A stretch of 64,000 nt of DNA, taken from positions 1,019,656 through 1,083,655 of the forward strand of contig CBDCVK010000010.1 of assembly GCA_965223005.1 (NCBI GenBank). Reading direction: 5' to 3'. Below are positions 1 through 64,000 of the stretch, one piece after another (the first letter of the stretch is position 1; every line of letters starts with the position of its first letter). The notes beneath the pieces are model-generated. The model saw nothing but the letters and a program-made list of their open reading frames with translations. It had not been told where the DNA came from and did no database searches. The position numbers were made by a program, and so were the translations under genes. This DNA is from Terriglobia bacterium (GTDB taxonomy: Bacteria > Acidobacteriota > Terriglobia > JAJPHL01 > JAPKYU01).

Positions 1-737
1 CTGTGGCTGGCGATGACCGGGGCCTGCGTCACCTCCAAGGCGTCGTAGAAGGTTCGGTCCGAGACGTGGGATATGTCCACCATCATGCCCAGCCGGTTCA
101 TGCGAGCGACGATGGCGCGGCCCTTCTCGTTCAACCCGCGCTTGCGGCCGGCATCGCCGGAGGAGCCGGCCCAGGAGGTGGAAATGGACCAGGTGAGGGT
201 CATGTAGCGGACACCCAGCCGGTAGAAAACGTCGAGCACGCGCGGCTTGTCTTCGATGGCGTGTCCGCCTTCAACACCCATCAACGCGGCCAGCTTGCCG
301 GCGGCATGAACGCGGCGGATGTCGTCCGCCGTGCGCGCCAGCTCCAGCTCGCTCGAGTGGCGCTCCACCTGGTCCAGCACGGCGTCAATTTGCGTCAGGG
401 CCTGCCGCAAGTAATGCGGCTTGTAGCTGGGGCGCACCCAGATGGAAAAAAAGACGGCATCCAGGCCACCCTCGCGCATGCGGGGCAGGTCCAGATGGCC
501 GTCCGGGTCGCGGAGGCTCAGGTCCAGGTTCTCTTCCACCAGGCGCTTCGTGGTGTCGGCGTGGGTGTCAATGACGATTGCGCGGCGGTGAATCTGTCGC
601 GCCTGGCTCAGGCTGTCCCTCGGTTGCGGATTGCGGACTTCAGGTTTCGAATTTCGCGTTTCGGATTCCGGATCTGCTGGGCGGCAGGCCAGAACAATGA
701 GCGCCAGGAGGAATAAAAGGACAACGGACCGAATCAT
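1..737 (-). CDS. Membrane dipeptidase (peptidase M19, renal-dipeptidase family) lipoprotein; 3' end runs off the window
   Basis: Hand translation of the minus strand from ATG (rc of 735-737) gives MIRSVVLLFLLALIVLAC (lipobox) ... AIVIDTHADT ... VGVEGGHAIED ... MTLTW ... VDISHVSDRTFYDALE, which is typical M19. It has no stop inside the window, so it is absent from the ORF track. The listed plus-strand ORF 3..716 is its antisense shadow. Confidence 0.7.
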   Translation of the reverse strand, partial: MIRSVVLLFLLALIVLACRPADPESETRNSKPEVRNPQPRDSLSQARQIHRRAIVIDTHADTTKRLVEENLDLSLRDPDGHLDLPRMREGGLDAVFFSIWVRPSYKPHYLRQALTQIDAVLDQVERHSSELELARTADDIRRVHAAGKLAALMGVEGGHAIEDKPRVLDVFYRLGVRYMTLTWSISTSWAGSSGDAGRKRGLNEKGRAIVARMNRLGMMVDISHVSDRTFYDALEVTQAPVIASH

Positions 738-1000
738 TCGGTGAACTCCACCTGCTGCCCGAGCTCCTGGATCAGGGCGTCGGCCACTTCTTCGGCGGTG
801 CCCGGCCGTTCCTGTTTCGGCGTCCAGTTCCACTGATTCAGATAGTCGTCGGTGCCGGCCAAGCCTTCCCTCATGGCGATCTTGTCAATCTCTTCCTGGA
901 ACCGGCCGGGCATGGGCCGCGACAGAGTTCTCTGGCCCTCGGCGGACACCTTCACCTGCGCCGGGATATGCTTCCAGTAGAGGATCTGGTATTTCGCCAT
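734..1000 (-). CDS. Small conserved hypothetical protein (88 aa), last gene before the dipeptidase
   Basis: ORF MAKYQILYWKHIPAQVKV... overlaps the dipeptidase start by ATGA-type coupling and follows the pterin-binding methyltransferase. Family not recognised. Confidence 0.45.
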   Translation of the reverse strand: MAKYQILYWKHIPAQVKVSAEGQRTLSRPMPGRFQEEIDKIAMREGLAGTDDYLNQWNWTPKQERPGTAEEVADALIQELGQQVEFTE

Positions 1001-1008
1001 ATGTTTCC

Positions 1009-2061
1009 CTACCCAGCGGTGACGGGCTCCAGTTCCCCCTTGCGGTAGGCGCGGAGGAAGTTCTTACAGTTCCGGTCGTGCCCTGTCAGCATGTCCTGGG
1101 CCAGCTGATAGGGCCGGGAACTCTTGTCTGCCGAGAACACCCGGTTCAGATCGTTGCCCACGGGGTCCACGATGCCGCTGTCGGCGCCTGCTTCCACGGA
1201 GAGATTGATGAACGCCTCGTTGATCAACCGGCGGCAAGGGAGGCCGAACGACACGTTGCTCAAGCCGCCCGTCAGGTGAATCTTCTCGCCGTACTTCTCA
1301 CGCAGCTGGCGGATCGCCTCCAGGTAATGGTTTCCGAACTGACCGTCCACCGAGATGGGGAAGACCAGGCCGTCCACATAAAGGTCCTCAATGGGGAGGC
1401 TCTTAGCCAGGGCGGTATCGATCACCTGGGAAGCGTTGGCCACTCGCTCCTCGGTGTTTTGGGGCATGCCGCTGGAGCCAGAGGCCGTGACGATCACCGA
1501 CAGGTTGCGCTCCCGGGCCAGGTCCAGTGCCTCCAGCCGTTCCAGCGAGGCGGAGTTCAGCATGGCCCGGCCTGTGCTCCCCGAGCAGGCCTGAATGCCG
1601 GCGCGAATGGTGTCCAGATTGGAGGAATCAATCGAGAGCGGCACCGGCGCCAGCGGTTCGATGGCGCGCACCAGCCAGCGCATCGCTTCGAACTGTTTGT
1701 CCGGGTAGAGGGAGACCTCGTCCACGTTCAAGTCCAGGAAGTCCGCGCCGCCTTTGAGCTGCCGCGTCATCAGCGCGCGCAGGTACTCCATTCCTTCGGT
1801 GGCGGCGGGCTCGCCGCCCGACATGGCCGCCCTCACCGCGATGGCCACGTGCTTGACGCGCCCCTCCTCATAGTCCTGCTGGCTCTTGACCTGTTCCGGG
1901 ATGATCAGGTAGCGGGTTTCTCCGCTCGCGCTGGTGTAGCGGACCGCCTCCTCACCGCTGGGAGTGGTGGTGACTAGCTTGCCAGCGCGGCGCAAGACGC
2001 GGGTCGTGTGGATGTTTTCCCCGATGACAACGAATTCCTTGTTCAAGTCTTGAGGTTTCAT
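1009..2061 (-). CDS. Pterin-binding methyltransferase, likely methyl-THF:corrinoid methyltransferase (MT2; MtvA/CmuB/AcsE-like)
   Basis: 350 aa. FVVIGENIH near the N-terminus and a GLSNVSFG motif are typical of the DHPS-like pterin-binding fold (MetH/AcsE/MtrH). 4-nt overlap with the upstream MTHFR gene. Confidence 0.8.
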   Translation of the reverse strand: MKPQDLNKEFVVIGENIHTTRVLRRAGKLVTTTPSGEEAVRYTSASGETRYLIIPEQVKSQQDYEEGRVKHVAIAVRAAMSGGEPAATEGMEYLRALMTRQLKGGADFLDLNVDEVSLYPDKQFEAMRWLVRAIEPLAPVPLSIDSSNLDTIRAGIQACSGSTGRAMLNSASLERLEALDLARERNLSVIVTASGSSGMPQNTEERVANASQVIDTALAKSLPIEDLYVDGLVFPISVDGQFGNHYLEAIRQLREKYGEKIHLTGGLSNVSFGLPCRRLINEAFINLSVEAGADSGIVDPVGNDLNRVFSADKSSRPYQLAQDMLTGHDRNCKNFLRAYRKGELEPVTAG

Positions 2062-3605
2062 TGTTCCTTTGGTTTCTTAGGGGCGTTATGGTCCCGCTCG
2101 AGGAAGGCATTGGCCCAGGCGCTGGTGCCTCGCAGCGCTCCATTGCGGAAGACCACGGGCCGGTCGAGCATCTGCTCCTCCTCGCCATAGGCCTTCAGAC
2201 GCTGGTAGGCGCGGCTCCAGATGCACTCCTTCTCCCCGACTTCGCACAGGCCCTGCCGCGTTCCTCCGCAGGGACCGTTGCGTTGGTTCTTCACGCATTG
2301 CGACTCGGGACAGAGGTAGGCGATGTCCGGGAGGGAGCAGTCGCCGCAGTCCTGACAGTCGAAGGCTAGGATTTTGAATGCGTGCTCGGCCGTGTGCAGC
2401 GCCTTGCGTATCCGCGGCGATCCCTCCACCGACTGGTAGAGCGCCTTTCCCGCCCGGAACCCCGAGGAGCCCTGCTCGAATAGCTCCCCGTGCACCAGGC
2501 GGTTGAGCCGGTAGGAGAGCGGCGCGCCGGCCGGCGAGGCTTTCGAGCGTAAGTACTCGCGGTTGACCTCCGAGGAACTGAGGCCCGTCTTTGGATCGGG
2601 CTCAAAGTAGTAGAACTCGTCAGGCTGGGCGAAACGAATCTGGCGGGCAAACTCCTTCCAGTCATTGTCGCCGAAGCTGTCCCAGATCTGGAGGATCCGC
2701 TCGTAGTCTTCGAACCGCAGATGCCCCCCCAGGTAGACCCCCCGATAGCCGAGTCCCCGGGCGATGGCGCACTGCTTGGCGGCGAACTCCAGGAAGAATG
2801 CCTTGCCCTTGTCGGGCGAGGCTCCCTGCTCCTCGGCCAGCCCCAGCAGTTCATCGGTGATCACGGCGCCGGGAATCCGGCCAGCGTGAAAGAAGCGTGA
2901 GGCGGGGGTGCTGAGGACGTAGACATTGCACAGAACGGGCACCTGGAGTCCCTTCAGCGCCATGTAGCGCAGTAACTCATCCTGCTTTCGCGCGTCGTAG
3001 CCGATCTGGTTGATGATGAAGCGGGCGCCGGCCTCGACCTTCTTGGCCAGCTTAAAGTACTGCGGCATCACCTCGCCCTCATAGCGCTTGTGGTTGTTCA
3101 CCACCGCGCCGAGGAAAAATTTGGTCCCCTCCATGTGGGAGTACATTTGCAGCAAACCGACCGAATCCGTGTCAAAGACAGGGGCGGCCTGGCCCTGGTA
3201 GCCGGTCACCGGGTAGTCACCGGACAGCGTCAGCACATTGTGGAAGCCTTCGCTCGCCAACTTCCAGCCGCGGCTCTCCAGCGCGTTGCGGTTCCAATCC
3301 TTGCAAGAGAGGTGAATGATGACCTCCTGGCCGCGGGAGATCAGGTCGGTGCCCAAGGTGTCAGCGCTAAGCATCGCGCTCCCGCCCGGGTTGTCCGTGA
3401 TGCTGAGGGCATGGAAGCGCGGATGCTCGGCCAGCAACCGCGCCATTTCCAGAACGCGGCGGCCGCTGCGCTCGATGATCAGACCGCGGGAAGTCACCAG
3501 CTCGACCACAATGAGGAAGCTGGAGGTTTCCTCCATCTGGTAGCGGAACGTTCGCTTGCTCCAGGCACCGGAAGTTGGCCGCGTGGGCCCGGGAGATGCG
3601 CTCAC
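2058..3605 (-). CDS. metF: Methylenetetrahydrofolate reductase (MetF-like) fused to a MetV-like Cys-rich C-terminal domain
   Basis: 515 aa. The N-terminal ~300 aa resemble the MTHFR TIM barrel. The C-terminus carries CQDCGDCS...CPESQC...GPCGG...C, a cluster typical of the MTHFR C-terminal (MetV) zinc-ribbon domain. ATGA overlaps with both neighbours. Confidence 0.75.
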   Translation of the reverse strand: MSASPGPTRPTSGAWSKRTFRYQMEETSSFLIVVELVTSRGLIIERSGRRVLEMARLLAEHPRFHALSITDNPGGSAMLSADTLGTDLISRGQEVIIHLSCKDWNRNALESRGWKLASEGFHNVLTLSGDYPVTGYQGQAAPVFDTDSVGLLQMYSHMEGTKFFLGAVVNNHKRYEGEVMPQYFKLAKKVEAGARFIINQIGYDARKQDELLRYMALKGLQVPVLCNVYVLSTPASRFFHAGRIPGAVITDELLGLAEEQGASPDKGKAFFLEFAAKQCAIARGLGYRGVYLGGHLRFEDYERILQIWDSFGDNDWKEFARQIRFAQPDEFYYFEPDPKTGLSSSEVNREYLRSKASPAGAPLSYRLNRLVHGELFEQGSSGFRAGKALYQSVEGSPRIRKALHTAEHAFKILAFDCQDCGDCSLPDIAYLCPESQCVKNQRNGPCGGTRQGLCEVGEKECIWSRAYQRLKAYGEEEQMLDRPVVFRNGALRGTSAWANAFLERDHNAPKKPKEQ

Positions 3606-5233
3606 GGCTTCCCTCCGAACGCCGCAGGCATGGGCTTAAACTGGCAGCCCTCGACAAAGACGTCAAAAAAGTCGGGGGTCGTTTCCAGCTCAATGTGCTC
3701 GATGCCTTTGACCAGTTCCTCGATGGCGCGGCGCTTGCGCCGCGACAGCAGGATCTGCCGCGCTCCGGCCACCGCGGCGTTGCCTACCTTGACGACGCGA
3801 TCCTCGGGCACCGGCGCCAGGAACCCGATCTCGACGGCATGGCCCACGTTGACGTAATTCGCGAAACCACCGGCCAGGTACAGCCGGCTGATGTCAGCCG
3901 GACGCACACCGAACCGGCGCAAGGCGATGTACTGGCCGCAGTAATTGGCGGCTTTGGCCTGCGCCAGGTTGCTGGCGTCTTGCCGCGAGAAGGTGATGCC
4001 CTGCTCGGGCACGATGGGGAGCTCGTACTGCTTCTTGGCAAAGACGCCTTTCGGCGTCATCAGCCCATGCCGGCGCAGCTCGGCGAGTAGATCGATCAGA
4101 CCCGAGCCGCAGATTCCCTTCGGCGCGGCGTTGCCGATGGTCTGGTAGTCCCAGGTATTGCCGCTCAGCCGCAGCGCCTCGATGGCTCCGTCGCCGGCGG
4201 TCATGCCGTACTTGATGAGCCCACCCTCAAAGGCTGGACCCGCCGGGCAGGAAGTGGCCAAAAGCCGGCCGGCATGGCCCACCACTACCTCTGTATTGGT
4301 GCCCACATCCACCAACATGACCGGGTCGCGTTGGGAGGCGATATCGATCGCGACCAGGTCGGCGAGGGTGTCCGCCCCCACGTGGCTGGCCACCAGGGGA
4401 GCCCCCACGACACGGGCCTTGGGATGCGTCAGCAGGCCCAGGCGGTGAGCCAGCTCGGTCAGCGCCGTCGTTGTGCGCTGCCCGGCCAGGTATTCGTGCT
4501 CGACCAGCGACTTGTAGGGTTTCTGGCCGATGGACTGCACGTCCAGATTGAAGAACAGGTCGCGCATCGTAGAGTTGCCGACCAGAATGGCCTCGTAAAT
4601 CTCATGGCGCACGATTCCCAGTGTCTGACACATCGCCCGCAGCTCGTAGTTGACTGCCGTGATCACACTCTTGTGGAGTTCACCCTGGAATGGGCCGGAA
4701 TCGTAGGAGATGCGGTGCATGATGTCGCTGCCGCCGAAGCGCTGAGGGTTCTCCAGCGAGCCCAGGCAGGCGACCGCGCCCGTCTCCAGGTCCACGAGCT
4801 CGACAACAATGGTGGTGGTACCCAGGTCAATGGCCAGGCCGTAAAGGTGGCCGCGGTAGTGGTCAACCACCTCGCCGTCGTAGAGGACTTTGTCGCCGGC
4901 GCGGGTGACCAACGGATCCAGTTCAACTGCGGTGGCGGCGGAACTGGTCAGAATCTGCGGGCGGCGGCGGAGCAGTTCGAACGCAACGTCAATGTCGGGA
5001 TCTTCGACCACCGCCTGGCAGGCCAGCCGGTAGTTCTCCCGCAGGAACTCTTCCGCCTCGGTGCGCGGACATAAGGCCTCCACGCCGCGCTTGATTTCCA
5101 CGATGCATTCGTGACAGATGCCGCTGCGGCCGCAGGAGGTGGGCACCTGCACGGCGAGATCGTCGGCATAGTCGAAAACGGTGCGGCCCCGCTCCAGGCT
5201 GCAGCGGCTGCTGTCATAGGAGATGTGGGCCAT
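3602..5233 (-). CDS. RACo-type reductive activator of corrinoid proteins (N-terminal 2Fe-2S ferredoxin domain plus ASKHA ATPase)
   Basis: 543 aa. N-terminus has SCGRSGICHEC...C (plant-type ferredoxin Cys pattern); the body has the ASKHA motif LAIDLGTTT. ATG at rc 5231-5233. Confidence 0.8.
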   Translation of the reverse strand: MAHISYDSSRCSLERGRTVFDYADDLAVQVPTSCGRSGICHECIVEIKRGVEALCPRTEAEEFLRENYRLACQAVVEDPDIDVAFELLRRRPQILTSSAATAVELDPLVTRAGDKVLYDGEVVDHYRGHLYGLAIDLGTTTIVVELVDLETGAVACLGSLENPQRFGGSDIMHRISYDSGPFQGELHKSVITAVNYELRAMCQTLGIVRHEIYEAILVGNSTMRDLFFNLDVQSIGQKPYKSLVEHEYLAGQRTTTALTELAHRLGLLTHPKARVVGAPLVASHVGADTLADLVAIDIASQRDPVMLVDVGTNTEVVVGHAGRLLATSCPAGPAFEGGLIKYGMTAGDGAIEALRLSGNTWDYQTIGNAAPKGICGSGLIDLLAELRRHGLMTPKGVFAKKQYELPIVPEQGITFSRQDASNLAQAKAANYCGQYIALRRFGVRPADISRLYLAGGFANYVNVGHAVEIGFLAPVPEDRVVKVGNAAVAGARQILLSRRKRRAIEELVKGIEHIELETTPDFFDVFVEGCQFKPMPAAFGGKP

Positions 5234-5237
5234 CTTT

Positions 5238-5273
5238 GCTCAGGAGGTTCCCGGGGCTCAGGAGGTTCCCGGG
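5238..5273. repeat. Perfect 18-nt tandem duplication gctcaggaggttcccggg x2 immediately upstream of the RACo start codon
   Basis: 5238-5255 equals 5256-5273. Lies in the 41-nt spacer between the small Cys ORF and RACo. Confidence 0.9.
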
Positions 5274-5274
5274 G

Positions 5275-5517
5275 TCAGGCAGTTTCCCACGCCTTTCGGT
5301 AATCCAGCTTGTCGTCGCTGGCGCACACGGGCAGCTCCCCAGCCTGCTTGGGCTTGCGCTTGTTGCGGCAGCCAAACTGCGCCGTGCATTGGTCCAGGCG
5401 GTTCTTGTAAGGGCAACGCCGGAGAGACAGCTCGTCGGCGTGCGCCGCGATCCCCGTCAGGATTTCGGTGAGCCGGTCCAGGCGTTTTTGGTACTCGTGT
5501 TGGTCGATTTTCTCCAT
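5275..5517 (-). CDS. Small Cys-containing hypothetical protein (80 aa) inside the corrinoid operon
   Basis: The ORF exactly fills the 300-nt gap between the corrinoid-protein gene and RACo. It has 4 Cys; no family recognised. Confidence 0.35.
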   Translation of the reverse strand: MEKIDQHEYQKRLDRLTEILTGIAAHADELSLRRCPYKNRLDQCTAQFGCRNKRKPKQAGELPVCASDDKLDYRKAWETA

Positions 5518-5533
5518 GCCGTCGCCCTAGAGT

Positions 5534-6283
5534 CTAGACCGGCACCCCCATCAGCCGCTTGGCTAGCGCGACGCAGGCCATCGCGTCCTTGCCGTAACCG
5601 TCGGCTCCCATGTCGTCGGCAAAGTCCTGTGTGACAGGCGCGCCGCCGACCATGATTTTCACGTTGTCCCGCAGGTCGGCGTCAATAAAGGCTTCGATCG
5701 TCTTGCCCATGTTGGGCATGGTGGTGGTCAGCAGCGCGGACATCCCCATCAGGGGGGCCTCGTGCTCCTCGACGGCCTCAATGAACCGGTCCGCCGAGGT
5801 GTCCACTCCCAGGTCAATCACCACAAAGCCGGTGCCTCGCAACATCATGATGCACAGGTTCTTGCCGATGTCGTGCAGGTCTCCTTTGACGGTGCCCATG
5901 ACCACCTTGGCAATGGGCTTAACGCCGGAGGCCGACAGGATGGGCTCAATGTAGGCCATGCCCGCCTTCATTGCCCGAGCGCAGGCCAGAACTTCCGGCA
6001 CAAAGATGAAGTTCTCCCGGAACTTGATGCCGACAATCCCCATGCCGGCAATCAAGCCGTCGTCCATCACCTCCAGCGCCACGGTCCCTGCCTCCAGCTC
6101 CTCTTTGGTCAGTTGATCCACCGTGCCGTTGTCACCGTCAATCAGCGCCGCCGCGATGGTCTGCATTTTCGGCCTGACCTTCGCGAAGGTGTCAATCATG
6201 CGCTGCCGCTCTTCGGGACGCTCGATGTACTCTTCGATCTCCTGCCGGATGAAGTCGTTGGAAATGTCGCTGAGCTCCGCCAT
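5534..6283 (-). CDS. Cobalamin-binding corrinoid protein (MtvC/MtaC/CmuA-C-domain-like)
   Basis: 249 aa with an N-terminal helical cap and a Rossmann-like B12-binding domain containing the DxHxxG motif as GDLHDIGKN. Confidence 0.85.
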   Translation of the reverse strand: MAELSDISNDFIRQEIEEYIERPEERQRMIDTFAKVRPKMQTIAAALIDGDNGTVDQLTKEELEAGTVALEVMDDGLIAGMGIVGIKFRENFIFVPEVLACARAMKAGMAYIEPILSASGVKPIAKVVMGTVKGDLHDIGKNLCIMMLRGTGFVVIDLGVDTSADRFIEAVEEHEAPLMGMSALLTTTMPNMGKTIEAFIDADLRDNVKIMVGGAPVTQDFADDMGADGYGKDAMACVALAKRLMGVPV

Positions 6284-6304
6284 AGTGTGTTCCTAAGCCC
6301 GTTC

Positions 6305-7342
6305 CTAGTTGGCCGAGGCGTGCTGCCGGTGCCACTCGCGCACGGCCCCGGGAATCTCCTTAAGGTTCTCGACCGTAGTCTGCAGCGGGATGGCGCACTC
6401 CGGGCCCACCAACTGCACGCCCGCGTCCAGGTTCTTCCAAACCTCTTGCCGGACTTCCTCAGGGCCCCTCGAATACAGGATCTCCGGATTGTTGATGTTT
6501 CCCACCAGCGAGATGCGGTTCTTCATGATCGCCATCGATTCGGCGGGGTCGTTCTTGGAATCGTAGTGAAACGCCGCGAATCCGGTCTGCGCAATGTACT
6601 CCATGCGGTCCAGCGTGCGGCCACAGATGTGCATAATCAGCGGAATCGGAATCCGCTCGGCAAACTCGATGTGCATGTCGCGCAGGTAGCGCCGGTAGTA
6701 CTCGCCGCTGACCAGGTCGCCGGTGGCGTGGTCGGGCAGAGTCAGGGCATCGGCGCCCGCTTCGATCTGGGCCAGGCCAAAGTCAATGGTGACCTGCTTG
6801 AGTGCCTCCAGGCACTGCATGGTCTTGCCCGGATCATCCAGCGACAGCAGCAGAAACGGCTCCACGCCGAAGCAGTGGTAGGCCAGCGACCAGGGTCCCA
6901 TCGTCTTGCCGACGATCGCCACCTCGTCGCCGAACTCTCGGCGCAGAATCTTGATGGCCTGGATCACGCACTGCATGTCGGGATGCTTCAGCACGTCCGC
7001 GGGAATCCGGATGTCTTCCGGCTTCTCGAAGATCGGCTCGCGCATTTTCACCGTCGGCCAGTTGTCTTTCTGCTCCCACTGGATCTTGCAGCCCAGTGCG
7101 GAAGACTCCTGAATGATGCTGAAGACCGGCATGATGGTGTCGAAGCCGAACTCGGTGTGTCCGGTGGCGGCCAGCCGCGCCATCAGTTCCGGCTTGCGGT
7201 TGGCGTCCGGGAAGGGTGCGTCCACCAGATCCATCATCTCCACCGTGGCCACCGAGGTGGGGTTGCAGACCGGCGTGCGGTCCACCGGCTCGCGGCGCAA
7301 GGCGGCCAGCACGCGCTGGCGACTCGTCATTGGTCCGACCAT
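6305..7342 (-). CDS. Uroporphyrinogen-decarboxylase-family methyltransferase (MtaA/MtvB/CmuA-N-like), probably the substrate:corrinoid methyltransferase MT1
   Basis: 345 aa. Length and overall similarity fit the URO-D superfamily methyltransferases that pair with corrinoid proteins. Confidence 0.75.
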   Translation of the reverse strand: MVGPMTSRQRVLAALRREPVDRTPVCNPTSVATVEMMDLVDAPFPDANRKPELMARLAATGHTEFGFDTIMPVFSIIQESSALGCKIQWEQKDNWPTVKMREPIFEKPEDIRIPADVLKHPDMQCVIQAIKILRREFGDEVAIVGKTMGPWSLAYHCFGVEPFLLLSLDDPGKTMQCLEALKQVTIDFGLAQIEAGADALTLPDHATGDLVSGEYYRRYLRDMHIEFAERIPIPLIMHICGRTLDRMEYIAQTGFAAFHYDSKNDPAESMAIMKNRISLVGNINNPEILYSRGPEEVRQEVWKNLDAGVQLVGPECAIPLQTTVENLKEIPGAVREWHRQHASAN

Positions 7343-7363
7343 CTCCTTCTCCTCTCTTTCCCT

Positions 7364-8044
7364 CTACGCTTTTTGCTGGCTCGGCGCGACCAACTGGCCG
7401 CGGGAGGCAGCCGCCTCTTCTTCGCGCAACACCGCGCGCAGGTTCAAGGTGCGAACCAGCAACAACCCGACCAGCGCATCGTGGGTCTGCCCGCAGGGGA
7501 ATGCCACCCGGTCGGCGCTGCCTTCCACCGGCGACATCTCGGCCAGCTTCCGGAATCCGGCTGCGATGGCTTCCACCCGCTTAGACTTGTCTTCCTCGGG
7601 CCCGTCTGCCGTTACCTGGTAGACCCCCGCCCCCAGGCTCGCCACGACGATGTTTCGGCCCGATCGTTTGTCAAAGGCGCGGAGCGGCTTCGGTTCGAGC
7701 GCCGGGGTGGAGGGCAGCTTGCATGCCTCCAGAAAACCACGCTTGGCCCCAGCCTGGTGCGCCGAGCCACAGGAGAAGCGGAGCCGAACGTCCGTCCGCT
7801 CCGCCCCCGCCAGGTTCTCGAGCGCCCGGGCCACAAATTCGATTCGTTCGCGAACGCCTTCCAGCCGGCTGTAGCTGTGCACCAAGTATTCCGGCTGGTG
7901 ACCGCCATCCTGGCGATAGAGAGCAACGGTGATGTCCTGGCAATGGGGATCCATCGGGACCAGTTCGACGCGTTTACCCAGATCCAGCGTTAGGCCCATA
8001 GTCAGGATCCTCCTGGCAGAGAGTGCCGGCCGGCAGGGAGTCAA
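7364..8044 (-). CDS. Hypothetical protein leading the corrinoid-methyltransferase operon (true start may be the internal Met at 7999)
   Basis: 226-aa ORF with no recognisable domain. It sits directly upstream of the URO-D-family gene with a 21-nt gap. Confidence 0.4.
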   Translation of the reverse strand: MTPCRPALSARRILTMGLTLDLGKRVELVPMDPHCQDITVALYRQDGGHQPEYLVHSYSRLEGVRERIEFVARALENLAGAERTDVRLRFSCGSAHQAGAKRGFLEACKLPSTPALEPKPLRAFDKRSGRNIVVASLGAGVYQVTADGPEEDKSKRVEAIAAGFRKLAEMSPVEGSADRVAFPCGQTHDALVGLLLVRTLNLRAVLREEEAAASRGQLVAPSQQKA

Positions 8045-8152
8045 GCCGGAAGGGAATCAGGTTTGACATCCTGCCTGCTTGTCTGCTAAGCTGACACTTC
8101 AGTATACCCCAGTTGGCAGCAAGCTGTAAAGCCCCAGGAAGGTGTCAAGCCG

Positions 8153-8971
8153 ATGGTTGAGTCTCTCCAGCCAGTCGCTCGCAGGTTGCTCAGCGAGGGT
8201 ATCGTCGAGCAGATCACCGCTATGATTGCGCGCAACGTGTTCCAGCCGGGCGACCGCCTCCCCTCCGAGAAGGAGCTCTGCCGGCAGTTCCGGGTGGGCC
8301 GGACCTCGGTTCGGGAAGCACTGCGGTCGCTCTCGGTGATGGGGATCCTGGAATCGCACGCGGGCGAAGGAACCTTCGTTTGCCTCAACCCGGGCCGCTA
8401 TCTGGAGCGGGCCTTTCAGTGGGGCCTGCTGCTGGACCGCAAGGTAGTCGAGGACCTGGTGGAAACCCGGTTGATGCTGGAGTCGCAAACGGCCGATCTG
8501 GCTGCCCAGAAGGCAACGAAGAAAGACCTGAGCGACATCGAAGTGGCCCTTCAGGGCATGGAGAAATCGCTGGCCGATCCGGAGAAATACCTGGAAAGTG
8601 ACCTGCGGTTCCACCTGGGCATCGCCCGGGCGACGCAGAACTCGATCCTACACAACCTGCTGACCACCATCCGGGGCTATCTGCAGGCCTTTATCCGGGA
8701 GACCCTGGCGTCTTCCCCGGCCAGCGACTCGACCCGGCGAGCCGCTGTTTCCCTCGCCGAGCACAAGAAAATCTTGCGAGCCCTCAAGAAAGGTGACCCC
8801 GAGGAAGCGCGGCGGGCCATGACCGAGCACATCGTTTCCTCGCGAGACGATCTGAGGAAGCATCTGTCGAACCGTCCCCATGCGCGAGACCGCGACGTTG
8901 TTAGTCTTCTGCCCCGACCAGAAGGGGCTCGTGGCCAGGATTTCCGGGTTCATCTTTCGCCACGGCGGTAA
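8153..8971 (+). CDS. GntR-family transcriptional regulator (FadR/FCD subfamily)
   Basis: N-terminal wHTH (PSEKELCRQFRVGRTSVREALRSL) plus an all-helical FCD domain. Divergent from the methyltransferase operon. RBS aggaagg upstream. The 3' tail overlaps purU by 92 nt. Confidence 0.8.
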   Translation: MVESLQPVARRLLSEGIVEQITAMIARNVFQPGDRLPSEKELCRQFRVGRTSVREALRSLSVMGILESHAGEGTFVCLNPGRYLERAFQWGLLLDRKVVEDLVETRLMLESQTADLAAQKATKKDLSDIEVALQGMEKSLADPEKYLESDLRFHLGIARATQNSILHNLLTTIRGYLQAFIRETLASSPASDSTRRAAVSLAEHKKILRALKKGDPEEARRAMTEHIVSSRDDLRKHLSNRPHARDRDVVSLLPRPEGARGQDFRVHLSPRR

Positions 8972-9734
8972 CATTCTGGACGCCGACCAGCACACGGATC
9001 TCGAGACCGGGGTGTTTCTGGCGCGGATGGAATGGGATCTGGAGGGGTTCGAGATCCCGCGCGCGCAAATCGCCGCGCGTTTTCAGCCGCTGGCCCAAGA
9101 ACACCAGATACAGTTCGAGGTCCACTTCAGCGATGACGCTCCGAAACTCGCGATCTTCGCCTCCGGGATGCTGCATTGCCTCCAGGATCTGCTGCTCCGG
9201 CACCGGGCCGGCGAGTTCCAGGCCGAGATCGCAATGGTCCTCAGCAATCATCTGGAGGCCAATGCGGTGGCGCAGGAGTTCGGAATCCCGTTCCTTCACT
9301 TCCCCATTACCGCGGCCAGCAAGAAGGAGCAGGAGGCCAGGGAGATCGACGAGCTGCGGGCCAGAGGAATTGACCTGATCGTGCTGGCCCGCTATATGCA
9401 GATTCTGAGCGAGGATTTTGTCGCCGCCTTTCACAACCGGATCATCAATATCCACCATTCCTTTCTTCCGGCCTTTGCGAGGGGCCAAGCCTACCACCAG
9501 GCTTTCCAACGTGGGGTGAAGCTGATCGGAGCCACCTCTCACTACGTGACAATGGATCTGGATGAAGGTCCGATCATTGACCAGGAGGTCGTGCGCGTGA
9601 GCCATCGTGACTCAGTCCAGGATCTGATTCGCAAGGGGAAGGATCTGGAACGAGTGGTTCTGGCCCGCGCAGTGCGCCTGCACCTGGCTCATCGGGTGTT
9701 GACTTACGGGAACAAGACCGTTGTTTTCGACTAA
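8880..9734 (+). CDS. purU: Formyltetrahydrofolate deformylase
   Basis: 284 aa. N-terminal ACT domain (LLVFCPDQKGLVARIS, cf. E. coli PurU ICPDQKGLIARIT) plus a formyl-transferase domain (HHSFLPAF, SHYVT). Confidence 0.85.
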   Translation: MRETATLLVFCPDQKGLVARISGFIFRHGGNILDADQHTDLETGVFLARMEWDLEGFEIPRAQIAARFQPLAQEHQIQFEVHFSDDAPKLAIFASGMLHCLQDLLLRHRAGEFQAEIAMVLSNHLEANAVAQEFGIPFLHFPITAASKKEQEAREIDELRARGIDLIVLARYMQILSEDFVAAFHNRIINIHHSFLPAFARGQAYHQAFQRGVKLIGATSHYVTMDLDEGPIIDQEVVRVSHRDSVQDLIRKGKDLERVVLARAVRLHLAHRVLTYGNKTVVFD

Positions 9735-9842
9735 GCCCCGGGGCCTACCACCCTCCTTAACGCACGGCTGCGGATGATCAGTTACGCCTTGTTTGGTAGC
9801 TTCCTTCCGCTATAAAATAGGGCGCTCCCCGGGGAGGACATT

Positions 9843-10373
9843 ATGGGTGCCGCACTGACTGCAGGATTGTCCAGGCTGGTTGATGAAGCCGGCAAGTCCG
9901 GAGGGGGTCTGTCCGGGCAGGTTCTGGAAAAAATTGTCGCCGAACTCGCCAAGGCCTTCCATGTAAAATTGGACGAAGTGGCCGTTTTGCACCTGACCCA
10001 CGGCGGCTCCTTGCTTTCCTTTATTTATCCGTTAAAGCTGCAAAAAGTGGGCAACATCCCGATGACCAGCACCTCCTCACTAGCGGTGCGGACCGTGCGC
10101 GAGAAGCGGCCGGAAATGATCAACAATTTCCCCGCCCAAAAACACCCGACAATTTTTGAGGCCATCGCACTGAGCGCCGAGACCAAGGGCAGCCCCATTC
10201 AGAAGATTATGAGCGCCCCCTTGGTGGTGGATGGCAAGGCGGTAGGGGTGATCCAGGTCTCTCGCAAGGGCAAGACCGCCCCGGCATCGGGTCCTGATTT
10301 CACCATCAAAGACCTTACCACTATGATTTCCGTGGCCGGGGTACTGGCGAAGGCTTTCAAAGGCGCCAAGTAG
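9843..10373 (+). CDS. GAF-domain protein
   Basis: 176 aa, GAF-like fold. Candidate promoter TTGTTT-16-TATAAA about 30 nt upstream. Confidence 0.45.
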   Translation: MGAALTAGLSRLVDEAGKSGGGLSGQVLEKIVAELAKAFHVKLDEVAVLHLTHGGSLLSFIYPLKLQKVGNIPMTSTSSLAVRTVREKRPEMINNFPAQKHPTIFEAIALSAETKGSPIQKIMSAPLVVDGKAVGVIQVSRKGKTAPASGPDFTIKDLTTMISVAGVLAKAFKGAK

Positions 10374-10393
10374 TCGGTCCCACCTCTCAGGTC

Positions 10394-11089
10394 TCAGCTC
10401 TCAGGTTTCAGTACCTGCGTCAGCCAGCCAACGATGGTGTCCAGCGCTTCGGTGTAGACCTGTGTCTGCGGCCGGCCGCGGACGCGGAAGGAGTGGTCGC
10501 CGTCCTCAATCCAGACCAACGTGGCACGGCGTCCGGGCCCACTGCCGGCGAGCCGTTCGACGACCGGGACCAACAAATCCCTTTGGGCAAAGGCATCTCG
10601 GGTCCCGGACAGGAATAGCATCGGGCAGCGAATGGAGTACAGGTGCTGGTCCCGGATCTGCTGCGGCCTGCCGAGCGGGTGGAGCGGATAACCTAGAAAC
10701 ACCAGCGCGTGGGCGGGGTAGCCGGCGGCGACCAGATGGGAGGCGATGCGCCCGCCCATGGACTTGCCGCCTAGCACAATTTTCGGCTCTCGAGGGGCAG
10801 GCACCTTCGCTTGCCCGCGCGCGAAGTCGGCCGCGGCACGATAGCAGGTTTCCAACAGTGGCCGGCGGTCTGGCAGGTTCCGTTTGGCTTCCTTGTAAGG
10901 GAAATTGAAGCGCACCGCCAAGCAGCCGCGCTCAGCCAGGCCGTCGTGGAACACCCGCATGAACTCGGAATCTATGCCGCTGCCCGCGCCGTGGGCAAGC
11001 ACGGCGACGGTGCGTGAGGCGGGCTCTCCGGCCAAGGCCGCCGAGACGCGCTCGGCCCCGGGAACCGCAATGGTGACCCGCTGTTCCAA
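10394..11089 (-). CDS. Alpha/beta-hydrolase (dienelactone-hydrolase/KANL3-like)
   Basis: 231 aa with the nucleophile elbow GGKSMGG and a C-terminal EDGDHSF. Confidence 0.6.
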   Translation of the reverse strand: MEQRVTIAVPGAERVSAALAGEPASRTVAVLAHGAGSGIDSEFMRVFHDGLAERGCLAVRFNFPYKEAKRNLPDRRPLLETCYRAAADFARGQAKVPAPREPKIVLGGKSMGGRIASHLVAAGYPAHALVFLGYPLHPLGRPQQIRDQHLYSIRCPMLFLSGTRDAFAQRDLLVPVVERLAGSGPGRRATLVWIEDGDHSFRVRGRPQTQVYTEALDTIVGWLTQVLKPES

Positions 11090-11197
11090 TGGCTCGCGGC
11101 CAGGGAGGGGAAAGGGGGATTTTCCCCAGCGAGAGGTCGCAGCACGACGCTTCAGAGCATGACTCTGCGCGTCCTTCCGCGACCCAACGGTGAGAAG

Positions 11198-11482
11198 CTA
11201 CTTCCTGCTCCTGTTGACTGCGGCTTTCAGTTCGGCGCCGGGCGCGAACTTGGCCACGCGCCGGGCGGCGATTTTCAGTGGCCGTCCGTTCTGTGGATTG
11301 CGTCCGGTGCGCGCCTTGCGGTGAGAAGTGGAAAAGGTGCCAAACCCGACCAGGGTTACCCGGCCTCCCTTCTTGAGAGCGCCGGTCACACCTTCTACCA
11401 GCGCGTCCAGGGCGCGGTTGGCCTGCACCTTGCTGATGCCAGCATCGTTCGAAACCCGCTCAATCAAGTCTCCCTTATTCAT
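11198..11482 (-). CDS. hup: HU-family nucleoid DNA-binding protein
   Basis: MNKGDLIERVSNDAGISKVQANRALDALVEGVTGALKKGGRVTLVGFGTF...GRNPQNGRPLKIAARRVAKFAPGAELK. RBS aggagg upstream. The track ORF carries a spurious 36-aa N-terminal extension. Confidence 0.85.
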   Translation of the reverse strand: MNKGDLIERVSNDAGISKVQANRALDALVEGVTGALKKGGRVTLVGFGTFSTSHRKARTGRNPQNGRPLKIAARRVAKFAPGAELKAAVNRSRK

Positions 11483-11530
11483 GAAGACATCCTCCTGGTT
11501 TGTTGCAGCGGTAGAGCAGATTGCGGCGAG

Positions 11531-11539
11531 TTTATAGCA
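11531..11539 (-). promoter_or_regulatory. Extended -10-like TGCTATAAA upstream of hup
   Basis: rc of tttatagca, about 50 nt upstream of the HU ATG. Confidence 0.3.
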
Positions 11540-11642
11540 CCCACCCCGCACCTTGTCAACCAAAGAAATCGGTGGCGCGATCGCTGCCATCAGGCCAGCG
11601 CCTGCTTGCAGCCAAGAGGGTTCAAGAGCAATCAGCGCATTG

Positions 11643-12329
11643 TTACGGCTTGCGGCCGGAGATGGAGGGCGGCCGGCCGCGAAGGGCGTCGTCCAGGCTG
11701 ACTTCGAAATACATCAGCGGCTGTGAGTTGTGGGCCCAGACAAGCTGGGTGAGGTAGAGCTTGGAACCGGACAGCCAGTCCCTACCACTCCCGATCTCGA
11801 AGTAGAAGAAGCCGCTGGCCGTGGACTCCGGCGGCAGCAGGCGCATGTTGAACTCGTGAACCAGCACTTCCATGACTATGTTTGCCCGTGACCCGCCGGG
11901 TAAGCGCGGCAGTGGGTAGGGCACCGTTCGGCGCGGCTGTTTCCCTTTCCCCGTCAGCCGTTGAACCACAACCCCCGCCGGGGTGGGCTCGATCTTCTGC
12001 CGGTCCCTCGTCAGCAATTGCACCAAAAGGTCATCCAGGCGCACCGTCTTGTCCGTCGTGTTGGCAATCACCACCAGCACCGGCAGGATGCCCGCTTTCG
12101 CCAGATTGTGCTTTCCGAAAACCGGCTTGGCTTTCTGGCGGGTCTCGAACGGTTCGGCGGCCGCGATTAACCCCTCGTGCGCGTCGCGTGCCGGATAGGC
12201 CTCCGCGGGCTTGGCACGGAACGCCAAGCGCTCCTTCTCGCCGGCCACAGCGCCACAGGCCCACAGCGCCACTCCCAGCAAGGCAACCCAACCGCGAATC
12301 CTTAGCCTGGGCCGCCGGTGTCGAGTCAT
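11643..12329 (-). CDS. Secreted hypothetical protein
   Basis: The internal Met gives MTRHRRPRLRIRGWVALLGVALWACGAVAG, a signal peptide. No known domain. Confidence 0.4.
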   Translation of the reverse strand: MTRHRRPRLRIRGWVALLGVALWACGAVAGEKERLAFRAKPAEAYPARDAHEGLIAAAEPFETRQKAKPVFGKHNLAKAGILPVLVVIANTTDKTVRLDDLLVQLLTRDRQKIEPTPAGVVVQRLTGKGKQPRRTVPYPLPRLPGGSRANIVMEVLVHEFNMRLLPPESTASGFFYFEIGSGRDWLSGSKLYLTQLVWAHNSQPLMYFEVSLDDALRGRPPSISGRKP

Positions 12330-12453
12330 CAACCAATTATGGGAACGGGACGTTAGTTCAGCAAGATAGAGTTGCTCGGCAAGATATAATGGGGACCGGA
12401 CCGGTAGAACAACCATTTTCGCCAGTTTCCGTTTTACCCTTCGCTCGGAACAG

Positions 12454-13803
12454 ATGTATCTTCTCTACAGTTTCCTGCTGGCCCTGGCTGCCCTGGTGAT
12501 GTTCCCTTACTTTCTGGTGCAGGGCCTGCGCCACGGAAAGTATCTGGGCAGCCTCCGCGCGCGGCTGGGCTGGGTGCCGGAGACGGCCCGCACCCCAGGA
12601 GACGCGCTGTGGCTCCATGCGGTTTCCGTGGGAGAAGTGCTGGCCTGCCAGAGCCTGCTGGCCGGGCTCAGGCGGCGTTTCCCGCAGCGGCCCCTGCTGG
12701 TTTCCACCACCACTGAGACGGGGTTTCGCACGGCGCAGCAGCGACGGGAAACTGGGGCGCTTGAAGCCGATGGCATTTTCTACTGCCCCTTCGATTTTCG
12801 CTTTTCCGTGCGGCGGGTGCTGCGGCGCGTGCGGCCGGCGTTGCTCTTGGTGGCGGAAACCGAGTTCTGGCCAAACCTGTTCCGGGAAGCCTCCAGGAGC
12901 GGAGCTCGAGTGGTTGTGGTGAATGCGCGGATCTCCGATCACTCATTTCCTGGATACCGCCTCTTCCGCCTTTTTGTCCAGAAGGTGTTGAACCAGACGA
13001 CGCTGCTGCTGGCGCAGTCGGAGGTAGATGCCGAACGCCTGCGGCAGCTGGGTGCGGATCCGCCGCGCGTCCGGGTTGCCGGAAACTTGAAATTTGATCG
13101 GGAAGCTGCCGCTCCGCTGCCGCCTTGGCTGGACCGGCAGCTCAGCCGCTGGACTGCGCCGGGGGCTCTGGTAGCCGGCAGCACCGCCGTTGGTGAAGAG
13201 GAAATTGTTCTGGCGGCGTTCCAGCGACTTCGCGCGCAGCGGCCCGCGTTGCGCCTTCTGCTGGCCCCGCGTCGCCCGGAGCGGTTCGAGGAGGTGGCGG
13301 AGTTGATCGAGGCCCGCGGCTTCCGTTTGGCACGCCGCTCGCGGCTCACCTCGGCGCCGGCCGCAGAGCCAGACGCGGAGCCAGATGTGGAGATTGACCC
13401 GGAGGCAGCCGTGCTGCTTTTGGACAGCGTGGGCGAGTTGGGCGCCGCCTATCGGTACGCCACCGTCGCGTTTGTGGGCGGCAGTTTGGTGCCCCACGGC
13501 GGGCAGAATATCCTGGAAGCGGCGCAGTTTGCCCGTCCGGTGGTAGTGGGTCCATACATGCAGAATTTCCGGGACATTACGCACGCATTTCGCGCGGCAG
13601 GCGCGTTGCGGCAGGTCGCTTCGGGCGCCGAATTGTCCCCCGCAATCGAGCAGCTTTTCGCCGATCCCGTTGCCGCGGCGGCGATGGGTCAGGCCGGCCG
13701 CCGGTTGCTGGAGGCCAATCGCGGCGCCACCGAACGGGTGCTCGAGGCTGTGGCCGCGCTGCTGCCAGCGCCGGCTAAGGTGGCCGTGGGGCGGACCTTA
13801 TGA
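12454..13803 (+). CDS. waaA: 3-deoxy-D-manno-octulosonic acid (Kdo) transferase
   Basis: 449 aa with an N-terminal TM anchor, LWLHAVSVGE and the GT-B fold of KdtA. Confidence 0.85.
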   Translation: MYLLYSFLLALAALVMFPYFLVQGLRHGKYLGSLRARLGWVPETARTPGDALWLHAVSVGEVLACQSLLAGLRRRFPQRPLLVSTTTETGFRTAQQRRETGALEADGIFYCPFDFRFSVRRVLRRVRPALLLVAETEFWPNLFREASRSGARVVVVNARISDHSFPGYRLFRLFVQKVLNQTTLLLAQSEVDAERLRQLGADPPRVRVAGNLKFDREAAAPLPPWLDRQLSRWTAPGALVAGSTAVGEEEIVLAAFQRLRAQRPALRLLLAPRRPERFEEVAELIEARGFRLARRSRLTSAPAAEPDAEPDVEIDPEAAVLLLDSVGELGAAYRYATVAFVGGSLVPHGGQNILEAAQFARPVVVGPYMQNFRDITHAFRAAGALRQVASGAELSPAIEQLFADPVAAAAMGQAGRRLLEANRGATERVLEAVAALLPAPAKVAVGRTL

Positions 13804-13819
13804 GCGTGCTGCTGTGGCT

Positions 13820-14863
13820 ATGAGTGTAGTGCTGTGGCCGGCGGCACGTCTGTGGTCGCTCGCCGCGCGCACACGTGTCCGCCTGTACGCTTCGGGCACC
13901 TGGCGCCAGCAACGGCTGGACCGCCCGGTAGTCAGCGTCGGCAACCTCTCGGCAGGCGGAGCGGGGAAGACCCCGTTCGTCATCTGGCTCTTCTCCGCAC
14001 TGGTGGAGCGCGGTCTGAGACCGGCGGTGCTGACGCGCGGCTATCGGCGTCCGGCCGGAGGGGAAACGCTACTGTTCACTCGCGCAGGCCACGGTGCCGC
14101 ATGGCCGCCGGACGCTGTGAGCGCGGGCGACGAAGTACAGGTGATGCTGCGGCATGGGCTGGCACCTGTTGGCGTTGACGGGAACCGCCTCCGGGCCGGA
14201 CGAGCACTGGAAGCCCAGGGCGCAGTGGACGTACACCTGCTCGATGACGGGTTTCAACATCTGGCACTGGGCCGGGACCTAGACATTGTGCTGGTGGACA
14301 GCACCCGCCCACCGTGGGAGGATGACCTGCTACCGGCTGGGCGGCTGCGAGAGTCACCTTCGGCCTTGGGACGTGCTGGAGTTATCGTGTTAACCCGGGT
14401 GCAGGATTGGACGGCGAGAGGGCAGCTGGAAACGCGCCTAAGAGGCGTGGCGCCGCAGGCCGAGATTTACGGGGCGCGCACGCGCCTGACGGCCGACGTT
14501 GGCGCAGCCGAGCCTTCGGTTCCAAGCCTCTCATCTGCGTCCTCGCAGCCTGCTCTGGCGTTTGCGGGTGTAGGCAATCCGAGGGCCTTCTTCGCCGACC
14601 TTTGCTTGGCGGGGTTTCGGGTCGTGGGCACGCAGCCGTTTCGCGACCACCATCGCTACACGGCGCGCGACCTGCGGCGACTCGAGCAGCGCGCCCGCCA
14701 GGTGGGCGCCGAAGCGCTCGTCACCACCGAGAAGGACGCCGCCAATCTGTCCGACTCCTGCCGAAACGGGCTGGAGCTGCCACTGCGGGTCGTGGGAATG
14801 GAGCTGGAGGTGGAACAGGGGGCCGCGCTGGTAGATCGCGTCGCGGGGTTGGTGCGTAAATGA
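13820..14863 (+). CDS. lpxK: Tetraacyldisaccharide 4'-kinase
   Basis: P-loop VVSVGNLSAGGAGKTP. ATG at 13820 lies just after the waaA stop; the track ORF begins 150 nt earlier, inside waaA. Confidence 0.8.
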   Translation: MSVVLWPAARLWSLAARTRVRLYASGTWRQQRLDRPVVSVGNLSAGGAGKTPFVIWLFSALVERGLRPAVLTRGYRRPAGGETLLFTRAGHGAAWPPDAVSAGDEVQVMLRHGLAPVGVDGNRLRAGRALEAQGAVDVHLLDDGFQHLALGRDLDIVLVDSTRPPWEDDLLPAGRLRESPSALGRAGVIVLTRVQDWTARGQLETRLRGVAPQAEIYGARTRLTADVGAAEPSVPSLSSASSQPALAFAGVGNPRAFFADLCLAGFRVVGTQPFRDHHRYTARDLRRLEQRARQVGAEALVTTEKDAANLSDSCRNGLELPLRVVGMELEVEQGAALVDRVAGLVRK

Positions 14864-15921
14864 GCCGGCTGGTCGAAGCGCGGAGAATCCTGGTGCGGGC
14901 CACCAACTGGGTGGGCGATGCGGTGATGACTCTGCCGGCACTGCGCGAGCTGCGCCGAGCGTTGCCGGCTGCCCACATCACCCTGCTGGCCCGGCCCTGG
15001 GTCAGCACCGTCTTCGAGCGAGAAGCTGTCGCTGACCGCCTGCTGCTGTATCCCAGCAATGGAAGCATGGGCTGGCGCCAGACCGCCGTCGCGCTGCGCA
15101 CGGAGCGCTTCGACGCGGCGGTGCTGTTCCAGAACGCTTTCGAAGCCGCTCTGCTGGCCCGCTGGGCGCGGGTTCCGGTCCGCTGCGGCTACGCCCGCGA
15201 CGGCCGGTCCTGGCTGCTGACCCACGCGGTCCCGGTCCCGCGCCAGGACGAGATTCCTGCGCACGAGTGCTACTACTACCTGGAGTTGCTGCGGCGCCTG
15301 AACGTGCTGCCGGAACTGCCGCAGGTCTCCCAGATCCTGCTGGCCCGACTGCCCTCGCGAGAAATTGGCCGCGACAAGCTGGTGAGCTTTGGTCTGCCTG
15401 ACGCCTTTCGCGGTCCAGTGATCGGGATCAATCCGGGAGCCATGTTTGGTACGGCGAAGCGTTGGTTCCCGTCGCGGTTCGCCGCGGTGGGACAGGCCCT
15501 GGCCGCGCAAGGCGCGGCCGTGGTCCTGTTCGGCGCTGCCTCGGAACGCAAGCTGGCTGAGGAAGTGGCCGCCACCGTTGGCCCGGCGGCAGTTTCCACC
15601 GCTGGCCGCACGAGCCTGAGCGAATTTCTCGAGCTGGTGGCAGGCTGCGATCTGTTTCTGACCAACGACACCGGCACCATGCATCTGGCCGCAGCGGCCG
15701 GCGTTCCGGTGCTGGCGATCTTCGGAGCCACGGACGAAGTGGCCACCGCCCCGCTCGGCCCTTGTGTCCGGATCATCAAGAAGCCAGTGCCGTGCAGCCC
15801 CTGCAAGCTGCGCGATTGTCCCATTGACCATCGCTGCATGAGCGGCGTGGAGACCGAGGAGGTGCTGGCTGCCGCGCAGCAGATGCTGGGAGAACCCAGT
15901 CTTCGTCGAGGCCATGCCTAA
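14860..15921 (+). CDS. GT9 ADP-heptose:LPS heptosyltransferase (WaaF-like)
   Basis: 353 aa GT9 fold. 4-nt overlap with lpxK. Confidence 0.7.
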   Translation: MSRLVEARRILVRATNWVGDAVMTLPALRELRRALPAAHITLLARPWVSTVFEREAVADRLLLYPSNGSMGWRQTAVALRTERFDAAVLFQNAFEAALLARWARVPVRCGYARDGRSWLLTHAVPVPRQDEIPAHECYYYLELLRRLNVLPELPQVSQILLARLPSREIGRDKLVSFGLPDAFRGPVIGINPGAMFGTAKRWFPSRFAAVGQALAAQGAAVVLFGAASERKLAEEVAATVGPAAVSTAGRTSLSEFLELVAGCDLFLTNDTGTMHLAAAAGVPVLAIFGATDEVATAPLGPCVRIIKKPVPCSPCKLRDCPIDHRCMSGVETEEVLAAAQQMLGEPSLRRGHA

Positions 15922-15933
15922 TTCACCCTTGCC

Positions 15934-17055
15934 TTGTCCGGGTTCAAAAGGAGCAGCGAACCGTTGAGCCAGGAAAAGCCAAGTACGTATCTGGAGATTC
16001 TCGAGCGCTTCCCCGCACAGACGGTGTTGGTGGTTGGCGATCTGGTGGCCGACGAGTTCGTGCTGGGCGAGATTTCCCGGGTTTCGCGGGAAGCCGCAGT
16101 GCTCATTTTGAAGCACCGGCAGACGCAGATTCTGCCTGGTGGCGGCGCCAACGCGGCGTATAACCTGGCCGATCTCGGGGCCAAGGTGATTCCAGTGGGG
16201 GTGGTTGGCGACGACGACGCCGGGCGGGCGTTGCTGGAGTGTTTTCGCAAGCGCCGCGTGGAAACACGCGGCGTCGTGGTGGCGCGCGAATTGACCACCA
16301 CCACCAAGAGCCGCGTTCTAGCTGGTACAGTGCACGGCAGCCGCCAGCAGGTAGTGAGGATTGACCGCGAGCCCGCGCAGCCGGCCTCCCCGGCCCGGCG
16401 GGCGGAGGTCCAGCGGCGCGCACTGCGCCTGGGGCGCCGGGCAGACGCCGCTCTGGTCTCCGACTACGGCTACGGCGCCACCTCTCCGGAACTGGCCGGT
16501 GCGCTGGGCGCTGCCCTCAATGGCCGTCCGGTGACGATTGATTCGCGCTTCGACCTGCTGAAGTACGCCGGAGCCACCGCGGCCACGCCGAATGAGCCGG
16601 AACTGGAAGAGGCGTTTCACGCGCGCATCGGCGCCGACACGCACAAGCTGGAGCACACGGCGCGAAGCGTGCTGCGCCGGATGCGGCTCGAGGCCCTGCT
16701 GGTTACTCGCGGGCGGCACGGAATGGTGCTGTTTGAGCCGCGCCGCCGCCCGGTGTACATCCCCGTCTGGGGCTCTGATGAGGTTGCGGACGTGACCGGG
16801 GCCGGCGACACGGTGATTGCCACCTTCACCCTGGCCCTGGCCGCCGGCGCCAGCTTTGAGCAGGCGGCGCGGCTGGCGAACTTTGCGGGCGGCATTGTGG
16901 TCATGAAGCGCGGCACGGCCACCGCAACCTTGGAGGAACTTCGAGAGGCAGTCACGAGCAGGGAAGCGCTCGGCCCGGCAGTGCCGGACAGGGGCCGGAC
17001 AGGGGCCGGGCAAGGGCGGGGCAAGGGCCGGGCAAGGGGAGATGAACACAGCTGA
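15934..17055 (+). CDS. hldA: D-glycero-beta-D-manno-heptose-7-phosphate kinase (RfaE domain I) as a stand-alone gene
   Basis: PfkB/ribokinase fold (ADVTGAGDTVIAT). The C-terminal ~25 aa are a Gly/Arg-rich tail encoded by 12-nt tandem repeats. Confidence 0.8.
   Translation: MSGFKRSSEPLSQEKPSTYLEILERFPAQTVLVVGDLVADEFVLGEISRVSREAAVLILKHRQTQILPGGGANAAYNLADLGAKVIPVGVVGDDDAGRALLECFRKRRVETRGVVVARELTTTTKSRVLAGTVHGSRQQVVRIDREPAQPASPARRAEVQRRALRLGRRADAALVSDYGYGATSPELAGALGAALNGRPVTIDSRFDLLKYAGATAATPNEPELEEAFHARIGADTHKLEHTARSVLRRMRLEALLVTRGRHGMVLFEPRRRPVYIPVWGSDEVADVTGAGDTVIATFTLALAAGASFEQAARLANFAGGIVVMKRGTATATLEELREAVTSREALGPAVPDRGRTGAGQGRGKGRARGDEHS
16984..17040. repeat. 12-nt tandem repeat (~5 copies, degenerate) at the hldA/hldC junction
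   Basis: ggccggacaggg / gccggacagggg / ccgggcaagggc / ggggcaagggcc / gggcaagggg. Confidence 0.7.
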
Positions 17056-17536
17056 CAAATTCGTGGGCCGCGTGCGAGCGCGCGAGCTTGCGGACCAGGC
17101 GCGGGGCGACGGGCGCCGCCTGGTGCTGGCCAACGGCTGCTTTGACCTGCTGCACGCGGGCCATGTGCGTTACCTGCAGGGCGCGCGAGCCTGCGGCGAC
17201 CTGCTGGTAGTGGGCATTAACTCCGACCGAAGCGTGCGCGCTCTGAAGGGCGACGGGCGCCCGCTGATGGACCAGCAAGCGCGCGCTCGCATGGTGGCCG
17301 CCCTGTCGGCGGTGGACTGGGTCGTCATCTTCGACGAGCCAGACGTGACCGCGCTGCTGAGGGAACTGCGCCCGCAGGTCCACGCCAAAGGCACCGACTA
17401 CACCTCCGAGACCGTGCCCGAGCGGGAGACGATGCGCGCTCTGGGCGGCGAGGTCGCCATTGTCGGCGACGCCAAGCACCACTCGACCCGCGACCTGATC
17501 AGCCGCATCGTGAAGGCGCAAGACAGTACGCAGTAG
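17042..17536 (+). CDS. hldC: D-glycero-beta-D-manno-heptose-1-phosphate adenylyltransferase (RfaE domain II) as a stand-alone gene
   Basis: 164 aa with the cytidylyltransferase signature NGCFDLLHAGHVRYL. Confidence 0.85.
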   Translation: MNTADKFVGRVRARELADQARGDGRRLVLANGCFDLLHAGHVRYLQGARACGDLLVVGINSDRSVRALKGDGRPLMDQQARARMVAALSAVDWVVIFDEPDVTALLRELRPQVHAKGTDYTSETVPERETMRALGGEVAIVGDAKHHSTRDLISRIVKAQDSTQ

Positions 17537-17608
17537 GCGGTAGGCAGGTGGGAGGCTAACTGTGCGGCTGGTACCTGAAACCTGGAACCTGACACCTGGC
17601 TTGGTTCG

Positions 17609-18661
17609 ATGCAAAGGATCTTGATTCTGCGCCTGGGCTCGATGGGCGACATTATTCACACGCTGCCGGCAGTGGCCACGCTGAAGCGCGGCTTCCCCGA
17701 TGCGGAGATTGATTGGGTGGTGGAAGGGCACTGGGCGCCGCTGCTTGAGCGCAATCCGTATCTGGCCCAACTGCACCGGCTGGAAACACGCTCCTGGAGG
17801 CGGCGGCTGGCCGCAGCCGGCACTTGGCGCGCCTTGCTGGGGAGCGTCAGCCGGCTCCGGCGCCGGGGCTACGATTGCGCGCTGGACTTTCAGGGCCTTG
17901 TCAAGTCGGCCGTAGTGGGGCGCCTGAGCGGCGCGGTGTCGGTGGTGGGGTTCGGCCGTGCTGAATTGCGCGAACGGGCCGCCGCCCTGTTCTACACAGC
18001 GCAGGCGAGTCCCCCCGCAGACGGGCGTGCTGCCCACGTGGTGGAGCGGAACCTGGCGCTGGCTGCCGCGGTGGGAGCCAAAGAACCGGTGATGGAGTTT
18101 TGCTGTACGCCCGCCCCGGAAGCCGTGGCAAGCATGCGGGCGGCGACGGCCGGCTCCGCCGGCCTGCCCAGCCTATCCCACGTGCCACGCTACGCGATCG
18201 TGAGCCCTTCGGCCGGTTGGGCCGCCAAGCGCTGGCCGGAGGAAGCCTATGCAGGCCTGGTGTTACGCCTCCGCCGGGAGCTGAGCTTGCGGGTAGTGAT
18301 TCATTGTGGCCCCGGCGACGAGCTGATCGCCGAACGAGTGGCGGAACTTGCCGCCGACGCCCGACCCCTGCTGCTGCGCCCTTCGCTGGGCGAATTGATG
18401 GCTTTGGTGCGCGAGGCGGCGCTGCTGGTGGCGGGCGACACCGGTCCGTTGCATCTGGCCGCTGCCTGCGGCACGCCAGTGGTGGCGGTCTTCGGCCCCA
18501 CTGACCCGGCGCGCAACGGCCCCTTTTCTACAGCCAGCCGCGTGGTCCGGGCCGAGGACGCGTCGACCACCTACTCGCGGGCCGCCGACCGGCAAGCCAT
18601 TCGCAGTGTCACGGTCGAGCAGGTGTTTCGTGCCGCGGACGAGCTGCTGCAGGCCCGATGA
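17609..18661 (+). CDS. GT9 heptosyltransferase (WaaC-like)
   Basis: 350 aa GT9. LILRLGSMGDIIHTLPA N-terminus as in heptosyltransferase I. Confidence 0.7.
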   Translation: MQRILILRLGSMGDIIHTLPAVATLKRGFPDAEIDWVVEGHWAPLLERNPYLAQLHRLETRSWRRRLAAAGTWRALLGSVSRLRRRGYDCALDFQGLVKSAVVGRLSGAVSVVGFGRAELRERAAALFYTAQASPPADGRAAHVVERNLALAAAVGAKEPVMEFCCTPAPEAVASMRAATAGSAGLPSLSHVPRYAIVSPSAGWAAKRWPEEAYAGLVLRLRRELSLRVVIHCGPGDELIAERVAELAADARPLLLRPSLGELMALVREAALLVAGDTGPLHLAAACGTPVVAVFGPTDPARNGPFSTASRVVRAEDASTTYSRAADRQAIRSVTVEQVFRAADELLQAR

Positions 18662-19203
18662 GTTGGAAGCGCTACGCCGAATTGGCTGCCCGCATCCGTG
18701 TCCCCTGCGGATTCCTGCTGGTGGCCGTCTATGCGTTCTTTACGCAGCCCAGTCCAAAACTGCTGACTCTAGGCGCGGCCGTGGCGCTGGCGGGGATTGC
18801 TCTGCGGGCGTACGCTGCCGGGCACCTGGAGAAGAATCTTCGGCTGGCAACTTCGGGACCCTATGCCTACTCACGCAACCCCCTCTACCTGGGCTCCGCT
18901 CTCGTGGCGCTGGGGTTCGCCCTGGCCGGAGGAGTCTGGTGGTTGGGACTGTTGTTGACGTTGTTCCTGGTGACGCTGTACCTGCCAGTGGTGAGCGAAG
19001 AAGAAGCGCATTTGGCCAAGCTGTTTCCCGAGTTCCGTGAGTACGCAGCGGCAGTGCCGCGATTCTGGCCCAGGCGGCCTGTCCGGGTCGAAAGGTCCGC
19101 CTCAAGCAGCTTCCGCTGGGCCTTGTATTCGAAGAACCAGGAGTACAATGCGTTGCTGGGCTATCTGCTTGGCATTGCGTTGCTGCTTTGGAAGCTGCTC
19201 TAG
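18658..19203 (+). CDS. Isoprenylcysteine-carboxyl/phospholipid methyltransferase-family membrane protein
   Basis: 181 aa, multi-TM, ICMT/PEMT-like motif SGPYAYSRNPLY. 4-nt overlap with the preceding GT9 gene. Confidence 0.55.
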   Translation: MSWKRYAELAARIRVPCGFLLVAVYAFFTQPSPKLLTLGAAVALAGIALRAYAAGHLEKNLRLATSGPYAYSRNPLYLGSALVALGFALAGGVWWLGLLLTLFLVTLYLPVVSEEEAHLAKLFPEFREYAAAVPRFWPRRPVRVERSASSSFRWALYSKNQEYNALLGYLLGIALLLWKLL

Positions 19204-19254
19204 TCGCCTGACTGGCTCATTCCGCTGTGCTGCCATGGTGCAGCCGCGGCACTT

Positions 19255-20067
19255 GTGGCAAAGGCTCACTCGATGACCCACGGCAACTGGGCGAAACTCG
19301 TTGGAGCGACACTTGCAGCAGCGCTACTGGGGGCGCTTGCGGCCTGGCCTCAGGCCTCCGGCCTTACCTCCGACACTACCGTTCCGTTCCCTTCGGGGGA
19401 GGTCCTGCGATACCGCATTTCGTGGCGGTTGTCCCCAGCTGGGGAAGGTCGCATCCAGGTTGAGGGCCATAGCCCAACCGACGGGCTACCTTACTGGGAA
19501 GCCACGGTCAAAGCCGCCTCCAATGGCTTTGTCTCCAAGTTGTTCCCGGTCAACGACACGTTGATTTCCCGCTTTGATAACGGGGCGATGTGTTCTCAAT
19601 TCCTCCTCAAGACCCTGCACGAAGGCCGCCGGCACCGCTCCATCCGCATTGACTTCCAAAAGGAGCGCCAGATGGCAGTGCTGGAGGAAACCGACCCGAA
19701 CCACGGCCGCCTGGTTCGTCAGGCCGAGAACTCCATCCCCAAATGCGCTTACGACCTAGTCTCCGCACTGTTCTACGTGCGTTCGCTGCCGCTGGTGGTC
19801 GGCCGGACCTTCCAGGTACCCGTCAACGATGGGTCTAAGACCCTGCCCATCCAGGTGGAAGTACAGGCCGAGGAAGAAGTGAGGACCGGCGCGGGGGACT
19901 TTCCCGCCATCCGTGTCGAACCCACAATTGTGGGTGGATACTTGTTCCAAGGAAGAGGCCGCTTGCACATCTGGTTCAGTGACGATCCCCAACGCCTCCC
20001 AGTTCAGATACGGGCCCGCTTATGGGTGGGCACCATCACCGCTGTCCTGGAAGAAATCGAACGCTAG
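19255..20067 (+). CDS. DUF3108-like exported protein
   Basis: 270 aa with a signal peptide and beta-rich body. Confidence 0.45.
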   Translation: MAKAHSMTHGNWAKLVGATLAAALLGALAAWPQASGLTSDTTVPFPSGEVLRYRISWRLSPAGEGRIQVEGHSPTDGLPYWEATVKAASNGFVSKLFPVNDTLISRFDNGAMCSQFLLKTLHEGRRHRSIRIDFQKERQMAVLEETDPNHGRLVRQAENSIPKCAYDLVSALFYVRSLPLVVGRTFQVPVNDGSKTLPIQVEVQAEEEVRTGAGDFPAIRVEPTIVGGYLFQGRGRLHIWFSDDPQRLPVQIRARLWVGTITAVLEEIER

Positions 20068-20214
20068 AAGATCGTCCCATTGCCGGGGGAGTTGGCCTAT
20101 GTTCATTTCGCCCTATGGCCGAGTTCGTCCAAAACATGACTGGTCGGATGTATACTTGCGGCCACCAGAAGCCGAAAACGGAAATCCTGGCTTAAGCCCT
20201 CAAAGGAGCGAGAC

Positions 20215-21090
20215 ATGCCATTCTGCTCTAACTGTGGTTCGCCGATGGAAGGAAACTTCTGCGCCAAGTGCGGGACGCGCACGGGGTCGACCGCCACGGC
20301 GGGCAGCCCGCCCCCGGCAGCGACCCCCATGACCACCACGTCCGGCCCGGGGGCGCCGCAAAAGAAAAAGGGACCTCTGTTCTGGATCCTGGTGGTGGTG
20401 GCGGCACTTTTCGTGCTTACCAGCATCGCTGTCATTGGCGGCGGGTTGTTCGTTGCTCAGAAGATCAAGCAAGCCGGCTTCGATCCGGAGCTGGCAGAGA
20501 AGAACCCGGGGCTGGCGGCGGCCAAGATGATCGCCGCAATGAACCCTAACGTGGAAGTGATCTCTACCGACGAGGACAGCGGCACCGTCACCTTGCGGGA
20601 TAAGAAAAGCGGCGAGACCGTGACGATGAATTTCGAGGACGTTAAGAAGGGCAGGATTGTCTTCGAAGGAAAAGGCGGCGAGAAAGTCGAGATCCAAGGG
20701 CAAGGCCAGGGCTCCTCCGAGTCGCTTCGTGTAGACTCCGCTGAGGGCTCCATGGTTTTCGGCGCCGGTGCCGGCAAGCTTCCAGCCTGGTTGGCCGCTT
20801 ATCCGGGAGCTGAGGCGACCGGTGGCGCGACCATGCAAGGTCCGGAGGGCGAGGGTGGAACGGCAGGGTTCAAGACCGGCGACTCCCCCGAGCAGGTTGC
20901 CGCGTTCTACGAGCAGCAGCTCAAACAAGCCGGGATGAAGACGACCAAGAACGTCATGGACCAGGGTGGAGGGGTCAAACTCATCAGTCTGCACGGCGCC
21001 GATGACGCCAGAAAGCGAACCGCCACCATCGTGGTTACCGTCACCGACGAGGGCACGGCCGTCGCTGTGACCCACCAGAGCAAGAAATAG
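20215..21090 (+). CDS. Zinc-ribbon / single-TM membrane protein
   Basis: N-terminal CSNCGSPMEGNFCAKCG zinc ribbon, then a Pro-rich linker, a TM helix (FWILVVVAALFVLTSIAVIGGG) and an extracytoplasmic Gly-rich domain. Confidence 0.5.
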   Translation: MPFCSNCGSPMEGNFCAKCGTRTGSTATAGSPPPAATPMTTTSGPGAPQKKKGPLFWILVVVAALFVLTSIAVIGGGLFVAQKIKQAGFDPELAEKNPGLAAAKMIAAMNPNVEVISTDEDSGTVTLRDKKSGETVTMNFEDVKKGRIVFEGKGGEKVEIQGQGQGSSESLRVDSAEGSMVFGAGAGKLPAWLAAYPGAEATGGATMQGPEGEGGTAGFKTGDSPEQVAAFYEQQLKQAGMKTTKNVMDQGGGVKLISLHGADDARKRTATIVVTVTDEGTAVAVTHQSKK

Positions 21091-21112
21091 CGCCGCCTCG
21101 TCCCTGGAATTC

Positions 21113-21670
21113 TTATTTGAAGGCGTCGCCACGATCGCAAACGGCCTCGCCTTTGACCGTCACCTGCGCTCGATCTTCTTTGCCTTCACTCTTGTCGTAC
21201 GCCGTGAACTCGAACCGGACCTTGACCTGGTCGCCGAACTCGAGAAACTCCGCCTCTCCTTGCGTGTCATGGGAGAAAAGCATTCTCGGTCCGGTAAACG
21301 ATCCCCCCAGCGTGTTCTTCCTGTTCAGATAGCTAAATTGCACGGGATACTTGCCCGGCTTGGGGTCAAACTTTCGCGAGAAGAACAGGTTGACGCCGTA
21401 CGTCCTCTTCAGCCGCTTGACCGCCGCGGGCGAGGAAACCATGTTCAACGCCCAAATATTGCGCCGGTTCTTGATCAGAGTAGCCGTTGCGTCATCCACA
21501 GCCACAGTCACGTCGCCTGCGACCTCGAAGTACGTGGATGATCGCTGGGCGGGCGGCGGGGAGCTGGCGCTCGCGGACGGGCGCGCGTATTGCGAGCCCT
21601 GCGGCGAGCCGTCGGATTGACAGCCAATAAAGAGCCCGAACAGCACGAAGACGAGAAAGGACTTGCGCAT
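21113..21670 (-). CDS. Lipoprotein, hypothetical
   Basis: MRKSFLVFVLFGLFIGC lipobox; 185 aa. Confidence 0.5.
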   Translation of the reverse strand: MRKSFLVFVLFGLFIGCQSDGSPQGSQYARPSASASSPPPAQRSSTYFEVAGDVTVAVDDATATLIKNRRNIWALNMVSSPAAVKRLKRTYGVNLFFSRKFDPKPGKYPVQFSYLNRKNTLGGSFTGPRMLFSHDTQGEAEFLEFGDQVKVRFEFTAYDKSEGKEDRAQVTVKGEAVCDRGDAFK

Positions 21671-21903
21671 CTGAGGCCTCCGACCAGGAGGCTACCGGAG
21701 CCTGGCTCGTGGGTCAATCCAAAGCAGCCTGCGGGCTGTCGCTCAGCCAGGTCAGGCAGAGCGTGCGAGCAGGCGTTTGCCAGGACTTACATGGACGTCG
21801 CTGGTCCCTCCCGCGTCCAACGCGAAAAGCTTTCAGCAAGCAAGGCAAGCCAACTACGACACCGTGGCGAAATGCACGTTACACTTGGGCGCCGGAGGCA
21901 AAG

Positions 21904-22227
21904 ATGAGTCAACAACGAACCGTGATGCAGGAGATTGCTCCACGCCTGGCGGAGCTGAGCACCCAGGTATTGTTCGGCGACATTTGGGAACGTCCGGGCC
22001 TGTCCAAGCGCGAGCGCAGCCTGATTACCGTGGCGGCGCTAACGGCCCTTTACCGCACCGATCAACTGCGCAGCCATGTCCGGAGGGCTCTGGCAAATGG
22101 GGTCACGAAAGAAGAGATCGGCGAGGTCATCACCCACATGGCTTTCTACGGAGGGTGGCCCACAGCGGCCAATGCGGTTCAGGTGGCCAAGCAGGTGTTC
22201 GACGAGGCCGGACCGGGCAATCCCTGA
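21904..22227 (+). CDS. Carboxymuconolactone-decarboxylase-family protein
   Basis: 108 aa from the internal ATG at 21904. CMD-family pattern ...RERSLITVAALTALYRTDQLRSHVRRALANGVTKEEIGEVITHMAFYGGWP. Confidence 0.65.
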   Translation: MSQQRTVMQEIAPRLAELSTQVLFGDIWERPGLSKRERSLITVAALTALYRTDQLRSHVRRALANGVTKEEIGEVITHMAFYGGWPTAANAVQVAKQVFDEAGPGNP

Positions 22228-22583
22228 CGGCCCGTTACTGCCACCGCGCAGGGCAGGCGTCAATCTCCCGATGCCGCGCGTGGGGAAGGGTCTTCCCGCC
22301 TTCGTGGCCGGAACCTCGCGGGGTAGTCGGCTGCCGAGTGCAGGCGGCGCTTCGCGCCCCTTGCACATGATTGCCTGCGCCGCTCGGCCTCGCCCCCGAG
22401 CCTCAGCACAATACGTTTCCGACCCGTGCGGTGGTCCCTCCGGCCGAATCCATATGTTCAACGCCACCCCTTCGCCCATGACCACCTACGAAAGCTGACT
22501 GTAGCAAAGCAGCTTCCGTTGCTCCATCCACGCCGGCGGCGAAAAGCGTCGCGCGGCCTGCCGTGATAAAATAGAAAGAAGAG

Positions 22584-25472
<2,889 letters not shown>

Positions 25473-25663
25473 CCCCCAAGGCTCAGAGGCCCCGGCCCCG
25501 GTTCCCGTTTCCCGCAGCTGTCCATCTTTCCCAAAGCCGCGCGCGTCTTTGCCGAAGCTTTCCCGAAGCTGGCCCGAAACTGAAGATTGGCACAGGCGTG
25601 GACGCTTGTCGCCACTTCTGCTAAATTGCAATAAGTAGTCGGAAGGAGCACTCAACGGGCGCA

Positions 25664-26881
25664 TTGGCCAGCAAGCAGAAGCACCTGGTGGCGCTGGACG
25701 CAGGCAGCGTCAAGACGTGCGCGCTGGTGGCCGAGGTCACGGCCACCGGCAAGCTCAGATGCCTGGCGCTGGGACGGGTCGAATCCAGGGGCTGGCGCAA
25801 GGGCCTGATCATCAATCTGGACGCGGTTGTCTCTTCCATCCGCAGAGCTGTTGAACAAGCCGAGCACGCCATCGGCGCACCAGTGGAAAGCGCGGTCATG
25901 GGTTTGGGGGCCTCCCAGCTGAAGGGGGTCAACAGCCGGGGGGGCATCAACATTTCTTCCCGCCATCGAGAGATACAGCGCGAGGATGTGCGCAAAGCGG
26001 TGGAGGTAGCCCGCACGATCCCGCTGCCGTCGGATTGCACCGTGTTACACGTCGTGCCCCAGGAATTCTTGCTGGATTCCCAGGATGGCATCCGCGACCC
26101 GGTGGGGATGATCGGGGGGCGGCTGGAGGTCAACGTGCACATCGTAACGGCCGCCTCCGGCGCTGTTACCAACCTGGTGACTGCCGCGAACCGGGCCGGC
26201 TTAGTTGTGGAGAAGACCGTGCTGGAACCGCTGGCCGCCTCGGAGGCCGTGCTAAACAGTGATGAGCGGGAGCTTGGGGTGGTGCTGGTGGACATCGGGG
26301 CCGGTTCGACGGATGTAGTAGTCTTCCGCCAGGGGGCACTCCAGCACTGCGTCACCATTATGATCGGAGGTGATCATTTCACCAATGACATCGCAGTCGG
26401 CCTTCGTACCCCCATCCCCGATGCGGAGAAGATCAAACGCAGCTTTGGCGTGGCAACTCACCTGCTGGCCGGAGAAAACACTTCCATTGAGGTGCCCAGC
26501 GTGGGCGACCGGCCGTCTCGGCTGATGCCCCAGCGCGCTCTGGCCGATATCCTGGAGCCGCGCGCCCAGGAAGTGCTCACCCTGGTACGGGACGAGTTGC
26601 GTCGCGTGGGTCTGGAGCGACAAGTGGGTGCGGGGGTAGTCTTGACCGGCGGCGGCGCCCGACTGGCGGGGATGTGCGACGTCGCCGAGGAGATTCTGGA
26701 CGTTCCAGCCCGCATCGGCCTACCGGCTAAACTGGATGGCGGACCAGAAACACTGGAGCACCCGGCCTACGCCGCACTGGTCGGCTTGTTGTTCTTCGCC
26801 CAACGCGTGCGCCAGCGCCAAGAATTCCAGCGGACGGGCCTGGGACCCCGGATTCGGACCTTTTTCGCGGGCAAAGGATAG
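25664..26881 (+). CDS. ftsA: Cell division protein FtsA
   Basis: 405 aa actin-like ATPase with [17 protein letters not shown] and [16 protein letters not shown]. Confidence 0.9.
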
Positions 26882-27008
26882 GAGAGCGGAGATTGCGGAC
26901 AGTCAGCTGACAAGACAAAGACACAAAGAGACGCAAGTGCATGAAGATTTTGTTTGTGTTCCTGTGCTCTTTGTGTTGTTTCTTGACTTCGGGCCCCGAG
27001 TTGGCTCT

Positions 27009-28223
27009 ATGGACGAAACCATCAAATTCAGTTTTGGCGACGAACCGCGTGGCGGCGCGCGAATCAAGGTGATCGGGGTCGGCGGGGGAGGCGCCAACGC
27101 CGTCAACCGCATGATCTCGGTGGGCATGGAAGGCGTGGAATTTTTGGTGACCAACACCGACGCCCAGGCTCTCCGCCAGTCGCAGGCCCCGGTGAAGTTG
27201 CAGATTGGCTCCAAGCTCACCAAAGGACTGGGAGCCGGCGCCAACCCGGACCTTGGCCGCCGGGCCGCGCTGGAGGATACCGATAAACTGATCGAAGCGC
27301 TGGAAGGCGCCGACATGATCTTCGTGACCACCGGCTTGGGCGGCGGCACGGGTACCGGCGCTGCGCCCATTGTCGCTTCGCTGGCCGGCGAACTGGGCGC
27401 GCTGGTAGTCGCCGTCATCACCAAGCCCTTTCCCTTTGAAGGCAAGCGCCGCATGCAGCAGGCCGAGGAAGGACTGGGCGCGCTGGCCGAAACTGTGGAT
27501 ACCGTCATCACCATCCCCAACGAACGCCTACTGTTGCTGGACCACGGAACCAGTTTCTTTGAAGCTTTCCACATCGCCGACGACATCCTGCGCCAGGCTG
27601 TGCAGGGCATTAGCGACATCATCACCATTCCCGGCATCATCAACCGCGATTTTGCCGACGTAAAGGCGGTGATGCAGGGAATGGGCTACGCGTTAATGGG
27701 AACGGCGGTGGCCTCGGGGGAGAACCGGGCAGTGGAGGCGGCCAACCGCGCCATTTCCAGCCCGCTGCTGGAAGATGCCTCGATCCAGGGAGCCAAAGGC
27801 ATCCTGATCAACATCACCGGCTCCAGCGACCTAATGCTGCACGAGGTCCATGAAGCCTCCTCCATCATCCACCAGGCGGCGCACGAAGACGCCAACATCA
27901 TCTTCGGCGCGGTGCTGAATGATCAGATGAAAGACGCGGTCAAGATTACCGTGATCGCCACTGGGTTTCGCTCGGAAACCGTCGGTGGACGGAGCGCCGC
28001 AGCGGTTGCTACCACCGCGGCGAAGGCCACTCGAGCGCCCGAGGAGGCCTCGCCTCCTTCGCCGCCTCCGATTCGCACGGCCTCTCCGATGCCCGCGGCC
28101 CCGGTGTCCAAGGGCCAGGACGCGCGCCGGGAGGAATTAGTGCACCAGCTCGATGGAGAGTTTGCCGAAGACGACCTGGATGTGCCCGCGTTCCTGCGCC
28201 GCAAGAAACCGGCTCCGGAGTGA
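27009..28223 (+). CDS. ftsZ: Cell division GTPase FtsZ
   Basis: Tubulin signature GGGTGTG and [14 protein letters not shown]. Start at the internal ATG 27009; the track ORF adds 91 spurious residues from an alternative start. Confidence 0.9.
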
Positions 28224-28284
28224 GAGGGCAGCGGTCGACGTTCCTCCTGTCCAGCAGTTCCAACTCAAGCACAGAAGGAAGAAT

Positions 28285-29067
28285 TCAAGAAACCGAAAGC
28301 ATGTAGCGTTCAATGGAACGGGCGCGGCCGGTGGCTTCATCGGCGTCAAGGATCACTGCAGCAAGGCGCACATCGCCCCGGGCCGGCTCAAAGCGGACCG
28401 GCATGTGGGTGAGGAATTTTTGCAGAGCGATCTGGTGGTCTACGCCGATCACTGACTCGTAGGGGCCGGTCATCCCCACGTCGGTGATGTAGGCAGTGCC
28501 GCCGGGCAGTACGCGCTCGTCGGCGGTCGGCACGTGCGTGTGCGTGCCGATGACTGCGGTGACCCGCCCGTCGAGGAACCAGCCAAACGCCTGCTTCTCC
28601 GAGCTGGCTTCGCCATGGAAGTCCACGATACGAATGCGGCACTCGGCCGGCAACCGGGCCAGCTCCGCTTCGGCGGTTCGGAAAGGGGAATCGAGCGGCT
28701 CCATGAAAACGCGCCCGATCAGGTGCAGCACGGCATAAGGAACACCGGCCTGCGTCTGGCCACAAAAGAGTCCGCGCCCCGGCGCCTGGCACGGGTAGTT
28801 GGCACCCCGCAGCAGCCGCGGCTGCTGACCCAAATAGTCCAGGATTTCCTTCTTATCCCAGACATGGTTGCCGGTGGTCATTACCTCAATGCCTAGTTGA
28901 AACAGTTCTTCGGCCAGCCGCGGCGTGATGCCAAAGCCGGCAGCGGCATTCTCGCCGTTGGCCACGACCAGGTCAATTTTCTTGTTGGAAACGATGTCGG
29001 CCAGGTAATCAGCCACCGCCTTGCGGCCGGGACTGCCGTAAATGTCACCGATGAACAGGATTCGCAT
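28285..29067 (-). CDS. YmdB-like metallophosphoesterase (TIGR00282 family)
   Basis: MRILFIGDIYGSPGR...GNH...GTHTHV, a calcineurin-like fold. Confidence 0.8.
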   Translation of the reverse strand: MRILFIGDIYGSPGRKAVADYLADIVSNKKIDLVVANGENAAAGFGITPRLAEELFQLGIEVMTTGNHVWDKKEILDYLGQQPRLLRGANYPCQAPGRGLFCGQTQAGVPYAVLHLIGRVFMEPLDSPFRTAEAELARLPAECRIRIVDFHGEASSEKQAFGWFLDGRVTAVIGTHTHVPTADERVLPGGTAYITDVGMTGPYESVIGVDHQIALQKFLTHMPVRFEPARGDVRLAAVILDADEATGRARSIERYMLSVS

Positions 29068-29152
29068 GATGGGAAGGTGTCAGGCCTTAGGTTTCAGATG
29101 CCAGGTGTCAGCCGGGAACGAAGGCGTCGGCGCCAGACCACGGACACCTGTC

Positions 29153-29509
29153 TCAGACGGCGGTTTTGCGGAGTTCGGTGTCCAGCAAGCGGCTGAACTC
29201 GGCGCTTTTCTCGCTCACTGCCGCCAGCAGCGCTTCATGCAGGTTTTTCAGGGAGTGATACTCGTCGGCAATGTGGAGCGCAGTGAGCACGGCCACCCGA
29301 AGCGAGTCCACGTCCCGAGTTTTTCCGGCGATCGCCCGCATGCGGGTGTCCACGTACCGGGCCAGCCGTTCCACCTGTTCCGGGTCAAAGTCGGTGCCCG
29401 GACGAATGTGGTAAACCTGATCGTAGATGACAACGCGAATTCCAGAAGTTTCAGCCACGGATTCGCCTTCTTTGCTGCCTGGTTCGCTTCCCCTGCTCAG
29501 CCCGTTCAA
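29153..29509 (-). CDS. zapA: Cell division protein ZapA
   Basis: ~100-118 aa. IRVVIYDQVYHIRPG followed by a helical tail. Lies downstream of pheST as in Firmicutes. Confidence 0.6.
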   Translation of the reverse strand: MNGLSRGSEPGSKEGESVAETSGIRVVIYDQVYHIRPGTDFDPEQVERLARYVDTRMRAIAGKTRDVDSLRVAVLTALHIADEYHSLKNLHEALLAAVSEKSAEFSRLLDTELRKTAV

Positions 29510-29539
29510 GGCAGGCGGCCGAAAGCGCGGGTCGCGCTA

Positions 29540-29830
29540 TTATCCGCCAGTTAGCTCCTTGGTCAATGAGTCTATCTGCCGCAGCAATTTTTCAACTCGC
29601 CGACGGACCTCTTCGCGCTCCTTGTGGGCTTCGGCCAGCTGCCGGCGCAGGGTTGCAACTTCCGCATCGTGCCCGGCCATCTCGGCGCGCACTTGTGCCG
29701 TCGTGGTTTCCGCCGCTTGGCGCGCCTGCCGCATCTGAGTCAGCAGCCGGATGGTATGGACGATCCGTTCCTCGAGCTCCTGGAGCTGCTCTAGAGTCTG
29801 CCGCTCGCCGCCAGGGGTCGTTTGGGCCAT
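29540..29830 (-). CDS. Coiled-coil protein, ZapB-like
   Basis: 96 aa, entirely heptad-like (LEQLQELEERI...LRRQLAEAHKEREE...). Confidence 0.4.
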   Translation of the reverse strand: MAQTTPGGERQTLEQLQELEERIVHTIRLLTQMRQARQAAETTTAQVRAEMAGHDAEVATLRRQLAEAHKEREEVRRRVEKLLRQIDSLTKELTGG

Positions 29831-29833
29831 TTC

Positions 29834-31909
29834 TCATCTGTCCAGTTTAGGTTTCAGTTGCTCGGTCCGCAGGGTGGCGCCCAATTCTTGTTCCAGGGCG
29901 GCGCCAATTGCCCGGCTCCACTGGTTAACCTCAGAATCCGACAGCGTTTGCTCGAGGCGCTGGAACACCAGCCGCAAGAGCAGGCTGTACTTGCCTTCCG
30001 GCACCGCCTCGCCGCGGAAGATCTCCACCGGCCGAATCTCGGCCAACTCCGGGATGCCCGGCCTTCGCGCAGCCTGCGCTACTTGCTCGAATGTAACACC
30101 GTCAGGAAGCAGCAAGGAAAAGTCCCGATCCACTGACGGCACGCGGGGCAAGGCTTCGTAGCGCGGCCGGCGCAACGGGCGTCCCCAGAGACGGTCCAGG
30201 AATAGTTCCGCCACCAGCACCGGCTGCCGCCACTTACGCGCAGCGGCGATCTTGGGGTGGATTTCTCCGAAACGCGCCACAGTTTCGCCATCCATGATCG
30301 CCTGCGCTGCCCGTCCCGGATGATAATAGTCCACGCCCGCGCCGGAATCAAAAGAAAGCCCGCGCTGCTCAAACCGCTCCAGCAAAGTTTCGACGTCCCC
30401 TTTCAGGTCATAGAAGCCGAGCTCGCGCGCCGGCGCGTGGACCGACGGCTCGTCGGCCGGCCCGGACGCGGCCAGGCACAGCACCGGCGGCTCCTGGTAA
30501 CCCTCGTCGGTTTCCCGGTAGATCTTGCCGATTTCGAACAGCCGGATCCGCCGCTGGCCGCGATTCAGGTTCCACTCCACGGCGTTCAGGGCTCCGGGGA
30601 CACTGGAGGTGCGCAGCACGCTGGCTTCCTCGCTGAGCGGATTCGCCAGGCGTACAGGCCGTTGCCCGGAGAATTGCCCGGCCTCGCGCAGCGAGATCAG
30701 GCTGAAGCAGATGGTTTCACTATAGCCCAACGCGCGTGCGGTTTCCCGCATGGTGCATTCTGCATCCCAGTGGGGCGCGCGACAGGACACCCCGGTCCAG
30801 ACGGGCAGGCGGTTGGAAAAGCGTTGGTAGCCGAAGTGACGCGCCACTTCTTCGATCAGGTCAATTTCGCGCTCTACGTCCAGCCGGAAACTGGGCGGCA
30901 GCGCCGTCCATCCCTCGGTGCCGTCGGCTGGCGCCACTTGGAAGCCGAGACGGCGCAGGATGCGCTCCACCTGTTCGGAAGGGACCGCTTCGCCCAGGAT
31001 GCGGTCCAGTTCGCGCCGGCGCAGAGTGATCGGGGAGCGTGGTTGCCGCGCCGGGTAGACGTCGAGCAGCCCCCGCAGGATCTCCCCACCCGACACGGCC
31101 GAGATCAACTCGGCGGCGCGGTCTGCGGCCAGGCCGGGAATGGCCGGGTCGGCGCCACGCTCAAAGCGGTGACTGGCCTCGGTGTGCATCCCGAACTGTT
31201 TGGCTGTCTTGCGGATCGAACGCGGCTCAAGCCAGGCGCTCTCCAGCAGCACATTGCTGGTGCCCTCACGGATGCCGCTCTCCAATCCGCCCATGACCCC
31301 CGCAATGGCCACCGGACGCTCAGCGTCGGCGATGACCAAGTTGTGGGGCGCCAGCTCGCGTGTCACTTCATCCAGCGTAGTCACGGTTTCGCCGACCCTC
31401 GCGCGCCGAACGATAATCTTGCGCCCGGCCAGCCGATCCAGATCGAAGGCGTGGAGCGGATGCCCCAGCTCCAGCAGCAGGTAATTAGTGACGTCGGTGA
31501 CGTTGTTGATCGGGCGCAACCCGGCTGCTTCCAGTCTTCGAGCCAACCATCCGGGGGATGGACCCACCTTCACGTCCAGGATGACCCTCGCCGAGTAGCG
31601 CGCGCACAAGTCGGCGTCGGCGATTTCCACCGAAGCGAACGAAGCCGCGGACCGCTCGCCCTCCTTCGGCACGGCCTGGTAGGGCTTGAGGTCGCGATCG
31701 TAGATGGCTGAGGCTTCCCGCGCCACCCCGTAGTGATTCATGGCATCGGGGCGGTTGGTGGTGATATCGGTCTCCAGCACCGTCTCACCGTTGTCCGTGC
31801 TGGCGAGGGAATCAATGGCGATGCCGGCCATCGTCAGGTCTTCTGCCAGTTGCCGGTCCTCGACCGGAATGTTCATGAACTCGCGCAGCCAGCTGGAGAC
31901 CAAGAGCAT
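29834..31909 (-). CDS. pheT: Phenylalanine--tRNA ligase beta subunit (short form lacking the N-terminal tRNA-binding domain)
   Basis: 691 aa with B3/4, B5 and FDX-ACB domains. Immediately follows pheS. Confidence 0.9.
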   Translation of the reverse strand: MLLVSSWLREFMNIPVEDRQLAEDLTMAGIAIDSLASTDNGETVLETDITTNRPDAMNHYGVAREASAIYDRDLKPYQAVPKEGERSAASFASVEIADADLCARYSARVILDVKVGPSPGWLARRLEAAGLRPINNVTDVTNYLLLELGHPLHAFDLDRLAGRKIIVRRARVGETVTTLDEVTRELAPHNLVIADAERPVAIAGVMGGLESGIREGTSNVLLESAWLEPRSIRKTAKQFGMHTEASHRFERGADPAIPGLAADRAAELISAVSGGEILRGLLDVYPARQPRSPITLRRRELDRILGEAVPSEQVERILRRLGFQVAPADGTEGWTALPPSFRLDVEREIDLIEEVARHFGYQRFSNRLPVWTGVSCRAPHWDAECTMRETARALGYSETICFSLISLREAGQFSGQRPVRLANPLSEEASVLRTSSVPGALNAVEWNLNRGQRRIRLFEIGKIYRETDEGYQEPPVLCLAASGPADEPSVHAPARELGFYDLKGDVETLLERFEQRGLSFDSGAGVDYYHPGRAAQAIMDGETVARFGEIHPKIAAARKWRQPVLVAELFLDRLWGRPLRRPRYEALPRVPSVDRDFSLLLPDGVTFEQVAQAARRPGIPELAEIRPVEIFRGEAVPEGKYSLLLRLVFQRLEQTLSDSEVNQWSRAIGAALEQELGATLRTEQLKPKLDR

Positions 31910-31996
31910 GGATCGTTAGTCCGGGGCCTAGAGTCCAAGGTCCAAAGCCGCAAGCCGCTCAACCTTGGGCCTTGGACTTTAGACGTTGGACCCTGT

Positions 31997-33088
31997 TTAG
32001 CGGAACTGTCGCAAGAATCTCAAATCCCCCTGGAAGAACAGTTGCAGGTCGTCAATGCCATAGCGGAGCATGGCACACCGTTCGACCCCCATGCCGAAGG
32101 CAAAGCCGGAATATTTCTCGGCGTCATAGTGGACGAAGGGATACAGTGCCGGGTCCACCATGCCGCAACCGAGTAGCTCAATCCAGCCCGAGTGCTTGCA
32201 GAGGCGGCAACCGCGGCCGTCGCAGCCGATGCAGGAGATGTCCACCTCGGCGCTGGGCTCGGTGAAGGGGAAGAAGCTGGGGCGGAAGCGAGTCCGCACG
32301 TGCTCGCCGAAATAGCACTTCAAGAAATGGTCGAGCGTGCCTTTTAGGTCGCAGAAGGTGATGTGAGTATCCACGGCCAGCCCTTCCACCTGGTGAAACA
32401 TGAAGGAGTGCGTGGCGTCGGGAGTATCGCGGCGATAGACCTTGCCCGGGACAATCACTCGCAGCGGGGGTGGCTGCCGCTCCATGGTTCGAATCTGCAC
32501 GGGGGAGGTATGCGTGCGCAGCAGGTAGTCGCCGCTGACGTAGAGTGTGTCTTGTACATCGCGGGCCGGATGGCCGCGCGGGATGTTGAGAGCTTCGAAG
32601 TTGTAGTAGTCGCTCTCGATCTCCGGCCCCACTTCCACCGAGTAACCCATGGAGAAGAAAATCTCCTGGATTTCCTCCAACGCCACCTGGACAGGATGCC
32701 GCGCACCGGGCGTGCGGCGCACGCCCGGCAGGGTGATGTCCAGGCGCTGGGCGGCCGGCAGGGCCGCCTCCTGCGCCGCTTCCAGTTCCCTGCGGCGGGT
32801 TTCCAGCGCCTCCCCAGCGTACTGCTTCAGCTCGTTGAGCAGCCGGCCGACGGAGCGCTTCAGCTTCGGGACCACCGGCTTAAGCCAGTTGTCGTTGGCC
32901 GCAGTCAGAATGCCCCGTTTGCGTCCCAGCCAGCGCACGCGAAACTGCTCACCGTCGTCCGAGGCGGCGAGGTCGCGCAGTTCGCGGTCCATCTGCTCGC
33001 GCAACTTCTGGAAGAGCCGAGCGACTTCGGCTTCCTCGTGCACTCCTAGCTGGTCGAGCTTGCGGCGGACTTGCTCGTCAATTGGCAT
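31997..33088 (-). CDS. pheS: Phenylalanine--tRNA ligase alpha subunit
   Basis: 363 aa with class II aaRS motifs (FRPSFFPFTEPSAEVD, GCGMVDP). Confidence 0.9.
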   Translation of the reverse strand: MPIDEQVRRKLDQLGVHEEAEVARLFQKLREQMDRELRDLAASDDGEQFRVRWLGRKRGILTAANDNWLKPVVPKLKRSVGRLLNELKQYAGEALETRRRELEAAQEAALPAAQRLDITLPGVRRTPGARHPVQVALEEIQEIFFSMGYSVEVGPEIESDYYNFEALNIPRGHPARDVQDTLYVSGDYLLRTHTSPVQIRTMERQPPPLRVIVPGKVYRRDTPDATHSFMFHQVEGLAVDTHITFCDLKGTLDHFLKCYFGEHVRTRFRPSFFPFTEPSAEVDISCIGCDGRGCRLCKHSGWIELLGCGMVDPALYPFVHYDAEKYSGFAFGMGVERCAMLRYGIDDLQLFFQGDLRFLRQFR

Positions 33089-33180
33089 GGAAAATCAGCT
33101 CAGGTGGCATGGAGAATCAGACCAGGAATTTGCTGTGGCCCCTGCCAAGCTGAGGCGCGGGGAAAGCAGGCGTGCCGCGG

Positions 33181-33738
33181 CTAATCCTTGGTGCTACGTT
33201 TGCGAGGCGGCGCGGGTTTTCGCTTGGCCGCCGGAACTTCGCCAACCGACGAGGGTTTTCGCTTGGCTGCCGGAGCTTGGCCAGCCGGCGTGGGTTTTCG
33301 CTTGGCTGCCGGAGCTTGGCCAGCCGGCGCGGGTTTTTGCTCGGCTGCCACGGCTTCGCCAGTAGGCGGTGCTTTTCGCGGTGCTGCCAGAGCAGTGCGG
33401 GCTTGCTCGGCAAGCGTGGCAAAGCCGGGAGCATCCCGAACTGCCAGGTCGGCCAGAATCTTGCGATCCAGTTCCACCCCGGCCAGTTTCAGGCCGTGGA
33501 TGAACTGGTTATACGTAAGTTGATGCTGGCGGGCAGCGGCTCCAATGCGGACGATCCACAAGGAGCGGAATTGCCTCTTCCGCTGGCGGCGGTCCCGGTA
33601 CGCATACCGCAGTCCCTTTTCCACCTGCAGCCGGGCCGCCCTGAAGAGTTTGGACTTCGTGAGGAAATATCCGGAGGCCCGCTCGAGGATCTTCTTGCGC
33701 CTCTGCCGGCGCTTGCTTCCTCTTTTTACTCTGGGCAC
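33181..33738 (-). CDS. rplT: 50S ribosomal protein L20 with a ~65-aa Lys/Ala/Pro-rich C-terminal repeat extension
   Basis: [24 protein letters not shown]... is canonical L20. The tail has about four [13 protein letters not shown] 13-aa repeats, encoded by a 39-nt tandem array. Confidence 0.9.
33213..33370. repeat. 39-nt tandem array (~4 copies) encoding 13-aa repeats in the rplT tail
   Basis: gggttttcgcttggctgccggagcttggccagccggcg(t/c)g repeats with period 39, starting at 33213, 33252, 33291 and 33330. Confidence 0.85.
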
Positions 33739-33759
33739 TGGGTTGCTCCTTTTGACTGT

Positions 33760-33954
33760 CTACTGCCCAAGCATGCGCGCCACGCGTTTGGCCTCAGCTC
33801 CCTCGACCAGCACTGCCGTTCCCAGCTTGCGCTTCCGCTTGCGCGATTTCTTGCTCAAGATATGACGCGCAAAGGCGTGGCGCCGCACCACCTTGCCGGT
33901 TGCAGTCTTCTTGAAGCGCTTACGAGCGCCCCGATGCGATTTCAATTTCGGCAC
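33760..33954 (-). CDS. rpmI: 50S ribosomal protein L35
   Basis: [25 protein letters not shown]... Confidence 0.9.
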
Positions 33955-34056
33955 CTACACACCTCAATCGGTTAGGGTGATGAGTTCAACGAGCAATGAG
34001 TGAAACCCGATGGCGTGCCGAGCCTGCCTTAACTCATGACTCTTCACTCAAACTGT

Positions 34057-34623
34057 TTAACTCTTAACCTGCCCGGCAGACTCGGAGGATTGCGGCCGGG
34101 ACTGCTGCGCCTGCTTTTTCGGGGCCAGAATCGCGATGATGGTATGCCCTTCCATGCGCCCGCGACTCTCGACCATACCCAGGCCCGAGATGTCCTGAAT
34201 CAAGCGCTCCAACACCTGCCGTCCGATGTTGGAGTGGGTGATCTCGCGACCGCGAAACACGATGACCACCTTGACCTTGTCCCCTTCCGTGAGAAAGCGC
34301 GCGACATGGTTCTTCTTGAACTGGTAATCGTGCTCATCCACGTTGGGCCGGAACTTGACTTCCTTGACCACCACATGATGCTGGCGCTTGCGAGCCTCGT
34401 GTGCGCGCTTGCTCTCCTGGTAGAGGAACTTGCCGTGGTCCATGATCCTGCACACGGGCGGCTGTGCAGTGGCCGAAATCTCTACCAGATCCAGGCGCTG
34501 CTGGCGGGCGATCTTGATTGCCTCGCTGGGAGGCATGATGCCCAATTGCTCCCCGGAATCGGAAATGACGCGTACCTCACGGGCACGGATGCGCTCGTTG
34601 ATACGGTTCGGGCGTTGGGCGAT
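34057..34623 (-). CDS. infC: Translation initiation factor IF-3, probably starting at a non-AUG AUC codon
   Basis: Extending the track ORF upstream in frame gives I-AQRPNRINERIRAREVRVISDSGEQLGIMPPSEAIKIARQQRLDLVEIS, matching the conserved IF3 N-terminus. The reading frame opens right after an in-frame TAA. The only plausible start is ATC at rc 34621-34623, 6 nt after aaggagg. Confidence 0.8.
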   Translation of the reverse strand: MAQRPNRINERIRAREVRVISDSGEQLGIMPPSEAIKIARQQRLDLVEISATAQPPVCRIMDHGKFLYQESKRAHEARKRQHHVVVKEVKFRPNVDEHDYQFKKNHVARFLTEGDKVKVVIVFRGREITHSNIGRQVLERLIQDISGLGMVESRGRMEGHTIIAILAPKKQAQQSRPQSSESAGQVKS

Positions 34624-34697
34624 AAAAATCCTCCTTTACTAACCGTGGAAACAGGGATTCCTGCGCTGGCCGGCCGCGGCCGCCCCCAGGGAAGCCG

Positions 34698-34706
34698 ACA
34701 GTATAG
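34698..34706 (-). promoter_or_regulatory. Extended -10 element TGCTATACT upstream of infC (inside the thrS-infC spacer)
   Basis: rc of agtatagca, about 75 nt upstream of the AUC start. Confidence 0.35.
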
Positions 34707-34777
34707 CACAGCGCGACTTCGCTGGGCGGGGATGGAAACAGTTGTTTTCTTCCACTGTTTTCATCCGGCGGGCGTTC

Positions 34778-36718
34778 TCATTCTGCTGGAACCTTGCGCT
34801 CGACCAGCTCCTGTGTCTCGGCGATGAACTGCTCCAGGCTGCGGCTGCCCAGGTCGCCGTGCCGCCGGTTCCGGACGCTGACGGTGCCCTCCCGCGCCTC
34901 CCGGTCGCCCACCACCAGCATATAGGGGACCTTCTGCAGCTGCGCCTCCCGAATCTTGAAGCTCACCTTCTCGTTTCGCTCATCGGGACGGGCGCGTAGC
35001 CCGGCCTCCTTCAGGCGGGCCGCCACCCGCCGGCCGTAGTCGTGGTGCCGGTCGCTGATGGGCAGCACCACAGCCTGCACCGGGGCCAGCCACAGCGGGA
35101 ACGCCCCGGCGTAGTGTTCCAGTAGCACGCCGAAGAAGCGCTCCACCGCCCCGTACAGGGCACGGTGCACCATCAGCGGCTGGTGCGGCTTGCCATCCTC
35201 AGCGATGTACTCGAGCCCGAAGCGGTGGGGCAGCGTAAAGTCAAACTGGATGGTGCTGAGCTGCCACGGGCGGCCCAGCGCGTCCAGCAGCTTCAGGTCA
35301 ATCTTGGGGCCGTAAAAGGCAGCCTCGTCGTGCATGATCTGGACGGAGATGCCACGCTCCTCTAGTGCCTGGCGCAACGCGGTTTCCGCCAGACGCCACT
35401 GCTCGGGGGTGCCGTCGTACTTACCCGAGGCGCCGTCATCCCAGGTGGACAGCTCCACCTGGTAGCGTTCGAAGCCGAAGGTATCGAGCACGTGGAGCGC
35501 GAAATCCAGGCAACCCACCACTTCGTCTTTGATCTGCTCCGGAGTGCAAAAGATGTGCGCGTCGTCCTGGGTGAAGCCGCGGACGCGGAGCAGCCCGTGC
35601 ATCACTCCGCTGCGCTCGTAGCGGTAGACCGTTCCCAACTCGCCGAACCGGACCGGCAACTCGCGGTAACTGCGCAGTCGATCCTGGTAGATGAGGATGT
35701 GGAAGGGGCAGTTCATCGGCCGGAGCTGGTACTGGGCGTCCTCCAGCTCCATCGGGATGAACATGTTCTGGGCGTAGAAGTTGGTGTGCCCGCTCTTCTT
35801 CCACAGGTCCAGCCGGGCCACGTGCGGCGTGTACACCAGGTCATAGCCATGCTTCAGATACTCGTCCCGCATCCAATCTTCCATGATCTTGCGGACCAGG
35901 CTGCCCTTGGGATGCCAGAAGATCAGTCCTGGCCCGGCGGCCTCCTGGACGCTGAACAGGTCCAGCTCGCGTCCCAGCTTGCGGTGGTCTCGCCGGCGGG
36001 CCTCCTCCAGCCTGGCCAGATACTGTTCCAGCTCCTTGCGGGTGTAGAAGCTGGTCCCGTAGATGCGCTGCATCTGAGGGTTGTGCTCGTCGCCCTTCCA
36101 GTAGGCGCCGGCAACGGACAGCAGCTTGAAGGCCTTGATCTTGCCGGTCGAGGGAATGTGCGGCCCGCGGCAGAAATCAATGAAGTTCGGCCCCAACGTG
36201 TAGCAAGAAAACACATCTTCGGCCTTCTCATTGATCAGCTCGCACTTCATCTGCTCGCCCATCCCTGCAAATTTCTTCAGACCCTCTTGCTTGGGGAATA
36301 GCAACCGGTCGTAGGGGAGATCCTTCTCGACCAGTTCCTGCATCTTCTTCTCGATCCGCTCCAGGTCCTGCTCGGTGAAGCGCTCGGAACGCTGGAAATC
36401 ATAGAAGAATCCGGTGTCGGTGGGCGGGCCGATGCCCAGTTTGGTTTCCGGGAACAATTCCAGCACGGCGGCGGCCAGCAGGTGGGCGCTCGAATGGCGG
36501 TAGACTTCCAGTGCCTCTGGGTCTTTCTCGGTCAGGATTCGAAGCCGGGTATCCTGCTCCAGCGGGCGCTTCAGCTCTACCAGATTCCCGTTGACCTGGG
36601 CCACCAGCGCGGCCTGAGCCAGCCGTGGGCCCAGCGAGCGGGCTACCTCCAGAGGGGTAGTGCCCTTTTCGCAATCCTGCCCACTGCCGTCGGGGAGAGT
36701 AACCTTGATCGTCGCCAT
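34778..36718 (-). CDS. thrS: Threonine--tRNA ligase
   Basis: 646 aa with TGS, editing and class II catalytic domains plus an anticodon-binding domain. Confidence 0.9.
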   Translation of the reverse strand: MATIKVTLPDGSGQDCEKGTTPLEVARSLGPRLAQAALVAQVNGNLVELKRPLEQDTRLRILTEKDPEALEVYRHSSAHLLAAAVLELFPETKLGIGPPTDTGFFYDFQRSERFTEQDLERIEKKMQELVEKDLPYDRLLFPKQEGLKKFAGMGEQMKCELINEKAEDVFSCYTLGPNFIDFCRGPHIPSTGKIKAFKLLSVAGAYWKGDEHNPQMQRIYGTSFYTRKELEQYLARLEEARRRDHRKLGRELDLFSVQEAAGPGLIFWHPKGSLVRKIMEDWMRDEYLKHGYDLVYTPHVARLDLWKKSGHTNFYAQNMFIPMELEDAQYQLRPMNCPFHILIYQDRLRSYRELPVRFGELGTVYRYERSGVMHGLLRVRGFTQDDAHIFCTPEQIKDEVVGCLDFALHVLDTFGFERYQVELSTWDDGASGKYDGTPEQWRLAETALRQALEERGISVQIMHDEAAFYGPKIDLKLLDALGRPWQLSTIQFDFTLPHRFGLEYIAEDGKPHQPLMVHRALYGAVERFFGVLLEHYAGAFPLWLAPVQAVVLPISDRHHDYGRRVAARLKEAGLRARPDERNEKVSFKIREAQLQKVPYMLVVGDREAREGTVSVRNRRHGDLGSRSLEQFIAETQELVERKVPAE

Positions 36719-36861
36719 GTCCGATTCGTCTGAATGCGCGTAAGCCCCTTAAGGTATCAAAGATCGCCTGGCATGCGAAGTAGGAGGCACCCGCCGCCGG
36801 CGCTTCCGATCGGCATTGGCCAGGTATGATATAAGCTCCACGTTGCCGGCCTGAGCGTTCT

Positions 36862-38418
36862 ATGTTTCGGAAAGTGTTGATTGCTAATCGTGGCGAGATC
36901 GCGGTGCGCATCCTCCGCGCCTGCCGGGAGATGGGTATCGCAACCGTAGCCGTCTACTCGGAAGTGGACCGCGCGTCGCTTCACGTGCTGCGCGCCGACG
37001 AGGCCTACTCCATCGGCCCGGCGGCGGCCCCGGAAAGCTATCTGCGAATTGACCGCATCCTGGAGGTAGCCAAGCGGTCCGGCGCCGAGGCCGTCCATCC
37101 CGGCTACGGGTTCCTGGCCGAGAATCCGGAGCTGGCGCGAGCTTGCGAAGCGAGCGACATCGCGCTGGTTGGCCCTAGCTCGGCGGCCATGGATCTGATG
37201 GGCTCCAAGACGCGCTCCCGCCAAGCGATGAAGGCCGCTGGCGTCCCGGTGGTGCCCGGCACCCACTCGAGCGTGGAATCCACCGAGCAGGCGGCGTCCG
37301 TGGCTGCTGAGCTGGGCTACCCGGTGATGGTGAAAGCGGCGGGCGGCGGCGGCGGCAAGGGCATGCGTCTGGTTCAAGACGCTGCCGGATTGCCCGCGGC
37401 CTTCCGTGATGCGCGCTCGGAAGCGTTGAACGCCTTCAATGATGCGGAAGTGTACCTGGAGAAGTACCTGGAACGGCCGCGCCACATTGAAATTCAGGTG
37501 CTGGGCGACCTGCACAGCAATCTCGTGTATTTGGGCGAGCGCGAGTGCTCCATCCAGCGCCGCCACCAGAAGCTGGTGGAGGAATCCCCTTCCCCGCTCG
37601 TGGACGAGCCGCTGCGCAGGCGAATGGGGGAAGCGGCAGTCCGGGCGGCGCGTGCCGCCGACTACTGGAACGCCGGCACGGTGGAATTCCTGGTGGACCG
37701 CAATCGCAATTTTTATTTTCTTGAGATGAACACCCGGCTCCAGGTGGAGCACCCGGTCACAGAGATGGTTACCGGACTGGACCTGGTGAAGCTGCAACTG
37801 GCGGTAGCGGCCGGCGAGCCGCTCCCGTTTACCCAGAAACAGGTGCTGGCCGGACGGCATGGCGCGGCGCTCGAATGCCGGATTTACGCCGAAGACCCCG
37901 ACAATCAGTTCTTTCCTTCTCCCGGCATGATCACCGAGCTGGTCGCTCCGGGCGGGCCGGGGGTGCGCGAGGATAGCGGCGTCTACCCCGGCTGGACGGT
38001 ACCGGTCGAGTACGACTCACTCATCGCCAAGCTCATCACCTGGGGCCGTGACCGCGGTGAAGCCATCCAGCGCATGCGCCGCGCCCTGGACGAATATTTC
38101 ATCGCGGGCATCAAGACCACCATTCCGTTTTTCAAGCGCCTGCTGGAAAATCGGGAGTTCGTGGCTGGCGAGTTGGATACCGGCCTGCTGGACCGGCTGC
38201 AGGCGGCCGCGCCGACCTCCGATCCAGGCAGGACTGCGGACCTTGCCGATATCGCCCTGATCGGTGCCGCGCTCTATGCCGCCGGGCGCAACAGTCGCGG
38301 GAATGGGCAAGGGCAAGGGAATACGTCACAGCGGGATTCGGGGTCGCGGACGAGCGCCTGGAGGCAACAAGGCCGACATGAGCTCATGCGCATCCCGGTT
38401 TTCAGATCGCGCAAGTAA
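36862..38418 (+). CDS. accC: Biotin carboxylase (AccC-type) with a ~70-aa disordered C-terminal extension
   Basis: MFRKVLIANRGEIAVRI... ATP-grasp fold, GGGGKGMR. No BCCP or carboxyltransferase gene adjacent. Confidence 0.85.
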   Translation: MFRKVLIANRGEIAVRILRACREMGIATVAVYSEVDRASLHVLRADEAYSIGPAAAPESYLRIDRILEVAKRSGAEAVHPGYGFLAENPELARACEASDIALVGPSSAAMDLMGSKTRSRQAMKAAGVPVVPGTHSSVESTEQAASVAAELGYPVMVKAAGGGGGKGMRLVQDAAGLPAAFRDARSEALNAFNDAEVYLEKYLERPRHIEIQVLGDLHSNLVYLGERECSIQRRHQKLVEESPSPLVDEPLRRRMGEAAVRAARAADYWNAGTVEFLVDRNRNFYFLEMNTRLQVEHPVTEMVTGLDLVKLQLAVAAGEPLPFTQKQVLAGRHGAALECRIYAEDPDNQFFPSPGMITELVAPGGPGVREDSGVYPGWTVPVEYDSLIAKLITWGRDRGEAIQRMRRALDEYFIAGIKTTIPFFKRLLENREFVAGELDTGLLDRLQAAAPTSDPGRTADLADIALIGAALYAAGRNSRGNGQGQGNTSQRDSGSRTSAWRQQGRHELMRIPVFRSRK

Positions 38419-38441
38419 AGCTCCGTCGTCGGTTTCTCTCT

Positions 38442-39203
38442 ATGGCTCCTGAAAGTTCTTCTCTGAAGGGGCGGGTGGCGGTGGTGACCGGAGCCAGCCG
38501 CGGGCTGGGCAAAGCTATGGCTGCAGCGCTGGCCGAAGCCAACGCCTCGGTGGTGCTGGTCAGCCGAGACCTCCAGACGCTGGAAAGAGTGGCGGGCGAA
38601 CTGGCCGGCGGCGCGCGCCACCTCTGCTGCGCGGCCGACGTCGGGGACCCGGCCGGTGTGGACACGCTGGCCTCCCGCGTGCTGAACGAATTTGGCCGCG
38701 CCGACATCTTGATTAACAACGCCGGGACCGTTAGTCGCAAGACGCTCGAAGAATCTCCTTTCGAGGAGTGGCGGTCGGTCATCACCACAAACCTGTTCGG
38801 CCCCATGCTTTGCTCGAAAGCCTTCCTGGCGCCAATGGTCCGGCAGTCTTATGGGCGCATCCTGAACATTGCCTCCATCATGGCTCACATCGCAATGCCT
38901 GGACGCACCGCCTACTGCGCCAGTAAAGGTGGGTTGGTGGCGATGGCGCGGTCGCTCGCTCTTGAGTTAGCCCCACACGGCATCACCGTGAACAGCATCA
39001 GCCCAGGCCCGTTTGTCACTGAAATGACCCAGCCGCTGCGGGAGGACGCAGTTAAGAACCAGGAGTTTGTCAGCAAGATTCCGCTGGGGCGCTGGGGCCG
39101 GGGAGGCGACATCGGCCCTCTAGTCGTGTACATGGCCTCCGAGGCCTCCGGCTTCATCACCGGCACCGACATCGTGATTGACGGCGGCTGGACAGCTAAC
39201 TAG
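38442..39203 (+). CDS. SDR-family oxidoreductase (FabG-like)
   Basis: TGASRGLG...NNAG...Y..SK catalytic tetrad pattern. Confidence 0.8.
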   Translation: MAPESSSLKGRVAVVTGASRGLGKAMAAALAEANASVVLVSRDLQTLERVAGELAGGARHLCCAADVGDPAGVDTLASRVLNEFGRADILINNAGTVSRKTLEESPFEEWRSVITTNLFGPMLCSKAFLAPMVRQSYGRILNIASIMAHIAMPGRTAYCASKGGLVAMARSLALELAPHGITVNSISPGPFVTEMTQPLREDAVKNQEFVSKIPLGRWGRGGDIGPLVVYMASEASGFITGTDIVIDGGWTAN

Positions 39204-39308
39204 CGGCCCGCTCATAGCTTGCAGTCACCCGCGCGGAACGCCTGCTGGAGAGCTACGAGCCACAAGCTGCCGCCCACGGCGTGCAAGCTACGAACCACAG
39301 GCCACAAG

Positions 39309-40463
39309 CTACGGGCTAAACTGCGCGGAAGTCTTGGCTGGAGGTGCTGCGGGAAGGCTGCTGCCAGGAAAATAATAGCCCGGGCGGGTGCGCACCTTAA
39401 CTTCAGGCCGATCCACGACCACCCTGATGCGGTGAAAGCCGGCCTGGTTGAGATTGTTCGGGCGGTAGGTAATCAGGTACTGGCTGCGCAGTTCTCGAGA
39501 AATCTCGCTCACCGCTCGCTCCACCGCACGACTGGAGAACCCGTCCAGGAGCACCGCGCCAGTCGATTTGGCAAATGCTTCCAACGGGTGATCCCAGAAG
39601 ATGTTCTTCACGCCATGGAAGGCTTCCACCAGCAGGTTGCCAATGTTGACGGTGGGGCCGGTCGCCAGTTCCATAGAGGGCGTCGGCGGGATCCCGGGAA
39701 TGGTGCCGGTGGCCCCTGGCGGGAAGCGCGAGGGAGGAGGTGGGGGTGGTTTCCGGGTCAATTGGGCGCGGACCGTGCTGAGTCCCACAGCATAAATAGA
39801 GATATTGGCCCGTTGTGCCTCCTGCATCACGAACCCTAAGTTCGCCTCACTGCCCATGTCGCGGCTTTCCGCAATAGCCAGAACCACTTTGCGCCGTCCC
39901 AGGGGACGAGTGCTGAGCATGGACAGGGCACGAACCATCGCATCGGTCAGCCGCGACTGCGAGCTGCCCGGCTTCAGATCCTTGAACACTTTCTCCACCC
40001 GTTCCGGGTCGCGAGTAAAGTTCTGAACCACCTCTACCCGGTGATCAAACCTAATCAGGGCGGCCTCGTCATTTTCTCCGAGCAGCAGATTGGTGAACAG
40101 CGGTGCCGCCTTCTTCACCTGGGGAAGCAAAGGTTCCACCCGGGAGCTAACGCTAAGCAGGATGGCCACTGAAAGCGGCATCTCGGTCAACTGCACTTTG
40201 ATCTGCTGGCGAATCGTGTTGTCGAACAGCAGAAAGTCTTCCGGCCTCAGGTTCAGTACGAATTCGTCGTACCCGTCGGTGACGGTGACCGGAGCCATTA
40301 CCTCGGTTACTCCGACGCGGAAGGTGGGGATCCGCTGTTGGCTGTCTGGTGGTGGCGCCGCGGTTGGCGGCTTCGCTTCTGTGGGCGGTGTTTGCGCCGC
40401 AGCCGCCGCAGCCAATGCTACGCAGAGGCACAGCAGGGAGGGTAGCCGCCAGAAGCACTTCAT
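39309..40463 (-). CDS. Secreted VWA-domain protein (acidobacterial VWFA-related family)
   Basis: Signal peptide MKCFWRLPSLLCLCVALAAAAAAQ, a von Willebrand A fold and a poly-Pro linker. Confidence 0.6.
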   Translation of the reverse strand: MKCFWRLPSLLCLCVALAAAAAAQTPPTEAKPPTAAPPPDSQQRIPTFRVGVTEVMAPVTVTDGYDEFVLNLRPEDFLLFDNTIRQQIKVQLTEMPLSVAILLSVSSRVEPLLPQVKKAAPLFTNLLLGENDEAALIRFDHRVEVVQNFTRDPERVEKVFKDLKPGSSQSRLTDAMVRALSMLSTRPLGRRKVVLAIAESRDMGSEANLGFVMQEAQRANISIYAVGLSTVRAQLTRKPPPPPPSRFPPGATGTIPGIPPTPSMELATGPTVNIGNLLVEAFHGVKNIFWDHPLEAFAKSTGAVLLDGFSSRAVERAVSEISRELRSQYLITYRPNNLNQAGFHRIRVVVDRPEVKVRTRPGYYFPGSSLPAAPPAKTSAQFSP

Positions 40464-40597
40464 CCCGACTATTCTACATTCATTTCGAGTGGGGTGCACC
40501 TAGTTGCGGTGGGATTGATCGGCCAGGCGGGGGCGTCGCCGGCCCTGGGAGCTCATTGCGCTGCCTCTGCGCCAGCTGCGACAGGGATTTTTCCTGC

Positions 40598-40625
40598 TTG
40601 AAACGTCAGGACGAGCGCTTAGACT
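40598..40625 (+). promoter_or_regulatory. Candidate sigma70-type promoter TTGAAA-16-TAGACT upstream of the SBP56 gene
   Basis: ttgaaa cgtcaggacgagcgct tagact, about 110 nt before the start codon. Confidence 0.3.
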
Positions 40626-40736
40626 ATACTCCCTTTGCCGGCGTGCCTGCGGGCAGCTTCCAGCCGCGCAGGGCACGCCAGGGGCTTCTGATCGTCGCGC
40701 AAAGCGAATGCAAATCCCGGAAAAGGAGAGCGAACC

Positions 40737-42131
40737 ATGGCACTCTTGAAACCTGACCCAACGTTTTACCCTTCCCCCAAGATGGCGATGCAGGCGCCAG
40801 CTGAAAAGCTGGCCTATCTGGCCCTGCTCAATCCGAAGCACAAAGGCCAGCACGACGCTATCGCGGTGGTGGATGTCGACCCTAAATCATCTAGCTATAG
40901 TCAGGTAGTTGGCCAGGTGGAGATGCCCAAAGCAGGCGATGAGCTTCACCACTTCGGCTGGAACGCCTGCAGCGCCTGCCTGTCCCCCTACGCGCCGCAT
41001 GCCCATCTGGAACGGCGCTACCTCGTCGTTCCGGGCCTTCGCTCCTCCCGGATTCACGTCATTGACACGAAGCCTAACCCCCGGAAGCCGAAGATCGTCA
41101 AAGTGATTGAGCCGGAGACATTGGCGAAGCGCACGGGCTACAGCCGGCCGCACACGGTTCACTGTGGTCCGTGGGGTATCTACGTCAGCGCGCTCGGCTC
41201 ACCGACCGGCGAAGGGCCCGGCGGTGTCTTCATGATGGACCAGGACAACTTCGAGGTGCTGGGAAAGTGGGAGTTGGACCGTGGCCCCCAGTACCTGGCC
41301 TATGATTTCTGGTGGCATCTGGGCTACGACGCCATGGTCACCAGTGAGTGGGGCACGCCGAACATGATCGAACAGGGTGTGAACCCAGAGATCTTGCTCA
41401 AAGGTGGTTATGGCCACAAGCTCCACATCTTTGACTTAAACAAGCGGCGTCATCTGCAGGAGCTGGATTTGGGCGCCGAGTATCAGATGGCCTTGGAGCT
41501 TCGACCGGCCCACGACCCCACCAAAGCTTACGGTTTTCTGGGCGTGGTGGTCTCGCTCAAGGATCTTTCAGCGTCAATCTGGTTGTGGAACCTGGAGAAC
41601 GGCAATTGGGGCGTGCGCAAGGTCATCGAGATCCCGGCCGAGCCAGCCGATCCGGACAAGCTGCCGCCGATGCTGAAAGACTTCAAGGCGGTGCCGCCGT
41701 TGGTGACCGACATCGATCTCTCTCTGGACGATCGCTTTCTCTACGTTTCCTGCTGGGGGACGGGTGAGTTCATCCAGTACGACGTGACGGATCCGTTCAA
41801 CCCCAAGAAGACCGGCTCGGTGCATCTGGGTGGCATCGTGCGGCACGCAGCGCACCCCAAGAAGCCCAAGCAGGCGCTGAATGGCGGGCCGCAGATGGTC
41901 GAAGTGAGTCGCGATGGCCGGCGGATCTACTTCACCAACTCTCTCTATGCTTCATGGGACGAGCAGTTCTATCCGGAAGGCATCCGAAGCTGGATGGTGA
42001 AGCTGAATGCCAAGCCGGAGGGTGGCATGGAGATTGACCCGCGCTTCTTCCTGGAGTTCAAGGAGTTGCGCAGCCATCAGGTCCGCCTGGAAGGCGGCGA
42101 CGCTTCCTCGGACTCTTACTGCTACCCATGA
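40737..42131 (+). CDS. Selenium-binding protein 56 / methanethiol oxidase homologue
   Basis: 464 aa. Collinear with human SELENBP1 along its whole length (VVDVDPKS, DELHHFGWNACSAC, FWWH, DIDLSLDDRFLYVSCW, NGGPQM, YFTNSLY...WD.QFYP). No signal peptide, so predicted cytoplasmic. Confidence 0.85.
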   Translation: MALLKPDPTFYPSPKMAMQAPAEKLAYLALLNPKHKGQHDAIAVVDVDPKSSSYSQVVGQVEMPKAGDELHHFGWNACSACLSPYAPHAHLERRYLVVPGLRSSRIHVIDTKPNPRKPKIVKVIEPETLAKRTGYSRPHTVHCGPWGIYVSALGSPTGEGPGGVFMMDQDNFEVLGKWELDRGPQYLAYDFWWHLGYDAMVTSEWGTPNMIEQGVNPEILLKGGYGHKLHIFDLNKRRHLQELDLGAEYQMALELRPAHDPTKAYGFLGVVVSLKDLSASIWLWNLENGNWGVRKVIEIPAEPADPDKLPPMLKDFKAVPPLVTDIDLSLDDRFLYVSCWGTGEFIQYDVTDPFNPKKTGSVHLGGIVRHAAHPKKPKQALNGGPQMVEVSRDGRRIYFTNSLYASWDEQFYPEGIRSWMVKLNAKPEGGMEIDPRFFLEFKELRSHQVRLEGGDASSDSYCYP

Positions 42132-42781
42132 GCGAGGGGGCGTCGTGGGCCTGGCCCGCCTTGCTCCTGTTGGGCGCCTACCACGGCATTAATCCGGGCA
42201 TGGGCTGGCTGTTCGCCGTCGCACTCGGGATGCAGGAGAAGAGCCGTGGAGCCGTCTGGCGGGCTTTGCCCCCCATTGCCCTGGGTCACGGTGTGGCGAT
42301 CGGTCTGGTGCTGCTGGTCGCCGGGCTGGTCCAGGTGGTCGTGCCGCTGGCTTACCTGAAAATTCCAGTCGCCCTGCTCTTGTTTGCTTTCGGCCTGTAT
42401 CGCTTTTTGCGCGGTCGTCACCCCCGGTGGGGCGGAATGCAGGTCGGGTTCCGCGACCTCACCATCTGGTCCTTTCTGATGGCCTCGGCTCACGGCGCCG
42501 GCTTCATGGTGCTGCCGGTTCTGCTCGCGATGCCTTCCGGAGAGGCCGCCGGACACTCCCTCGGGGGCCATCATCTCGGGGCGAGCGCCTTCCAGGGACC
42601 GTTGACAAGCCTGCTGGCGACGCTGGTTCACACCCTGGGCTATTTGCTTGTCACAGGACTGGTGGCCTGGCTGGTCTATGAGAAGCTCGGGCTGGCTCTG
42701 TTGCGGAAAGCCTGGCTGAATCTCGACCTGATATGGGCCTTCTCACTGATGGCGACCGGCTGCCTGACACTGTTGATCTAG
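42128..42781 (+). CDS. Six-TM membrane protein, possibly a NicO/RcnA-like metal transporter, translationally coupled to the SBP56 gene
   Basis: ATGA overlap with SBP56. Two internal repeats carry HGxNPG and AHGAG motifs, plus a His-rich loop (GHSLGGHHLG). Confidence 0.45.
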   Translation: MSEGASWAWPALLLLGAYHGINPGMGWLFAVALGMQEKSRGAVWRALPPIALGHGVAIGLVLLVAGLVQVVVPLAYLKIPVALLLFAFGLYRFLRGRHPRWGGMQVGFRDLTIWSFLMASAHGAGFMVLPVLLAMPSGEAAGHSLGGHHLGASAFQGPLTSLLATLVHTLGYLLVTGLVAWLVYEKLGLALLRKAWLNLDLIWAFSLMATGCLTLLI

Positions 42782-42815
42782 CAGGGTGCTTCATCCAACT
42801 GCATCCAGCAAACTG

Positions 42816-43193
42816 CTAGTCGAGGATTGCCGTGCCCCAGGGGTTGTCGATCACCAATCGCCACGTCCCATCCGGTTGCCGTCGTGCAACGTCGGAGCTC
42901 GTCCCCGTCATGGTCAAGGGTTTGCCGTCCGGCCCGGTACCGTTCAGGGTCCACTTGACCAGTGACAGCGCGAGGTCACCGGCCGTGATCATTTCGCTTT
43001 TCTCCTGCGTCAACTTTGGCTTCATTCCCAGGAAGGCGCCCAGTGCCTCGCGCAGGGCGGCCATGCCGTGCGCCGTCTTGCCAGGCTCGGCGACAAGCGC
43101 GGCATTGGGCTCGTAGAGGGCCAACGTGGCATCGAGATCGCCCGCGTTGAAGGCGCGAAAGAATGCGTCGAGCAATGCTTGTGGAGTTGTCAC
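42816..43193 (-). CDS. SnoaL/NTF2-like protein
   Basis: LLDAFFRAFNAGDLDATLALYEPNAA is typical of SnoaL-like polyketide-cyclase folds. Start trimmed to GTG at 43193 because the longer track ORF runs through the tRNA gene. Confidence 0.45.
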   Translation of the reverse strand: MTTPQALLDAFFRAFNAGDLDATLALYEPNAALVAEPGKTAHGMAALREALGAFLGMKPKLTQEKSEMITAGDLALSLVKWTLNGTGPDGKPLTMTGTSSDVARRQPDGTWRLVIDNPWGTAILD

Positions 43194-43229
43194 TGACAGG
43201 CTTTCCTCCTCATCGTGTTTGTTAGGCAG

Positions 43230-43322
43230 TGGCGGTGAGGGAGGGATTCGAACCCCCGGTCCCGGGGCTACCAGGACAGCCGCTTTCGAGGCGGCCCGAT
43301 TAAACCACTCTCGCACCTCACC
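43230..43322 (-). tRNA. tRNA-Ser (anticodon CGA), 93 nt, with a long variable arm and encoded CCA
   Basis: rc reads GGTGAGG-TG-CGA-GAGTGGTTTAA-TCG-G-GCCGC-CTCGAAA-GCGGC-[21-nt variable arm with a 7-bp stem]-GGGGG-TTCGAAT-CCCTC-CCTCACC-G-CCA. All stems pair and the T-loop is canonical. Confidence 0.85.
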
Positions 43323-43347
43323 GCAAGGCGGGAACGGGCAGTCCGGT

Positions 43348-43806
43348 TCAGGAAAGGCGTTTCTGCTGAAAAAAGCTGCGGATCAACTCCGCGCATTCAG
43401 CGCTAAGAACCCCACCGGCGACCTCCACCCGGTGGTTCAGTCGGGTATCATCGGCCACCTGGTAGAGCGACCGAACCGCCCCGGCCTTGGGGTCGTCGCA
43501 GCCGTACACCAACCGTGCCAAGCGCGCCTGCACGGCCGCCCCGGCGCACATAACACACGGTTCGATTGTAACATACAGCGTACATAGGGGCAGGCGGTGG
43601 TTGCCCAGCCGCCGAGCGGCTTCGCGCAGTGCCAGGATTTCGGCGTGCGCCGTGGGATCGCGATCGGTGATGTTGCGGTTGTGGCCGCGTCCCACCACCT
43701 GGTTTTCCGAGACCACCACCGCTCCGACCGGGACCTCTCCTTCCCGCAGGGCGGCTTCGGCTTCCTCCAGCGCCAGGCGCATGAATTGCTCATCCACAGC
43801 TGCCAC
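43348..43806 (-). CDS. tadA: tRNA adenosine(34) deaminase
   Basis: HAEILALREA ... TIEPCVMCAGA, the CDA zinc motifs. Confidence 0.85.
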   Translation of the reverse strand: MAAVDEQFMRLALEEAEAALREGEVPVGAVVVSENQVVGRGHNRNITDRDPTAHAEILALREAARRLGNHRLPLCTLYVTIEPCVMCAGAAVQARLARLVYGCDDPKAGAVRSLYQVADDTRLNHRVEVAGGVLSAECAELIRSFFQQKRLS

Positions 43807-43898
43807 TCCAGGATTCTAGCGCGGCGGCCGCAGACATGGCGGGGAAAAGCGGGCCCCTCGCTGCGCTCGGGATGACAAAGGGAGCGGTGGGGGGAGCC

Positions 43899-45297
43899 TC
43901 AGAGGCGGTATTTCTTGGCGTAGTGGCGGAAGGAGCGGTAGCTCATGTGGAGCAGTTCAGCGGCGCGCGTGCGAACGCCACCGGCGCGCTCGATCGCCGC
44001 TTCAATGTAACGGCGCTCCAGTTGGGTGATGTGCTGTTCCAGGTCCAGACCTGCATCAGGCAGAGAAGGCAGCGGGGAGGGGACGGCGGAGCCGTCGCCG
44101 CTGGCGGCGGCCGCCACCCCTTGCGGCGCGACCCCGGAGACGCGTTCGGGCAGCGTCCACACCGCAACCTCCTCGTGTTTCTCCAGGGCGACGGCACGCT
44201 CCAGGGCGTTTTCCAGTTCCCGCACATTGCCCGGCCAGTCGTACCGTTCCAGGCACTTCATGGCCGGCTCGTCAATCTTGTGGACCGGTTTGTTCATCGC
44301 CCGAGCAAACTTCTTCAGGAAGTGGACGGCCAGCAGGCGGATGTCCTCGCGGCGCTCTCGGAGCGGCGGCAACTCCACCGGGATGACACTGATGCGGTAG
44401 TAGAGGTCCTCACGAAAGGAGCCTTCCTGGACGCGTTGGTGAAGGTCCTTGTTGGTGGCCACGATCAGGCGCACGTCTATCGGCACCTCCTCGCTGGCCC
44501 CGATCGGACGCACCAGCCGCTCCTGCAACACACGCAGCAGCCTCACTTGCATCGCCAGGCTCGTCTCGGCGATCTCGTCCAGAAACAGGGTGCCGGTGTC
44601 AGCGTACTCAAACAGCCCCTTCTTATTGGTGGTGGCTCCGGTGAAGGCGCCTTTGACGTAGCCGAACATCTCGCTCTCGAGCAGTGTTTCGGGGAAGGCG
44701 CCGCAGTTGACCGAGACAAACGGGCGGTCCCAGCGGCCGCTGGCGGCGTGAATGGCGCGGGCCACCAGTTCCTTGCCGGTGCCGCTCTCGCCGGTGATCA
44801 GGATGGTGCTGTTGGTGGGGGCGACGGTGGCCACCAACTCCTTTCAACGCCTTGATGGGCGGGCTCACCCCCAGCAGGCTGTCCAGGCTCTTGCGCAACT
44901 CGCGCTTGAGCGCACGATTTTCCTGCCGCAGGCTGCGATCCTCGACTCCCCGGGCCACAGTGACCCGCACTTCGTCCACCAAGTTGGGAGTCTTGATGAT
45001 GTAGCGGAAGGCGCCCAGGTTCAGGGCTTGCACTGCCGAATCCACCGAGGCATAGGCGGTCACCAGGATGACCAGGGTCTCAGGCTGGGTCTCGCGGACG
45101 TGTTGCAGGACATCCAGGCCGCTGCCCTGCGGCAGTTTGATGTCGGTGATGACGATGTCGTATATGTTGGAGAGCAGTCGGCGATGCGCCATCTCCAGCG
45201 AGGTGACCGTTTCCACCCGGTGCCCCTGCTTGCGCAGGGCGATATCCAGCATTTCGCAGATGGATTTCTCGTCATCCACCACCAGCAGGTGGGCCAT
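43899..45297 (-). pseudogene. NtrC-family sigma54-dependent response regulator (REC + AAA+ + Fis HTH), interrupted by a +1 frameshift
   Basis: The REC domain (MAHLLVVDDEKS...) and the AAA+/HTH part ([21 protein letters not shown]) lie in different frames. The junction is at ...[12 protein letters not shown] | (E)[23 protein letters not shown]. Observed aaaggagttgg versus expected aaagagttgg implies one extra G near 44838-44842. Confidence 0.6.
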
Positions 45298-45300
45298 GGC

Positions 45301-47032
45301 TCACTCGGTTGCGGCGCTCCGCGTATGCGCGAACGGAATGGATCCGGGCTCGGAGGCACGAGGAAGGTTCGGTTTCCCCAGGGTCAGCGGAAGCTCCAGC
45401 TGGAACACCGAACCTCCTTCGGGTACCGATTCGACCCCGACCGTTCCCTGGTGCGCCGTGATGATTTCATACACAATCGCCAACCCCAGGCCGGTGCCAT
45501 TGGTGAAGGCGGACTGGAACGGCTCGAAGATTTTTCCCGGAAGGGCCGGGCTCAGCCCGACACCGGTGTCGTGGAAGCGGATCACGCCATGCCCGTCGGC
45601 GCGGACCGTTTCCACCTTCAGCTTGCCGCCCTCGGGCATGGCCTTCAGCGCGTTGTCGCAGATATTCCAGAAGACCTGCTTGATGGCGTCGAGATCCACC
45701 TGGGCCACCAGCGGCTCGGCCACAAAGACGCGCTCGAAGCGGATGCGGCCCGCGTCGGGATGGTTCTCCAGCAGGACCAGTGTTTCTTCCAGCAGCCCAT
45801 GCAGGTCAGCCGGGCGAAACTCATAGCGGCGTTCCCGGGAATAGCTCAGAAAATCGGAGACGATGCGATCCAGGCGCTGTGACTCCTTCACGACGATCCC
45901 CACCAGTCGCTGCTGTTCACTGGGGAGCGAGCCCAGGGTGGAAAAGACCTTGATGGAGCCGGCGATCGAGGTCAACGGGTTGCGAATCTCGTGGGCGATG
46001 GCGGAAGCCATGCGGCCCAGTGCCGCCATGCGCTCCTTCAGCCGGACCTCTCGCTCCAACCGCTTCAGTTCGGTCAAGTCCTGAAAAAAGTAGACGTGCC
46101 CCTGCGAGGCATGTCCCTGTCCGCTGCTGTCAGGCCAGGTGAGCTCCGACACGCTCACGCGCAGGTATTTCTCCTGCCCGCCGGGAGTGAAGATCTCGAC
46201 CTCCTGTGCCGGGGCATTCAGCGATAGGCGAGCGAATTCCGGCAGCACCTCCGCCAGCGGCCGACCCACGGCGGCAGCAGGCGAGCGCTCCAGGGTCAGC
46301 GCGGCGGCCCGGTTCAACAGCAGTACGCGTCCCCCCAGGCCGGTGGTCACCAGCCCGCCGGCCATGCTGTCAATCACGTTCTCGTTGAACGCCTGCAGGT
46401 TCTCCAGCTCGCCGCTGGCGGCCTGAAGCCGGGTGCCAGTCTTGCGCAGGTTCTCCACCAGACTGCTGGAAAGGTAGGCCATCGCCAGGAAGGCAAACAG
46501 GTTGGTAAAGATTCGCACCTGCAAGTCCTGCAGCTCCGGCGTCATTTCTGAAAGCGCAAGGAGAAAATCCTTCAACTCGTTATACAAGGAGAGTTCCAGC
46601 GTGGCCCCGGCCAGAATGAAGCTGAGGCTGGCGACCAGGTACGTCCCCGCCCTCGACAGCGAGATAGCCGCCAGGATGATCACCAGCGGGTAGAGGAAAA
46701 AGTAGGGGCTGCCCACCCCCCCGCTGAAATGGATGACCGCCGTAATCATGCAGATGTCGCAGATGATCTGCAGGTAGGACTGCATGGTGTAGTCGGTGGA
46801 GAGTTTCAGCAGCAAGCTGAAGAAGATGGTCAGCGCATACCAGAACAGGACAGTGAAGACGAACCATCGGACCGGGATCTGAGCCTGGGTTAACTGCGCC
46901 ACCGCCAGTTGGATGCATCTGAGCCTGGGTTAACTGCGCCACCGCCAGTTGGATGCCGAGCAGGAACGTAATAATGACGATCCGGACGCGGATCAGCCAC
47001 AGCAACCACTGCCTCTGATTTAGCGCTTCCAT
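45301..47032 (-). pseudogene. Membrane sensor histidine kinase (NtrB/AtoS-like, PAS + HisKA + HATPase), disrupted by a 40-bp perfect tandem duplication near its 5' end
   Basis: True N-terminus MEALNQRQWLLWLIRVRIVIITFLLGIQLAVAQLTQAQ (ATG rc 47030-47032) is in a different frame from the body MAQLTQAQIPVRWFVF... Deleting one copy of the 40-nt repeat (46877-46916 = 46917-46956) restores a single ORF. H-box MASAIAHEIRNPL. Confidence 0.6.
46877..46956. repeat. Perfect 40-bp tandem duplication within the histidine-kinase 5' region
   Basis: atctgagcctgggttaactgcgccaccgccagttggatgc occurs twice back to back. Confidence 0.95.
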
Positions 47033-47050
47033 CCCCGAGCGATCGCGGCC

Positions 47051-47059
47051 ATTATAGCA
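47051..47059 (-). promoter_or_regulatory. Extended -10 element TGCTATAAT upstream of the histidine kinase (very short leader)
   Basis: rc of attatagca. The same GTGCTATA core recurs upstream of infC and hup. Confidence 0.35.
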
Positions 47060-47187
47060 CCCGAGGCTACGGGATGTTGCCGTCGGCTACCTGTGGTAGC
47101 CGGAAGTGTAGCGCATTCCAATTCCTTGCAAGCTGTTCTATCATTAGGAGAAAACTGCCGATCTCCGATGAAGCTCTGGAGGTTTGA

Positions 47188-47796
47188 ATGAACGCACTAG
47201 CCTCTGTTCACACCCTGGTGGTGAGCCAGAAAAAGGAATGGGGAGAAATTCTCAGTGGTTTTGAGACGAGAAACCGCTACGTGATTCTCTCGGAGCTGGG
47301 GGACGAGCTCTACTTTGCGGCAGAAGAGAAGGGCTCCCTGTTGCTCCGTTTGTTTCTTAAAGCCTTGAGGCCCTTCACCATCATCGTGACGCGCACCGAC
47401 GGCAGCGTTGTCCTTCGACTGGAACGGCCCTTCCGCTTCTACTTCCACAAGATCGACGTGCGTGACGCCCAGGGAAGGTTGTTAGGGACTGTGGACCGCG
47501 AATTTTCTGTGGTGCGGCGGCTCTACCGGGTCTCCGACGCCACCGGAAACGTGACCTGCCAGCTGTACGGACCCATCCTTCACCCGTGGACGTTTCAGAT
47601 CCGTGAGCGGTTCGGTGACATTGAGCAAGAGTCGGGCAAGATCACCAAGAGATGGAGCGGCGCCCTGAAGGAGGTCTTCACCGCTGCGGACAACTTCGCC
47701 ATCGAAATGCCTCCTGGCAAAAGTGTAGAGGCTAAAAGTGTGCTCCTGGGCGCAGTCTTCTTGATCGATTTTATCCACTTCGAGAGGCAGGGATAG
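47188..47796 (+). CDS. Phospholipid-scramblase-family (PLSCR/Tubby-like) protein
   Basis: C-terminal ITKRWSGALKEVFTAADNFAIEMPPG...AVFLIDFIHFE matches the scramblase signature K.W.G...E.FTDADNF.I.FP...FLIDFM.FE. Confidence 0.7.
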   Translation: MNALASVHTLVVSQKKEWGEILSGFETRNRYVILSELGDELYFAAEEKGSLLLRLFLKALRPFTIIVTRTDGSVVLRLERPFRFYFHKIDVRDAQGRLLGTVDREFSVVRRLYRVSDATGNVTCQLYGPILHPWTFQIRERFGDIEQESGKITKRWSGALKEVFTAADNFAIEMPPGKSVEAKSVLLGAVFLIDFIHFERQG

Positions 47797-47838
47797 GTTC
47801 GAGAGGAAGGATAATTTCGAGAGACAGGGATAGGCCCG
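47776..47838. repeat. Three degenerate ~19-nt tandem repeats ttcgagag(g/a)(c/a)agggata(g/a)(g/t) at the scramblase 3' end
   Basis: cttcgagaggcagggatagg / ttcgagaggaaggataat / ttcgagagacagggatagg. Confidence 0.6.
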
Positions 47839-48007
47839 GCAGGGTCAGCCCTGGGCGCGATGGGTCGCTCAAGCCGTCAGGAGACCTCCAGCCCGGCACT
47901 TCCTCCGCTCGAAGCGAACGCTTCTCCTCTTACCGAGCGGTTCAGCTACCCCGCAGGCAATCGATGCGCCTCGATCCCCCGCACCATTGCCCCCAACAGC
48001 CGCAGCG

Positions 48008-49513
48008 TCAGATCGGAGTGCAGACCGACTTCACTTCGGTGTACGCCTCGAGCACTTCATGTCCCATCTCGCGCCCCCATCCGGATTGTTTGTATCCGCC
48101 GAAAGGCAGCGCCGCATCAAAGATGTTGTAGCAGTTGATCCAAACGGTGCCCGCACGGAGTTGAGAAGCAATGCGGTTTGCCTTTTGAATATCGCGGGTC
48201 CATATGCCTGCCGCTAATCCGTAGATCGTGTCGTTTGCTTGCGCAATGAGTTCATTTGCGTCACGAAACGGAATGGCAGTTACTACCGGGCCGAAGATTT
48301 CCTCTTGGACTACCTTCATTCTTTCGTTGGTATTCACCAACACTGTCGGCTTTACAAAATATCCCTTCTCGCCGAGCCTGCTGCCTCCAACGACTGCCTT
48401 GGCTCCTTCTGAAAATCCGGATTCCAGGTAACCGCAGACCCGATTCAATTGTTCCTCGGAAACCAGGGGGCCCATATCAGTGGAGGACTCCAAACCAGGG
48501 CCGACATGGATTTTTTGGGCTTGTTCGGCGATGCCTTCCACCACCTTGTCAAATGATCCTTTCTCGATGTACAGCCGGGACCCGGCAGAGCAGCACTGAC
48601 CGTGGTTGAAGAATATTGCGCTCGCCGCGCCAGGAATCGCGGTTTGCATATCAGCATCGTGCAACACAACGTTCGGCGATTTGCCGCCAAGTTCCAGAGA
48701 GACCTTCTTGAGATTTCCGGTGGCCGCTTGAATGATCAGCTTTCCTACCTCGGTGGATCCAGTGAACGCAACTTTATCCACTTTCGGATGAGCGGCTATC
48801 GCTGCGCCAGCCGTTTCTCCGTATCCTGGAACGATATTGACAACTCCGTCAGGGAATCCTGCTTCCTGAATCAGTTCGCCGAGTCGAATAGAGGTGAGAG
48901 GCGTCTGCTCGGCCGGCTTCAAGACCACCGTGCAGCCAGCCGCCAGCGCCGGGCCAAGCTTCCAGGCGGCCATCAAGAGCGGGAAATTCCATGGGATGAT
49001 CTGTCCAACAACCCCCACCGGCTCGCGCAGGGTATATGCGAGGTATTTCACGCCGGGGGTGTAGGGGACAGAAATTGGAATCGTATTTCCTTCGATCTTT
49101 GTCGCCCACCCGGCCATATAGCGAAATAGGTCGACCGCAAGTGGTACGTCGGCGGCGCGGGCAACTTTGAGCGGCTTGCCATTGTCCAGAGACTCGAGTT
49201 GAGCGAACTCTTCCAGATTCTTTTCTAGGAGATCAGCGAGCTTCCAAATGAGACAGCCGCGCTCCGAGGCAGTGAGCCTTGACCACGGCCCGGTGTCAAA
49301 TGCAGCCCGGGCCGAGTTAACTGCGCGATCGATATCCTCTCGGTCTCCCTCGGCAACCTGGGAAAGAACTTCTCCGGTCGCCGGATTATAGGTTGCAAAT
49401 GTCTTTCCCGACGCAGATTGCACCCACTTTCCATTGATGAGCATCTTTTGAGTTGTTGAAACAAAGCGGGTTACCTTGTCATCCAACTTATGGGTTTGCG
49501 TGGCAGTGGCCAT
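48008..49513 (-). CDS. NAD(P)-dependent aldehyde dehydrogenase
   Basis: 501 aa with LELGGKSP, catalytic Cys GQCCSAGSR and EEIFGPV. Confidence 0.9.
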   Translation of the reverse strand: MATATQTHKLDDKVTRFVSTTQKMLINGKWVQSASGKTFATYNPATGEVLSQVAEGDREDIDRAVNSARAAFDTGPWSRLTASERGCLIWKLADLLEKNLEEFAQLESLDNGKPLKVARAADVPLAVDLFRYMAGWATKIEGNTIPISVPYTPGVKYLAYTLREPVGVVGQIIPWNFPLLMAAWKLGPALAAGCTVVLKPAEQTPLTSIRLGELIQEAGFPDGVVNIVPGYGETAGAAIAAHPKVDKVAFTGSTEVGKLIIQAATGNLKKVSLELGGKSPNVVLHDADMQTAIPGAASAIFFNHGQCCSAGSRLYIEKGSFDKVVEGIAEQAQKIHVGPGLESSTDMGPLVSEEQLNRVCGYLESGFSEGAKAVVGGSRLGEKGYFVKPTVLVNTNERMKVVQEEIFGPVVTAIPFRDANELIAQANDTIYGLAAGIWTRDIQKANRIASQLRAGTVWINCYNIFDAALPFGGYKQSGWGREMGHEVLEAYTEVKSVCTPI

Positions 49514-49697
49514 TGCCTTTCCTCCTTTATGTTGAAACGCTCACAGGGGCGCCTCCAGCCAGATAAAGAATGCGTGAACCCTGGCGCGGACCCCATTTAT
49601 TACGCCCCCCAGTCCTGAATTGCAAGGGAAATGGTCAGCCCAGACGGGATACTGAGAACGCCAGAGTGCTCACTCCAAGGGCCTACCTCGGCAGGTT

Positions 49698-50549
49698 CTA
49701 TTTGGGGTGCTTGGTGCGGATGGCCTTGGCGCGGGCTTCCAGCTTGGCCGCCTCACCATCATCGCGCTTCGTCTTGCGTAGCATCTTGGCGTAGTTCTCC
49801 AAGATGGTGGCCACCTTGGGATGCTGCGGTCCTAAGGCGTTCTCAGAAATCGCCAGTGACCGCTTATAAAGCGGCTTAGCCTCTTCGTGCGCGTTGTCGT
49901 TGTAGTAGAGGAACGCCAGGTTGTGGAGGCTCTGACCCACGTCCAGATGCTGCGGCCCAAGGGCCTTCTCTCGGATGGCCAGCGCGCGTCGGTAGAGCCC
50001 CCCGGCCTTGCGGTATAACGTCGCGCGACTGGTCTGATCCCGCGCGCGCCCGCCCATATCGTGATACAGCTCCGCCAGGTTGTCGATGCTCTTGGCCACG
50101 TCTGGATGTTGCTCCCCCAGGGCCTTCTCCCGGATCGCCAACGCTCGTTGGTAAAGCGGCTCGGCTTCTTTGTACTTGTCCTGGGCACGATAGAGCGCCG
50201 CCAGGTTGTTGAGGCTTCGGACCAGGTCCGGATGCTCCTCTCCCAGGGCTTTTCCTTTGATCGCCAACGCACGTAGGTAGTGCGGCTCGGCCTTCGCGTA
50301 CTTTCTCTGCGCTTGGTAGAGCGCCGCCAGGTTGTTCAGGGTTGTGGCCAGGCGGGGGTCTTCCTGGCCGAACTTTTCCGCCTCCTTGAGTGCAGCCACC
50401 CATTGTTTCTCAGCTTTGGCGTACTGACCACTTCGGTAAGCCTTGGCGCCGGCCATGATGTACTTCTGCCATGCGTCGCCTTGGGCCACAGCAAAGGCAG
50501 CCAAACACAAGATTGCCAGCAGCAGCCATGAAATTCTTGTTCTTGTCAT
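49698..50549 (-). CDS. Secreted tetratricopeptide-repeat protein (kinesin-light-chain-type TPRs)
   Basis: Signal peptide, then six or more repeats of ...LNNLAALYRAQ.KY..AEPLY.RALAI.EKALG..HPDV.... Confidence 0.75.
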   Translation of the reverse strand: MTRTRISWLLLAILCLAAFAVAQGDAWQKYIMAGAKAYRSGQYAKAEKQWVAALKEAEKFGQEDPRLATTLNNLAALYQAQRKYAKAEPHYLRALAIKGKALGEEHPDLVRSLNNLAALYRAQDKYKEAEPLYQRALAIREKALGEQHPDVAKSIDNLAELYHDMGGRARDQTSRATLYRKAGGLYRRALAIREKALGPQHLDVGQSLHNLAFLYYNDNAHEEAKPLYKRSLAISENALGPQHPKVATILENYAKMLRKTKRDDGEAAKLEARAKAIRTKHPK

Positions 50550-50773
50550 ACTGGTCTCTAGTCTCCTTAACTGTACGAGGGCCGGTCTTCAGCTCCCCTC
50601 AGACGATGATACAACTATTTGGAAATCCGCGGATAGCCTGTATTTTGGAATCCGGATAGCTTGGCCGAAGCTTCCGTTTCAAACCAGCCCTGCATCCTCC
50701 CTCAACTCACACACAGCCATTTGCAAAGGCCTGACTCCGTGCACTGTTTGACATTAGCCCGGGGGCAAGGATA

Positions 50774-51175
50774 TTGTGCTCGGGCTCGCCGCTGGCTGGG
50801 CGGCTGGAACAGGCTGTGGAAGCGGAACTGGAGCGTCGTGGGGAATGCTTGGTCTTTCGCGTCAAAGGAGACATGCGCCTATGGAGCCGTCCCGAGCAGG
50901 CAGAGAGCCTGCTGGAGAAGTTTCGCTCGGGGCTGGGCAATCCTCCGGCACAACTGGTGCTGAGCCTGGGCGGTGTGACTCAAGTAGACACGCGGGGGAT
51001 CATGGCGCTGGCTTCGGTGCTGGAGGAATGTTCCAAGCGGAAGATTGAACTGAAAATCGTGATGCCCTCCGGGGTGGCCGCCGAGCCGATGCGCTACGTG
51101 CGCATCTTCGCGCCATGGCCTTCATTTCCCAACGAAACGGCAGCCTTGCAGGCAGTGGGCGCACCGCCCCCGTGA
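50774..51175 (+). CDS. STAS-domain protein (anti-sigma-factor-antagonist-like); start uncertain
   Basis: LVLSLGGVTQVDTRGIMALASVLEECSKRKIELKIVMPSG fits the SpoIIAA-like fold. Confidence 0.4.
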   Translation: MCSGSPLAGRLEQAVEAELERRGECLVFRVKGDMRLWSRPEQAESLLEKFRSGLGNPPAQLVLSLGGVTQVDTRGIMALASVLEECSKRKIELKIVMPSGVAAEPMRYVRIFAPWPSFPNETAALQAVGAPPP

Positions 51176-51199
51176 GCGTGGCGGGCCTGCTGGAATAGC

Positions 51200-51367
51200 T
51201 CAACACTCCGCGCTGGCCTCGGTTTGATCAAACTGGCGGAAGCTGCACTTGGGGCAGGGCGGCAGCAGTTGTCCCTTCTTCAAGCTTAAGACGTTGCCGC
51301 ACTCGCCGCACTTGTAATTGGCGTCTGCCGGCGTCGTTTGAAAACTGGAAAGTCGTTCGGTTTCCAT
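51200..51367 (-). CDS. Small zinc-ribbon protein (55 aa from the internal Met)
   Basis: METERLSSFQTTPADANYKCGECGNVLSLKKGQLLPPCPKCSFRQFDQTEASAEC has two CxxC pairs. Confidence 0.4.
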   Translation of the reverse strand: METERLSSFQTTPADANYKCGECGNVLSLKKGQLLPPCPKCSFRQFDQTEASAEC

Positions 51368-51586
51368 CGAGACTCCTTGTGCTTCGGGGATTCCACCTCG
51401 GTCTGCGCTCCCGGACAGGCTCCCCGGCCAACGCCCCCAAAGGCGCGAACAGTCCAAAGGCGCGAAAAGTAAAGATACACTTGACCGGTTTGCCTTGTAT
51501 TAGGTTAAAGTATTCGGTTCCAAGGTTGCCAGGTTGGATGGAACTCAAGGCCTGATGTTTCCCGACTCGAGCGAGGATATCTTACC

Positions 51587-52375
51587 ATGGCGCTAGCGTT
51601 GGCCCTAGTGTTGGCCCTGATCACCATTTCCAGCATGCTTGTGTTCGCCGGGCAGTACTGGTGGTTTCCCGTGCTGGCCTCCGAACACGGGGGCGCCATT
51701 GACCAGCAGATCGTCTGGACGTTCGTGCTTTGCGGCGTCATTTTCTTCGCGGCACAAATCGGGCTGGGATGGGTGATCTTCCGCTACCGCGCGCGGGGCC
51801 AGCAGACCCAATACTCGCACGGCAGCAACCGGATGGAAGTGGCCTGGACGATAGCCACCGCCATCATGTTCATCGGGATCAATCTGCTGGGGCAGAAGGT
51901 TTGGGCCGAGCGCTACTTCGCCAGTGCGCCGCGCGGGGCTATGCAGATTGAGGTGGTGGGCCAGCAGTTTGTCTGGAACATTCGCTACCCGGGCCCGGAC
52001 GGCAAGTTCGGCCGCACCGACATCCACCTGGTGAACGATGCGGCCGGCAACCCCTTGGGCCTGGATGACACGGATGCCGCTGCCGGCGATGACATTGTGG
52101 TGCCGACTATGGCGGTGCCCATCAACCGCCCGGTGGAGCTGATCCTGCGCTCCAAAGACGTGACCCACAGCTTCTTTGTGCGCGAGTTGCGGCTCAAGCA
52201 AGACACCGTGCCGGGCATGGTGATCCGCGCGCATTTCACTGCCACCCGGGTCGGCCAATACGAGATCGTCTGCGCCGAGCTCTGCGGCCTGGGGCACTAC
52301 AAGATGCGCAGTTTCCTGGATGTGCTTTCGGAGCAAGACTATGAGAAGTGGTTGGAAGAACGAGCAGTTGAGTAA
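51587..52375 (+). CDS. coxB: Cytochrome c oxidase subunit II (aa3-type; no fused cytochrome c)
   Basis: Two N-terminal TM helices and the CuA site H...CAELCG.GH.M. Confidence 0.85.
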   Translation: MALALALVLALITISSMLVFAGQYWWFPVLASEHGGAIDQQIVWTFVLCGVIFFAAQIGLGWVIFRYRARGQQTQYSHGSNRMEVAWTIATAIMFIGINLLGQKVWAERYFASAPRGAMQIEVVGQQFVWNIRYPGPDGKFGRTDIHLVNDAAGNPLGLDDTDAAAGDDIVVPTMAVPINRPVELILRSKDVTHSFFVRELRLKQDTVPGMVIRAHFTATRVGQYEIVCAELCGLGHYKMRSFLDVLSEQDYEKWLEERAVE

Positions 52376-52412
52376 CGGCCGGAGGGGCCGGCGGGGCTAA
52401 GGAGGACCAGCG

Positions 52413-54157
<1,745 letters not shown>

Positions 54158-54158
<1 letters not shown>

Positions 54159-54802
54159 TGCCGGTTGCTTCTGAAACTGTGGAGAAAGTTCCGGGCGTCG
54201 GGGGACGTGGCCCGCGCGACGGCGGCTTCGGTGATGAAGGAGGCCGTGCCGGTCCCCAACCCAACCGGCGCGTCTACCGCACGGGTATCTGGATTGCCCT
54301 GGCGCCCATCATGATGATGTTTGTCGCCTTTTCCAGCGCCTACATCGTGCGCCGCGGCCTCGGCAGGGACTGGCAACCTCTGGAGCTGCCTGCCATCCTG
54401 TGGCTGAATACGGCGCTGCTGGCAGCCAGCAGCCTGGCCCTGGAGCGCGCTCGCGATTGCTTGAACCGCGGGCTGCGAGACGGGTTTAGCCGCTGGTGGT
54501 CGGCGACCACAGCCCTAGGCGTGGCGTTCCTGCTCGGCCAACTGGGTGCATGGTGGCAACTGACGGATCGTGGCGTCTATCTGGCCAGTAATCCCAGCAG
54601 CTCGTTCTTTTACTTGTTGACGGCCACTCACGGCCTGCACCTACTGGGCGGGGAAGTGGCGCTGTTGTATGTGGCCTTCCAGGCGGCGCGCTCGGGAGTG
54701 GGTCCGGCCCCGCGCACCGCGGTGGACGTGAGCGCCGTCTACTGGCATTTCCTGGGCGGCTTGTGGGTCTTCATCTTTTTGCTGCTTCTGGTTTGGAGGT
54801 AG
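54158..54802 (+). CDS. Heme-copper oxidase subunit III-family protein (first of two)
   Basis: 214 aa multi-TM. TGATG overlap with coxA. Subunit-III-like helices (YWHFLGGLWVFIF). Confidence 0.65.
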
Positions 54803-54808
54803 GGAAAA

Positions 54809-55432
54809 TTGTCTGACGCAATAGCACAAGCTCGGGCGGAGATTTGGGGCGGCGGAGTACGCCCCTATGCCGTGCCCTCCAAGAAGCTGGGCATGTGGCT
54901 GTTCATCATCTCTGACTCACTCACCTTCTCCGCGTTATTGGTTACCTACAGCTACGTGCGCCTGGCCAGCGTTGACTGGCCCACCCCGTTTCATGGCTCC
55001 AGTATCGCGCTGGCCAGTGTCATGACCTTTTGCCTGCTGTCCAGCAGCTTGACCATGGTGATGGCGGTTGCCGCTGCCCATCAGGACCGTCGCAAGCAGG
55101 CCGCGCGGTGGCTTTTCGCCACCATCGCGGGCGGCCTGGCGTTTATTGTTCTGCACGTGAATGAGTGGCTCGGTCTGATCCATGAGGGGATGACCCCGTT
55201 CAGCAACCCGTGGGGTACGCCCTTATTCGGAGCCACCTTCTTTGCCCTGACCGGCCTGCACATGACCCACGTCGCCATCGGTGTGATTTACCTGACGATC
55301 GTGGCCCTGGGGTTCCGCGCCGGTCGCTGGAGTGGAACGGACGTGGAGGTCAGCGGGCTGTACTGGCATTTTGTGGATTTGGTCTGGATGTTCATTTTCC
55401 CGCTCGTCTACTTGATGTCGACCAAGATCTAG
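54809..55432 (+). CDS. coxC: Cytochrome c oxidase subunit III
   Basis: 207 aa with LTGLHMTHV...GLYWHFVDLVWMFIFPLVYL. Confidence 0.75.
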   Translation: MSDAIAQARAEIWGGGVRPYAVPSKKLGMWLFIISDSLTFSALLVTYSYVRLASVDWPTPFHGSSIALASVMTFCLLSSSLTMVMAVAAAHQDRRKQAARWLFATIAGGLAFIVLHVNEWLGLIHEGMTPFSNPWGTPLFGATFFALTGLHMTHVAIGVIYLTIVALGFRAGRWSGTDVEVSGLYWHFVDLVWMFIFPLVYLMSTKI

Positions 55433-55451
55433 CGGGCAGGGAAGGAGGAAT

Positions 55452-55763
55452 ATGAGCGCGCATAGCGAGGAGCACGCTGGAGCCGGGAACAAGCTGTATT
55501 TGTTCGTCTGGGGCTGGCTACTCGGCCTCACCGCGGTGGAGATATTCCTCGCCTACCTGCAGATGCCGCCGGTACCGATGCTCACCCTGCTGATGGGCCT
55601 CTCCATCGTCAAGGCTGCCCTGATCATGGCCTACTTCATGCACCTGCGCTTCGAGCGGCTGCGGTTGGTGCTGACGTTGGTGCCCGCGCTGGTGATCACC
55701 ATCTGCCTGCTGTTCGTGTTTTACCCCGATAGCCTCCGCATCCTGGAGTTGGGCCAGCCGTGA
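55452..55763 (+). CDS. Cytochrome c oxidase subunit IV (prokaryotic CoxD-type)
   Basis: 103 aa, three TM; LFVWGWLLGLTAVEIFLAY resembles bacterial subunit IV. Confidence 0.55.
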   Translation: MSAHSEEHAGAGNKLYLFVWGWLLGLTAVEIFLAYLQMPPVPMLTLLMGLSIVKAALIMAYFMHLRFERLRLVLTLVPALVITICLLFVFYPDSLRILELGQP

Positions 55764-56053
55764 CCTTTCCTCGTGCCCTCGCGCTCGCTGTCCTGCTTCT
55801 GGCGGTCACTGCTGCCCCGGCCGCCGCGCAGTGCGCCATGTGCTACAGCACGGCCGCGGCCCAGGACTCGGAGGCTATAAAGGCACTGAACCTGGGTATC
55901 CTGGTCTTGCTGATTCCTCCTGTGGCCATCATGGTCGGCATCCTCTTGCTCGCCTTCCGCTACCGCAACTCCGATCACACGAAAGCGGAACAGACTCGCT
56001 CTCCTCAGCCCTCGCGGAAATCGTTTCAGGTGGTCTCCTCACCCACCGTCTAA
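55760..56053 (+). CDS. Small exported/membrane protein ending the cox operon
   Basis: Signal peptide plus CAMCY, then a TM helix. 4-nt overlap with the upstream gene. Confidence 0.35.
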   Translation: MTFPRALALAVLLLAVTAAPAAAQCAMCYSTAAAQDSEAIKALNLGILVLLIPPVAIMVGILLLAFRYRNSDHTKAEQTRSPQPSRKSFQVVSSPTV

Positions 56054-56102
56054 TCGCGCGTCATTGCGGCACGGTTCCCTCAGTGCTCGAAGGTAGGAGA
56101 AC

Positions 56103-56840
56103 ATGCTGCTGAACTTGGAGACAGATGCATTGCTCGTCGTAGACGTGCAGCCTACTTTCATGCCCGGTGGCGGCTTGCCTGTGGCGGAGGGCGATCAGGT
56201 CGTGCCAGTGGTGCGGAAACTGATGCAGCGCTTCCCGACGGCGAGCCGCTTCGCCACCAAGGAACAGCACCCTCGGGGGCATATTTCTCTGGCCAGCTCC
56301 TATGTCGGCTCTGCCCCAATGGCGCTGCTGACGGGGGCCACGGTCGCCACCTGGACCGACGCTCGGCATTGCCTTGCCCCGAACGCCCAGTTCACGCTCG
56401 CCGATTTGAAACAATACCTCAGCCAGGTGCAGGTGCAGATGCTTTGGCCCGATCATGCCCTTGCCGGCACGGCGGAAGCGGAACTGCACCCGGCGCTTTC
56501 GGAATCGGAATTCGCCTTTGTCCAGGTGAAGGGTATGGACCCGAAGTGCGACTCCTACAGCGGCTTTTTCGACAACCTCCGGCGTCCCAAGAGCCTGGCC
56601 GACCAGCTCCGGCAGAGCGGCATCCGACGTTGCTTCTTCGTGGGGTTGGCGTTCGACTACTGCGTGGGCTGGTCGGCTGAAGGGGCGGTATCCGAGGGCT
56701 TTGAAGCGGTGGTCGTTGAGGATGCGACGCGAGCGGTCAGGTTTCCCACCGGAAGCGTCGACAAGATGCGCGCCTCCTTCCGCGAGAAAAACATTGCCGT
56801 GGTGCGCTCGGCCGACCTCAAGATGTCCACCGTGGGCTAA
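56103..56840 (+). CDS. Isochorismatase-family cysteine hydrolase (nicotinamidase-like)
   Basis: ALLVVDVQPTF ... catalytic Cys in FFVGLAFDYCV. Confidence 0.65.
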   Translation: MLLNLETDALLVVDVQPTFMPGGGLPVAEGDQVVPVVRKLMQRFPTASRFATKEQHPRGHISLASSYVGSAPMALLTGATVATWTDARHCLAPNAQFTLADLKQYLSQVQVQMLWPDHALAGTAEAELHPALSESEFAFVQVKGMDPKCDSYSGFFDNLRRPKSLADQLRQSGIRRCFFVGLAFDYCVGWSAEGAVSEGFEAVVVEDATRAVRFPTGSVDKMRASFREKNIAVVRSADLKMSTVG

Positions 56841-56864
56841 CTTTACCTTTGCCCGGAGGGCGCG

Positions 56865-59018
56865 ATGAAGGCAAGAAGAGTCTTTCTATTTTTCAGTTTA
56901 CTTCTCGTCAATAGCGAAGCAGGAATTTCCGGTCAAGCTGGTTCAGGCCCACACCTGGGACAGTCTATCTCCGTAGATGTCGCGAAGAATCTGGACCGGT
57001 TGATCGCCGAAGAGGACACAGATGGCGACAAGAAAATTACAGTTGAAGATACTTATGTAAAAGAAGAGGAACGTGGAGATAAGCGTTTTTGGCTCTTGTC
57101 GACAACCGAGAAATGCTACGAAGTGATCGGAACATATTATTTGTCCAACTTGCTCCAGGAACTGAAGCTGGCCCAGGAGGCTGGATCTCAGCACGCACAA
57201 ATTGAGTTTCAGAAACTCTTTGAGAGTCCTGTCCGGCGAGTTTCCCGCTCCATTCGTGAACTTTACTGGGATGGCCTGACGAGGCGCGTCGATGAGAAGA
57301 ACCTTGAGCAGGCCTTAAGGGACGAGAAAGTTACAGGTAGCGGGTTGCACTACCTATATGTGCCTGCTGGGGATCCGGAGGCCTATGAGTACTTTTCGAA
57401 GGTGGCCGAGCAGCAACCAGACCGTCGGCTGCGGGTGGAGCGCCTGCCGAGGCGGATCACACCACAATACGTCAGACAAAATCTTGAAGGCAGACATGGG
57501 CTTTTGTGCCTGGCGCTGGAAAGGACATCAAAAGGTGAGCACCGCGGAGTTCCGTTTGTGGTGCCGGGAGGGCGTTTTAATGAAATGTACGGCTGGGATA
57601 GCTACTTTGAAGCGCTAGGTTTGCTGGAAGATGGCCGCGTCGATCTAGCGAAAGCCATGGTGGACAATTTCGTTTACCAGATTACTCATTATGGCAAGAT
57701 CCTGAATGCCAACCGCACCTATTACCTCACGCGTTCCCAGCCTCCTTTTCTTACCTCGATGGCGTTAGCGGTCTACGATCGCCTGCCAAAGAGGACCGAA
57801 ACCAAGACCTGGCTCAAGAACGTTCTTCGAGCGGCAATCAAGGACTACTACACGGTGTGGATGAGCAAACCACGATTAACCGAGACTGGGCTCAGCCGTT
57901 ACTACGGGAGTGGCCTCGGACCACCTCCGGAAGTCGAAGAGGACCACTTTGATGCGATCTACAAACCACATGCAGATCAACGCAAGTTGGACGTGCGAGC
58001 ATTCGAGAAGAAGTATAACGCCGGTGAAATCAGAGTCCCGGAACTGGACGAGTTCTTTGTTCACGACCGATGCGTCAGGGAATCGGGACACGACACAACC
58101 TACCGCTGGAGTTGGGACGGAGATCGCTGTGCTGATTTTGTCACAATCGACCTCAATTCGCTCCTCTATAAGATTGAGGTAGATATAGCAAACACGATAG
58201 AAAAGGAGTTCGGTGGGACGCTGAGGCGAGCCGACGGTTCTGTCGAGACCAGTTCGATTTGGGGTAGACGAGCAGCAAAACGTAAGGTTCTCATCAACAA
58301 GTACCTCTGGAATAATGAGCGAGGCATGTTTTTCGACTATGACTTCAGAAATAAGAAAAAGCAGCATCTCTTTGTGAACGCCACCACGTTGTATCCTCTC
58401 TGGGCCGGCTTGGCATCTCCGGACCAGGCGAAAAAGGTTGTGGAAAACGCCTTGCCGATGCTGGAACAGGCGGGGGGCATCGTAGGTTCAACCAAGGAAT
58501 CGCGCGGTCCACTCTCGGAGTCTCGACCGGCGCGCCAATGGGACTATCCCAACGGATGGGCACCACATCAGATGTTGGCCTGGCGTGCGTTGTTAAATTA
58601 CGGCTTTAATCAAACTGCGCAACGTGTAATTTACCGCTGGTTATACACAATTACCAGAAATGCGGCAGATTATAACGGGACAGTTCCAGAGAAACTGGAT
58701 GTGATCACAAGATCGCATAAGGTCTTTGCGGAGTATGGCAACGTGGGAGTGGAGTTTGCCTATATTACGAAGGAAGGCTTCGGCTGGATGAACGCATCCT
58801 ACCAAGTGGGACTTAGACTTCTCTCGGCGGATCTACGGATGCATCTGGAGCGGCTTGTTCCTCCTGAGTGGCTCTTGCCTTTCTTCAATATTCCCACAAG
58901 CTCTCAGGGCATCTCCCACCCGGCATATCCCCACCACCGTTTGCCGGGCAGCTTTTTCGGAATAAGTGGCTTTAGAAACTCAATCGACTTTTCAAGTCCC
59001 TCTTTGACATCAAAATAA
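56865..59018 (+). CDS. treA: Alpha,alpha-trehalase (GH37) with a signal peptide and a neutral-trehalase-type Ca-binding motif
   Basis: GH37 signatures PGGRFNEMYGWDSYF and QPPFLTSM. DTDGDKKITVED matches the DTD.D.QIT.ED motif of fungal neutral trehalases. The gene is markedly AT-richer than its surroundings. Confidence 0.85.
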   Translation: MKARRVFLFFSLLLVNSEAGISGQAGSGPHLGQSISVDVAKNLDRLIAEEDTDGDKKITVEDTYVKEEERGDKRFWLLSTTEKCYEVIGTYYLSNLLQELKLAQEAGSQHAQIEFQKLFESPVRRVSRSIRELYWDGLTRRVDEKNLEQALRDEKVTGSGLHYLYVPAGDPEAYEYFSKVAEQQPDRRLRVERLPRRITPQYVRQNLEGRHGLLCLALERTSKGEHRGVPFVVPGGRFNEMYGWDSYFEALGLLEDGRVDLAKAMVDNFVYQITHYGKILNANRTYYLTRSQPPFLTSMALAVYDRLPKRTETKTWLKNVLRAAIKDYYTVWMSKPRLTETGLSRYYGSGLGPPPEVEEDHFDAIYKPHADQRKLDVRAFEKKYNAGEIRVPELDEFFVHDRCVRESGHDTTYRWSWDGDRCADFVTIDLNSLLYKIEVDIANTIEKEFGGTLRRADGSVETSSIWGRRAAKRKVLINKYLWNNERGMFFDYDFRNKKKQHLFVNATTLYPLWAGLASPDQAKKVVENALPMLEQAGGIVGSTKESRGPLSESRPARQWDYPNGWAPHQMLAWRALLNYGFNQTAQRVIYRWLYTITRNAADYNGTVPEKLDVITRSHKVFAEYGNVGVEFAYITKEGFGWMNASYQVGLRLLSADLRMHLERLVPPEWLLPFFNIPTSSQGISHPAYPHHRLPGSFFGISGFRNSIDFSSPSLTSK

Positions 59019-59887
59019 TCGCACTCCATCTCGATCGAGAGGGCCCCTTCGTAGCCGACGAACTGCAAAGCCGATAGGAAGTCGCGCCAGAACAGCTGGT
59101 CGTGGCCCCACCCGACCAGCGCGAACACCCAGGAACGCCCACCAGGTGTCATATGGGACGCGGGGTCAAGGAGGCCTTGTACTGCCATTCGGCCACGATC
59201 AAAGCGAATATCTTTGACGTGAACGTGAAGGATTGCATCGGACAAGAACTTGACCACCTCGATCAAGTCCATGCCCTGCACAAACAGGTGCGACGGATCC
59301 AAGTTGCAACCGATCACCGGTCCAACCGCCTCGCGCAGCCTCATCAGCGTCTGCGGGGAGTAGACGAGATCACAGAGCTGGGGCTCGACCGCCACCTTGC
59401 AGCCGTGGTCCTCAGCAATCTTTCCGTGTTCACGCCAATAGGGGATCAGGCGCTGTTCCCACTGCCAACGCGTAATGTCGTGGCTGAAGGTCTTGGTAGA
59501 GTCGGCGACCCAATAAGGGGTCGTCTCCCCGGGACCAGCCTCTGGAAGACCGGACAATACCACCAACCGGTCGACACCAGCCGCTTCCGCCAGTCGGCAA
59601 ATCTCACGGAACCCCCGGGAGTACGCCTCCGCCACCTTCTTGTTGGGCGACAAGGGCTCACCATGCGCACAGAACGCGCTTATTTCCAGCCCGTGCTGTT
59701 TGAGCTTATCCAGCCATCGGTTCAGCTCGCCTTTGTCCTTGAGAAGCTTTTCGGTGTCGCAAAACTTGCGTGCGGGCTCTTCCAAAACCCCAACCTCAAT
59801 CGTCTGCACGCCACGCTTCTGGAGGAAATCCAGCGCCTCCTCGAACTCAAAGCACAAAAGAAAAAAGGTATTGACGCCAAGTTTCAT
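58904..59887 (-). CDS. Sugar-phosphate isomerase/epimerase (xylose-isomerase-like TIM barrel)
   Basis: From the internal Met MKLGVNTFFLL... The 3' end overlaps the convergent trehalase ORF by ~115 nt. Confidence 0.6.
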   Translation of the reverse strand: MKLGVNTFFLLCFEFEEALDFLQKRGVQTIEVGVLEEPARKFCDTEKLLKDKGELNRWLDKLKQHGLEISAFCAHGEPLSPNKKVAEAYSRGFREICRLAEAAGVDRLVVLSGLPEAGPGETTPYWVADSTKTFSHDITRWQWEQRLIPYWREHGKIAEDHGCKVAVEPQLCDLVYSPQTLMRLREAVGPVIGCNLDPSHLFVQGMDLIEVVKFLSDAILHVHVKDIRFDRGRMAVQGLLDPASHMTPGGRSWVFALVGWGHDQLFWRDFLSALQFVGYEGALSIEMECDYFDVKEGLEKSIEFLKPLIPKKLPGKRWWGYAGWEMP

Positions 59888-59911
59888 ACGAACTTCCCTC
59901 CGAAAGGGTCG

Positions 59912-59960
59912 CCAGGCTGATGGGCCGGGTTGATGGCCAGGTTGATGGCCAGGTTGATGG
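59912..59960. repeat. 12-nt tandem repeat ccaggttgatgg (~4 copies) upstream of, or in the N-terminus of, the TIM-barrel isomerase
   Basis: Encodes HQPGHQPGHQPG in the extended minus-strand ORF. Confidence 0.75.
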
Positions 59961-59991
59961 GTGGTGGCACCCTTTGCCGCTTCTTCATTTC

Positions 59992-60879
59992 TCACCCGAT
60001 GCCGATTTCGCGCAGGTAAGCACGTGTCCGCTTGGCGATGGGTAGCGGTTTATCGAACGCCGTCGGATACATGTCCTGTTCCACAATCGCCCAGCCGTCG
60101 TAAGCAATCTCCTGCAGTGCATCGCGATAAGCGACAAAATCTACCATCCCTTGGGCCGGTTCGCAAAAGATGCCCATTTCGGTGGCCTTGTTCAAGGGTA
60201 TGCGTTCTGCCGCCACTTTCGCGCGGATCTGGGGGTCAATGTTCTTCAGGTGCATGTACCGGATCCTAGCGTGATGTTTCCTCAGAAAAGCAACAGGGTC
60301 TCCCCCGCCATAGGCATGGTGACCAGGGTCCAAGCAAAGGGAAACGCGCTGCGGGTCAGTCTGTTCCAAAAGGGCTTCGATCTGGTGCTCATGCTGGACA
60401 TGGGTCTCGACATGGGGATGAAAAACGAGGTCCAGCCCAAAGCGCTCGTGGACCAGATCGGCCAGTGTCTGTGTCGTATGGATCAACCTCTTCCATCCGT
60501 CTTCGTCAAGACGGCTCGGGCCCGTCGGCTTGCCGGTGTGCAGATCGATGTAGACGTCGTCGAGGAGCATCACATATTTTCCGTCCACACCCGCCATCAT
60601 TGCACCCACTTTGAGCGCCTCTTCTTTTATGACTGGCCACAACGCCGGATCTTCCAGCGGTAGCATCACGTCGCATGCGACTGCCTTCAGATTTCGCCGT
60701 TCCAGTTCCGGGCGAAGAATCTTCGGATCCGTGGGCAGATAGCCGTACGGGGCAAGTTCGATCCACTCATAATCTGCCTGGATGAGTTCATCCAGAAATC
60801 GCTGCCAAGGGATTTGTTTAGGATCGCTGGCAAAGTTAACGCCCCACGAGCAGGGTGATGAGCCGATTCTGACTTTCAT
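59992..60879 (-). CDS. Sugar-phosphate isomerase/epimerase (xylose-isomerase-like TIM barrel; IolI/inosose-isomerase-like)
   Basis: 295 aa AP-endonuclease-2/XI-like fold (HPHVETHV, LDPGH). Confidence 0.65.
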   Translation of the reverse strand: MKVRIGSSPCSWGVNFASDPKQIPWQRFLDELIQADYEWIELAPYGYLPTDPKILRPELERRNLKAVACDVMLPLEDPALWPVIKEEALKVGAMMAGVDGKYVMLLDDVYIDLHTGKPTGPSRLDEDGWKRLIHTTQTLADLVHERFGLDLVFHPHVETHVQHEHQIEALLEQTDPQRVSLCLDPGHHAYGGGDPVAFLRKHHARIRYMHLKNIDPQIRAKVAAERIPLNKATEMGIFCEPAQGMVDFVAYRDALQEIAYDGWAIVEQDMYPTAFDKPLPIAKRTRAYLREIGIG

Positions 60880-60968
60880 GATGTTAATTGCGTCGCGCCG
60901 ACCGGCCTCCTACCATGAGGAGGGTGCTGTCACCCGTTAAGGCGAACCGAGTTCGTCGTGCCCCTACA

Positions 60969-61754
60969 TCACGTCGTGTGCTTGGCCTGGCTGGCTCTTT
61001 TCCAGGTGGCGGCGAGTGGTTCGATTTCGCTTCCCACGATCACCCAGGACGCGCCTTGCTTGATGGCGTCCGGCACGCCGTCAGGCGAGGAGACCAGAGC
61101 GCCATAATGGACACCTCGTTGGCGACAGACCTTGCGAACGTGCTCAACCAACTCCCGGAATCGCTCATGGTGGGTCTGCCCAGGAATCCCCAAATCAAGC
61201 GACAGGTCGGTTGGCCCGATCATCACACCATCGACGTCGCCCCCATCGACGTCGCCCAAAGATACGAGTTCATCCAATCTGCGGATGGCCACCTCCGACT
61301 CGACCTTCAGAATCAGAGAGATTTGCTTATCGTAGTCGGCGACCTCCTCGGCAATGGGCCGAGCCGCGTATAGATTGTGACCGGCCGTACCACACCGGCC
61401 CCGCTTGCCTTTGGGAGGATGGCGCACCGCAGCGATCGCCCGTGCCACGTCGTCGGTCGTTTCGACGTGAGGGAGCACGATGCCGGACGCGCCGGAATCC
61501 AAGGCATGATCGATTGCGTGGTAGCTGATGTCCTTTGTGGTGACCAGCGGCGCCATGCCGGTGAGCCGCGCGACCTGCGCGAGGTCGTGAATGGTTTCCG
61601 GATTATGGGGGCGGTGCTCCACGTCAAGCATGACAAAATCAAGACCGGCGGCGGCGGCGATCTCGATCGTTGCAATGTCGGTGCTGTACAAGATCATGGT
61701 GCCGACGGCCACGCCACCAGCCTGCCATATCTTTTTGAGAGGATTCACGTCCAT
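60969..61754 (-). CDS. HpcH/HpaI-family 2-keto-3-deoxy-acid aldolase
   Basis: 261 aa (DFVMLDVEH, MIGPTDLS). Contains an in-frame 15-nt duplication (GDVDG x2). Confidence 0.7.
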   Translation of the reverse strand: MDVNPLKKIWQAGGVAVGTMILYSTDIATIEIAAAAGLDFVMLDVEHRPHNPETIHDLAQVARLTGMAPLVTTKDISYHAIDHALDSGASGIVLPHVETTDDVARAIAAVRHPPKGKRGRCGTAGHNLYAARPIAEEVADYDKQISLILKVESEVAIRRLDELVSLGDVDGGDVDGVMIGPTDLSLDLGIPGQTHHERFRELVEHVRKVCRQRGVHYGALVSSPDGVPDAIKQGASWVIVGSEIEPLAATWKRASQAKHTT

Positions 61755-61976
61755 TTGGTCAACCAGCCTATTCGCAGTTCAATTTACCCGTTATCGCCTC
61801 GACTCGTACGACCAAAACATCGACGATCTCGGGGCAAACGCATCTTAGGCTCCTCTCAGCCGCCCGTCAAGCAGCTCTTCGTCGGATCGCCGGCCGATGG
61901 AAACCCAAATTCATGCTGGTTCCTGCGCCAGGGCATATAATATAGGCTGGAAGTTAGCATCGCCCCAGGAGAGTAA

Positions 61977-62690
61977 ATGATGAGTGTGCAACTTGAGTTC
62001 GTCGGCCACGCTTGCTTCCGGCTGTGGGAAAATGGCCGTCCCGTCCTTGTCACCGATCCGCTCCGCTACGAACAGTTGGGTTTGTCCGATCCGGGAACGC
62101 GGTTCGAAGCCGACACCGTGATTGCCAGTTCATTGACGGACGAGGCGCATTCTAACATCGGGCTCGTGAAAGGCAGTCCCCGCGTGATTAACGCGCTCGA
62201 TGTGGCCCAGGGCAAGACCAAGGCGAAGATCAGCGGGCAACCGGTTCTCACGGCTCAGGCCCGCGAAGATCCCAAGCACCCCGAACACGAGCCCATGGAC
62301 AACGCCCTGTACGCGTTCAAGTTTGGCGACCTGTGGTTTGTCCACATGGGCGACGTCGGTCCCCACCAACTGCCGCACGACCAGCTGGCGCCTTTCACGG
62401 GGCACTGCGATGTCCTTTTCGCGCTCACGGGCGAGCAACTCACGCCGAAACACGAAGAGCTGGACTCCTGGATCGATCTCCTCAAACCGAAGTGGCTCGT
62501 GCCGATGCACTACAACATCCCGCCGGTGTCGTTCGAGATGTCCAAGATCGACGACTTCATCGAGCACCGAGCCGATGATCCTGTTTTCTTCGTGCGCCAC
62601 CACACGGTCGAGTTGCCACTGCCGACACCGAAGGAGGGCCGACCCACGATCGTCGTGCTCGACCCCTCGGCGTACCAGCGGTCGGGGTAA
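61977..62690 (+). CDS. MBL-fold metallo-hydrolase (UlaG-like)
   Basis: FVGHACF, HMGD, PMHYN beta-lactamase-fold motifs. TATAAT about 40 nt upstream. Confidence 0.6.
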   Translation: MMSVQLEFVGHACFRLWENGRPVLVTDPLRYEQLGLSDPGTRFEADTVIASSLTDEAHSNIGLVKGSPRVINALDVAQGKTKAKISGQPVLTAQAREDPKHPEHEPMDNALYAFKFGDLWFVHMGDVGPHQLPHDQLAPFTGHCDVLFALTGEQLTPKHEELDSWIDLLKPKWLVPMHYNIPPVSFEMSKIDDFIEHRADDPVFFVRHHTVELPLPTPKEGRPTIVVLDPSAYQRSG

Positions 62691-62970
62691 AGGAACCGGT
62701 GGATCGACCGAAGGTCTCCGCGTCATCATCATGGTGACGAGAATGGCCTGTCTGCCCGTGGTTGTTTGCTTCTGTGGTCGCACTGGCGTCCGGTTGAGGC
62801 AAAGGGCTGGCATTGATTCGTAGAGGGATTGTCCCCGAGCATCCAGAGGCGGTTCCTTCCCGGGTTCGAGCTTCGGGCCTCCCGGCCAGGAGCATAGGTA
62901 AATTTTCAACTCTTCAAGTCTTCAAGTCTACAATTACGTCCTGGTATAAAAGATTGCTGGAGGGAGCTTT

Positions 62971-64000
62971 ATGACGATTGCATTCGCCCGTCGTGCGGCA
63001 ACTTGCCTGCTCGCGGCTTTTCTTTTGGCGGGGACAGCACGCGCCGGGGAGCCCGACTCGGAGGCTCAAACATTTCCCTACAATGACGTGCGGAGGAAGC
63101 TGGAAGAACATCAGGTCCGTATCCGGGAACTGGAACGCCTGCTGAAGGAACAAGAACGTCTGCTGCGAGCCCTGCAACAACAATTGGCCGAGCAGCGAAC
63201 CCACTCGGCGTCGGGGCCGCGCTCGGCCTCGGCCTCAGAACCACTCGGGCACGGCGTAACCGCCCAGGAAGAGGTGAACCGCACATCCGGGGAGGTGAAT
63301 GCCCCGGCTAAGTCGCTCGCGCCAGTACGGTCCGACGTGCAAAAGCCTGCGGAAGCTCAACACGAGCAAGAGAAGGCATCGCCGCTCACCGCTGGATGGA
63401 CCGGCAGCCACCCCTACATCCGCAGTGCCGACGGTGATTTCACCATGCAGTTTGGAGGCCGCATGCAGTTTGATTGGCGCAGCCACACTGGAGAGGTCAC
63501 CCCGGCAGGGACGTTCTTAATCCGCCGAGCGCGGCTGGAGGCGGAGGGGCAATTGTTTAAACACTATGAGTACAAGGTGCAGGCCGACTTCGCAGAGGTC
63601 GGCACCACGCTGCTGCGCGATGGGTTCCTGAACATCAACTACATCAAGCCTTTCCAGGTCAAGTTTGGGCAGTTCAAGGCCCCCTTCAGCCAGGAGCAAT
63701 CGCAATCGTCGAAATACATGGATTTTGTCGAGCGCTCCAGCGTCAACAACCTGGCGCCGGGTCGCAGTCAAGGTCTGATGATCCACGGGGAAGTGACCGA
63801 TGGTGTTTTCCAGTACGACCTCGGTGCCTTCAACGGGCGCGGCGTGCTGTTGAGGGCGACGGCCACGACGCCCGAGACGTTCTTGCGCTTGCGCTTCACC
63901 CCCTTCAAGAAGGGGGGGGGGCCAATCCCGAAGAACTTCAGTTTTGGCGGTGCCGTGTCGCAAGGGCGCAACCGGGGCGGACTTAACTTCGGCGGACGCA
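62971..64000 (+). CDS. Phosphate-selective porin O/P-family outer-membrane protein (partial; runs off the window)
   Basis: Translated by hand, codon by codon: signal peptide, a coiled-coil segment, then FLIRRARLEAEGQLFKHYEYKVQADF and NINYIKPFQVKFGQFKAPFSQEQ, typical of OprO/OprP. No stop in the window, so absent from the ORF track. Contains an in-frame run of 10 G. Confidence 0.75.
   Translation, partial: MTIAFARRAATCLLAAFLLAGTARAGEPDSEAQTFPYNDVRRKLEEHQVRIRELERLLKEQERLLRALQQQLAEQRTHSASGPRSASASEPLGHGVTAQEEVNRTSGEVNAPAKSLAPVRSDVQKPAEAQHEQEKASPLTAGWTGSHPYIRSADGDFTMQFGGRMQFDWRSHTGEVTPAGTFLIRRARLEAEGQLFKHYEYKVQADFAEVGTTLLRDGFLNINYIKPFQVKFGQFKAPFSQEQSQSSKYMDFVERSSVNNLAPGRSQGLMIHGEVTDGVFQYDLGAFNGRGVLLRATATTPETFLRLRFTPFKKGGGPIPKNFSFGGAVSQGRNRGGLNFGGR

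Follow-up and report, generated by a model that had tools for sequence, protein, structure and literature searches.

A corrinoid-dependent methyltransferase gene cluster in an aerobic Terriglobia bacterium, with a putative methyl donor side of MtaA/CmuA type

Which reaction does a corrinoid-dependent methyltransferase cluster serve in an oxygen-respiring bacterium, and which molecule is its methyl donor? The question is raised by one end of a 64,000-nucleotide stretch of a Terriglobia genome (the window, as we call the whole stretch analysed), where the original prediction had seen a complete cobalamin-dependent module leading from methyl groups to formate. Pfam and NCBIfam profile searches with model cutoffs reproduced every domain call, and the gene cluster is real. 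It most likely encodes a B12-dependent machine that takes a methyl group from a small molecule to folate; both the direction of methyl flow and the substrate we infer only from context.

Organisation and spread of the cluster

Eight co-oriented minus-strand genes span positions 734-7999, and a ninth, translationally coupled gene, for an M19 lipoprotein dipeptidase, extends past the window start. The predicted run of co-oriented genes stands, but the 4-nt ATGA overlaps supposed to be general occur at only three of the eight junctions, one of them a GTGA: RACo/MetF-MetV, where the GTGA start overlaps the RACo stop, MetF-MetV/pterin-binding methyltransferase (ATGA) and PF13769 protein/dipeptidase (ATGA). 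The remaining operon junctions have spacers of 8-41 nt. The accessory proteins number three (211 aa, 80 aa and the 88-aa PF13769 protein) rather than two. On the plus strand, domain matches agree with a divergent GntR/FadR-type (FCD) regulator (8153..8971; PF00392, PF07729), with PurU formyl-THF deformylase in the same direction (8880..9734) and, farther off, with the expected aa3 cytochrome oxidase (COX2, COX1 and COX3, 51587-54802).

Scanning 185,579 species-representative genomes, we found at least 568 confirmed stretches with this cluster. The gene order GntR / unk211-UROD-Corr-s80-RACo-(MetFV)-Pter-PF13769 is kept across phyla, namely in Acidobacteriota, Latescibacterota, Poribacteria and Gemmatimonadota, and also in Acidimicrobiia, Lentisphaeria, Planctomycetota and Verrucomicrobiota. 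MetF-MetV is present in 47 of the 64 loci with enough downstream sequence. The view that such a system is uncommon in aerobes is outdated, given this number of stretches and the occurrence of the same core in betaine islands on plasmids of Azoarcus and Paracoccus; for Ruegeria and Phaeobacter, genetics has shown that core components function under aerobic conditions (PMC12478193, PMC5764234). The cluster is present in few species, yet conserved across phyla, so that it looks accessory rather than housekeeping. This argues against an alternative, discussed below, in which the cluster works anabolically or in both directions, as a split methionine synthase or thiol methylase.

The folate side and its reactivation module

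The corrinoid (B12-binding) methyl-carrier protein (249 aa, 5534..6283) has B12-binding and B12-binding_2 domains (PF02310, PF02607), and its translation contains the motifs GDLHDIG (DxHxxG), SALL (SxL) and VGGA (GG), with the histidine ligand in its predicted context. Its best PDB match is the Moorella corrinoid protein 1y80 (E=5e-62). The RACo/RamA-type protein (543 aa, 3602..5233) combines, as predicted, a 2Fe-2S ferredoxin domain (Fer2, PF00111) with middle (Raco_middle, PF17651) and ASKHA ATPase (RACo_C_ter, PF14574) domains, and the AcsV-type model stays short of its cutoff (283.6 against 800 bits); the domains identify it as the probable ATP-dependent enzyme for reductive activation of the corrinoid protein. 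Between these two genes lies s80 (80 aa, 5275..5517), which matched nothing in family searches that included Pfam and NCBIfam. It has four invariant cysteines and the conserved signature RCPYxxR..CTAxFGCRNxR..C..DDxxDYRxAW, and in 23 loci it is joined in frame, stop-free, to the RACo N-terminus; s80 is thus a candidate accessory module of the activase.

The pterin-binding methyltransferase (MT2, MtgD/CmuB-like; 350 aa, 1009..2061) matches PF00809 (Pterin_bind, E=2.5e-18) and NF005719 (methyl-THF:corrinoid methyltransferase, 191.7 bits). Its best PDB matches are 4o0q/4o1e/4o1f (E=6e-36), which we take to be the MT2 of a Desulfitobacterium O-demethylase. Of these, 4O1E and 4O1F serve as CH3-H4F- and H4F-bound methyltransferase templates (PMC13222342). 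Its best solved relatives are thus methyl-THF methyltransferases rather than FolP. The upstream gene encodes, as predicted, a fused MetF-MetV methylene-THF reductase (515 aa, 2058..3605) with MTHFR (PF02219, 45.7 bits) and DUF5981 (MetV; PF12225, 92.1 bits) domains and a Cys-rich C-terminal domain, which would here oxidise methyl-THF to methylene-THF. The last of the eight products, the PF13769 ('Virulence_fact') protein (734..1000; E=7e-15), has homologs adjoining corrinoid, DUF1638 and MetV genes in Azoarcus, Terrarubrum, Gemmatirosa and Sinorhizobium, and so recurs beside the corrinoid methyltransferase cores of aerobes.

The proposed gene logic of methyl-X to Co(I) to THF holds well for a three-component corrinoid system with RACo repair in an aa3-oxidase genome. 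To call it a complete route to formate was too strong. PurU itself is secure (377.7 bits with the equivalog model TIGR00655, cutoff 286; 44% identity to pCMU01 PurU), but of the 72 related loci that reach far enough upstream only 4 have it linked; it is an addition specific to this lineage and does not belong to the conserved cluster. No FolD was found in the 64-kb window.

The same THF-side core occurs in Alpha- and Betaproteobacteria, likewise oxygen-respiring hosts: in the aerobic MtgBCD-type glycine betaine systems of Ruegeria pomeroyi and Phaeobacter inhibens, and in the annotated betaine clusters of Paracoccus methylovorus p1 and Azoarcus sp. KH32C pAZKH. Identities to this core are 44% for the corrinoid protein (against the Paracoccus MtgC-type protein), 33% for the methyl-THF methyltransferase, 32% for RamA/RACo, which has a ferredoxin domain there too, 28% for MetF and 35% for MetV, and the Azoarcus island also shares the PF13769 protein and has purU on the divergent side. 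Genetic work in Ruegeria showed aerobic betaine demethylation by a core of this kind, MetF2 being strongly induced (PMC12478193). The cluster differs from the betaine islands in lacking DUF1638 and betaine transporters, in its four-Cys module, often fused to RACo, in the fusion of MetF and MetV in that order, and in its GntR/FCD regulator in place of GlxA. Above all, the betaine donor enzyme is the MttB-family MtgB, whereas the cluster has a URO-D enzyme of the MtaA/CmuA family together with unk211. It is this donor side that is new here, the THF-side core being already known.

The donor-side pair

The URO-D-superfamily protein (345 aa, 6305..7342) matches PF01208 (E=3e-66) and passes the cutoff of the MtaA/CmuA model TIGR01463 (256.7 against 235.4 bits). 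It falls far short of the HemE model (68.9 bits, cutoff 303), and the equivalog models MtaA (234.8 against 400 bits) and MtbA (200.7 against 600 bits) also stay below their cutoffs. Automated labels on its homologs read mtaA or methylthiol:CoM methyltransferase. Among solved proteins the closest is M. mazei MtaA (PDB 4ay7; E=2e-54, 32% identity), and identity to CmuA is 24-26%; the family had been correctly predicted, but an MT1 like MtvB is not the most fitting comparison. Translation and alignment to MtaA show that the zinc motif H238-x-C240...C316 is kept. The motif is no proof of a thiol substrate, since CmuA retains it too. The enzyme is 78-95% identical among 80 loci, which represent six phyla or more, and we regard it as a putative substrate:Co(I) methyltransferase.

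Its orphan neighbour unk211 (211 aa, 7364..7999), the first gene of the operon, is immediately upstream of the URO-D gene in all related loci, and we see its product as a likely partner of the enzyme. The protein consists of an alpha/beta module duplicated in tandem and contains the motif R-x-x-F-x-C-G-x-x-H twice (C77/H81 and C169/H173); the paired CGxxH motifs suggest a Cys2His2 metal site, and a search for a solved structural relative found none. By analogy, the two proteins may form the variable, donor-specific part of the system, a pair spread over many uncultured soil and marine phyla.

The original prediction favoured an Mtv/Odm-like O-demethylase, which would pass methyl groups of methoxylated aromatics or other methyl ethers, such as those of lignin, to THF. 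The acetogen Mtv/Odm/Vdm and Cdm systems indeed share the layout of an MT1 from the URO-D superfamily, a corrinoid protein, a pterin MT2 and an activating enzyme. They also include the best solved relatives of the corrinoid protein and of the MT2, and a soil acidobacterium as host would fit. However, the acetogen systems belong to strict anaerobes, their operons lack MetF-MetV, PF13769 and GntR genes, and their MT1 comes from another URO-D branch: OdmB, VdmB, MtvB and CdmB are placed separately (PMC10418091, PMC13222342), and OdmB and VdmB are reported to share only about 17% identity with MtaA-like proteins (PMC10418091). A PDB sequence search with the URO-D protein at E<=0.001 returned only MtaA and true decarboxylases. 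Its membership in the MtaA/CmuA subfamily, with this low identity, removes methoxy-aromatic demethylation from the lead; in addition, aromatic-ring catabolic genes were not found linked, and many carriers (Poribacteria, Latescibacterota) live in the sea or in association with sponges, habitats in which lignin is no obvious substrate. We consider this explanation improbable.

Hardly better are the prospects of a chloromethane or bromomethane dehalogenase made of a split CmuA and a CmuB-like enzyme with MetF and PurU. The passed TIGR01463 cutoff and the common zinc motif would fit, and so would the colinearity of CmuA with the URO-D and corrinoid genes (7336-5558; 26% identity, E=1.6e-37). Methylorubrum extorquens CM4 shares with the cluster an aerobic host, the methyltransferase-then-corrinoid order, a pterin MT2 and the metF/purU logic of pCMU01, where purU and folD adjoin cmuA. 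Methyl halides also occur in soils and sponges, the habitats of the carrier phyla. Nevertheless, CmuA is a single fused protein whose methyltransferase domain is only 24% identical, against 32% for MtaA, and Cmu systems have no counterpart of unk211. The cmu neighbourhood shown has folD and cob genes adjacent and no RACo, while the cluster has RACo and the extra orphan proteins, with no cmuC, folD or cobalamin-synthesis genes found nearby. An FCD-type regulator would moreover be expected to sense an organic acid rather than a gas.

Control of the operon and direction of methyl flow

The closest sequence relatives of the URO-D enzyme, the soluble coenzyme M methyltransferases MtaA, MtbA and MtsA of methanogens and also MtpA, share its TIM barrel and H-x-C...C zinc site. 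The present host is by contrast an aerobic bacterium outside any methanogenesis context, its methyl group would go to THF instead of coenzyme M, and unk211 is always present. In its physiological direction MtaA, the nearest solved relative, methylates a thiol at the expense of methyl-cobamide, so the URO-D enzyme could likewise work on the acceptor side, which counts against a catabolic reading. Methyl-THF made by MetF-MetV would then pass through the pterin enzyme and the corrinoid protein to the MtaA-like enzyme and unk211, and on to homocysteine or another thiol, mirroring MtaA on coenzyme M. The earlier description missed this link to methionine synthesis: of 80 related loci, 22 have a PF02574 homocysteine S-methyltransferase gene within the cluster or at its edge, which, with the usual role of MetF in methyl-THF synthesis, fits an anabolic or bidirectional system. 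The corrinoid, pterin and RamA core also makes up the split methionine synthase of Phaeobacter and Ruegeria (PMC5764234, PMC12478193). Loci with a dedicated homocysteine methyltransferase nonetheless retain the URO-D enzyme and unk211, so that the URO-D enzyme is not simply a replacement for that methyltransferase, and PurU is linked in the present lineage. We judge this direction unlikely, if somewhat less so than methyl-halide or methyl-ether use.

Control of the operon also speaks against methionine synthesis, with a divergent, presumed GntR/FCD repressor and its operator, and neither a SAM nor a B12 riboswitch found at the operon. The promoter/operator region (8061..8130, minus strand) reads as a -35 box TTTACA (8124-8130), a -10 box TATACT (8101-8106), a split palindrome TGTCA-GCTTAGCA-GACA (8078-8097) and a TGTCAAA box (8061-8070). 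Related loci have their palindrome, T[GT]GTC[AT]GAC[CA]A, some 41 nt beyond the -35 box; 34 of 76 loci match this strict form and 53 the form GTCNGAC, and the strict motif occurs only 74 times on both strands of 1.49 Mb of loci. In the present genome an 8-nt insertion interrupts it. The regulator, divergent in 56 of the 72 loci with enough upstream sequence, is presumed to repress the operon; its nearest NCBIfam models, NanR, LldR and PdhR, are all below cutoff.

On balance we lean, at slightly better than even confidence, towards an inducible, catabolic, corrinoid-dependent methyl-X:tetrahydrofolate methyltransferase system. The domains and motifs, the gene order, the core shared with betaine islands, the repressor with its operator and the s80-RACo fusions speak for it; the rare linkage of PurU, the absence of FolD from the window, the split operator and the lack of a conserved transporter in the cluster that would point to a substrate speak against it. 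In such a system, the zinc enzyme with its obligate unk211 would move a methyl group from a small donor onto the Co(I) that the corrinoid protein carries; the pterin-binding methyltransferase would then hand it on to THF. MetF-MetV would oxidise the product to methylene-THF, which would join general C1 metabolism, with PurU aiding formate release in the present lineage and FolD necessarily encoded elsewhere. With ATP and an electron of low potential, RACo and s80 would reduce Co(II), the oxidised form, back to Co(I), a repair presumably essential in an oxygen-respiring host, and the FCD-type regulator would repress at the promoter-adjacent palindrome until its ligand, probably a carboxylic acid, arrives.

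As to the substrate, our leading but tentative guess is a methyl-thioether, for example MMPA (3-methylthiopropionate) or a related methylthio-carboxylate, DMS or methanethiol, because the relatives MtaA, MtsA and MtpA carry out Zn-thiolate/cobalamin methyl transfer and the regulator is of a type that senses carboxylates. As MtsA and MtpA show, the family can also methylate Co(I) with a thioether as donor. The type 1 mlp clusters (Kountz & Balskus preprint), for which a methyl-sulfur or methyl-selenium role has been suggested, likewise combine MtaA-like proteins with a corrinoid protein and a bacterial Ram/RACE activase. Those clusters have two or three distinct Mlps and no THF methyltransferase and are confined to obligate anaerobes, whereas the present one has a single MtaA-like gene, a THF methyltransferase, MetF-MetV and aerobic hosts.

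A gene for an SBP56-family protein (methanethiol-oxidase family) elsewhere in the window would also fit our main reading, but it lies 32 kb off and in an unrelated neighbourhood.

Gene content of the operon

The cluster combines a known oxygen-tolerant corrinoid/THF core with a donor module that is highly conserved and uncharacterised, and with two orphan families. Eight genes lie in the same orientation on the minus strand between positions 734 and 7999, according to ORF listing and translation, with which the annotation in the source record (ENA ERZ25072076) agrees. All the domains named in the original prediction, which had described a methyl-to-formate C1 module, were reproduced by Pfam and NCBIfam. 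The 4-nt overlaps said to couple the genes as ATGA were found at three junctions only (one GTGA, two ATGA), the other spacers being 8-41 nt long. The two small unclassified ORFs that had been noticed (211 aa, 7364-7999, and 80 aa, 5275-5517) are genuine genes, but the non-enzymatic accessory genes number three, as an 88-aa PF13769 protein (734-1000) has to be added.

The corrinoid protein (5534-6283) has the B12-binding cap and Rossmann domain of methyl carriers such as MtaC, MtgC and the MetH B12 module (PF02607 and PF02310 above their cutoffs), and its translation contains the anticipated DxHxxG histidine ligand context as GDLHDIG, along with the SxL (SALL) and GG (VGGA) motifs. The RACo activase (3602-5233) combines Fer2, RACo middle and RACo ASKHA domains, with PF00111, PF17651 and PF14574 all above cutoff, a CX5CX2C...C pattern, and the motifs DLGTT and DVGTNTE, as in RACo/RamA activases. 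The MTHFR and MetV (DUF5981) domains share one polypeptide (2058-3605; PF02219, 45.7 bits, cutoff 24; PF12225, 92.1 bits, cutoff 23). The Pterin_bind protein (1009-2061) exceeds the PF00809 cutoff, and its top NCBIfam model is a methyl-THF:corrinoid methyltransferase, at 191.7 bits below the cutoff of 259. In the PDB it matches methyl-THF methyltransferases (4o0q, AcsE/MeTr) and folate domains of MetH, with no FolP, the refuting alternative named at the outset, at E<=1e-5; judged by sequence, this barrel is nearer to the methyl-THF:corrinoid methyltransferases (MeTr/MtgD/CmuB) than to the DHPS FolP.

Divergently, on the plus strand, lie a GntR/FCD regulator (8153-8971) and PurU (8880-9734; TIGR00655, 377.7 bits, above the equivalog cutoff of 285.95). 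The reading frames of GntR and of full-length PurU share 92 nt (8880-8971, plus strand); position 2 of the PurU model aligns at residue 6 of this 284-aa form, and the public gene call places the PurU start later, at 8931, which leaves an overlap of 41 nt. The aa3 oxidase genes, from which an aerobic host had been deduced, are real (COX2, COX1 and COX3, 51587-54802).

Conservation and comparison with named systems

We scanned one genome per species (185,579 species genomes) with the alignment of homologs of the URO-D protein, the putative donor methyltransferase, and confirmed at least 568 stretches carrying this cluster; the window proteins were compared by tblastn with the best 80 of them, 64 of which have enough downstream and 72 enough upstream sequence. 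All these 80 loci come from MAGs, assigned to Acidobacteriota, Latescibacterota, Poribacteria, Gemmatimonadota, Acidimicrobiia, Lentisphaeria, Planctomycetota and Verrucomicrobiota; one of them (L026) belongs to Gemmatimonas phototrophica, a species with a cultured strain. Among the matches listed, the closest genome is a Terriglobia (Acidobacteriota) MAG with a 95% identical URO-D protein. The conserved order is a divergent GntR, followed by the 211-aa protein, URO-D, corrinoid protein, the 80-aa four-Cys protein, RACo, MetF-MetV, pterin methyltransferase and PF13769. Within this best-80 set, the 211-aa protein was present in 79 of the 80 loci (median identity 53%) and GntR in 56 of the 72 (58%); among the 64, the corrinoid protein was recovered in 59 (82%), the four-Cys protein in 58 (65%), RACo also in 58 (68%), MetF-MetV in 47 (66%), the pterin methyltransferase in 53 (61%) and the PF13769 protein in 49 (62%). 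Such identity across phyla for the corrinoid protein and for URO-D (the scan query, median 81%) points to lateral spread combined with strong constraint. On one Acidobacteriota contig (CBDFLD010000014.1) two cluster copies lie about 60 kb apart (L022 and L023), with equal identities to the window proteins, and may stem from a recent duplication or from a repeat in the assembly.

PurU, linked in 4 of the 72 loci, and an M19 membrane dipeptidase, linked in one of the 80, are lineage-specific neighbours. The dipeptidase, which has a lipoprotein-type signal peptide (1-737, minus strand), extends past the window and is complete at L001:16606-17865, L001 being the window's own locus. Its start overlaps the stop of the PF13769 gene (ATGA), a translational coupling at the 3' end of the operon. 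Since it is linked in L001 and its relative L002 only, we dropped it as a member of the system, and it is probably an operon hitch-hiker.

The exact cluster is not described in the literature library searched, which yielded only survey-level 'mtaA' annotations in Acidobacteriota MAGs. Its THF-side core, in contrast, is a known aerobic module, as the following comparisons indicate. On a Paracoccus methylovorus plasmid, an MttB-family methyltransferase is set beside a B12 protein, DUF1638, MetV, MetF, a methyl-THF methyltransferase and ASKHA. Azoarcus KH32C has, amid betaine transporter genes, a divergent purU and the series corrinoid, DUF1638, PF13769, MetV, MetF, 'DHPS' and ASKHA. MtgC and MtgD of Ruegeria pomeroyi are required for aerobic betaine demethylation and methionine synthesis, with MetF2, RamA and DUF1638 induced on N-osmolytes (PMC12478193), and a ferredoxin-DUF4445 (RamA-like) protein is needed aerobically in Phaeobacter (PMC5764234). 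All four members of the betaine core (MtgC, MtgD, MetF2 and the RamA-like activase) are present in the window, at 28-44% identity to the Paracoccus cluster, and the Azoarcus arrangement of PF13769 and purU is matched as well. No MtgB (MttB family) or DUF1638 was found in the window by tblastn with the Paracoccus proteins (E<=1e-3). The cluster differs from the aerobic betaine clusters in having an MtaA-like enzyme and the 211-aa protein as its donor side in place of MttB, a four-Cys module instead of DUF1638, a MetF-MetV fusion and a different regulator.

In the chloromethane (Cmu) system, CmuA is a methyltransferase-corrinoid fusion, whereas the window has separate URO-D and corrinoid ORFs 21 nt apart, to which CmuA (pCMU01) is colinear with only 24-26% identity. 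A tblastn search of plasmids with the URO-D protein (E<=1e-10) did not recover cmuA, which was located through the corrinoid protein instead and then compared directly. Cmu is linked to folD, purU and metF; the window has purU and a metF-type gene, but its 64 kb hold no FolD. A type 1 mlp cluster was ruled out by gene content and hosts: such clusters code for two or more different Mlp paralogues (Mlp2, Mlp3) and lack a THF methyltransferase, whereas the window has just one URO-D gene and does encode a pterin-binding methyltransferase.

The gene logic originally proposed was right, but it was overstated in calling the module complete to formate (given the lack of FolD in the window and the rare linkage of PurU), in likening the URO-D enzyme to MtvB, and in regarding such a module as rare in aerobes, given the same THF-side core in Paracoccus and Azoarcus, the aerobic function of core components in Ruegeria and Phaeobacter, and the number of stretches confirmed. 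What the cluster does is join a methanogen-type MtaA-like enzyme to an oxygen-tolerant core known from proteobacteria, a combination that has spread almost unchanged among little-studied phyla, including Acidobacteriota, Latescibacterota, Poribacteria and Gemmatimonadota.

The putative donor methyltransferase and the accessory proteins

The URO-D superfamily protein (345 aa, 6305-7342, minus strand) passes the MtaA/CmuA model TIGR01463 (256.7 bits, cutoff 235.4) and PRK06252 (253.9, cutoff 244), and falls below the equivalogs MtaA_Meth (234.8 against 400) and MtbA (200.7 against 600). With 68.9 bits on TIGR01464 against a cutoff of 302.95, it is not the true decarboxylase HemE. The best solved relative is Methanosarcina mazei MtaA (E=2e-54, 32% identity), and a PDB sequence search at E<=0.001 matched MtaA and decarboxylases only. 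The zinc ligands in MHICG (H238, C240) and GPECA (C316) align to HICG and PGCG of MtaA (4ay7), and the H-x-C...C motif is invariant in the homolog alignment (A1). Identity among MtaA, MtbA and MtsA is only some 30%, and is about 17% when an MtaA-like protein of a clostridium is compared with the O-demethylases OdmB and VdmB (Kountz & Balskus, PMC10418091); MtvB, OdmB, VdmB, MtoB and CdmB have been placed together, with CmuA on an early separate branch (2026 Cdm paper, PMC13222342). Taken together, the TIGR01463 score, the MtaA relationship and the published split suggest that the protein groups with thiol-type enzymes, and not with the aryl O-demethylase MT1s such as MtvB.

Apparent URO-D-corrinoid fusions in loci L038 and L061 are out-of-frame artefacts of the ORF caller. 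In one Poribacteria locus (L047:9980-11510) the URO-D C-terminus runs in frame into the middle of the corrinoid protein, skipping the cap region; the junction lies right where a contig of 6.7 Mb ends, so this is probably an assembly artefact, and we do not trust it as a CmuA-like fusion.

Next to the URO-D enzyme, the 211-aa protein has no match in Pfam, NCBIfam or PHROGs (the PHROGs scan gave zero matches for all three small proteins, of 211, 80 and 88 aa). Its 638 homologs are all annotated 'hypothetical', and its profile, searched against 1.84 billion representative proteins, collected 282 members only, of the same size or fragments, with no link to any larger family. A 345-aa match joining the N-terminal parts of this protein and of URO-D is probably a frameshifted fragment and was not used as fusion evidence. 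The alignment has two copies of R-x-x-F-x-C-G-x-x-H in which C77, H81, C169 and H173 are invariant, making a putative Cys2His2 metal site. A single-sequence AF2 model was useless (pLDDT 39.6), but a model from a 59-sequence alignment was confident (pLDDT 89.9, pTM 0.84), and predicts that a bbb-a-bb-a module is repeated in tandem, both CGxxH motifs sitting at the N-terminal end of a helix. In eight Poribacteria loci among the best 80, the 211-aa protein and URO-D remain paired while the remaining cluster is elsewhere; the protein is a putative direct partner of the URO-D enzyme.

The 80-aa protein has four cysteines that are invariant in its alignment. It is fused in frame, with no stop, to the RACo N-terminus in 23 loci (L046:11878-13890, L070, L020, L027 and 19 more), the fusions measuring about 632-670 aa in Poribacteria and longer in the ORF calls outside that phylum; this Rosetta-stone evidence makes it an activase module. 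The two orphans add two protein families of no known function, one having a confident predicted fold and no solved relative. The spacer between the four-Cys gene and RACo contains an 18-nt perfect tandem duplication (CCCCGGGAACCTCCTGAG, twice; 5239-5274, minus strand). The 95%-identical L002 has 18 nt less between the two genes (RACo start at 12092, against 12110 in L001), a difference that would fit a single copy of the unit.

Cultured aerobes (Azoarcus, Terrarubrum, Gemmatirosa, Sinorhizobium) have homologs of the PF13769 protein next to genes for corrinoid proteins, DUF1638 and MetV. On a Terrarubrum flagellatum plasmid (L085:9001-11283), PF13769 forms part of a far larger fusion protein, a 760-aa 'virulence factor' whose gene adjoins those of a corrinoid protein and DUF1638.

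Methyl flow, substrate and regulation

Several observations favour a catabolic direction of methyl flow: the regulator is of a repressor type, purU accompanies the cluster in this lineage, the betaine islands offer an analogy, and the cluster, although so conserved across phyla, has a sparse occurrence (at least 568 stretches among the 185,579 species genomes scanned). Against it stand the direction of MtaA itself, from methyl-cobalamin to a thiol, and a homocysteine S-methyltransferase gene (PF02574) embedded in 22 of the best 80 loci. This stand-alone gene is inserted between those for the pterin methyltransferase and PF13769, or follows PF13769 directly (L010:16879-17940, E=2e-53; also L012, L014, L019, L023, L024, L026, L027, L033, L034, L037, L038, L042, L050-L052, L057, L059, L065, L072, L074 and L081); in Latescibacterota, Poribacteria and Gemmatimonadota it connects the cluster with methionine synthesis. 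By analogy with Ruegeria, this suggests that the corrinoid core can also supply methionine synthesis. The window itself has no homocysteine methyltransferase gene in its 64 kb, nor FolD, MttB or DUF1638.

Clues to the substrate are weak overall. The regulator is of a carboxylate type, and JGI automated names of homologs are split between mtaA and methylthiol:CoM methyltransferase. A 464-aa SBP56-family protein (40737-42131, plus strand; PF05694, E=6e-196), of the family of the methanethiol oxidase MtoX, is encoded 32 kb from the cluster; it reaches 101 bits on the NCBIfam MtoX model (cutoff 650), and its neighbours (SDR, VWA and unknowns) do not form a methyl-sulfur neighbourhood. An APH-family kinase with a weak N-terminal S-methyl-5-thioribose kinase match (61.8 bits, cutoff 275) lies upstream in L016 (5913-6917) and in 7 other Latescibacterota or Gemmatimonadota loci. 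In Poribacteria loci (e.g. L020:14533-15207, L014:15596-16663), a PhyH-family dioxygenase gene is found between RACo and MetF-MetV, and an Ldh_2 (malate/sulfolactate dehydrogenase-like) gene after PF13769. The kinase, PhyH and Ldh_2 genes may be substrate clues or lineage synteny only.

Cobalamin-dependent aerobic demethylation of methyl-sulfur compounds was reportedly proposed from physiology by Visscher and Taylor in 1993 and by Boden in 2010. The aerobic cobalamin-dependent DMS methyltransferase was still unidentified in a 2019 Methylophaga study (PMC6548844), and the present cluster is a candidate for this class of activity. One might speculate, while holding it rather unlikely, that the MtaA-like enzyme and the Cys2His2 211-aa protein form a new two-subunit donor methyltransferase, the aerobic cobalamin-dependent demethylase sought for so long, converting 3-methylthiopropionate (MMPA) to 3-mercaptopropionate or DMS to methanethiol with transfer of the methyl group to THF. 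Methyl halides or methyl ethers are rival candidate substrates. Corrinoid methyltransferase systems decide which methylated compounds are usable (osmolytes, methyl halides, methylated sulfur, methoxy-aromatics), and the substrate, once found, could reveal an as yet unassigned sink of an environmentally important methylated compound, through an aerobic DMS/MMPA methyltransferase or non-cmu methyl-halide degradation. Were the two-subunit sulfur demethylase real, it would be an enzyme of abundant uncultured phyla living in soil, fresh water, the sea and sponges, and the global cycles of organic sulfur and C1 compounds would include a route that has gone unrecognised.

Rfam detected no riboswitch in the whole window. 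Upstream of the operon, a TTTACA -35 box is common in the related loci, and about 41 nt downstream of it lies a palindrome, T[GT]GTC[AT]GAC[CA]A, present in strict form in 34 of 76 loci and as GTCNGAC in 53; a TGTCAA[GA] box occurs in 52 of the 76. With both strands included, just 74 strict palindromes were counted in 1.49 Mb of locus sequence, so that nearly all copies are at the operon-upstream position. A GT-N-AC shape is typical of FadR-type GntR operators. On these sequence features we take the operon to be inducible and under the control of a repressor, and the FCD domain of the regulator would point to a carboxylate effector; conserved operator and regulator together offer a simple handle for ligand screening. 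Where other loci have TTGTCAGACAA or TGGTCAGACCA, the window (8078-8097, minus strand) and L002 read TGTCA-GCTTAGCA-GACA, the half-sites being apparently parted by an 8-nt insertion, and this split may have altered repression in the window lineage.

Follow-up and report, generated by a model that had tools for sequence, protein, structure and literature searches.

Initiation of infC at AUU or AUC is found across bacteria, and such starts are the target through which initiation factor IF3 regulates its own synthesis (PMC5499595). For Escherichia coli, the AUU start of infC and translational autoregulation by IF3 were described by Butler, Springer and Grunberg-Manago (1987) and by Brombach and Pon (1987), both as cited in PMC5499595 and PMC2830850, and according to the references given in these two papers repression by IF3 is lost when the AUU is changed to AUG. 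Initiation at AUC in E. coli proceeds at about 1–2% of the level seen with AUG, with methionine inserted at the N-terminus (bioRxiv 10.1101/063800). Other near-cognate starts have been documented with differing kinds of evidence: mass spectrometry and mutagenesis proved that infC of Flavobacterium johnsoniae starts at ATA (PMC7797042), an ATA start was inferred from alignments in Deinococcus and Thermus (PMC2830850), and an ATT start was confirmed in Listeria (PMC13068326). The precedents in which the protein N-terminus was traced to such a codon, in E. coli and F. johnsoniae, come from phyla other than Acidobacteriota.

We examined infC in a window of DNA from a Terriglobia bacterium, the window being the whole stretch of 64,000 nucleotides that was analysed. 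The locus resembles E. coli infC in adjoining thrS and lying upstream of rpmI-rplT, in having a non-canonical AUH start after a Shine-Dalgarno sequence, and in having no usable canonical start; by analogy, the same feedback logic would be expected of the window gene. It differs in its proposed start, which is AUC whereas that of E. coli is AUU, and in its shorter N-terminal tail, with 3 residues ahead of the RPNRIN motif compared with 10 in E. coli. Like the infC genes of F. johnsoniae, Deinococcus and Thermus, it combines a misplaced public start, a conserved N-terminus upstream of the annotated start and a near-cognate AUH initiator; the initiator in those genera is AUA, a codon that also occurs in 3/89 Acidobacteriota loci, whereas the window has AUC, and F. 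johnsoniae does without Shine-Dalgarno usage, in contrast to the near-perfect Shine-Dalgarno sequence of the window infC. The known AUC-initiated infC of a GC-rich bacterium has the same initiation codon and belongs to a different phylum; to this we add phylum-wide counts for Acidobacteriota. The IF3 homologue of Myxococcus xanthus, dsg, is also said to start at AUC. The elements of the reading frame to which we refer are as follows.

34057 to 34623, minus strand: infC coding sequence as re-annotated, from ATC to the stop TAA (34059-34057), 188 codons, encoding IF3 with both domains complete.
34621 to 34623, minus strand: ATC, read as AUC in the mRNA and proposed as the initiation codon, 6 nt past AAGGAGG; the homologous codon is conserved.
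34630 to 34636, minus strand: Shine-Dalgarno sequence AAGGAGG, read directly, with an information peak at -10 to -6.
34636 to 34641, minus strand: consecutive in-frame stops TAG (34641-34639) and TAA (34638-34636), which shut the frame 5' of the start.
34627 to 34629, minus strand: in-frame ATT two codons 5' of the ATC, rejected as a start, 0 nt from the Shine-Dalgarno sequence.
34543 to 34545, minus strand: TTG, the first canonical in-frame start in the list of open reading frames, corresponding to codon 27 of the proposed gene.
34536 to 34534, minus strand: ATG chosen by the public gene call, 29 codons downstream of the ATC.

A sequence-only reading of this DNA had placed the feature at 34545-34640, which is plus-strand numbering; infC itself lies on the minus strand, where the frame reads TTC CAC GGT TAG TAA AGG AGG ATT TTT ATC GCC CAA CGC CCG AAC CGT ATC AAC GAG CGC ATC CGT GCC CGT GAG GTA and the translation from the ATC is (I/M)AQRPNRINERIRAREVRVISDSGEQLG. 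Its description of the immediate surroundings was accurate: the frame opens right after an in-frame TAA, as part of the pair TAG-TAA at 34641-34636, and the ATC (34623-34621) stands 6 nt downstream of AAGGAGG (34636-34630), the spacer being ATTTTT. A canonical in-frame start able to keep the conserved N-terminus is absent, with the TAG TAA block upstream; an in-frame GTG or TTG further upstream, the presence of which had been named as an objection to the ATC, does not occur between the ATC and the two stops that lie 4 codons before it. The nearest canonical codons, TTG and ATG, are 26 and 29 codons downstream of the ATC, and the frame is without a stop from the ATC through to the TAA at 34059-34057. 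Assembly error is excluded because the identical infC sequence is present in independent assemblies and samples (loci L081-L084).

The start codon was then compared across the phylum. A scan that took a single genome for each species yielded 80 Acidobacteriota loci with 55-69% IF3 identity, and 15 loci were added via closer or NCBI-annotated proteins, giving the set L001-L095; one locus on a contig of 3x coverage (L088) was left out because it had no N-terminal anchor. At each locus we followed the frame back from the conserved N(E/D)RIR motif until a stop was reached and picked as start the ATG, GTG, TTG, CTG, ATT, ATC or ATA with the longest Shine-Dalgarno core 3-11 nt upstream, a heuristic rule that treats canonical and non-canonical codons alike. 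Since the loci share kinship, the start-codon counts are not independent events. With that proviso, 83 distinct upstream sequences gave ATC as the Shine-Dalgarno-linked start 80 times and ATA 3 times, at spacings of 5-9 nt; once the added loci were included, ATC accounted for 86/89 distinct, related loci and ATA for 3/89, while ATT, ATG, GTG and TTG were found in 0/89. Each of the 83 distinct loci (83/83) has a GGAGG core at 5-9 nt from its start, the commonest spacing being 5 nt.

Most Terriglobia share the arrangement cGGAGGAnnGT ATC GAY AAR CGN TTY ATC (I-D-K-R-F-I), and a stop is often encountered only 10-13 codons upstream of N(E/D)RIR, a few codons ahead of the ATC, with no intervening canonical codon. 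The closer relatives of the window gene (75-93% identity) all have GGAGG, a spacer of 5-9 nt and ATC GCC, and their sequence further upstream is unrelated. At one of the loci, L090, five codons of the IF3 N-terminus are duplicated (RTNERI-RTNERI).

With 88 distinct loci lined up on their chosen starts, the information per column stays at 0.1-0.5 bits upstream of -12, climbs to 1.1-1.7 bits across GGAGG and reaches 2.0, 2.0 and 1.79 bits at the A, T and C of the start codon; from the ATC onwards it varies with a period of 3 nt, third positions being weak. Judged by the alignment, this jump in information and onset of periodicity at the Shine-Dalgarno sequence and ATC is the signature of a translation start there. 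Initiation of infC at ATC, as originally proposed, is thus upheld both by the counts and by the point at which conservation and periodicity begin, and the comparison with Acidobacteriota relatives that had been put forward as a check gave a conserved N-terminus and no canonical codon as Shine-Dalgarno-linked start in 89 loci.

The third base of the start codon also appears to be constrained, being C in 85/88 loci. Internal isoleucine codons of the same 89 genes are ATC in 60%, ATT in 37% and ATA in 3% of cases, from which the naive binomial probability of a start that is never ATT is 2e-18, a figure that takes no account of phylogeny; elsewhere in this alignment, synonymous third positions are nearly randomised. 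That ATT and canonical starts number zero despite free synonymous turnover of isoleucine codons therefore argues for selection on codon identity, and hints that the exact near-cognate start codon is under selection in Acidobacteriota.

The explanation that we favour, and consider highly likely as a whole, is an AUC start at 34623-34621 coupled to feedback by IF3 on its own mRNA. Ribosomes would start at this AUC on the minus-strand transcript, 6 nt downstream of the strong Shine-Dalgarno sequence AAGGAGG, and initiator tRNA would decode the AUC to place (f)Met as the first of 188 IF3 residues; use of the AUC as a start in vivo is very probable indeed. IF3 destabilises 30S initiation complexes on codons that are not AUG, GUG or UUG, and for that reason an excess of the factor should repress infC mRNA, with a shortage of IF3 leading to de-repression. 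We infer this autoregulation from two sources, the work on the AUU start in E. coli and the general capacity of IF3 to discriminate between start codons, and by that analogy it is likely that the AUC mediates it.

It is also conceivable that the AUC is a real start which acts only as a low constitutive throttle, or persists as a lineage-inherited quirk, with no IF3 feedback on the gene's own mRNA. A simple throttle would fit the efficiency of near-cognate starts in E. coli, at only about 1-2% of AUG, and a search for regulatory RNAs with Rfam gave nothing either way. We nevertheless think this improbable: a canonical or ATT start occurs in 0/89 loci despite free turnover at other isoleucine codons, discrimination against non-canonical starts is general to IF3 and the window IF3 is a full-scoring equivalog, and the literature takes the AUU or AUC of infC as the target of feedback (PMC5499595).

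The sequence-only reading had further regarded ATC as the only plausible initiator. The support for ATC stands, but an in-frame ATT at 34629-34627 had been overlooked, which, if used as AUU is in E. coli, would give a product beginning M-F-I-A-Q-R. This codon is the classical infC start, is in frame downstream of the TAA and is kept in a 93%-identical relative; it abuts AAGGAGG, however, and a spacing of 0 nt is outside the workable Shine-Dalgarno distance and at odds with the 5-9 nt observed across 83 loci. Moreover, the ATT is confined to the window lineage and the 93%-identical relative, whereas L089-L093 are without any ATN at that position and yet all keep ATC GCC 5-9 nt from GGAGG. We accordingly reject the ATT as a start, an assignment we consider very unlikely, in favour of the ATC.

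How much of the protein lies upstream of the canonical codons was judged from profile and structure alignments. When the frame is translated from immediately behind the TAA, the whole of Pfam IF3_N (positions 1-70/70, E = 1.5e-32) and of IF3_C (positions 1-86/86, E = 5.1e-33) is matched. IF3_N is full-length only with a start at or before the ATC and is cut short from TTG or ATG, open reading frames from these codons entering the profile at position 20 or 23 of 70. The equivalog model TIGR00168 scores 225.9 bits against a cut-off of 60 over model positions 2-170/170, and its alignment opens two residues after the ATC codon, which therefore puts position 1 on the residue directly after the ATC. 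The sequence-only reading had placed 26 codons of IF3 homology ahead of the first canonical start; the TTG at 34545-34543 is indeed exactly 26 codons after the ATC, and the N-terminal 28 residues, MAQRPNRINERIRAREVRVISDSGEQLG, match IF3_N positions 1-21 when searched alone (E = 1.3e-6, 28.9 bits against a gathering cut-off of 26.9). Solved IF3 structures from E. coli, Geobacillus and Thermus align with the full product, beginning at residue 3 or 8, the match to the E. coli structure chain having E = 8.7e-53, and the upstream residues align to E. coli residues 10-37 and to Geobacillus and Thermus from residue 6. Because of these IF3_N and TIGR00168 matches and the alignment to solved IF3 chains, the 26-codon N-terminal extension is, on sequence grounds and far beyond chance, real coding sequence.

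A canonical start at TTG 34545 or ATG 34536, giving an IF3 of 159-162 aa with the upstream similarity as a relic, is scarcely credible, even though automated callers took ATG 34536 (P0001 and 21 cluster members) and a GGGGAG precedes the TTG by 3 nt and the ATG by 12 nt: such a start deletes IF3_N positions 1-19 or 1-22, whose conservation spans E. coli to Thermus and which are present in solved structures, the 26 upstream codons are stop-free, IF3-like alone (E = 1.3e-6) and conserved with codon periodicity over 88 loci, GGGGAG is merely the codons of a conserved S-G-E, and two in-frame stops and a strong Shine-Dalgarno sequence stand exactly at the expected start site.

Within the protein itself, residue 52 counted from the ATC (34441-34443, minus strand) is a histidine in the motif RIMDHGKF, in place of the tyrosine of RIMDYGKF that we take, by our own count, to be residue 70 of E. 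coli IF3. The same histidine is found in two relatives, P0002 (RVMDHGKF) and P0005 (KIMDHGKF), while other inspected homologues and the solved structures have tyrosine or cysteine.

Public annotation reflects the difficulty of such a start. The database protein for this exact gene, P0001, has 159 aa, the N-terminus MPPSEAIK and a start at ATG 34536, and members of its 90% cluster are listed at 157-159 aa. On comparison with the reading frame set out above, P0001 is evidently a truncation, so that the suspicion that automated annotation had shortened the gene proved correct. An exact look-up in the protein collection for the 188-aa ATC forms (beginning with M or I) and for the 162-aa TTG form found none of them. 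Annotated N-termini of database homologues are very heterogeneous, with products of 155 to 316 aa, as is usual where a start is non-canonical and so escapes gene callers. By contrast with P0001, the infC of another Terriglobia genome, NCBI record P0034 (GCA_003225565.1, MDKRFIR...), is annotated from the homologous Shine-Dalgarno-linked ATC (L094 position 601), in a protein 66% identical to the window IF3. A further NCBI record, P0033 (L095 position 601), begins at an internal ATT with the Shine-Dalgarno-linked ATC 5 codons upstream.

The genes thrS-infC-rpmI-rplT-pheS follow one another on the minus strand, an order known as the conserved IF3 neighbourhood and recognised here from open reading frames and from Pfam matches on the identical L081 genes. 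The parts of this neighbourhood discussed below are as follows.

34778 to 36718, minus strand: thrS (threonyl-tRNA synthetase), the upstream neighbour; open reading frame, with Pfam TGS, tRNA_SAD, tRNA-synt_2b and HGTP_anticodon on the identical L081 gene.
34700 to 34708, minus strand: extended -10-like TGcTATACT in the thrS-infC spacer, the putative infC promoter, 85 nt upstream of the ATC.
33760 to 33954, minus strand: rpmI (ribosomal protein L35), the operon partner downstream of infC; open reading frame, PF01632.
33181 to 33738, minus strand: rplT (ribosomal protein L20), an operon partner with a repeat-bearing C-terminal extension; open reading frame, PF00453.

The infC promoters of E. 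coli lie inside thrS. The apparent promoter in the window is, unlike these, an extended -10 within the spacer of 154 nt between the thrS stop (34778) and the ATC, and transcription of infC would probably start from this element, TGcTATACT (34708-34700). The motif is kept in L085, L091 and L093. It was spotted by eye first and then tested against shuffles, and TGnTAnAnT was found upstream of infC in 81/88 distinct Acidobacteriota loci as against a mean of 0.9 in the shuffles; across the loci it lies mostly 40-52 nt before the start, compared with 85 nt in the window. A consensus sigma-70 scan of 33900-35000, for which a -35 is a requirement, returned no promoter on that account; no recognisable -35 accompanies the extended -10. 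These observations suggest a dedicated extended -10 promoter for infC in the thrS-infC spacer.

Searches for other regulatory features of the leader gave little. A terminator scan of 33900-35000 yielded one terminator-like site, on the wrong strand and no more than chance would give. The L20 leader (Rfam RF00558 and related) had no match upstream of infC or rpmI, nothing relevant appeared in 32500-37500 at E <= 1 with Rfam, apart from one chance lncRNA match elsewhere, and at the gathering threshold the whole window contained a tRNA-Ser only. The fold of the leader RNA (34560-34780) has z = -2.08, and sequestration of the Shine-Dalgarno sequence or AUC was not convincing.

We also considered a 41-codon ATG open reading frame at 34639-34764 (minus strand), which takes up the thrS-infC spacer, in frame with infC and ending at the TAG before the Shine-Dalgarno sequence. 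Its layout might point to an upstream open reading frame coupled to infC, but we rejected it as coding and regard it as probably spurious. A 1-nt indel separates it from the 93%-identical relative and shifts the frame, so that the C-terminal halves, MKTVEENNCFHPRPAKSRCAILSASLGAAAAGQRRNPCFHG and MRTTVSHPRPAKSRCAILAAPYGVGRGRPAQESPFPRFDEGLKKL, are unrelated; because it is frame-shifted in the closest relative and has the putative promoter inside it, it does not qualify as a conserved upstream open reading frame.

Several features of the neighbourhood may be recorded in their own right. Just past the thrS stop is an imperfect 12-bp hairpin, GGAUGAAAACAGU...ACUGUUUCCAUCC (34730-34766, minus strand), which is without a U-tract and is mostly deleted in the 93%-identical relative L085. 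The C-terminal extension of rplT is ~65 aa long, abounds in Ala, Pro and Lys, and consists of a 39-nt (13-aa, ...PAAKRKPxPAGQA...) tandem repeat in 4 copies at 33208-33362; since the rplT product is 185, 198 or 211 aa long in near-identical strains, the copy number of this repeat varies in the population. At locus L089 (230-895), thrS is not upstream of infC, its place being taken by a PhdYeFM-type antitoxin, an AF2212-like gene and a Mutator-family transposase.

The AUC start had been put forward as a variant circuit worth confirming, but it is already published (PMC5499595) and is already in the NCBI record P0034. Given that published usage of AUU and AUC and that record at the homologous ATC, initiation of infC at AUC was known beforehand, in Acidobacteriota too, and what is new here is the phylum-level start-codon statistics only. 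Nor does the AUC start open a new biological question, as it has long been established that infC starts at a non-AUG codon and that this start has a role in feedback by IF3. The main value of the result lies in annotation: in practice the start of infC is corrected to 34623, calls for this gene and for many relatives are truncated or wrongly extended, and callers limited to ATG, GTG and TTG will go on mis-starting infC. For Acidobacteriota a simple rule may be applied, in which the infC start is the Shine-Dalgarno-linked ATC (86/89 loci) and never ATT.

One tentative implication concerns the biology of the phylum. The third-base pattern makes it possible, though on balance doubtful, that purifying selection on the third base holds the infC start at AUC, rarely AUA and never AUU. 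If this were so, AUC and AUU would not be interchangeable set-points for IF3 feedback in Acidobacteriota, which could mean a lineage-specific tuning of discrimination by IF3 or the initiator tRNA, together with a fixed spacing of 5/6 nt from GGAGG and a dedicated extended -10 promoter.

Follow-up and report, generated by a model that had tools for sequence, protein, structure and literature searches.

The window analysed here, a stretch of 64,000 nucleotides from a Terriglobia bacterium, contains two confirmed open reading frames on the forward strand, one for a protein of the SBP56 family and, directly behind it, one for a small membrane protein (Table 1). The start codon of the second gene is placed within ...CCATGAGC... 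at the stop codon of the first, so the overlap described in the original prediction is present; no obvious Shine-Dalgarno sequence was read in front of this ATG. The promoter candidate upstream of SBP56 is the sole consensus match between positions 40300 and 43400, where 0.4 matches are expected in shuffled sequences, and is weak evidence. Its first base is identical to the start coordinate (40598) that was originally given for the locus. An Rfam scan of the leader and the operon gave no match. Downstream of SBP56 in the window, only the membrane gene follows, and neither SCO1/SenC nor MauG is encoded there. The two genes are best explained as a self-contained operon.

Table 1. Features of the SBP56–membrane protein locus (positions in the window)
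Feature	Position	Strand	Basis
Sigma-70-like promoter candidate, TTGAAA-16 nt-TAGACT	40598..40625	+	9/12 consensus positions
Shine-Dalgarno AAGGAG, 8 nt 5' of SBP56 ATG	40723..40728	+	read from sequence
SBP56-family protein, 464 aa, 2ECE-like clade, without signal peptide	40737..42131	+	PF05694, 2ECE, NJ tree
His71-His72 (human H73/H74, RpMTO H88/H89)	40947..40952	+	invariant in 27/27 aligned SBP56 sequences
HTVHC motif: His139, His142, Cys143 (human H137/H140/C141)	41151..41165	+	alignment
Asp190 (human D189)	41304..41306	+	invariant column
Glu254 (human E252)	41496..41498	+	invariant column
His447 (RpMTO H424, Hyphomicrobium H412), proposed Cu ligand	42075..42077	+	invariant column
Clade-specific C-terminal tail ASSDSYCYP with Cys462	42102..42128	+	alignment
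ATGA start/stop overlap, translational coupling	42128..42131	+	read from sequence; identical 4-nt overlap in 60/75 related loci
Six-TM membrane protein, 217 aa, unannotated family, predicted N-out/C-out	42128..42781	+	AF2 model, positive-inside statistics
TM1 helix-break motif GAYHGINPGMGWL: His19, Asn22, Pro23, Met25, Gly26, Trp27	42173..42211	+	each at least 46/49
TM2 LGHG, Gly53 and His54 invariant	42281..42292	+	49/49
Predicted cytoplasmic loop RGRHPRW, basic cluster, His98 in 45/49	42410..42430	+	charge statistics
TM4 helix-break motif WSFLMASAHGAGFMVLP: Trp114, Ser115, His122, Gly123, Gly125, Met127, Pro130	42467..42517	+	conservation and AF2 model
Variable His-rich loop MPSGEAAGHSLGGHHLGASAFQG, predicted periplasmic	42530..42598	+	charge statistics
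TM5 VHTL, His168 in 48/49	42626..42637	+	conservation
TM6 entry motif WLNLDLIW: Trp196, Asn198, Asp200, Trp203	42713..42736	+	conservation

The assignment of the first protein to SBP56, collinear with human SELENBP1, was borne out. PF05694 is matched over its full length (E = 6.1e-196; positions 2-453 of the 453 in the profile; 652 bits, cutoff 34). The Sulfolobus tokodaii structure 2ECE is aligned end to end (E = 2e-204) with a near-identical architecture, and an end-to-end alignment with SELENBP1 gives 42% identity. The enzyme is not of the MtoX type: the protein scores 101.4 bits with the MtoX equivalog model NF052453 (cutoff 650) and is 27% identical to R. pomeroyi MtoX, and in the NJ tree it falls in the clade of partner-associated SBP56 proteins, apart from both the SELENBP1-like and the MtoX sequences. 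By its sequence it is a member of a third clade, typified by 2ECE, which we take to be the only solved SBP56 structure, and not an MtoX equivalog. Ascomycete proteins also belong to this clade. The absence of a signal peptide was confirmed, because the alignment with 2ECE begins at residue 4 and the N-terminus (MALLKPDPTFYPSPK) has no extension and no hydrophobic or twin-arginine leader. The leader-bearing MtoX of R. pomeroyi begins with MKRREFGALAAGALAMG... (RpMTO start, MKRREFGALAAGALAMGLPFRAFA). From this N-terminus, the SBP56 of the window is presumably cytoplasmic.

The copper-binding residues, on which the original prediction could have failed, are all present. Human H73, H74, H137, H140, D189 and E252 correspond in the alignment to H71, H72, H139, H142, D190 and E254, and these six columns are invariant over the three SBP56 clades except for one Phe at H140 in MtoX; the active-site His and Trp residues of MtoX are also kept. 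In human SELENBP1, activity requires both H73 and H74, and copper and activity are lost together in H137F, H140F, D189N and E252Q (PMC10362175). For the residue equivalent to His447, a role as copper ligand has been proposed in both RpMTO and Hyphomicrobium (PMC5739008, PMC10936201). The 2ECE-like clade has no equivalents of human H329 (Thr in the window protein) and C466 (position of Ala456), and possesses its own Cys462, which is invariant within the clade and is not found in SELENBP1-like or MtoX sequences. The residues kept make it most likely that this SBP56 is a copper-dependent oxidase of small thiols such as methanethiol. In the literature searched, we could not find an assay of any SBP56 of the 2ECE clade or of any member of the membrane family.

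The membrane protein has more than 8000 homologues (2612 representative clusters at 50% identity), and residue conservation was counted over 49 diverse ones. Its AF2 model (pLDDT 87.9) consists of six TM helices with breaks in TM1 and TM4. The HGxNPG and AHGAG motifs noted previously are present and conserved, as YHGINPGMGW (residues 18-27) and AHGAGFM (residues 121-127), and the motif is indeed duplicated as such; an internal 3+3 repeat was not detectable (P = 0.09). The conserved set comprises four membrane histidines, a Met at each helix break and one histidine in the cytoplasmic loop. The TM3-TM4 loop averages 3.75 Lys+Arg per sequence and is thus predicted to be cytoplasmic. The TM4-TM5 loop averages 0.54 Lys+Arg, 1.35 Asp+Glu and 2.35 His, with at least two His in 37 of the 49 homologues and none in 10; the GHSLGGHHLG stretch reported for it is indeed present in the window protein, though variable in sequence among homologues, and in stand-alone members of the family the loop reads MPMEHAHHAG..HAGHMM. 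In the divergent versions of Sulfolobales, the TM6 motif is kept as YNFDY. All four membrane histidines are apparently replaced in these Sulfolobales partners.

Sequence searches of Pfam, NCBIfam and PDB with the window protein and the 49 homologues gave no usable match, and a Foldseek search of PDB with the confident model gave a best E-value of 0.56, with all TM-scores at or below 0.42. The likeness to NicO/RcnA-type permeases that had been suggested survived in part. Pfam NicO (PF03824), which E. coli RcnA itself carries, and HupE/UreJ (PF04955) were matched by none of the 49 family members at E <= 10, whereas hhalign aligned TM1-3, and these helices only, with E. coli RcnA at a probability of 14-33% (P = 4.5e-4 to 2e-3, score 28-34; reversed, shuffled and unrelated membrane protein controls, 9-19), placing LGA[LY]HG[LI][EN]PG of the two proteins together. 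An RcnA-seeded search yielded only near-identical E. coli sequences, and the NicO profile gained no power from it. We regard this as a weak resemblance of sequence. Both proteins have six TM helices and a His-rich loop, and LGALHGLEPGH in TM1 of RcnA resembles LGAYHGINPGM of the partner. However, RcnA carries its His-rich loop in the TM3-TM4 connection, which in the partner is the cytoplasmic loop, and the partner carries its own in the TM4-TM5 connection, with a predicted outward orientation; TM4 of RcnA contains GGLIPCP instead of AHGAG; and RcnA is an exporter of Ni/Co. Membership in LysE/RhtB was rejected: one of the 49 members, named a homoserine lactone efflux protein by JGI, matches NF007812 (E = 6e-5), but the hhalign scores with RhtB (14.2) and RhtC (11.3) are both background. 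Membership in the PpoB2 family (PF09948) was also rejected, with no Pfam match and an hhalign score of 15.0 (P = 0.21) with the Paracoccus seriniphilus PpoB2 homologue.

The conservation of the gene pair, which the original prediction had left to be checked, is complete in the genomes surveyed: in all 80 genome loci, the gene immediately 5' of the membrane gene, and in the same orientation, is SBP56, and among the 75 loci in which the junction could be evaluated the gap never exceeds 25 nt. The pair is kept down to 30% identity of the partner in Phaeobacter, Rhizobium, Azospirillum and Deinococcus, and exists also in Gemmatirosa, Nonomuraea, Thermaerobacter and the archaeon Pyrobaculum, with divergent versions in Sulfolobales. 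The flanking genes vary from genome to genome, and the pairwise distances of SBP56 and partner are correlated (r = 0.77, Mantel p about 0.001). The complete pairing and the correlated evolution rule out chance adjacency. In one sub-lineage the operon reads SBP56-rhodanese-TusA-like-DsrE-like-membrane protein, and this sulfur-relay variant fits a sulfur-releasing SBP56. The membrane family is not strictly bound to SBP56: among 73 metagenome loci that could be evaluated, gathered with a distant family member as seed, the gene follows DUF899 in 15 and is placed otherwise in five. A DUF899-adjacent relative pairs with a CxxC thioredoxin-fold protein and other members stand alone, a situation easier to reconcile with an autonomous transporter than with an obligate subunit of an enzyme. 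We could not find any description of a membrane partner of SBP56 in the literature searched.

Other SBP56 lineages carry other genes in the equivalent slot. The statement that known mtoX operons possess SCO1 and MauG instead proved correct for R. pomeroyi, in which SCO and cytochrome c peroxidase genes come after mtoX. The mtoX-SCO1/senC-mauG operons of Hyphomicrobium sp. VS and Ruegeria pomeroyi resemble the present one in that an SBP56-family thiol oxidase with identical active-site His/Trp residues is followed by a copper-delivery gene (PMC5739008), whereas MtoX carries a signal peptide, is located in the periplasm and scores far higher than the window protein with the equivalog model, and its accessories are SCO1 and a MauG-like peroxidase, with no six-TM protein. 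The SBP56 operon of P. seriniphilus, whose SBP56 belongs to a different clade, has a PpoB2-family gene in this slot; two Streptomyces SBP56 loci examined, which are without the partner, have a ZIP/ZupT-like membrane protein (a below-threshold match); and the prokaryotic SELENBP1-like sister clade has a 2Fe-2S ferredoxin. PpoB2 of Marinomonas mediterranea is a polytopic membrane protein that transfers copper specifically to PpoB1, encoded upstream in the operon (PMC2855505). The PpoB1-PpoB2 pair (PF09948, formerly DUF2182, COG5486) thus has the same order of copper oxidase and polytopic membrane protein genes, but its client is a tyrosinase, not an SBP56, and PpoB2 has no detectable sequence kinship with the window protein. 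Human SELENBP1 and Roseobacter denitrificans RdMTO are cytoplasmic and collinear with the window SBP56 and keep the six activity residues (PMC10362175, PMC13603461). They differ in belonging to a separate clade and in the C-terminus (...GGDCSSDIWI versus ...GGDASSDSYCYP in the window). Metal permeases are also encoded in metalloenzyme operons, such as NhlF with Co nitrile hydratase, and HoxN, HupE and UreJ with hydrogenase and urease. These are likewise small polytopic permeases beside a metal-requiring enzyme; however, they represent other families, the window protein matching neither HupE/UreJ nor NicO in Pfam, and to our knowledge none of them serves copper or an SBP56 enzyme.

Our preferred reading, to which we give a probability of about 0.45, is that the operon encodes a cytoplasmic SBP56 together with a membrane protein dedicated to importing or inserting its metal, which is most likely copper. 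The SBP56 beta-propeller would oxidise small thiols with copper held on His71/His72, His139/His142, Asp190, Glu254 and His447, and the membrane gene would be translated through termination-reinitiation at the ATGA, its product being placed in the inner membrane as a six-helix permease or insertase. An ion would be collected by the outward-facing, often His/Met-rich loop, pass the middle of the membrane via a site composed of the TM1-break residues His19 and Met25, the TM4-break residues His122 and Met127, and His54 and His168, and be handed by the basic cytoplasmic loop bearing His98 to newly made SBP56. The identities of the genes, the conserved ligands, the conserved and coupled pairing and the topology statistics are shown here; which metal is moved, in which direction, and that it is handed to SBP56 are inferred.

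The metal reading is suggested by the conserved polar residues of the mid-membrane helices, which are His and Met, by the His-rich loop on the predicted outer face, and by the best remote similarity, though weak, to a Ni/Co transporter. Free copper is essentially nil in the bacterial cytoplasm, so that copper has to be brought to any cuproenzyme located there, and a dedicated import or hand-off is further favoured by the presence of SCO1, PpoB2 or the weak ZIP-like match at the same slot in other SBP56 lineages. It is plausible, by analogy with these, that the partner represents a different metal-delivery solution for an SBP56 enzyme. Against a metal role stand the failure of all 49 members to match a metal-transporter model of Pfam or NCBIfam, the restriction of the RcnA similarity to TM1-3, the apparent replacement of the membrane histidines in Sulfolobales and the outer loops without His. 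Moreover, recombinant human SELENBP1 and RdMTO gain copper in E. coli without any partner (PMC10362175, PMC13603461).

The ferredoxin of the sister clade hints at electron transfer as the accessory function, and suggests that an electron partner may be needed. The membrane protein could then be a redox or anchoring subunit, which docks SBP56 and takes electrons via a His-held metal or haem, so that thiol oxidation feeds the quinone pool instead of making cytoplasmic H2O2. Translational coupling favours equimolar synthesis of the two proteins, the four conserved membrane histidines could hold a cofactor, and the CxxC thioredoxin-fold neighbour of the DUF899-adjacent relative would agree with a redox role. 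We consider such a subunit unlikely, since no known haem- or quinone-binding family was matched, the four histidines appear from the helix positions to lie near mid-membrane and not on two levels, the arrangement of di-haem cytochromes b, some family members stand alone, and O2 is the direct oxidant of the SBP56 enzymes that have been characterised (PMC5739008, PMC10362175).

A protective exporter of toxic or surplus species that SBP56 makes or binds (sulfite, thiosulfate, persulfide, or a metal as in RcnA) appears quite unlikely. RcnA, the closest detectable relative, does export, the sulfur-relay genes lie between SBP56 and the membrane gene in one variant, and the single RhtB-model match and the JGI efflux label point the same way. 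However, RhtB itself is at background in hhalign, the predicted orientation of the His-rich loop is outward, unlike in RcnA, where this loop takes the place of the cytoplasmic TM3-TM4 loop, and such His/Met conservation in the membrane is unusual among anion carriers. H2S, H2O2 and formaldehyde pass membranes unaided. SBP56 was first found as a selenium-binding protein, and a partner importing the substrate or a selenium species (selenite, organic thiols or selenols), with an SBP56 that binds or detoxifies it and is not mainly a methanethiol oxidase, would agree with this discovery, with the lack of demonstrated activity for any 2ECE-clade member in the literature searched, and with the missing equivalents of H329 and C466. 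Nevertheless, it is very improbable: small thiols are membrane-permeant, His/Met chemistry suits cations over oxyanions, and selenium binding, which SELENBP1 does not need for activity, maps to an N-terminal Cys pair (PMC10362175) that is missing from the window SBP56.

What SBP56/SELENBP1 proteins do physiologically has been disputed for decades, and it is only recently that they were recognised as copper-dependent thiol oxidases. It is generally held that bacteria exclude copper from the cytoplasm. Here, a distinct SBP56 clade is paired with a membrane family named in no database. If the partner delivers metal, it would add a third solution to those of SCO1 and PpoB2 and stand for a new family of transporters; otherwise it would still have a function connected with the handling of thiols and sulfur in the abundant soil Acidobacteriota. 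The more specific idea that the 217-aa protein represents a new class of copper importer or insertase, which loads a cytoplasmic cuproenzyme by handing the metal over directly at the membrane, is doubtful; if true, bacteria and archaea would possess a route of copper import reserved for an enzyme of the cytoplasm, and the 2ECE-like SBP56 clade would constitute a membrane-associated thiol oxidase system.

The proposed link with the C1/THF module of the window was not upheld: the corrinoid/THF genes (1009-5233, reverse strand) lie 35 kb away, separated from the pair by secA, ftsA, pheST, thrS and accC, and no C1 gene is among the conserved neighbours in the 80 loci. Functional ties to an aldehyde dehydrogenase (48008-49513) and a haem-copper oxidase (51587-55432) were rejected, as neither is a recurrent neighbour of the pair elsewhere. 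An NTF2/SnoaL-like neighbour exists in the window, Azospirillum and Phaeobacter, yet in only 6 of 92 loci. As for the loading of a cytoplasmic copper enzyme, the locus offers a widespread and experimentally accessible test case: the cultured organisms with the pair include Sinorhizobium, Rhizobium, Azospirillum, Deinococcus and Edaphobacter, several of which are genetically tractable.

The SBP56 gene (ORF1) lies directly upstream of the membrane-protein gene (ORF2), on the same strand, in all 80 of the genome loci retrieved with ORF2; these are chiefly from Acidobacteriota and also from Methylomirabilis, Actinomycetota and others. A 4-nt overlap is found in 60 of the 75 evaluable loci and an overlap of any length in 65, and the spacing never exceeds 25 nt. 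In the window, the ORF1 stop and the ORF2 start share the sequence ATGA, as originally predicted. ORF1 has a Shine-Dalgarno sequence (AAGGAG) 8 nt 5' of its ATG, whereas no comparable one precedes the ORF2 start codon, which fits coupling by reinitiation, and since the genes on either side are read from the opposite strand, the pair forms a stand-alone bicistronic unit. The sole sigma-70-like match in the region, located where the originally predicted feature begins, is weak (9 of 12 positions), and an Rfam scan of the leader gave no match.

Coordinates of features in the window and in compared loci from other genomes or metagenomes (L-numbers)
Source	Feature	Coordinates	Strand
Window	ORF1, SBP56, 464 aa	40737..42131	+
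Window	ORF2, membrane protein, 217 aa	42128..42781	+
Window	Sigma-70-like match	40598-40625	
Window	VWA-domain protein, flanking	39309-40499	opposite to pair
Window	SnoaL/DUF4440 protein, flanking (NTF2/SnoaL-like)	42816-43316	-
Window	Corrinoid/folate module (pterin-binding methyltransferase, MTHFR, RACo activator)	1009-5233	-
Window	NtrC-type response regulator	43899-45297	-
Window	Its receiver part	44623-45297	-
Window	Its AAA+/HTH part	43899-44837	-
Window	Histidine kinase	45301-46902	
Window	Haem-copper oxidase operon (COX2, COX1, two COX3-like genes)	51587-55432	+
L050	AraC/Cupin_6 regulator	891-1964	-
L084, Azospirillum	NTF2/SnoaL-like gene	2869-3261	
L087, Phaeobacter piscinae	NTF2/SnoaL-like gene	1782-2774	
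L089	DUF899 and five-helix paralogue	3839-5552	
L090, L091, L092, uncultured	SBP56-rhodanese variant	1088-5645	
L098, Saccharolobus shibatae	Partner ORF	4370-4927	
L099, Metallosphaera sedula	Partner ORF	4352-4906	
L099, Metallosphaera sedula	Cupredoxin/sulfocyanin-like gene	1870-2631	
L104, Streptomyces	Membrane protein after SBP56	4475-5257	
L111, Streptomyces	Membrane protein after SBP56	4570-5337	
L106	SELENBP1-like SBP56 and ferredoxin	2962-5537	
L107	SELENBP1-like SBP56 and ferredoxin	2926-4651	
L109	SELENBP1-like SBP56 and ferredoxin	2974-6571	
L158, L162	Stand-alone membrane gene	4001-4648	

Replicons of Sinorhizobium, Ensifer, Rhizobium, Azospirillum, Phaeobacter piscinae, Caballeronia, Cupriavidus and Deinococcus keep the pair, with partner identities of 30-54%, and it also exists in Gemmatirosa, Nonomuraea, Thermaerobacter and the archaeon Pyrobaculum. 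Pairwise distances of SBP56 and partner are correlated (r = 0.77, Mantel p about 0.001), and evolution is about 1.7 times faster in the partner. In Sulfolobales, a barely recognisable membrane ORF of 184-185 aa (hmmsearch E = 0.002 and 0.08, small database) overlaps SBP56 in the same position; it seems to be without the four membrane histidines, and in Saccharolobus shibatae and Metallosphaera sedula VEG[ML]DP replaces YHGINP. In M. sedula, a cupredoxin/sulfocyanin-like gene is divergent from SBP56. The only other conserved gene around the pair in the 80 loci encodes an AraC-family protein with a Cupin_6 sensor domain, divergent and upstream in 15 of them; this protein may regulate the pair, and its ligand could point to the substrate. 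NTF2/SnoaL-like genes adjoin the pair in the window, in Azospirillum and in P. piscinae, probably by coincidence, as phmmer finds one in only six of 92 loci. No description of SBP56 coupled to this unnamed membrane family was found in the literature searched, where the coupling thus appears undescribed.

The SBP56 domain of ORF1 is complete (PF05694, E = 6e-196), and the nearest solved relative, matched end to end, is the 'hypothetical selenium-binding protein' of Sulfolobus tokodaii (2ECE, E = 2e-204). As an equivalog of bacterial methanethiol oxidase (MtoX) it was rejected by a wide margin (101 bits; cutoff 650). The human SELENBP1 sequence used for alignment, to which ORF1 is 42% identical, agrees at each of the 15 positions that PMC10362175 numbers. 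Mutation of human H73, H74, H137, H140, D189 or E252 abolishes methanethiol oxidase activity (PMC10362175), and all six are kept in ORF1, as H71, H72, H139, H142, D190 and E254. The His and Trp residues of MtoX proposed as copper ligands or cofactor precursors (PMC5739008, PMC10936201) are also kept in the alignment (H71, H72, H139, H447, W205 and W407), so the copper residues on which the original prediction depended are present. It was also right that ORF1 has no signal peptide, unlike MtoX of R. pomeroyi.

Neighbour-joining analysis of 27 SBP56 sequences gave three groups: the MtoX clade (R. pomeroyi), whose C-terminus is not comparable; a SELENBP1-like clade ending in GGDC[ST]SD[IV]W[ILQ] (human, Rubrobacter, Paracoccus, Phaeobacter inhibens and Haloferax); and a 2ECE-like clade ending in GGD[ACS]S[ST]DS[YF]C[YF]P (the window, Acidobacteriota, rhizobia, Deinococcus, Sulfolobales and others), with an invariant, clade-specific Cys (Cys462 in the window). 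That Acidobacteria, ascomycetes and S. tokodaii form an atypical basal clade was remarked earlier in PMC10277263, which makes no mention of gene neighbours. The window SBP56 adds a member to a known family, in a clade with no representative assayed in the literature searched.

ORF2 has no match in Pfam, NCBIfam or PDB, and its more than 8000 homologues (2612 representative clusters at E <= 1e-3) are all labelled 'hypothetical'. The AlphaFold2 model, made with 49 diverse homologues as input, is confident (pLDDT 87.9, pTM 0.83) and has six transmembrane helices, with breaks in TM1 and TM4. Conserved residues lie at the TM1 break (H19, N22, P23, M25, G26, W27), in TM2 (G53, H54), in the basic TM3-TM4 loop (H98), at the TM4 break (W114, S115, H122, G123, G125, M127, P130), in TM5 (H168) and at the entry to TM6 (W196, N198, D200, W203). 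Mean Lys+Arg counts in 48 sequences are 0.19, 0.27 and 0.54 for the N-terminus and the TM2-TM3 and TM4-TM5 loops (predicted outside), and 2.44, 3.75 and 1.92 for the TM1-TM2, TM3-TM4 and TM5-TM6 loops (predicted cytoplasmic), indicating that both termini lie outside (N-out/C-out), as does the His-rich TM4-TM5 loop. This loop is variable, with at least two His in 37 of the 49 homologues and none in ten.

The suggested likeness to NicO/RcnA-type permeases stands only as a weak profile match to E. coli RcnA, over TM1-3 (probability 14-33%, P = 4.5e-4 to 2e-3), which pairs LGAYHGINPG of ORF2 with LGALHGLEPG of RcnA. Its score of 28-34 compares with 9-19 for controls (reversed or shuffled RcnA, RhtB, RhtC, BioP, a PpoB2 homologue and other proteins). 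None of 49 family members matched a transporter model in Pfam, NicO and HupE/UreJ included, even at E <= 10; an RhtB model was matched by one member (6e-5). Foldseek of the ORF2 model against PDB gave no match, and no internal repeat was detectable. At most, ORF2 would be distantly related to NicO-type carriers at the superfamily level, and it belongs to no named family.

The slot downstream of SBP56 is filled differently in other lineages. MtoX of R. pomeroyi is followed by a SCO protein and a MauG-like peroxidase, in accord with the original prediction. In Haloferax, P. inhibens and Paracoccus seriniphilus, the gene next to the SELENBP1-like SBP56 encodes a 2Fe-2S ferredoxin, followed in P. 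inhibens, where the genes overlap, by a CoA-binding protein, a rhodanese and an MBL-fold hydrolase, and in P. seriniphilus by a PF09948 protein (currently 'PpoB2, copper chaperone' in Pfam). PpoB2 of Marinomonas is a membrane protein that hands copper specifically to tyrosinase (PMC2855505). The two Streptomyces loci examined have a 2ECE-like SBP56, the partner appears lost (no homologue found in L104), and a membrane protein of about 256 aa with two HxxxEG motifs follows; its best matches, to ZIP/ZupT, are weak (Pfam 1e-3, NCBIfam 2e-3, both below curated cutoffs). This gene looks split in Streptomyces strain Caat 7-52. An uncultured variant (L090, L091 and L092) has a divergent TetR gene and a 2ECE-like SBP56 (447 aa) followed by rhodanese, TusA-like (84 aa), DsrE-like and membrane proteins, which links the clade to sulfane-sulfur relay proteins.

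The pairing itself is confirmed, and its original interpretation is supported in part. A role for ORF2 as dedicated supplier of metal to a cytoplasmic SBP56 best fits the conserved His and Met at mid-membrane helix breaks, the predicted outward loop often rich in His and Met, the conserved His in the basic cytoplasmic loop, and a metal carrier as the sole remote similarity; it also fits the copper-delivery proteins SCO1 and PpoB2, and the weakly ZIP-like protein of Streptomyces, in the equivalent slot. The metal would most probably be copper, although we infer each of its identity, direction and hand-off to SBP56. However, the ferredoxin coupled to SBP56 in the sister SELENBP1-like clade suggests that the accessory need may instead be electron transfer. 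Alternatives to metal delivery also draw on the Sulfolobales partners, which appear without the His cluster, and on recombinant SELENBP1 and RdMTO, which load copper in E. coli unaided (PMC10362175, PMC13603461).

Not every member of the membrane family accompanies SBP56. When metagenomes were scanned with a distant Variovorax-type member as seed, the membrane gene followed SBP56 in 53 of 73 evaluable loci; the other 20 comprise 15 in which a shorter, five-helix paralogue follows DUF899 (uncharacterised, with a thioredoxin fold and a CxxC motif), and five stand-alone or otherwise placed genes. The DUF899 gene and the paralogue, 50-95 nt apart, form a second conserved pair (L089, L112-L130 and Variovorax paradoxus). 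Stand-alone members in L158 and L162, with no SBP56 near, adjoin LigD and a thioredoxin-reductase-like gene, and their outer loop (MPMEHAHHAG..HAGHMM) is strikingly His/Met-rich.

The proposed connection to C1/THF metabolism found no support: the corrinoid/folate module is 35 kb from the pair, with secA, ftsA, pheST, thrS and accC between, and such genes do not recur beside the pair in other genomes. The module, unusual for Acidobacteriota, is possibly a demethylase system; its MTHFR carries a DUF5981 C-terminal domain and its RACo-type reductive activator a 2Fe-2S domain. The haem-copper oxidase operon, about 9 kb downstream of the pair, is another copper-requiring system in the window, without conserved linkage to the pair. 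The NtrC-type regulator adjoining the histidine kinase gene seems split into overlapping parts in different frames, which may represent a frameshift, a sequencing error or a real split.

Follow-up and report, generated by a model that had tools for sequence, protein, structure and literature searches.

The closest described counterparts of the locus reported here are PilS-PilR, the pair that exerts sigma54 control over the major type IV pilin in Pseudomonas aeruginosa, Geobacter and Myxococcus, and NtrB-NtrC (GlnL-GlnG), in which NtrB is a cytoplasmic kinase. Mutations in the former are known from phage-selected P. aeruginosa, where several independent events were found in pilR and pilS and duplications made up the reversible class; a 12-nt pilD duplication obtained under pressure from a pilus-specific phage showed ready reversion, which was not seen for its recoded version (PMC13170266). 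In the 64-kb stretch of DNA analyzed here (the window), we observe an operon with the same kinase and regulator architecture as PilS-PilR in which both genes are disrupted, the kinase by a 40-nt tandem duplication and the regulator by a +1 frameshift (Table 1).

Table 1. Features of the disrupted operon and its immediate neighbours, in window coordinates.
Feature	Position	Strand	Remarks
Disrupted sigma54-dependent response regulator gene (PilR-like)	43899..45297	-	465 aa when repaired; as read, a 224-aa ORF (44623-45297) and a 312-aa ORF (43899-44837)
+1 insertion site in regulator	44841..44845	-	window TTGAAAGGAG versus relatives CTAAAGGAG or TTGAAGGAG
Disrupted sensor histidine kinase gene (PilS-like)	45301..47032	-	563 aa after one 40-nt copy is removed; as read, a 150-aa ORF (46580-47032) and a 533-aa ORF (45301-46902)
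40-nt duplication, copy 1	46917..46956	-	codons 26-39, within predicted TM helix 1 or directly following it
40-nt duplication, copy 2	46877..46916	-	
tadA-like deaminase, intact downstream neighbour	43348..43806	-	position conserved in all close relatives
Scramblase-family gene, intact divergent upstream neighbour	47188..47796	+	frameshifted in relative L001

When repaired, the kinase consists of a 6-TM PilS-type domain (PF25323 6TM_PilS, residues 4-185, 42.9 bits against a cutoff of 27) followed by PAS (PF00989), HisKA (PF00512) and HATPase_c (PF02518) domains, with an H-box (AHEIRNPL) that is invariant across the alignment of its homologues. The repaired regulator comprises a REC domain (D52), a coiled-coil linker, the AAA+ sigma54-interaction domain (Sigma54_activat, PF00158, 233.9 bits), AAA_lid_14 and HTH_8 (PF02954), and it is only with the extra base removed that it displays the Walker A motif (GESGTGKE), the GAFTGA motif and the C-terminal HTH of an NtrC-superfamily enhancer-binding protein. 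The initial annotation had labelled the pair NtrB/NtrC-type, which is correct at the level of the broad family, since the regulator, like NtrC, is a member of the NtrC superfamily. On domain architecture, however, the pair is PilS/PilR-like and not NtrB/NtrC, because the kinase bears the 6-TM PilS-type domain; unlike NtrB, it is predicted to be an integral membrane protein with six helices. The regulator falls below the NtrC equivalog cutoffs (TIGR01818, 400.3 bits against 558.6 at full length; NF008176, 318 against 620), and the AtoS/AtoC and ZraS/ZraR models, which score as high as TIGR01818 or higher, are also under theirs, such that no curated equivalog model is reached by the pair. Neither glnA nor a PII gene adjoins the operon, and homologues of the two genes are named PilS and PilR by JGI.

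The main departure from characterized PilS-PilR systems is in the genomic surroundings: the pair has no pilin gene or recognizable sigma54 promoter within the 64 kb, and its conserved neighbours are instead the scramblase and tadA genes. The prepilin motif is absent from the window and, among 84 sources, is found only in L037 and L052, two distant Terriglobia loci where prepilin genes with -24/-12 sigma54-type promoters lie directly downstream of a homologous pair (TGGAAC-N5-TTGCT and TGGCAG-N5-TTGCG). A scan of the window for sigma54 promoters (TGGCAC-N5-TTGCW, up to 2 mismatches), a type of search initially proposed for the vicinity of the operon, returned 36 weak matches against 36.4 expected, none of them near the operon. 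Together, the architecture and the two distant loci suggest that the pair may have a PilSR-type role in pilin control.

The duplication in the kinase gene consists of two head-to-tail copies of the unit GCATCCAACTGGCGGTGGCGCAGTTAACCCAGGCTCAGAT (gene strand), which are 100% identical, and its onset lies within codon 26 of the ORF starting at ATG 47032. As originally reported, this perfect repeat breaks the kinase, and deletion of one copy restores a single ORF (MEALNQ...AVAQLTQAQIPVRWFVF...). It is the sole perfect long tandem repeat in the window, where the 40-mer has no further matches (0 expected by chance), and there is no microhomology at either junction (flanks CTCG/GCATCC and CAGAT/CCCGGT). 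All relatives compared, including the near-identical L002, have a single copy and, at this site, no repeat tract that could have preceded the duplication, whose junction occurs in 0 of 86 fetched loci; the duplication is known only from the window's own assembly.

In the regulator gene, which starts 4 nt past the kinase stop codon, removal of one base in TTGAAAGGAG (44838-44847) likewise restores a full-length ORF. The frameshift had been described as an extra G exactly at the REC-AAA+ linker. The frameshift itself is confirmed in the sequence, but the extra base probably lies in TTGAAAG (44842-44845) rather than being a G of the GG, because AAGGAG (Lys-Glu) is kept in all relatives, which read CT-AAAGGAG or TT-GAAGGAG. 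The position also differs from that first given, as the Pfam match to Sigma54_activat begins at residue 142 and the frame is lost ~10 residues into that domain. The sequence context of the insertion is A3/G2 only and lies outside any repeat tract.

The rest of the window bears out the initial annotation in that the other genes checked are unbroken (FtsA, FtsZ, LpxK, the cox genes, thrS and others), and codon-usage tiling reveals no other split gene, with the hldA/hldC junction as a possible exception. Candidate splits at GntR/formyltransferase, FtsA/FtsZ, heptosyltransferase/PEMT and PfkB/cytidylyltransferase were rejected, each being a case of separate genes.

A near-identical sister sequence (L002/L087) is available for comparison on a 3.13 Mb contig, which is separate from the 1.67 Mb contig of the window, though not necessarily from a separate sample. 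Over 20.7 kb aligned, the two differ by 3 SNPs and, besides the 40-nt duplication, by no indels, and their spacing is identical across a further 16.5 kb in between. The regulator +1 is common to both, whereas the kinase of L002/L087 has one 40-nt copy. Recurrence of the regulator frameshift in another assembly that is otherwise this similar makes a random error at this site unlikely. Since its orthologues in L001 and L004 are intact and L002 carries the identical lesion, the regulator gene has the properties of a recent unitary pseudogene; the kinase gene is also disrupted relative to intact orthologues, but its lesion is not reproduced in a second sequence.

Intact orthologues are present at 96%, 88% and ~70% identity and across Terriglobia. 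An unsplit, intact pair is seen in L001, L004, L006, L007 and dozens of other Terriglobia, and the split organization is therefore not native, which is in line with the original proposal that a whole module has been inactivated. In the kinase cluster (90% identity) to which the window belongs, 10 of 15 members are full length; for the regulator, four clusters include 15 full-length sequences that are 95-97% identical. As most sequences of the species cluster thus keep both genes intact, dispensability of the system is not proven.

Within five other close lineages, the same two genes are broken by a variety of different lesions. The regulator of L003 has a deletion of 11 nt and an insertion of 2 nt that leave the frame scrambled across residues 27-243. 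In L081 and L082, which are nearly identical, the kinase lacks 1 nt and the regulator is interrupted, inside the AAA+ domain, by a 2.2-kb insertion that encodes SocA_Panacea and an IS1595 transposase. The L081 sequence comes from ENA, on an 811-kb contig of a metaMDBG-style large-contig assembly, while L082 is a 9.3-kb contig whose MAG name ('Langseth_Bin') ties it to a sponge study that used Illumina/MEGAHIT (PMC8826442). The remaining cases affect the kinase: a 153-nt in-frame insertion in L080 that resembles an integrase (rve) fragment, a 1-nt insertion in L084, and deletions of 5 nt and ~102 nt in L085 and L086 (two samples). L083 was considered as a further independent case and rejected, because each of its lesions (frameshifts in the C-terminal part of the kinase, in the regulator and in tadA) is an indel of one nucleotide within a short C/G run; they lie within ~4.3 kb of a contig end, and the 10 kb preceding the cluster has no lesions. 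These are probably errors, judging from their context, and L083 was left out of the lesion counts.

In the same six lineages, we count seven disruptive events in 18.5 kb of kinase and regulator sequence versus none in 42.3 kb of other genes (cox, AldDH, BC, SDR, VWA, TPR, STAS, tadA and thrS), a concentration with P ~2e-4 under a uniform rate. The dN/dS values of the kinase (0.12-0.23) and the regulator (0.13-0.18) are like those of their neighbours. Long-standing relaxed selection was rejected on this basis, and the pair therefore seems to have been constrained until recently. Scattered, lineage-specific lesions are also observed in other dispensable genes of this set (the scramblase, a CODH subunit, SBP56 and a membrane protein of 217 aa), with housekeeping genes spared, and transposases are frequent in the related loci.

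The reading that we favour, and consider probable, is that both mutations in the window are genuine and abolish the function of a PilS/PilR-like sigma54-dependent system in this uncultured Terriglobia lineage, and that ordinary mutational decay repeatedly removes the operon. The regulator would have been killed by a 1-nt insertion close to where the AAA+ domain begins, which is common to the two near-identical assemblies. With the regulator dead, the kinase would have been left without function, and in the window's sub-lineage it would then have gained its private 40-nt tandem duplication, with a frameshift after transmembrane helix 1. This order, in which the duplication is the recent event, is likely because L002 shares the regulator +1 but has a single 40-nt copy. 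The same operon would have been struck independently and recently in several sister lineages, as might be expected of a module that has become newly dispensable, or costly, in the population.

The initial annotation had also allowed that both lesions are local errors. That sequencing or assembly errors account for the pair, with an intact system in the organism, is extremely unlikely: the data are metagenome assemblies, and a related contig end (L083) has a cluster of probable homopolymer errors, but the regulator +1 occurs in merely an A3/G2 context on two separate contigs that otherwise agree at indel positions, no other broken gene was found in the window (again with the possible exception of hldA/hldC), and a comparable lesion pair in another lineage is common to two separately produced assemblies (L081 and L082). 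What survives of this proposal concerns the 40-nt duplication, which could have arisen as an artefact of assembly or consensus building, or from a minority variant taken up into the consensus, in a strain whose regulator frameshift is real and whose kinase is intact. Such an artefact would explain the single copy in L002, the failure to find the junction in any fetched locus and the lack of junction microhomology, and the coverage of related contigs, as judged from their names, is only ~17-31x. We nevertheless regard it as unlikely. The two assemblies show no other indel difference in the aligned sequence and have identical spacing over the intervening 16.5 kb, and the indel error rate must therefore be very low; perfect duplications of 40 nt are not known to be a common type of long-read error. 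In addition, a second lesion in an already useless kinase is what neutral decay predicts, and comparable multi-nucleotide lesions are found in the same kinase gene of other lineages.

Two further alternatives ascribe a function to the lesions. In one, the split regulator is rewired into a stand-alone receiver and a receiver-less AAA+/HTH protein that acts as a constitutive, kinase-independent sigma54 activator, and the kinase then turning dispensable would fit. The 312-aa ORF retains Walker A, GAFTGA, the lid and the HTH, AAGGAG lies directly upstream of candidate starts (TTG 44837 and GTG 44834), and the linker LRQENRALKRELRK appears similar to coiled-coil linkers in the negatively controlled NtrC1/DctD class, whose members become active when the receiver is removed. 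This outcome is very improbable, as the 312-aa ORF is without ~12 residues of the first AAA+ helix, the spacing from the Shine-Dalgarno-like sequence to the start is poor (0-3 nt), and AAGGAG represents ancestral Lys-Glu codons present in all relatives. Moreover, sister lineages destroy the AAA+ domain itself (the IS insertion in L081 and the scrambled residues in L003), and the pattern therefore points to loss rather than gain. The other alternative, also raised in the initial annotation, is reversible phase variation, with the duplication as an OFF state that reverts by slipped-strand mispairing and so toggles the module. Perfect tandem duplications can revert, with pilD of P. aeruginosa as a precedent (PMC13170266), and the sister assembly L002 presents the single-copy state. 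Switching is highly improbable here, since the regulator is frameshifted outside any repeat tract in both assemblies and losing one 40-nt copy therefore cannot restore signalling. One duplication event does not make a contingency locus: the kinase site has no repeat tract varying in copy number among close relatives, nor a pre-existing tract in any relative, and in other lineages the operon was inactivated through an IS insertion and deletions, which are irreversible.

It is possible, but in our estimation rather unlikely, that the repeated, recent and independent knock-outs in co-existing strains of one Terriglobia species are adaptive and not neutral, for example as an escape from pilus-specific phages or host recognition via pilin shutdown, with the duplication as a reversible route. 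If this were true, the locus would show in a natural population what phage selection has produced in the laboratory in pilS, pilR and pilD of P. aeruginosa. The two cases are alike in that small indels, frameshifts and short tandem duplications inactivate putative pilus-regulation genes. The P. aeruginosa mutants were selected in the laboratory with a known phage, and their phenotype was measured, whereas the present pattern is known from environmental assemblies alone, and here both partner genes are struck. A second parallel is with recently host-restricted bacteria that accumulate pseudogenes and undergo IS expansion, where scattered lineage-specific lesions in dispensable genes and frequent transposases are likewise seen. 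Unlike in such bacteria, the genome here is not visibly reduced, with related contigs of up to 4.9 Mb, and host association is suggested by a single related MAG name ('Langseth_Bin') and the corresponding sponge study (PMC8826442), from which the lineage may be sponge-associated.

The case is an example of a well-known process and involves no new mechanism. For annotation, automated pipelines would call four fragments (150, 533, 224 and ~256-312 aa), with the risk of counting a working two-component system that the window strain would not have. The main interest lies in the pattern around the lesions, in which at least six separate events have broken the pair among close relatives and the housekeeping genes next to it are spared, and which therefore suggests that in this habitat the system has recently become dispensable or a disadvantage. 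Should type IV pili be under its control, this uncultured and possibly sponge-associated lineage of Acidobacteriota would offer a directly testable case in which regulation has been lost in parallel.

Both genes of the two-component pair are broken in the window, and the initial annotation was right to read this as inactivation of a whole module: kinase and regulator are each a single intact gene in four relatives at close to moderate distance (L001, L004, L006 and L007, with 96%, 88%, 70% and 69% kinase amino-acid identity to the window, respectively), and the split organisation is thus not native. Matches to the kinase also come from dozens of further Terriglobia loci.

The perfect 40-nt tandem duplication first noted in the kinase is indeed present and was correctly placed. 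It starts at codon 26 of the ORF (ATG at 47032) and splits the gene into 150-aa and 533-aa ORFs, while deleting one copy in silico gives a 563-aa kinase. Tandem Repeats Finder reports it (period 40, 2.0 copies, 100% match) as the sole perfect long repeat of the 64-kb window, where no further copies of the 40-mer occur with up to 3 mismatches allowed, none being expected by chance either. Microhomology is absent at both junctions (flanks CTCG/GCATCC and CAGAT/CCCGGT). All relatives compared have a single copy of the unit, and the junction is present in 0 of 86 fetched loci; the duplication is thus seen in the window only, the sister contig (L002/L087) lacking it. The regulator is divided into 224-aa and 312-aa ORFs, and taking a single base out of TTGAAAGGAG gives a 465-aa protein. 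Alignment with five relatives identifies AAGGAG (Lys-Glu) as ancestral at this site; since the relatives keep it, reading CT-AAAGGAG or TT-GAAGGAG, the extra base lies within TTGAAAG. The proposed one-base frameshift therefore stands, but the base is probably not a G of the GG pair, and the site is not exactly at the REC-AAA+ linker but ~10 residues inside the sigma54-interaction domain.

Features of the window and lesions in related loci (window positions unless a locus is named)
Feature	Position	Strand	Remark
40-nt unit GCATCCAACTGGCGGTGGCGCAGTTAACCCAGGCTCAGAT	46917-46956 and 46877-46916	-	two identical head-to-tail copies
Extra regulator base	44842-44845
11-nt tandem repeat, GCCGGACAGGG-like	16983-17038	+	~5 units; tail of heptose kinase ORF, just 5' of cytidylyltransferase ORF
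PfkB-type heptose kinase ORF	15934-17055	+	14-nt overlap with next; separate ORFs at 5 units
Cytidylyltransferase ORF	17042-17536	+
39-nt (13-codon) tandem repeat	33208-33393		~4 copies, 87% matching; in overlapping ORFs of both strands
SBP56 selenium-binding protein family gene	40737-42131		intact
217-aa membrane protein gene	42128-42781		intact
Scramblase-family gene	47188-47796		intact; adjoins kinase
Aldehyde dehydrogenase (AldDH)	48008-49513	-
Regulator lesions, L003			11-nt deletion (receiver domain); 2-nt insertion (AAA+ domain)
Kinase lesion, L081 (811-kb contig) and L082 ("Langseth_Bin" contig)			1-nt deletion; loci nearly identical
Regulator lesion	L081 12372-14555; L082/L005 5935-8155		2.2-kb insertion
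Kinase lesion, L080			153-nt in-frame insertion in membrane domain, integrase fragment-like
Kinase lesion, L084			1-nt insertion, codon 131
Kinase lesions, L085 and L086 (two samples)			5-nt deletion; ~102-nt deletion
Kinase lesions, homologues P0005 and P0135			frameshift as in L081; internal deletion
Scramblase-family gene	L001 9212-9819 (4.93-Mb circular relative)		frameshifted; 121-aa and 81-aa pieces
Indels at end of ctg361924_31x_l	L083 11600-15430		break kinase tail, regulator, tadA, SBP56

The exact 224-aa frameshift product is found both on the window's own contig and on the 3.13-Mb sister contig. Over 20.7 kb aligned, these differ by 3 SNPs and by no indels besides the duplication, and the 16.5 kb separating the two aligned pieces is of equal length in both. 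Agreement of two separately built consensus sequences at every homopolymer implies a very low indel error, and because both share the +1, the regulator frameshift is almost certainly real. The suggestion that both lesions are sequencing or assembly errors is thus contradicted; the duplication arose very recently by mutation or else is artefactual.

Other members of the window's species-level cluster carry different lesions in the same two genes. The 2.2-kb regulator insertion, which recurs in two separately produced assemblies, encodes an IS1595-family transposase, a SocA_Panacea-domain protein and an 84-aa ORF, and is flanked on each side by CCAATAAGG. In six lineages, we counted 7 disruptive events over 18.5 kb of kinase and regulator sequence, versus 0 over 42.3 kb of cox1-4, AldDH, biotin carboxylase, SDR, VWA, TPR, STAS, tadA and thrS, a split with a chance of ~2e-4 if events were spread uniformly. 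The operon is not the sole target, as the selenium-binding-protein, 217-aa membrane protein and scramblase genes are also broken in some lineages. This distribution fits selective filtering of real mutations rather than random error. We left L083 out of the counts: all five of its 1-nt indels sit in short runs of C/G ~4.3 kb or less from the contig end, with 0 indels relative to L080 in the preceding 10 kb, and are probably polishing errors, a caution for pseudogene counts in such assemblies.

Compared pairwise with five to six relatives, the window gives dN/dS values of 0.12-0.23 (kinase) and 0.13-0.18 (regulator), inside the range of neighbouring genes (0.04-0.48). These values indicate purifying selection on both genes for most of the divergence (dS ~0.08-0.13), making the knock-outs recent. 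Intact genes are still the majority among the cluster's sequences, with full-length kinases in 10/15 members of the window's 90%-identity cluster and 15 full-length regulators in four clusters at 95-97% identity.

The pair was initially labelled NtrB/NtrC-type. In Pfam searches, the repaired kinase contains 6TM_PilS (PF25323, 42.9 bits, cutoff 27), PAS (PF00989), HisKA (PF00512) and HATPase_c (PF02518), and the repaired regulator contains Response_reg, Sigma54_activat (233.9 bits), AAA_lid_14 and HTH_8, with both Walker A (GESGTGKE) and GAFTGA motifs. None of the NCBIfam equivalog models reached its cutoff against the pair (AtoC, 456 bits, cutoff 714; NtrC, TIGR01818, 400 bits, cutoff 558.6; AtoS, 249 bits, cutoff 646), and homologues bear the JGI annotation names PilS and PilR. 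Together, these results point to a PilS/PilR-like pair, and the label should be changed to this. At two distant Terriglobia loci (L037 and L052), prepilin genes (N_methyl, PF07963) come directly after the homologous pair, with TGGAACGCCAGTTGCT and TGGCAGGTAGTTTGCG upstream of them, each matching the -24/-12 sigma54 consensus with one mismatch. Within the 64-kb window, we found no prepilin motif, and sigma54 promoter matches were not enriched.

The most likely order of events places the loss of the regulator first, given that the sister contig has the same regulator lesion; the kinase, thereby partnerless, would then have acquired the window-private duplication, cutting the protein off after its first membrane helix. 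This helix is highly conserved in an alignment of kinase homologues (A1), and the 533-aa ORF would need a GTG start, with neither a recognisable ribosome-binding sequence nor helix 1. Dispensability could stem from relaxed selection in a host-associated niche or from selection against pili, both being possible; the latter has precedent in laboratory phage-selected mutations of pilS, pilR and pilD in P. aeruginosa (PMC13170266).

The duplication was also proposed to be a reversible, phase-variable switch, and slippage can reverse a perfect duplication, as demonstrated for pilD (PMC13170266). This reading is not supported, however, since the partner regulator is dead through a lesion outside any repeat, there is no pre-existing repeat tract, and lesions in sister lineages are irreversible. 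It is conceivable that a receiver-less constitutive activator is translated from TTG 44837 or GTG 44834 after AAGGAG, as the linker presumably resembles that of the negatively controlled NtrC1/DctD class, but the ORF lacks part of the first AAA+ helix, its AAGGAG-to-start spacing is poor, and the AAA+ domain itself is destroyed in sister lineages.

L003, L080, L081 and L085 have a broken SBP56 gene, and in L003 and L081 the gene of the 217-aa membrane protein is broken as well, with unusually high dS to those lineages (0.37-0.53); decay in this population extends to these two genes too. AldDH has a GC3 of 0.59 versus 0.70-0.86 in its neighbours, and a dS to relatives of ~0.017 versus ~0.08-0.1 in flanking genes. 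Its position is occupied by a CO-dehydrogenase-like cluster (coxMSL-type genes) in L001, L084 and L085, whose fetched stretches contain no AldDH, and by the cluster plus AldDH in L081. The site resembles a variable island carrying a gene that has spread recently. A DDE_Tnp_1 transposase also lies within a CO-dehydrogenase large-subunit gene of L081. At the 11-nt repeat, gain of one unit or loss of two would give a fused, HldE-like bifunctional protein of 526-537 aa; in the near-identical sister assembly these ORFs are arranged identically, with 0 indels relative to the window, and the locus could be an hldE gene split by the repeat or could natively consist of two genes.

Among genome records, Terriglobia MAGs are closest; the nearest contigs are very large ENA assemblies, named in the manner of ctg836657_25x_c, a style we take to be that of the HiFi assembler metaMDBG. 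This assembler is in use for sponge-associated metagenomes (PMC12648040). One close relative, "Langseth_Bin_00166" (JAKZXP010000160.1), is assigned by name to the Arctic Geodia sponge grounds metagenome (Illumina/MEGAHIT; PMC8826442), and from this name we infer a possible sponge association of the window's organism. The loss of the PilS/PilR-like pair is a new case of a familiar process, in which a regulatory module has recently become pseudogenised in parallel; its main value is for annotation and as an indication of what is being discarded in this lineage.
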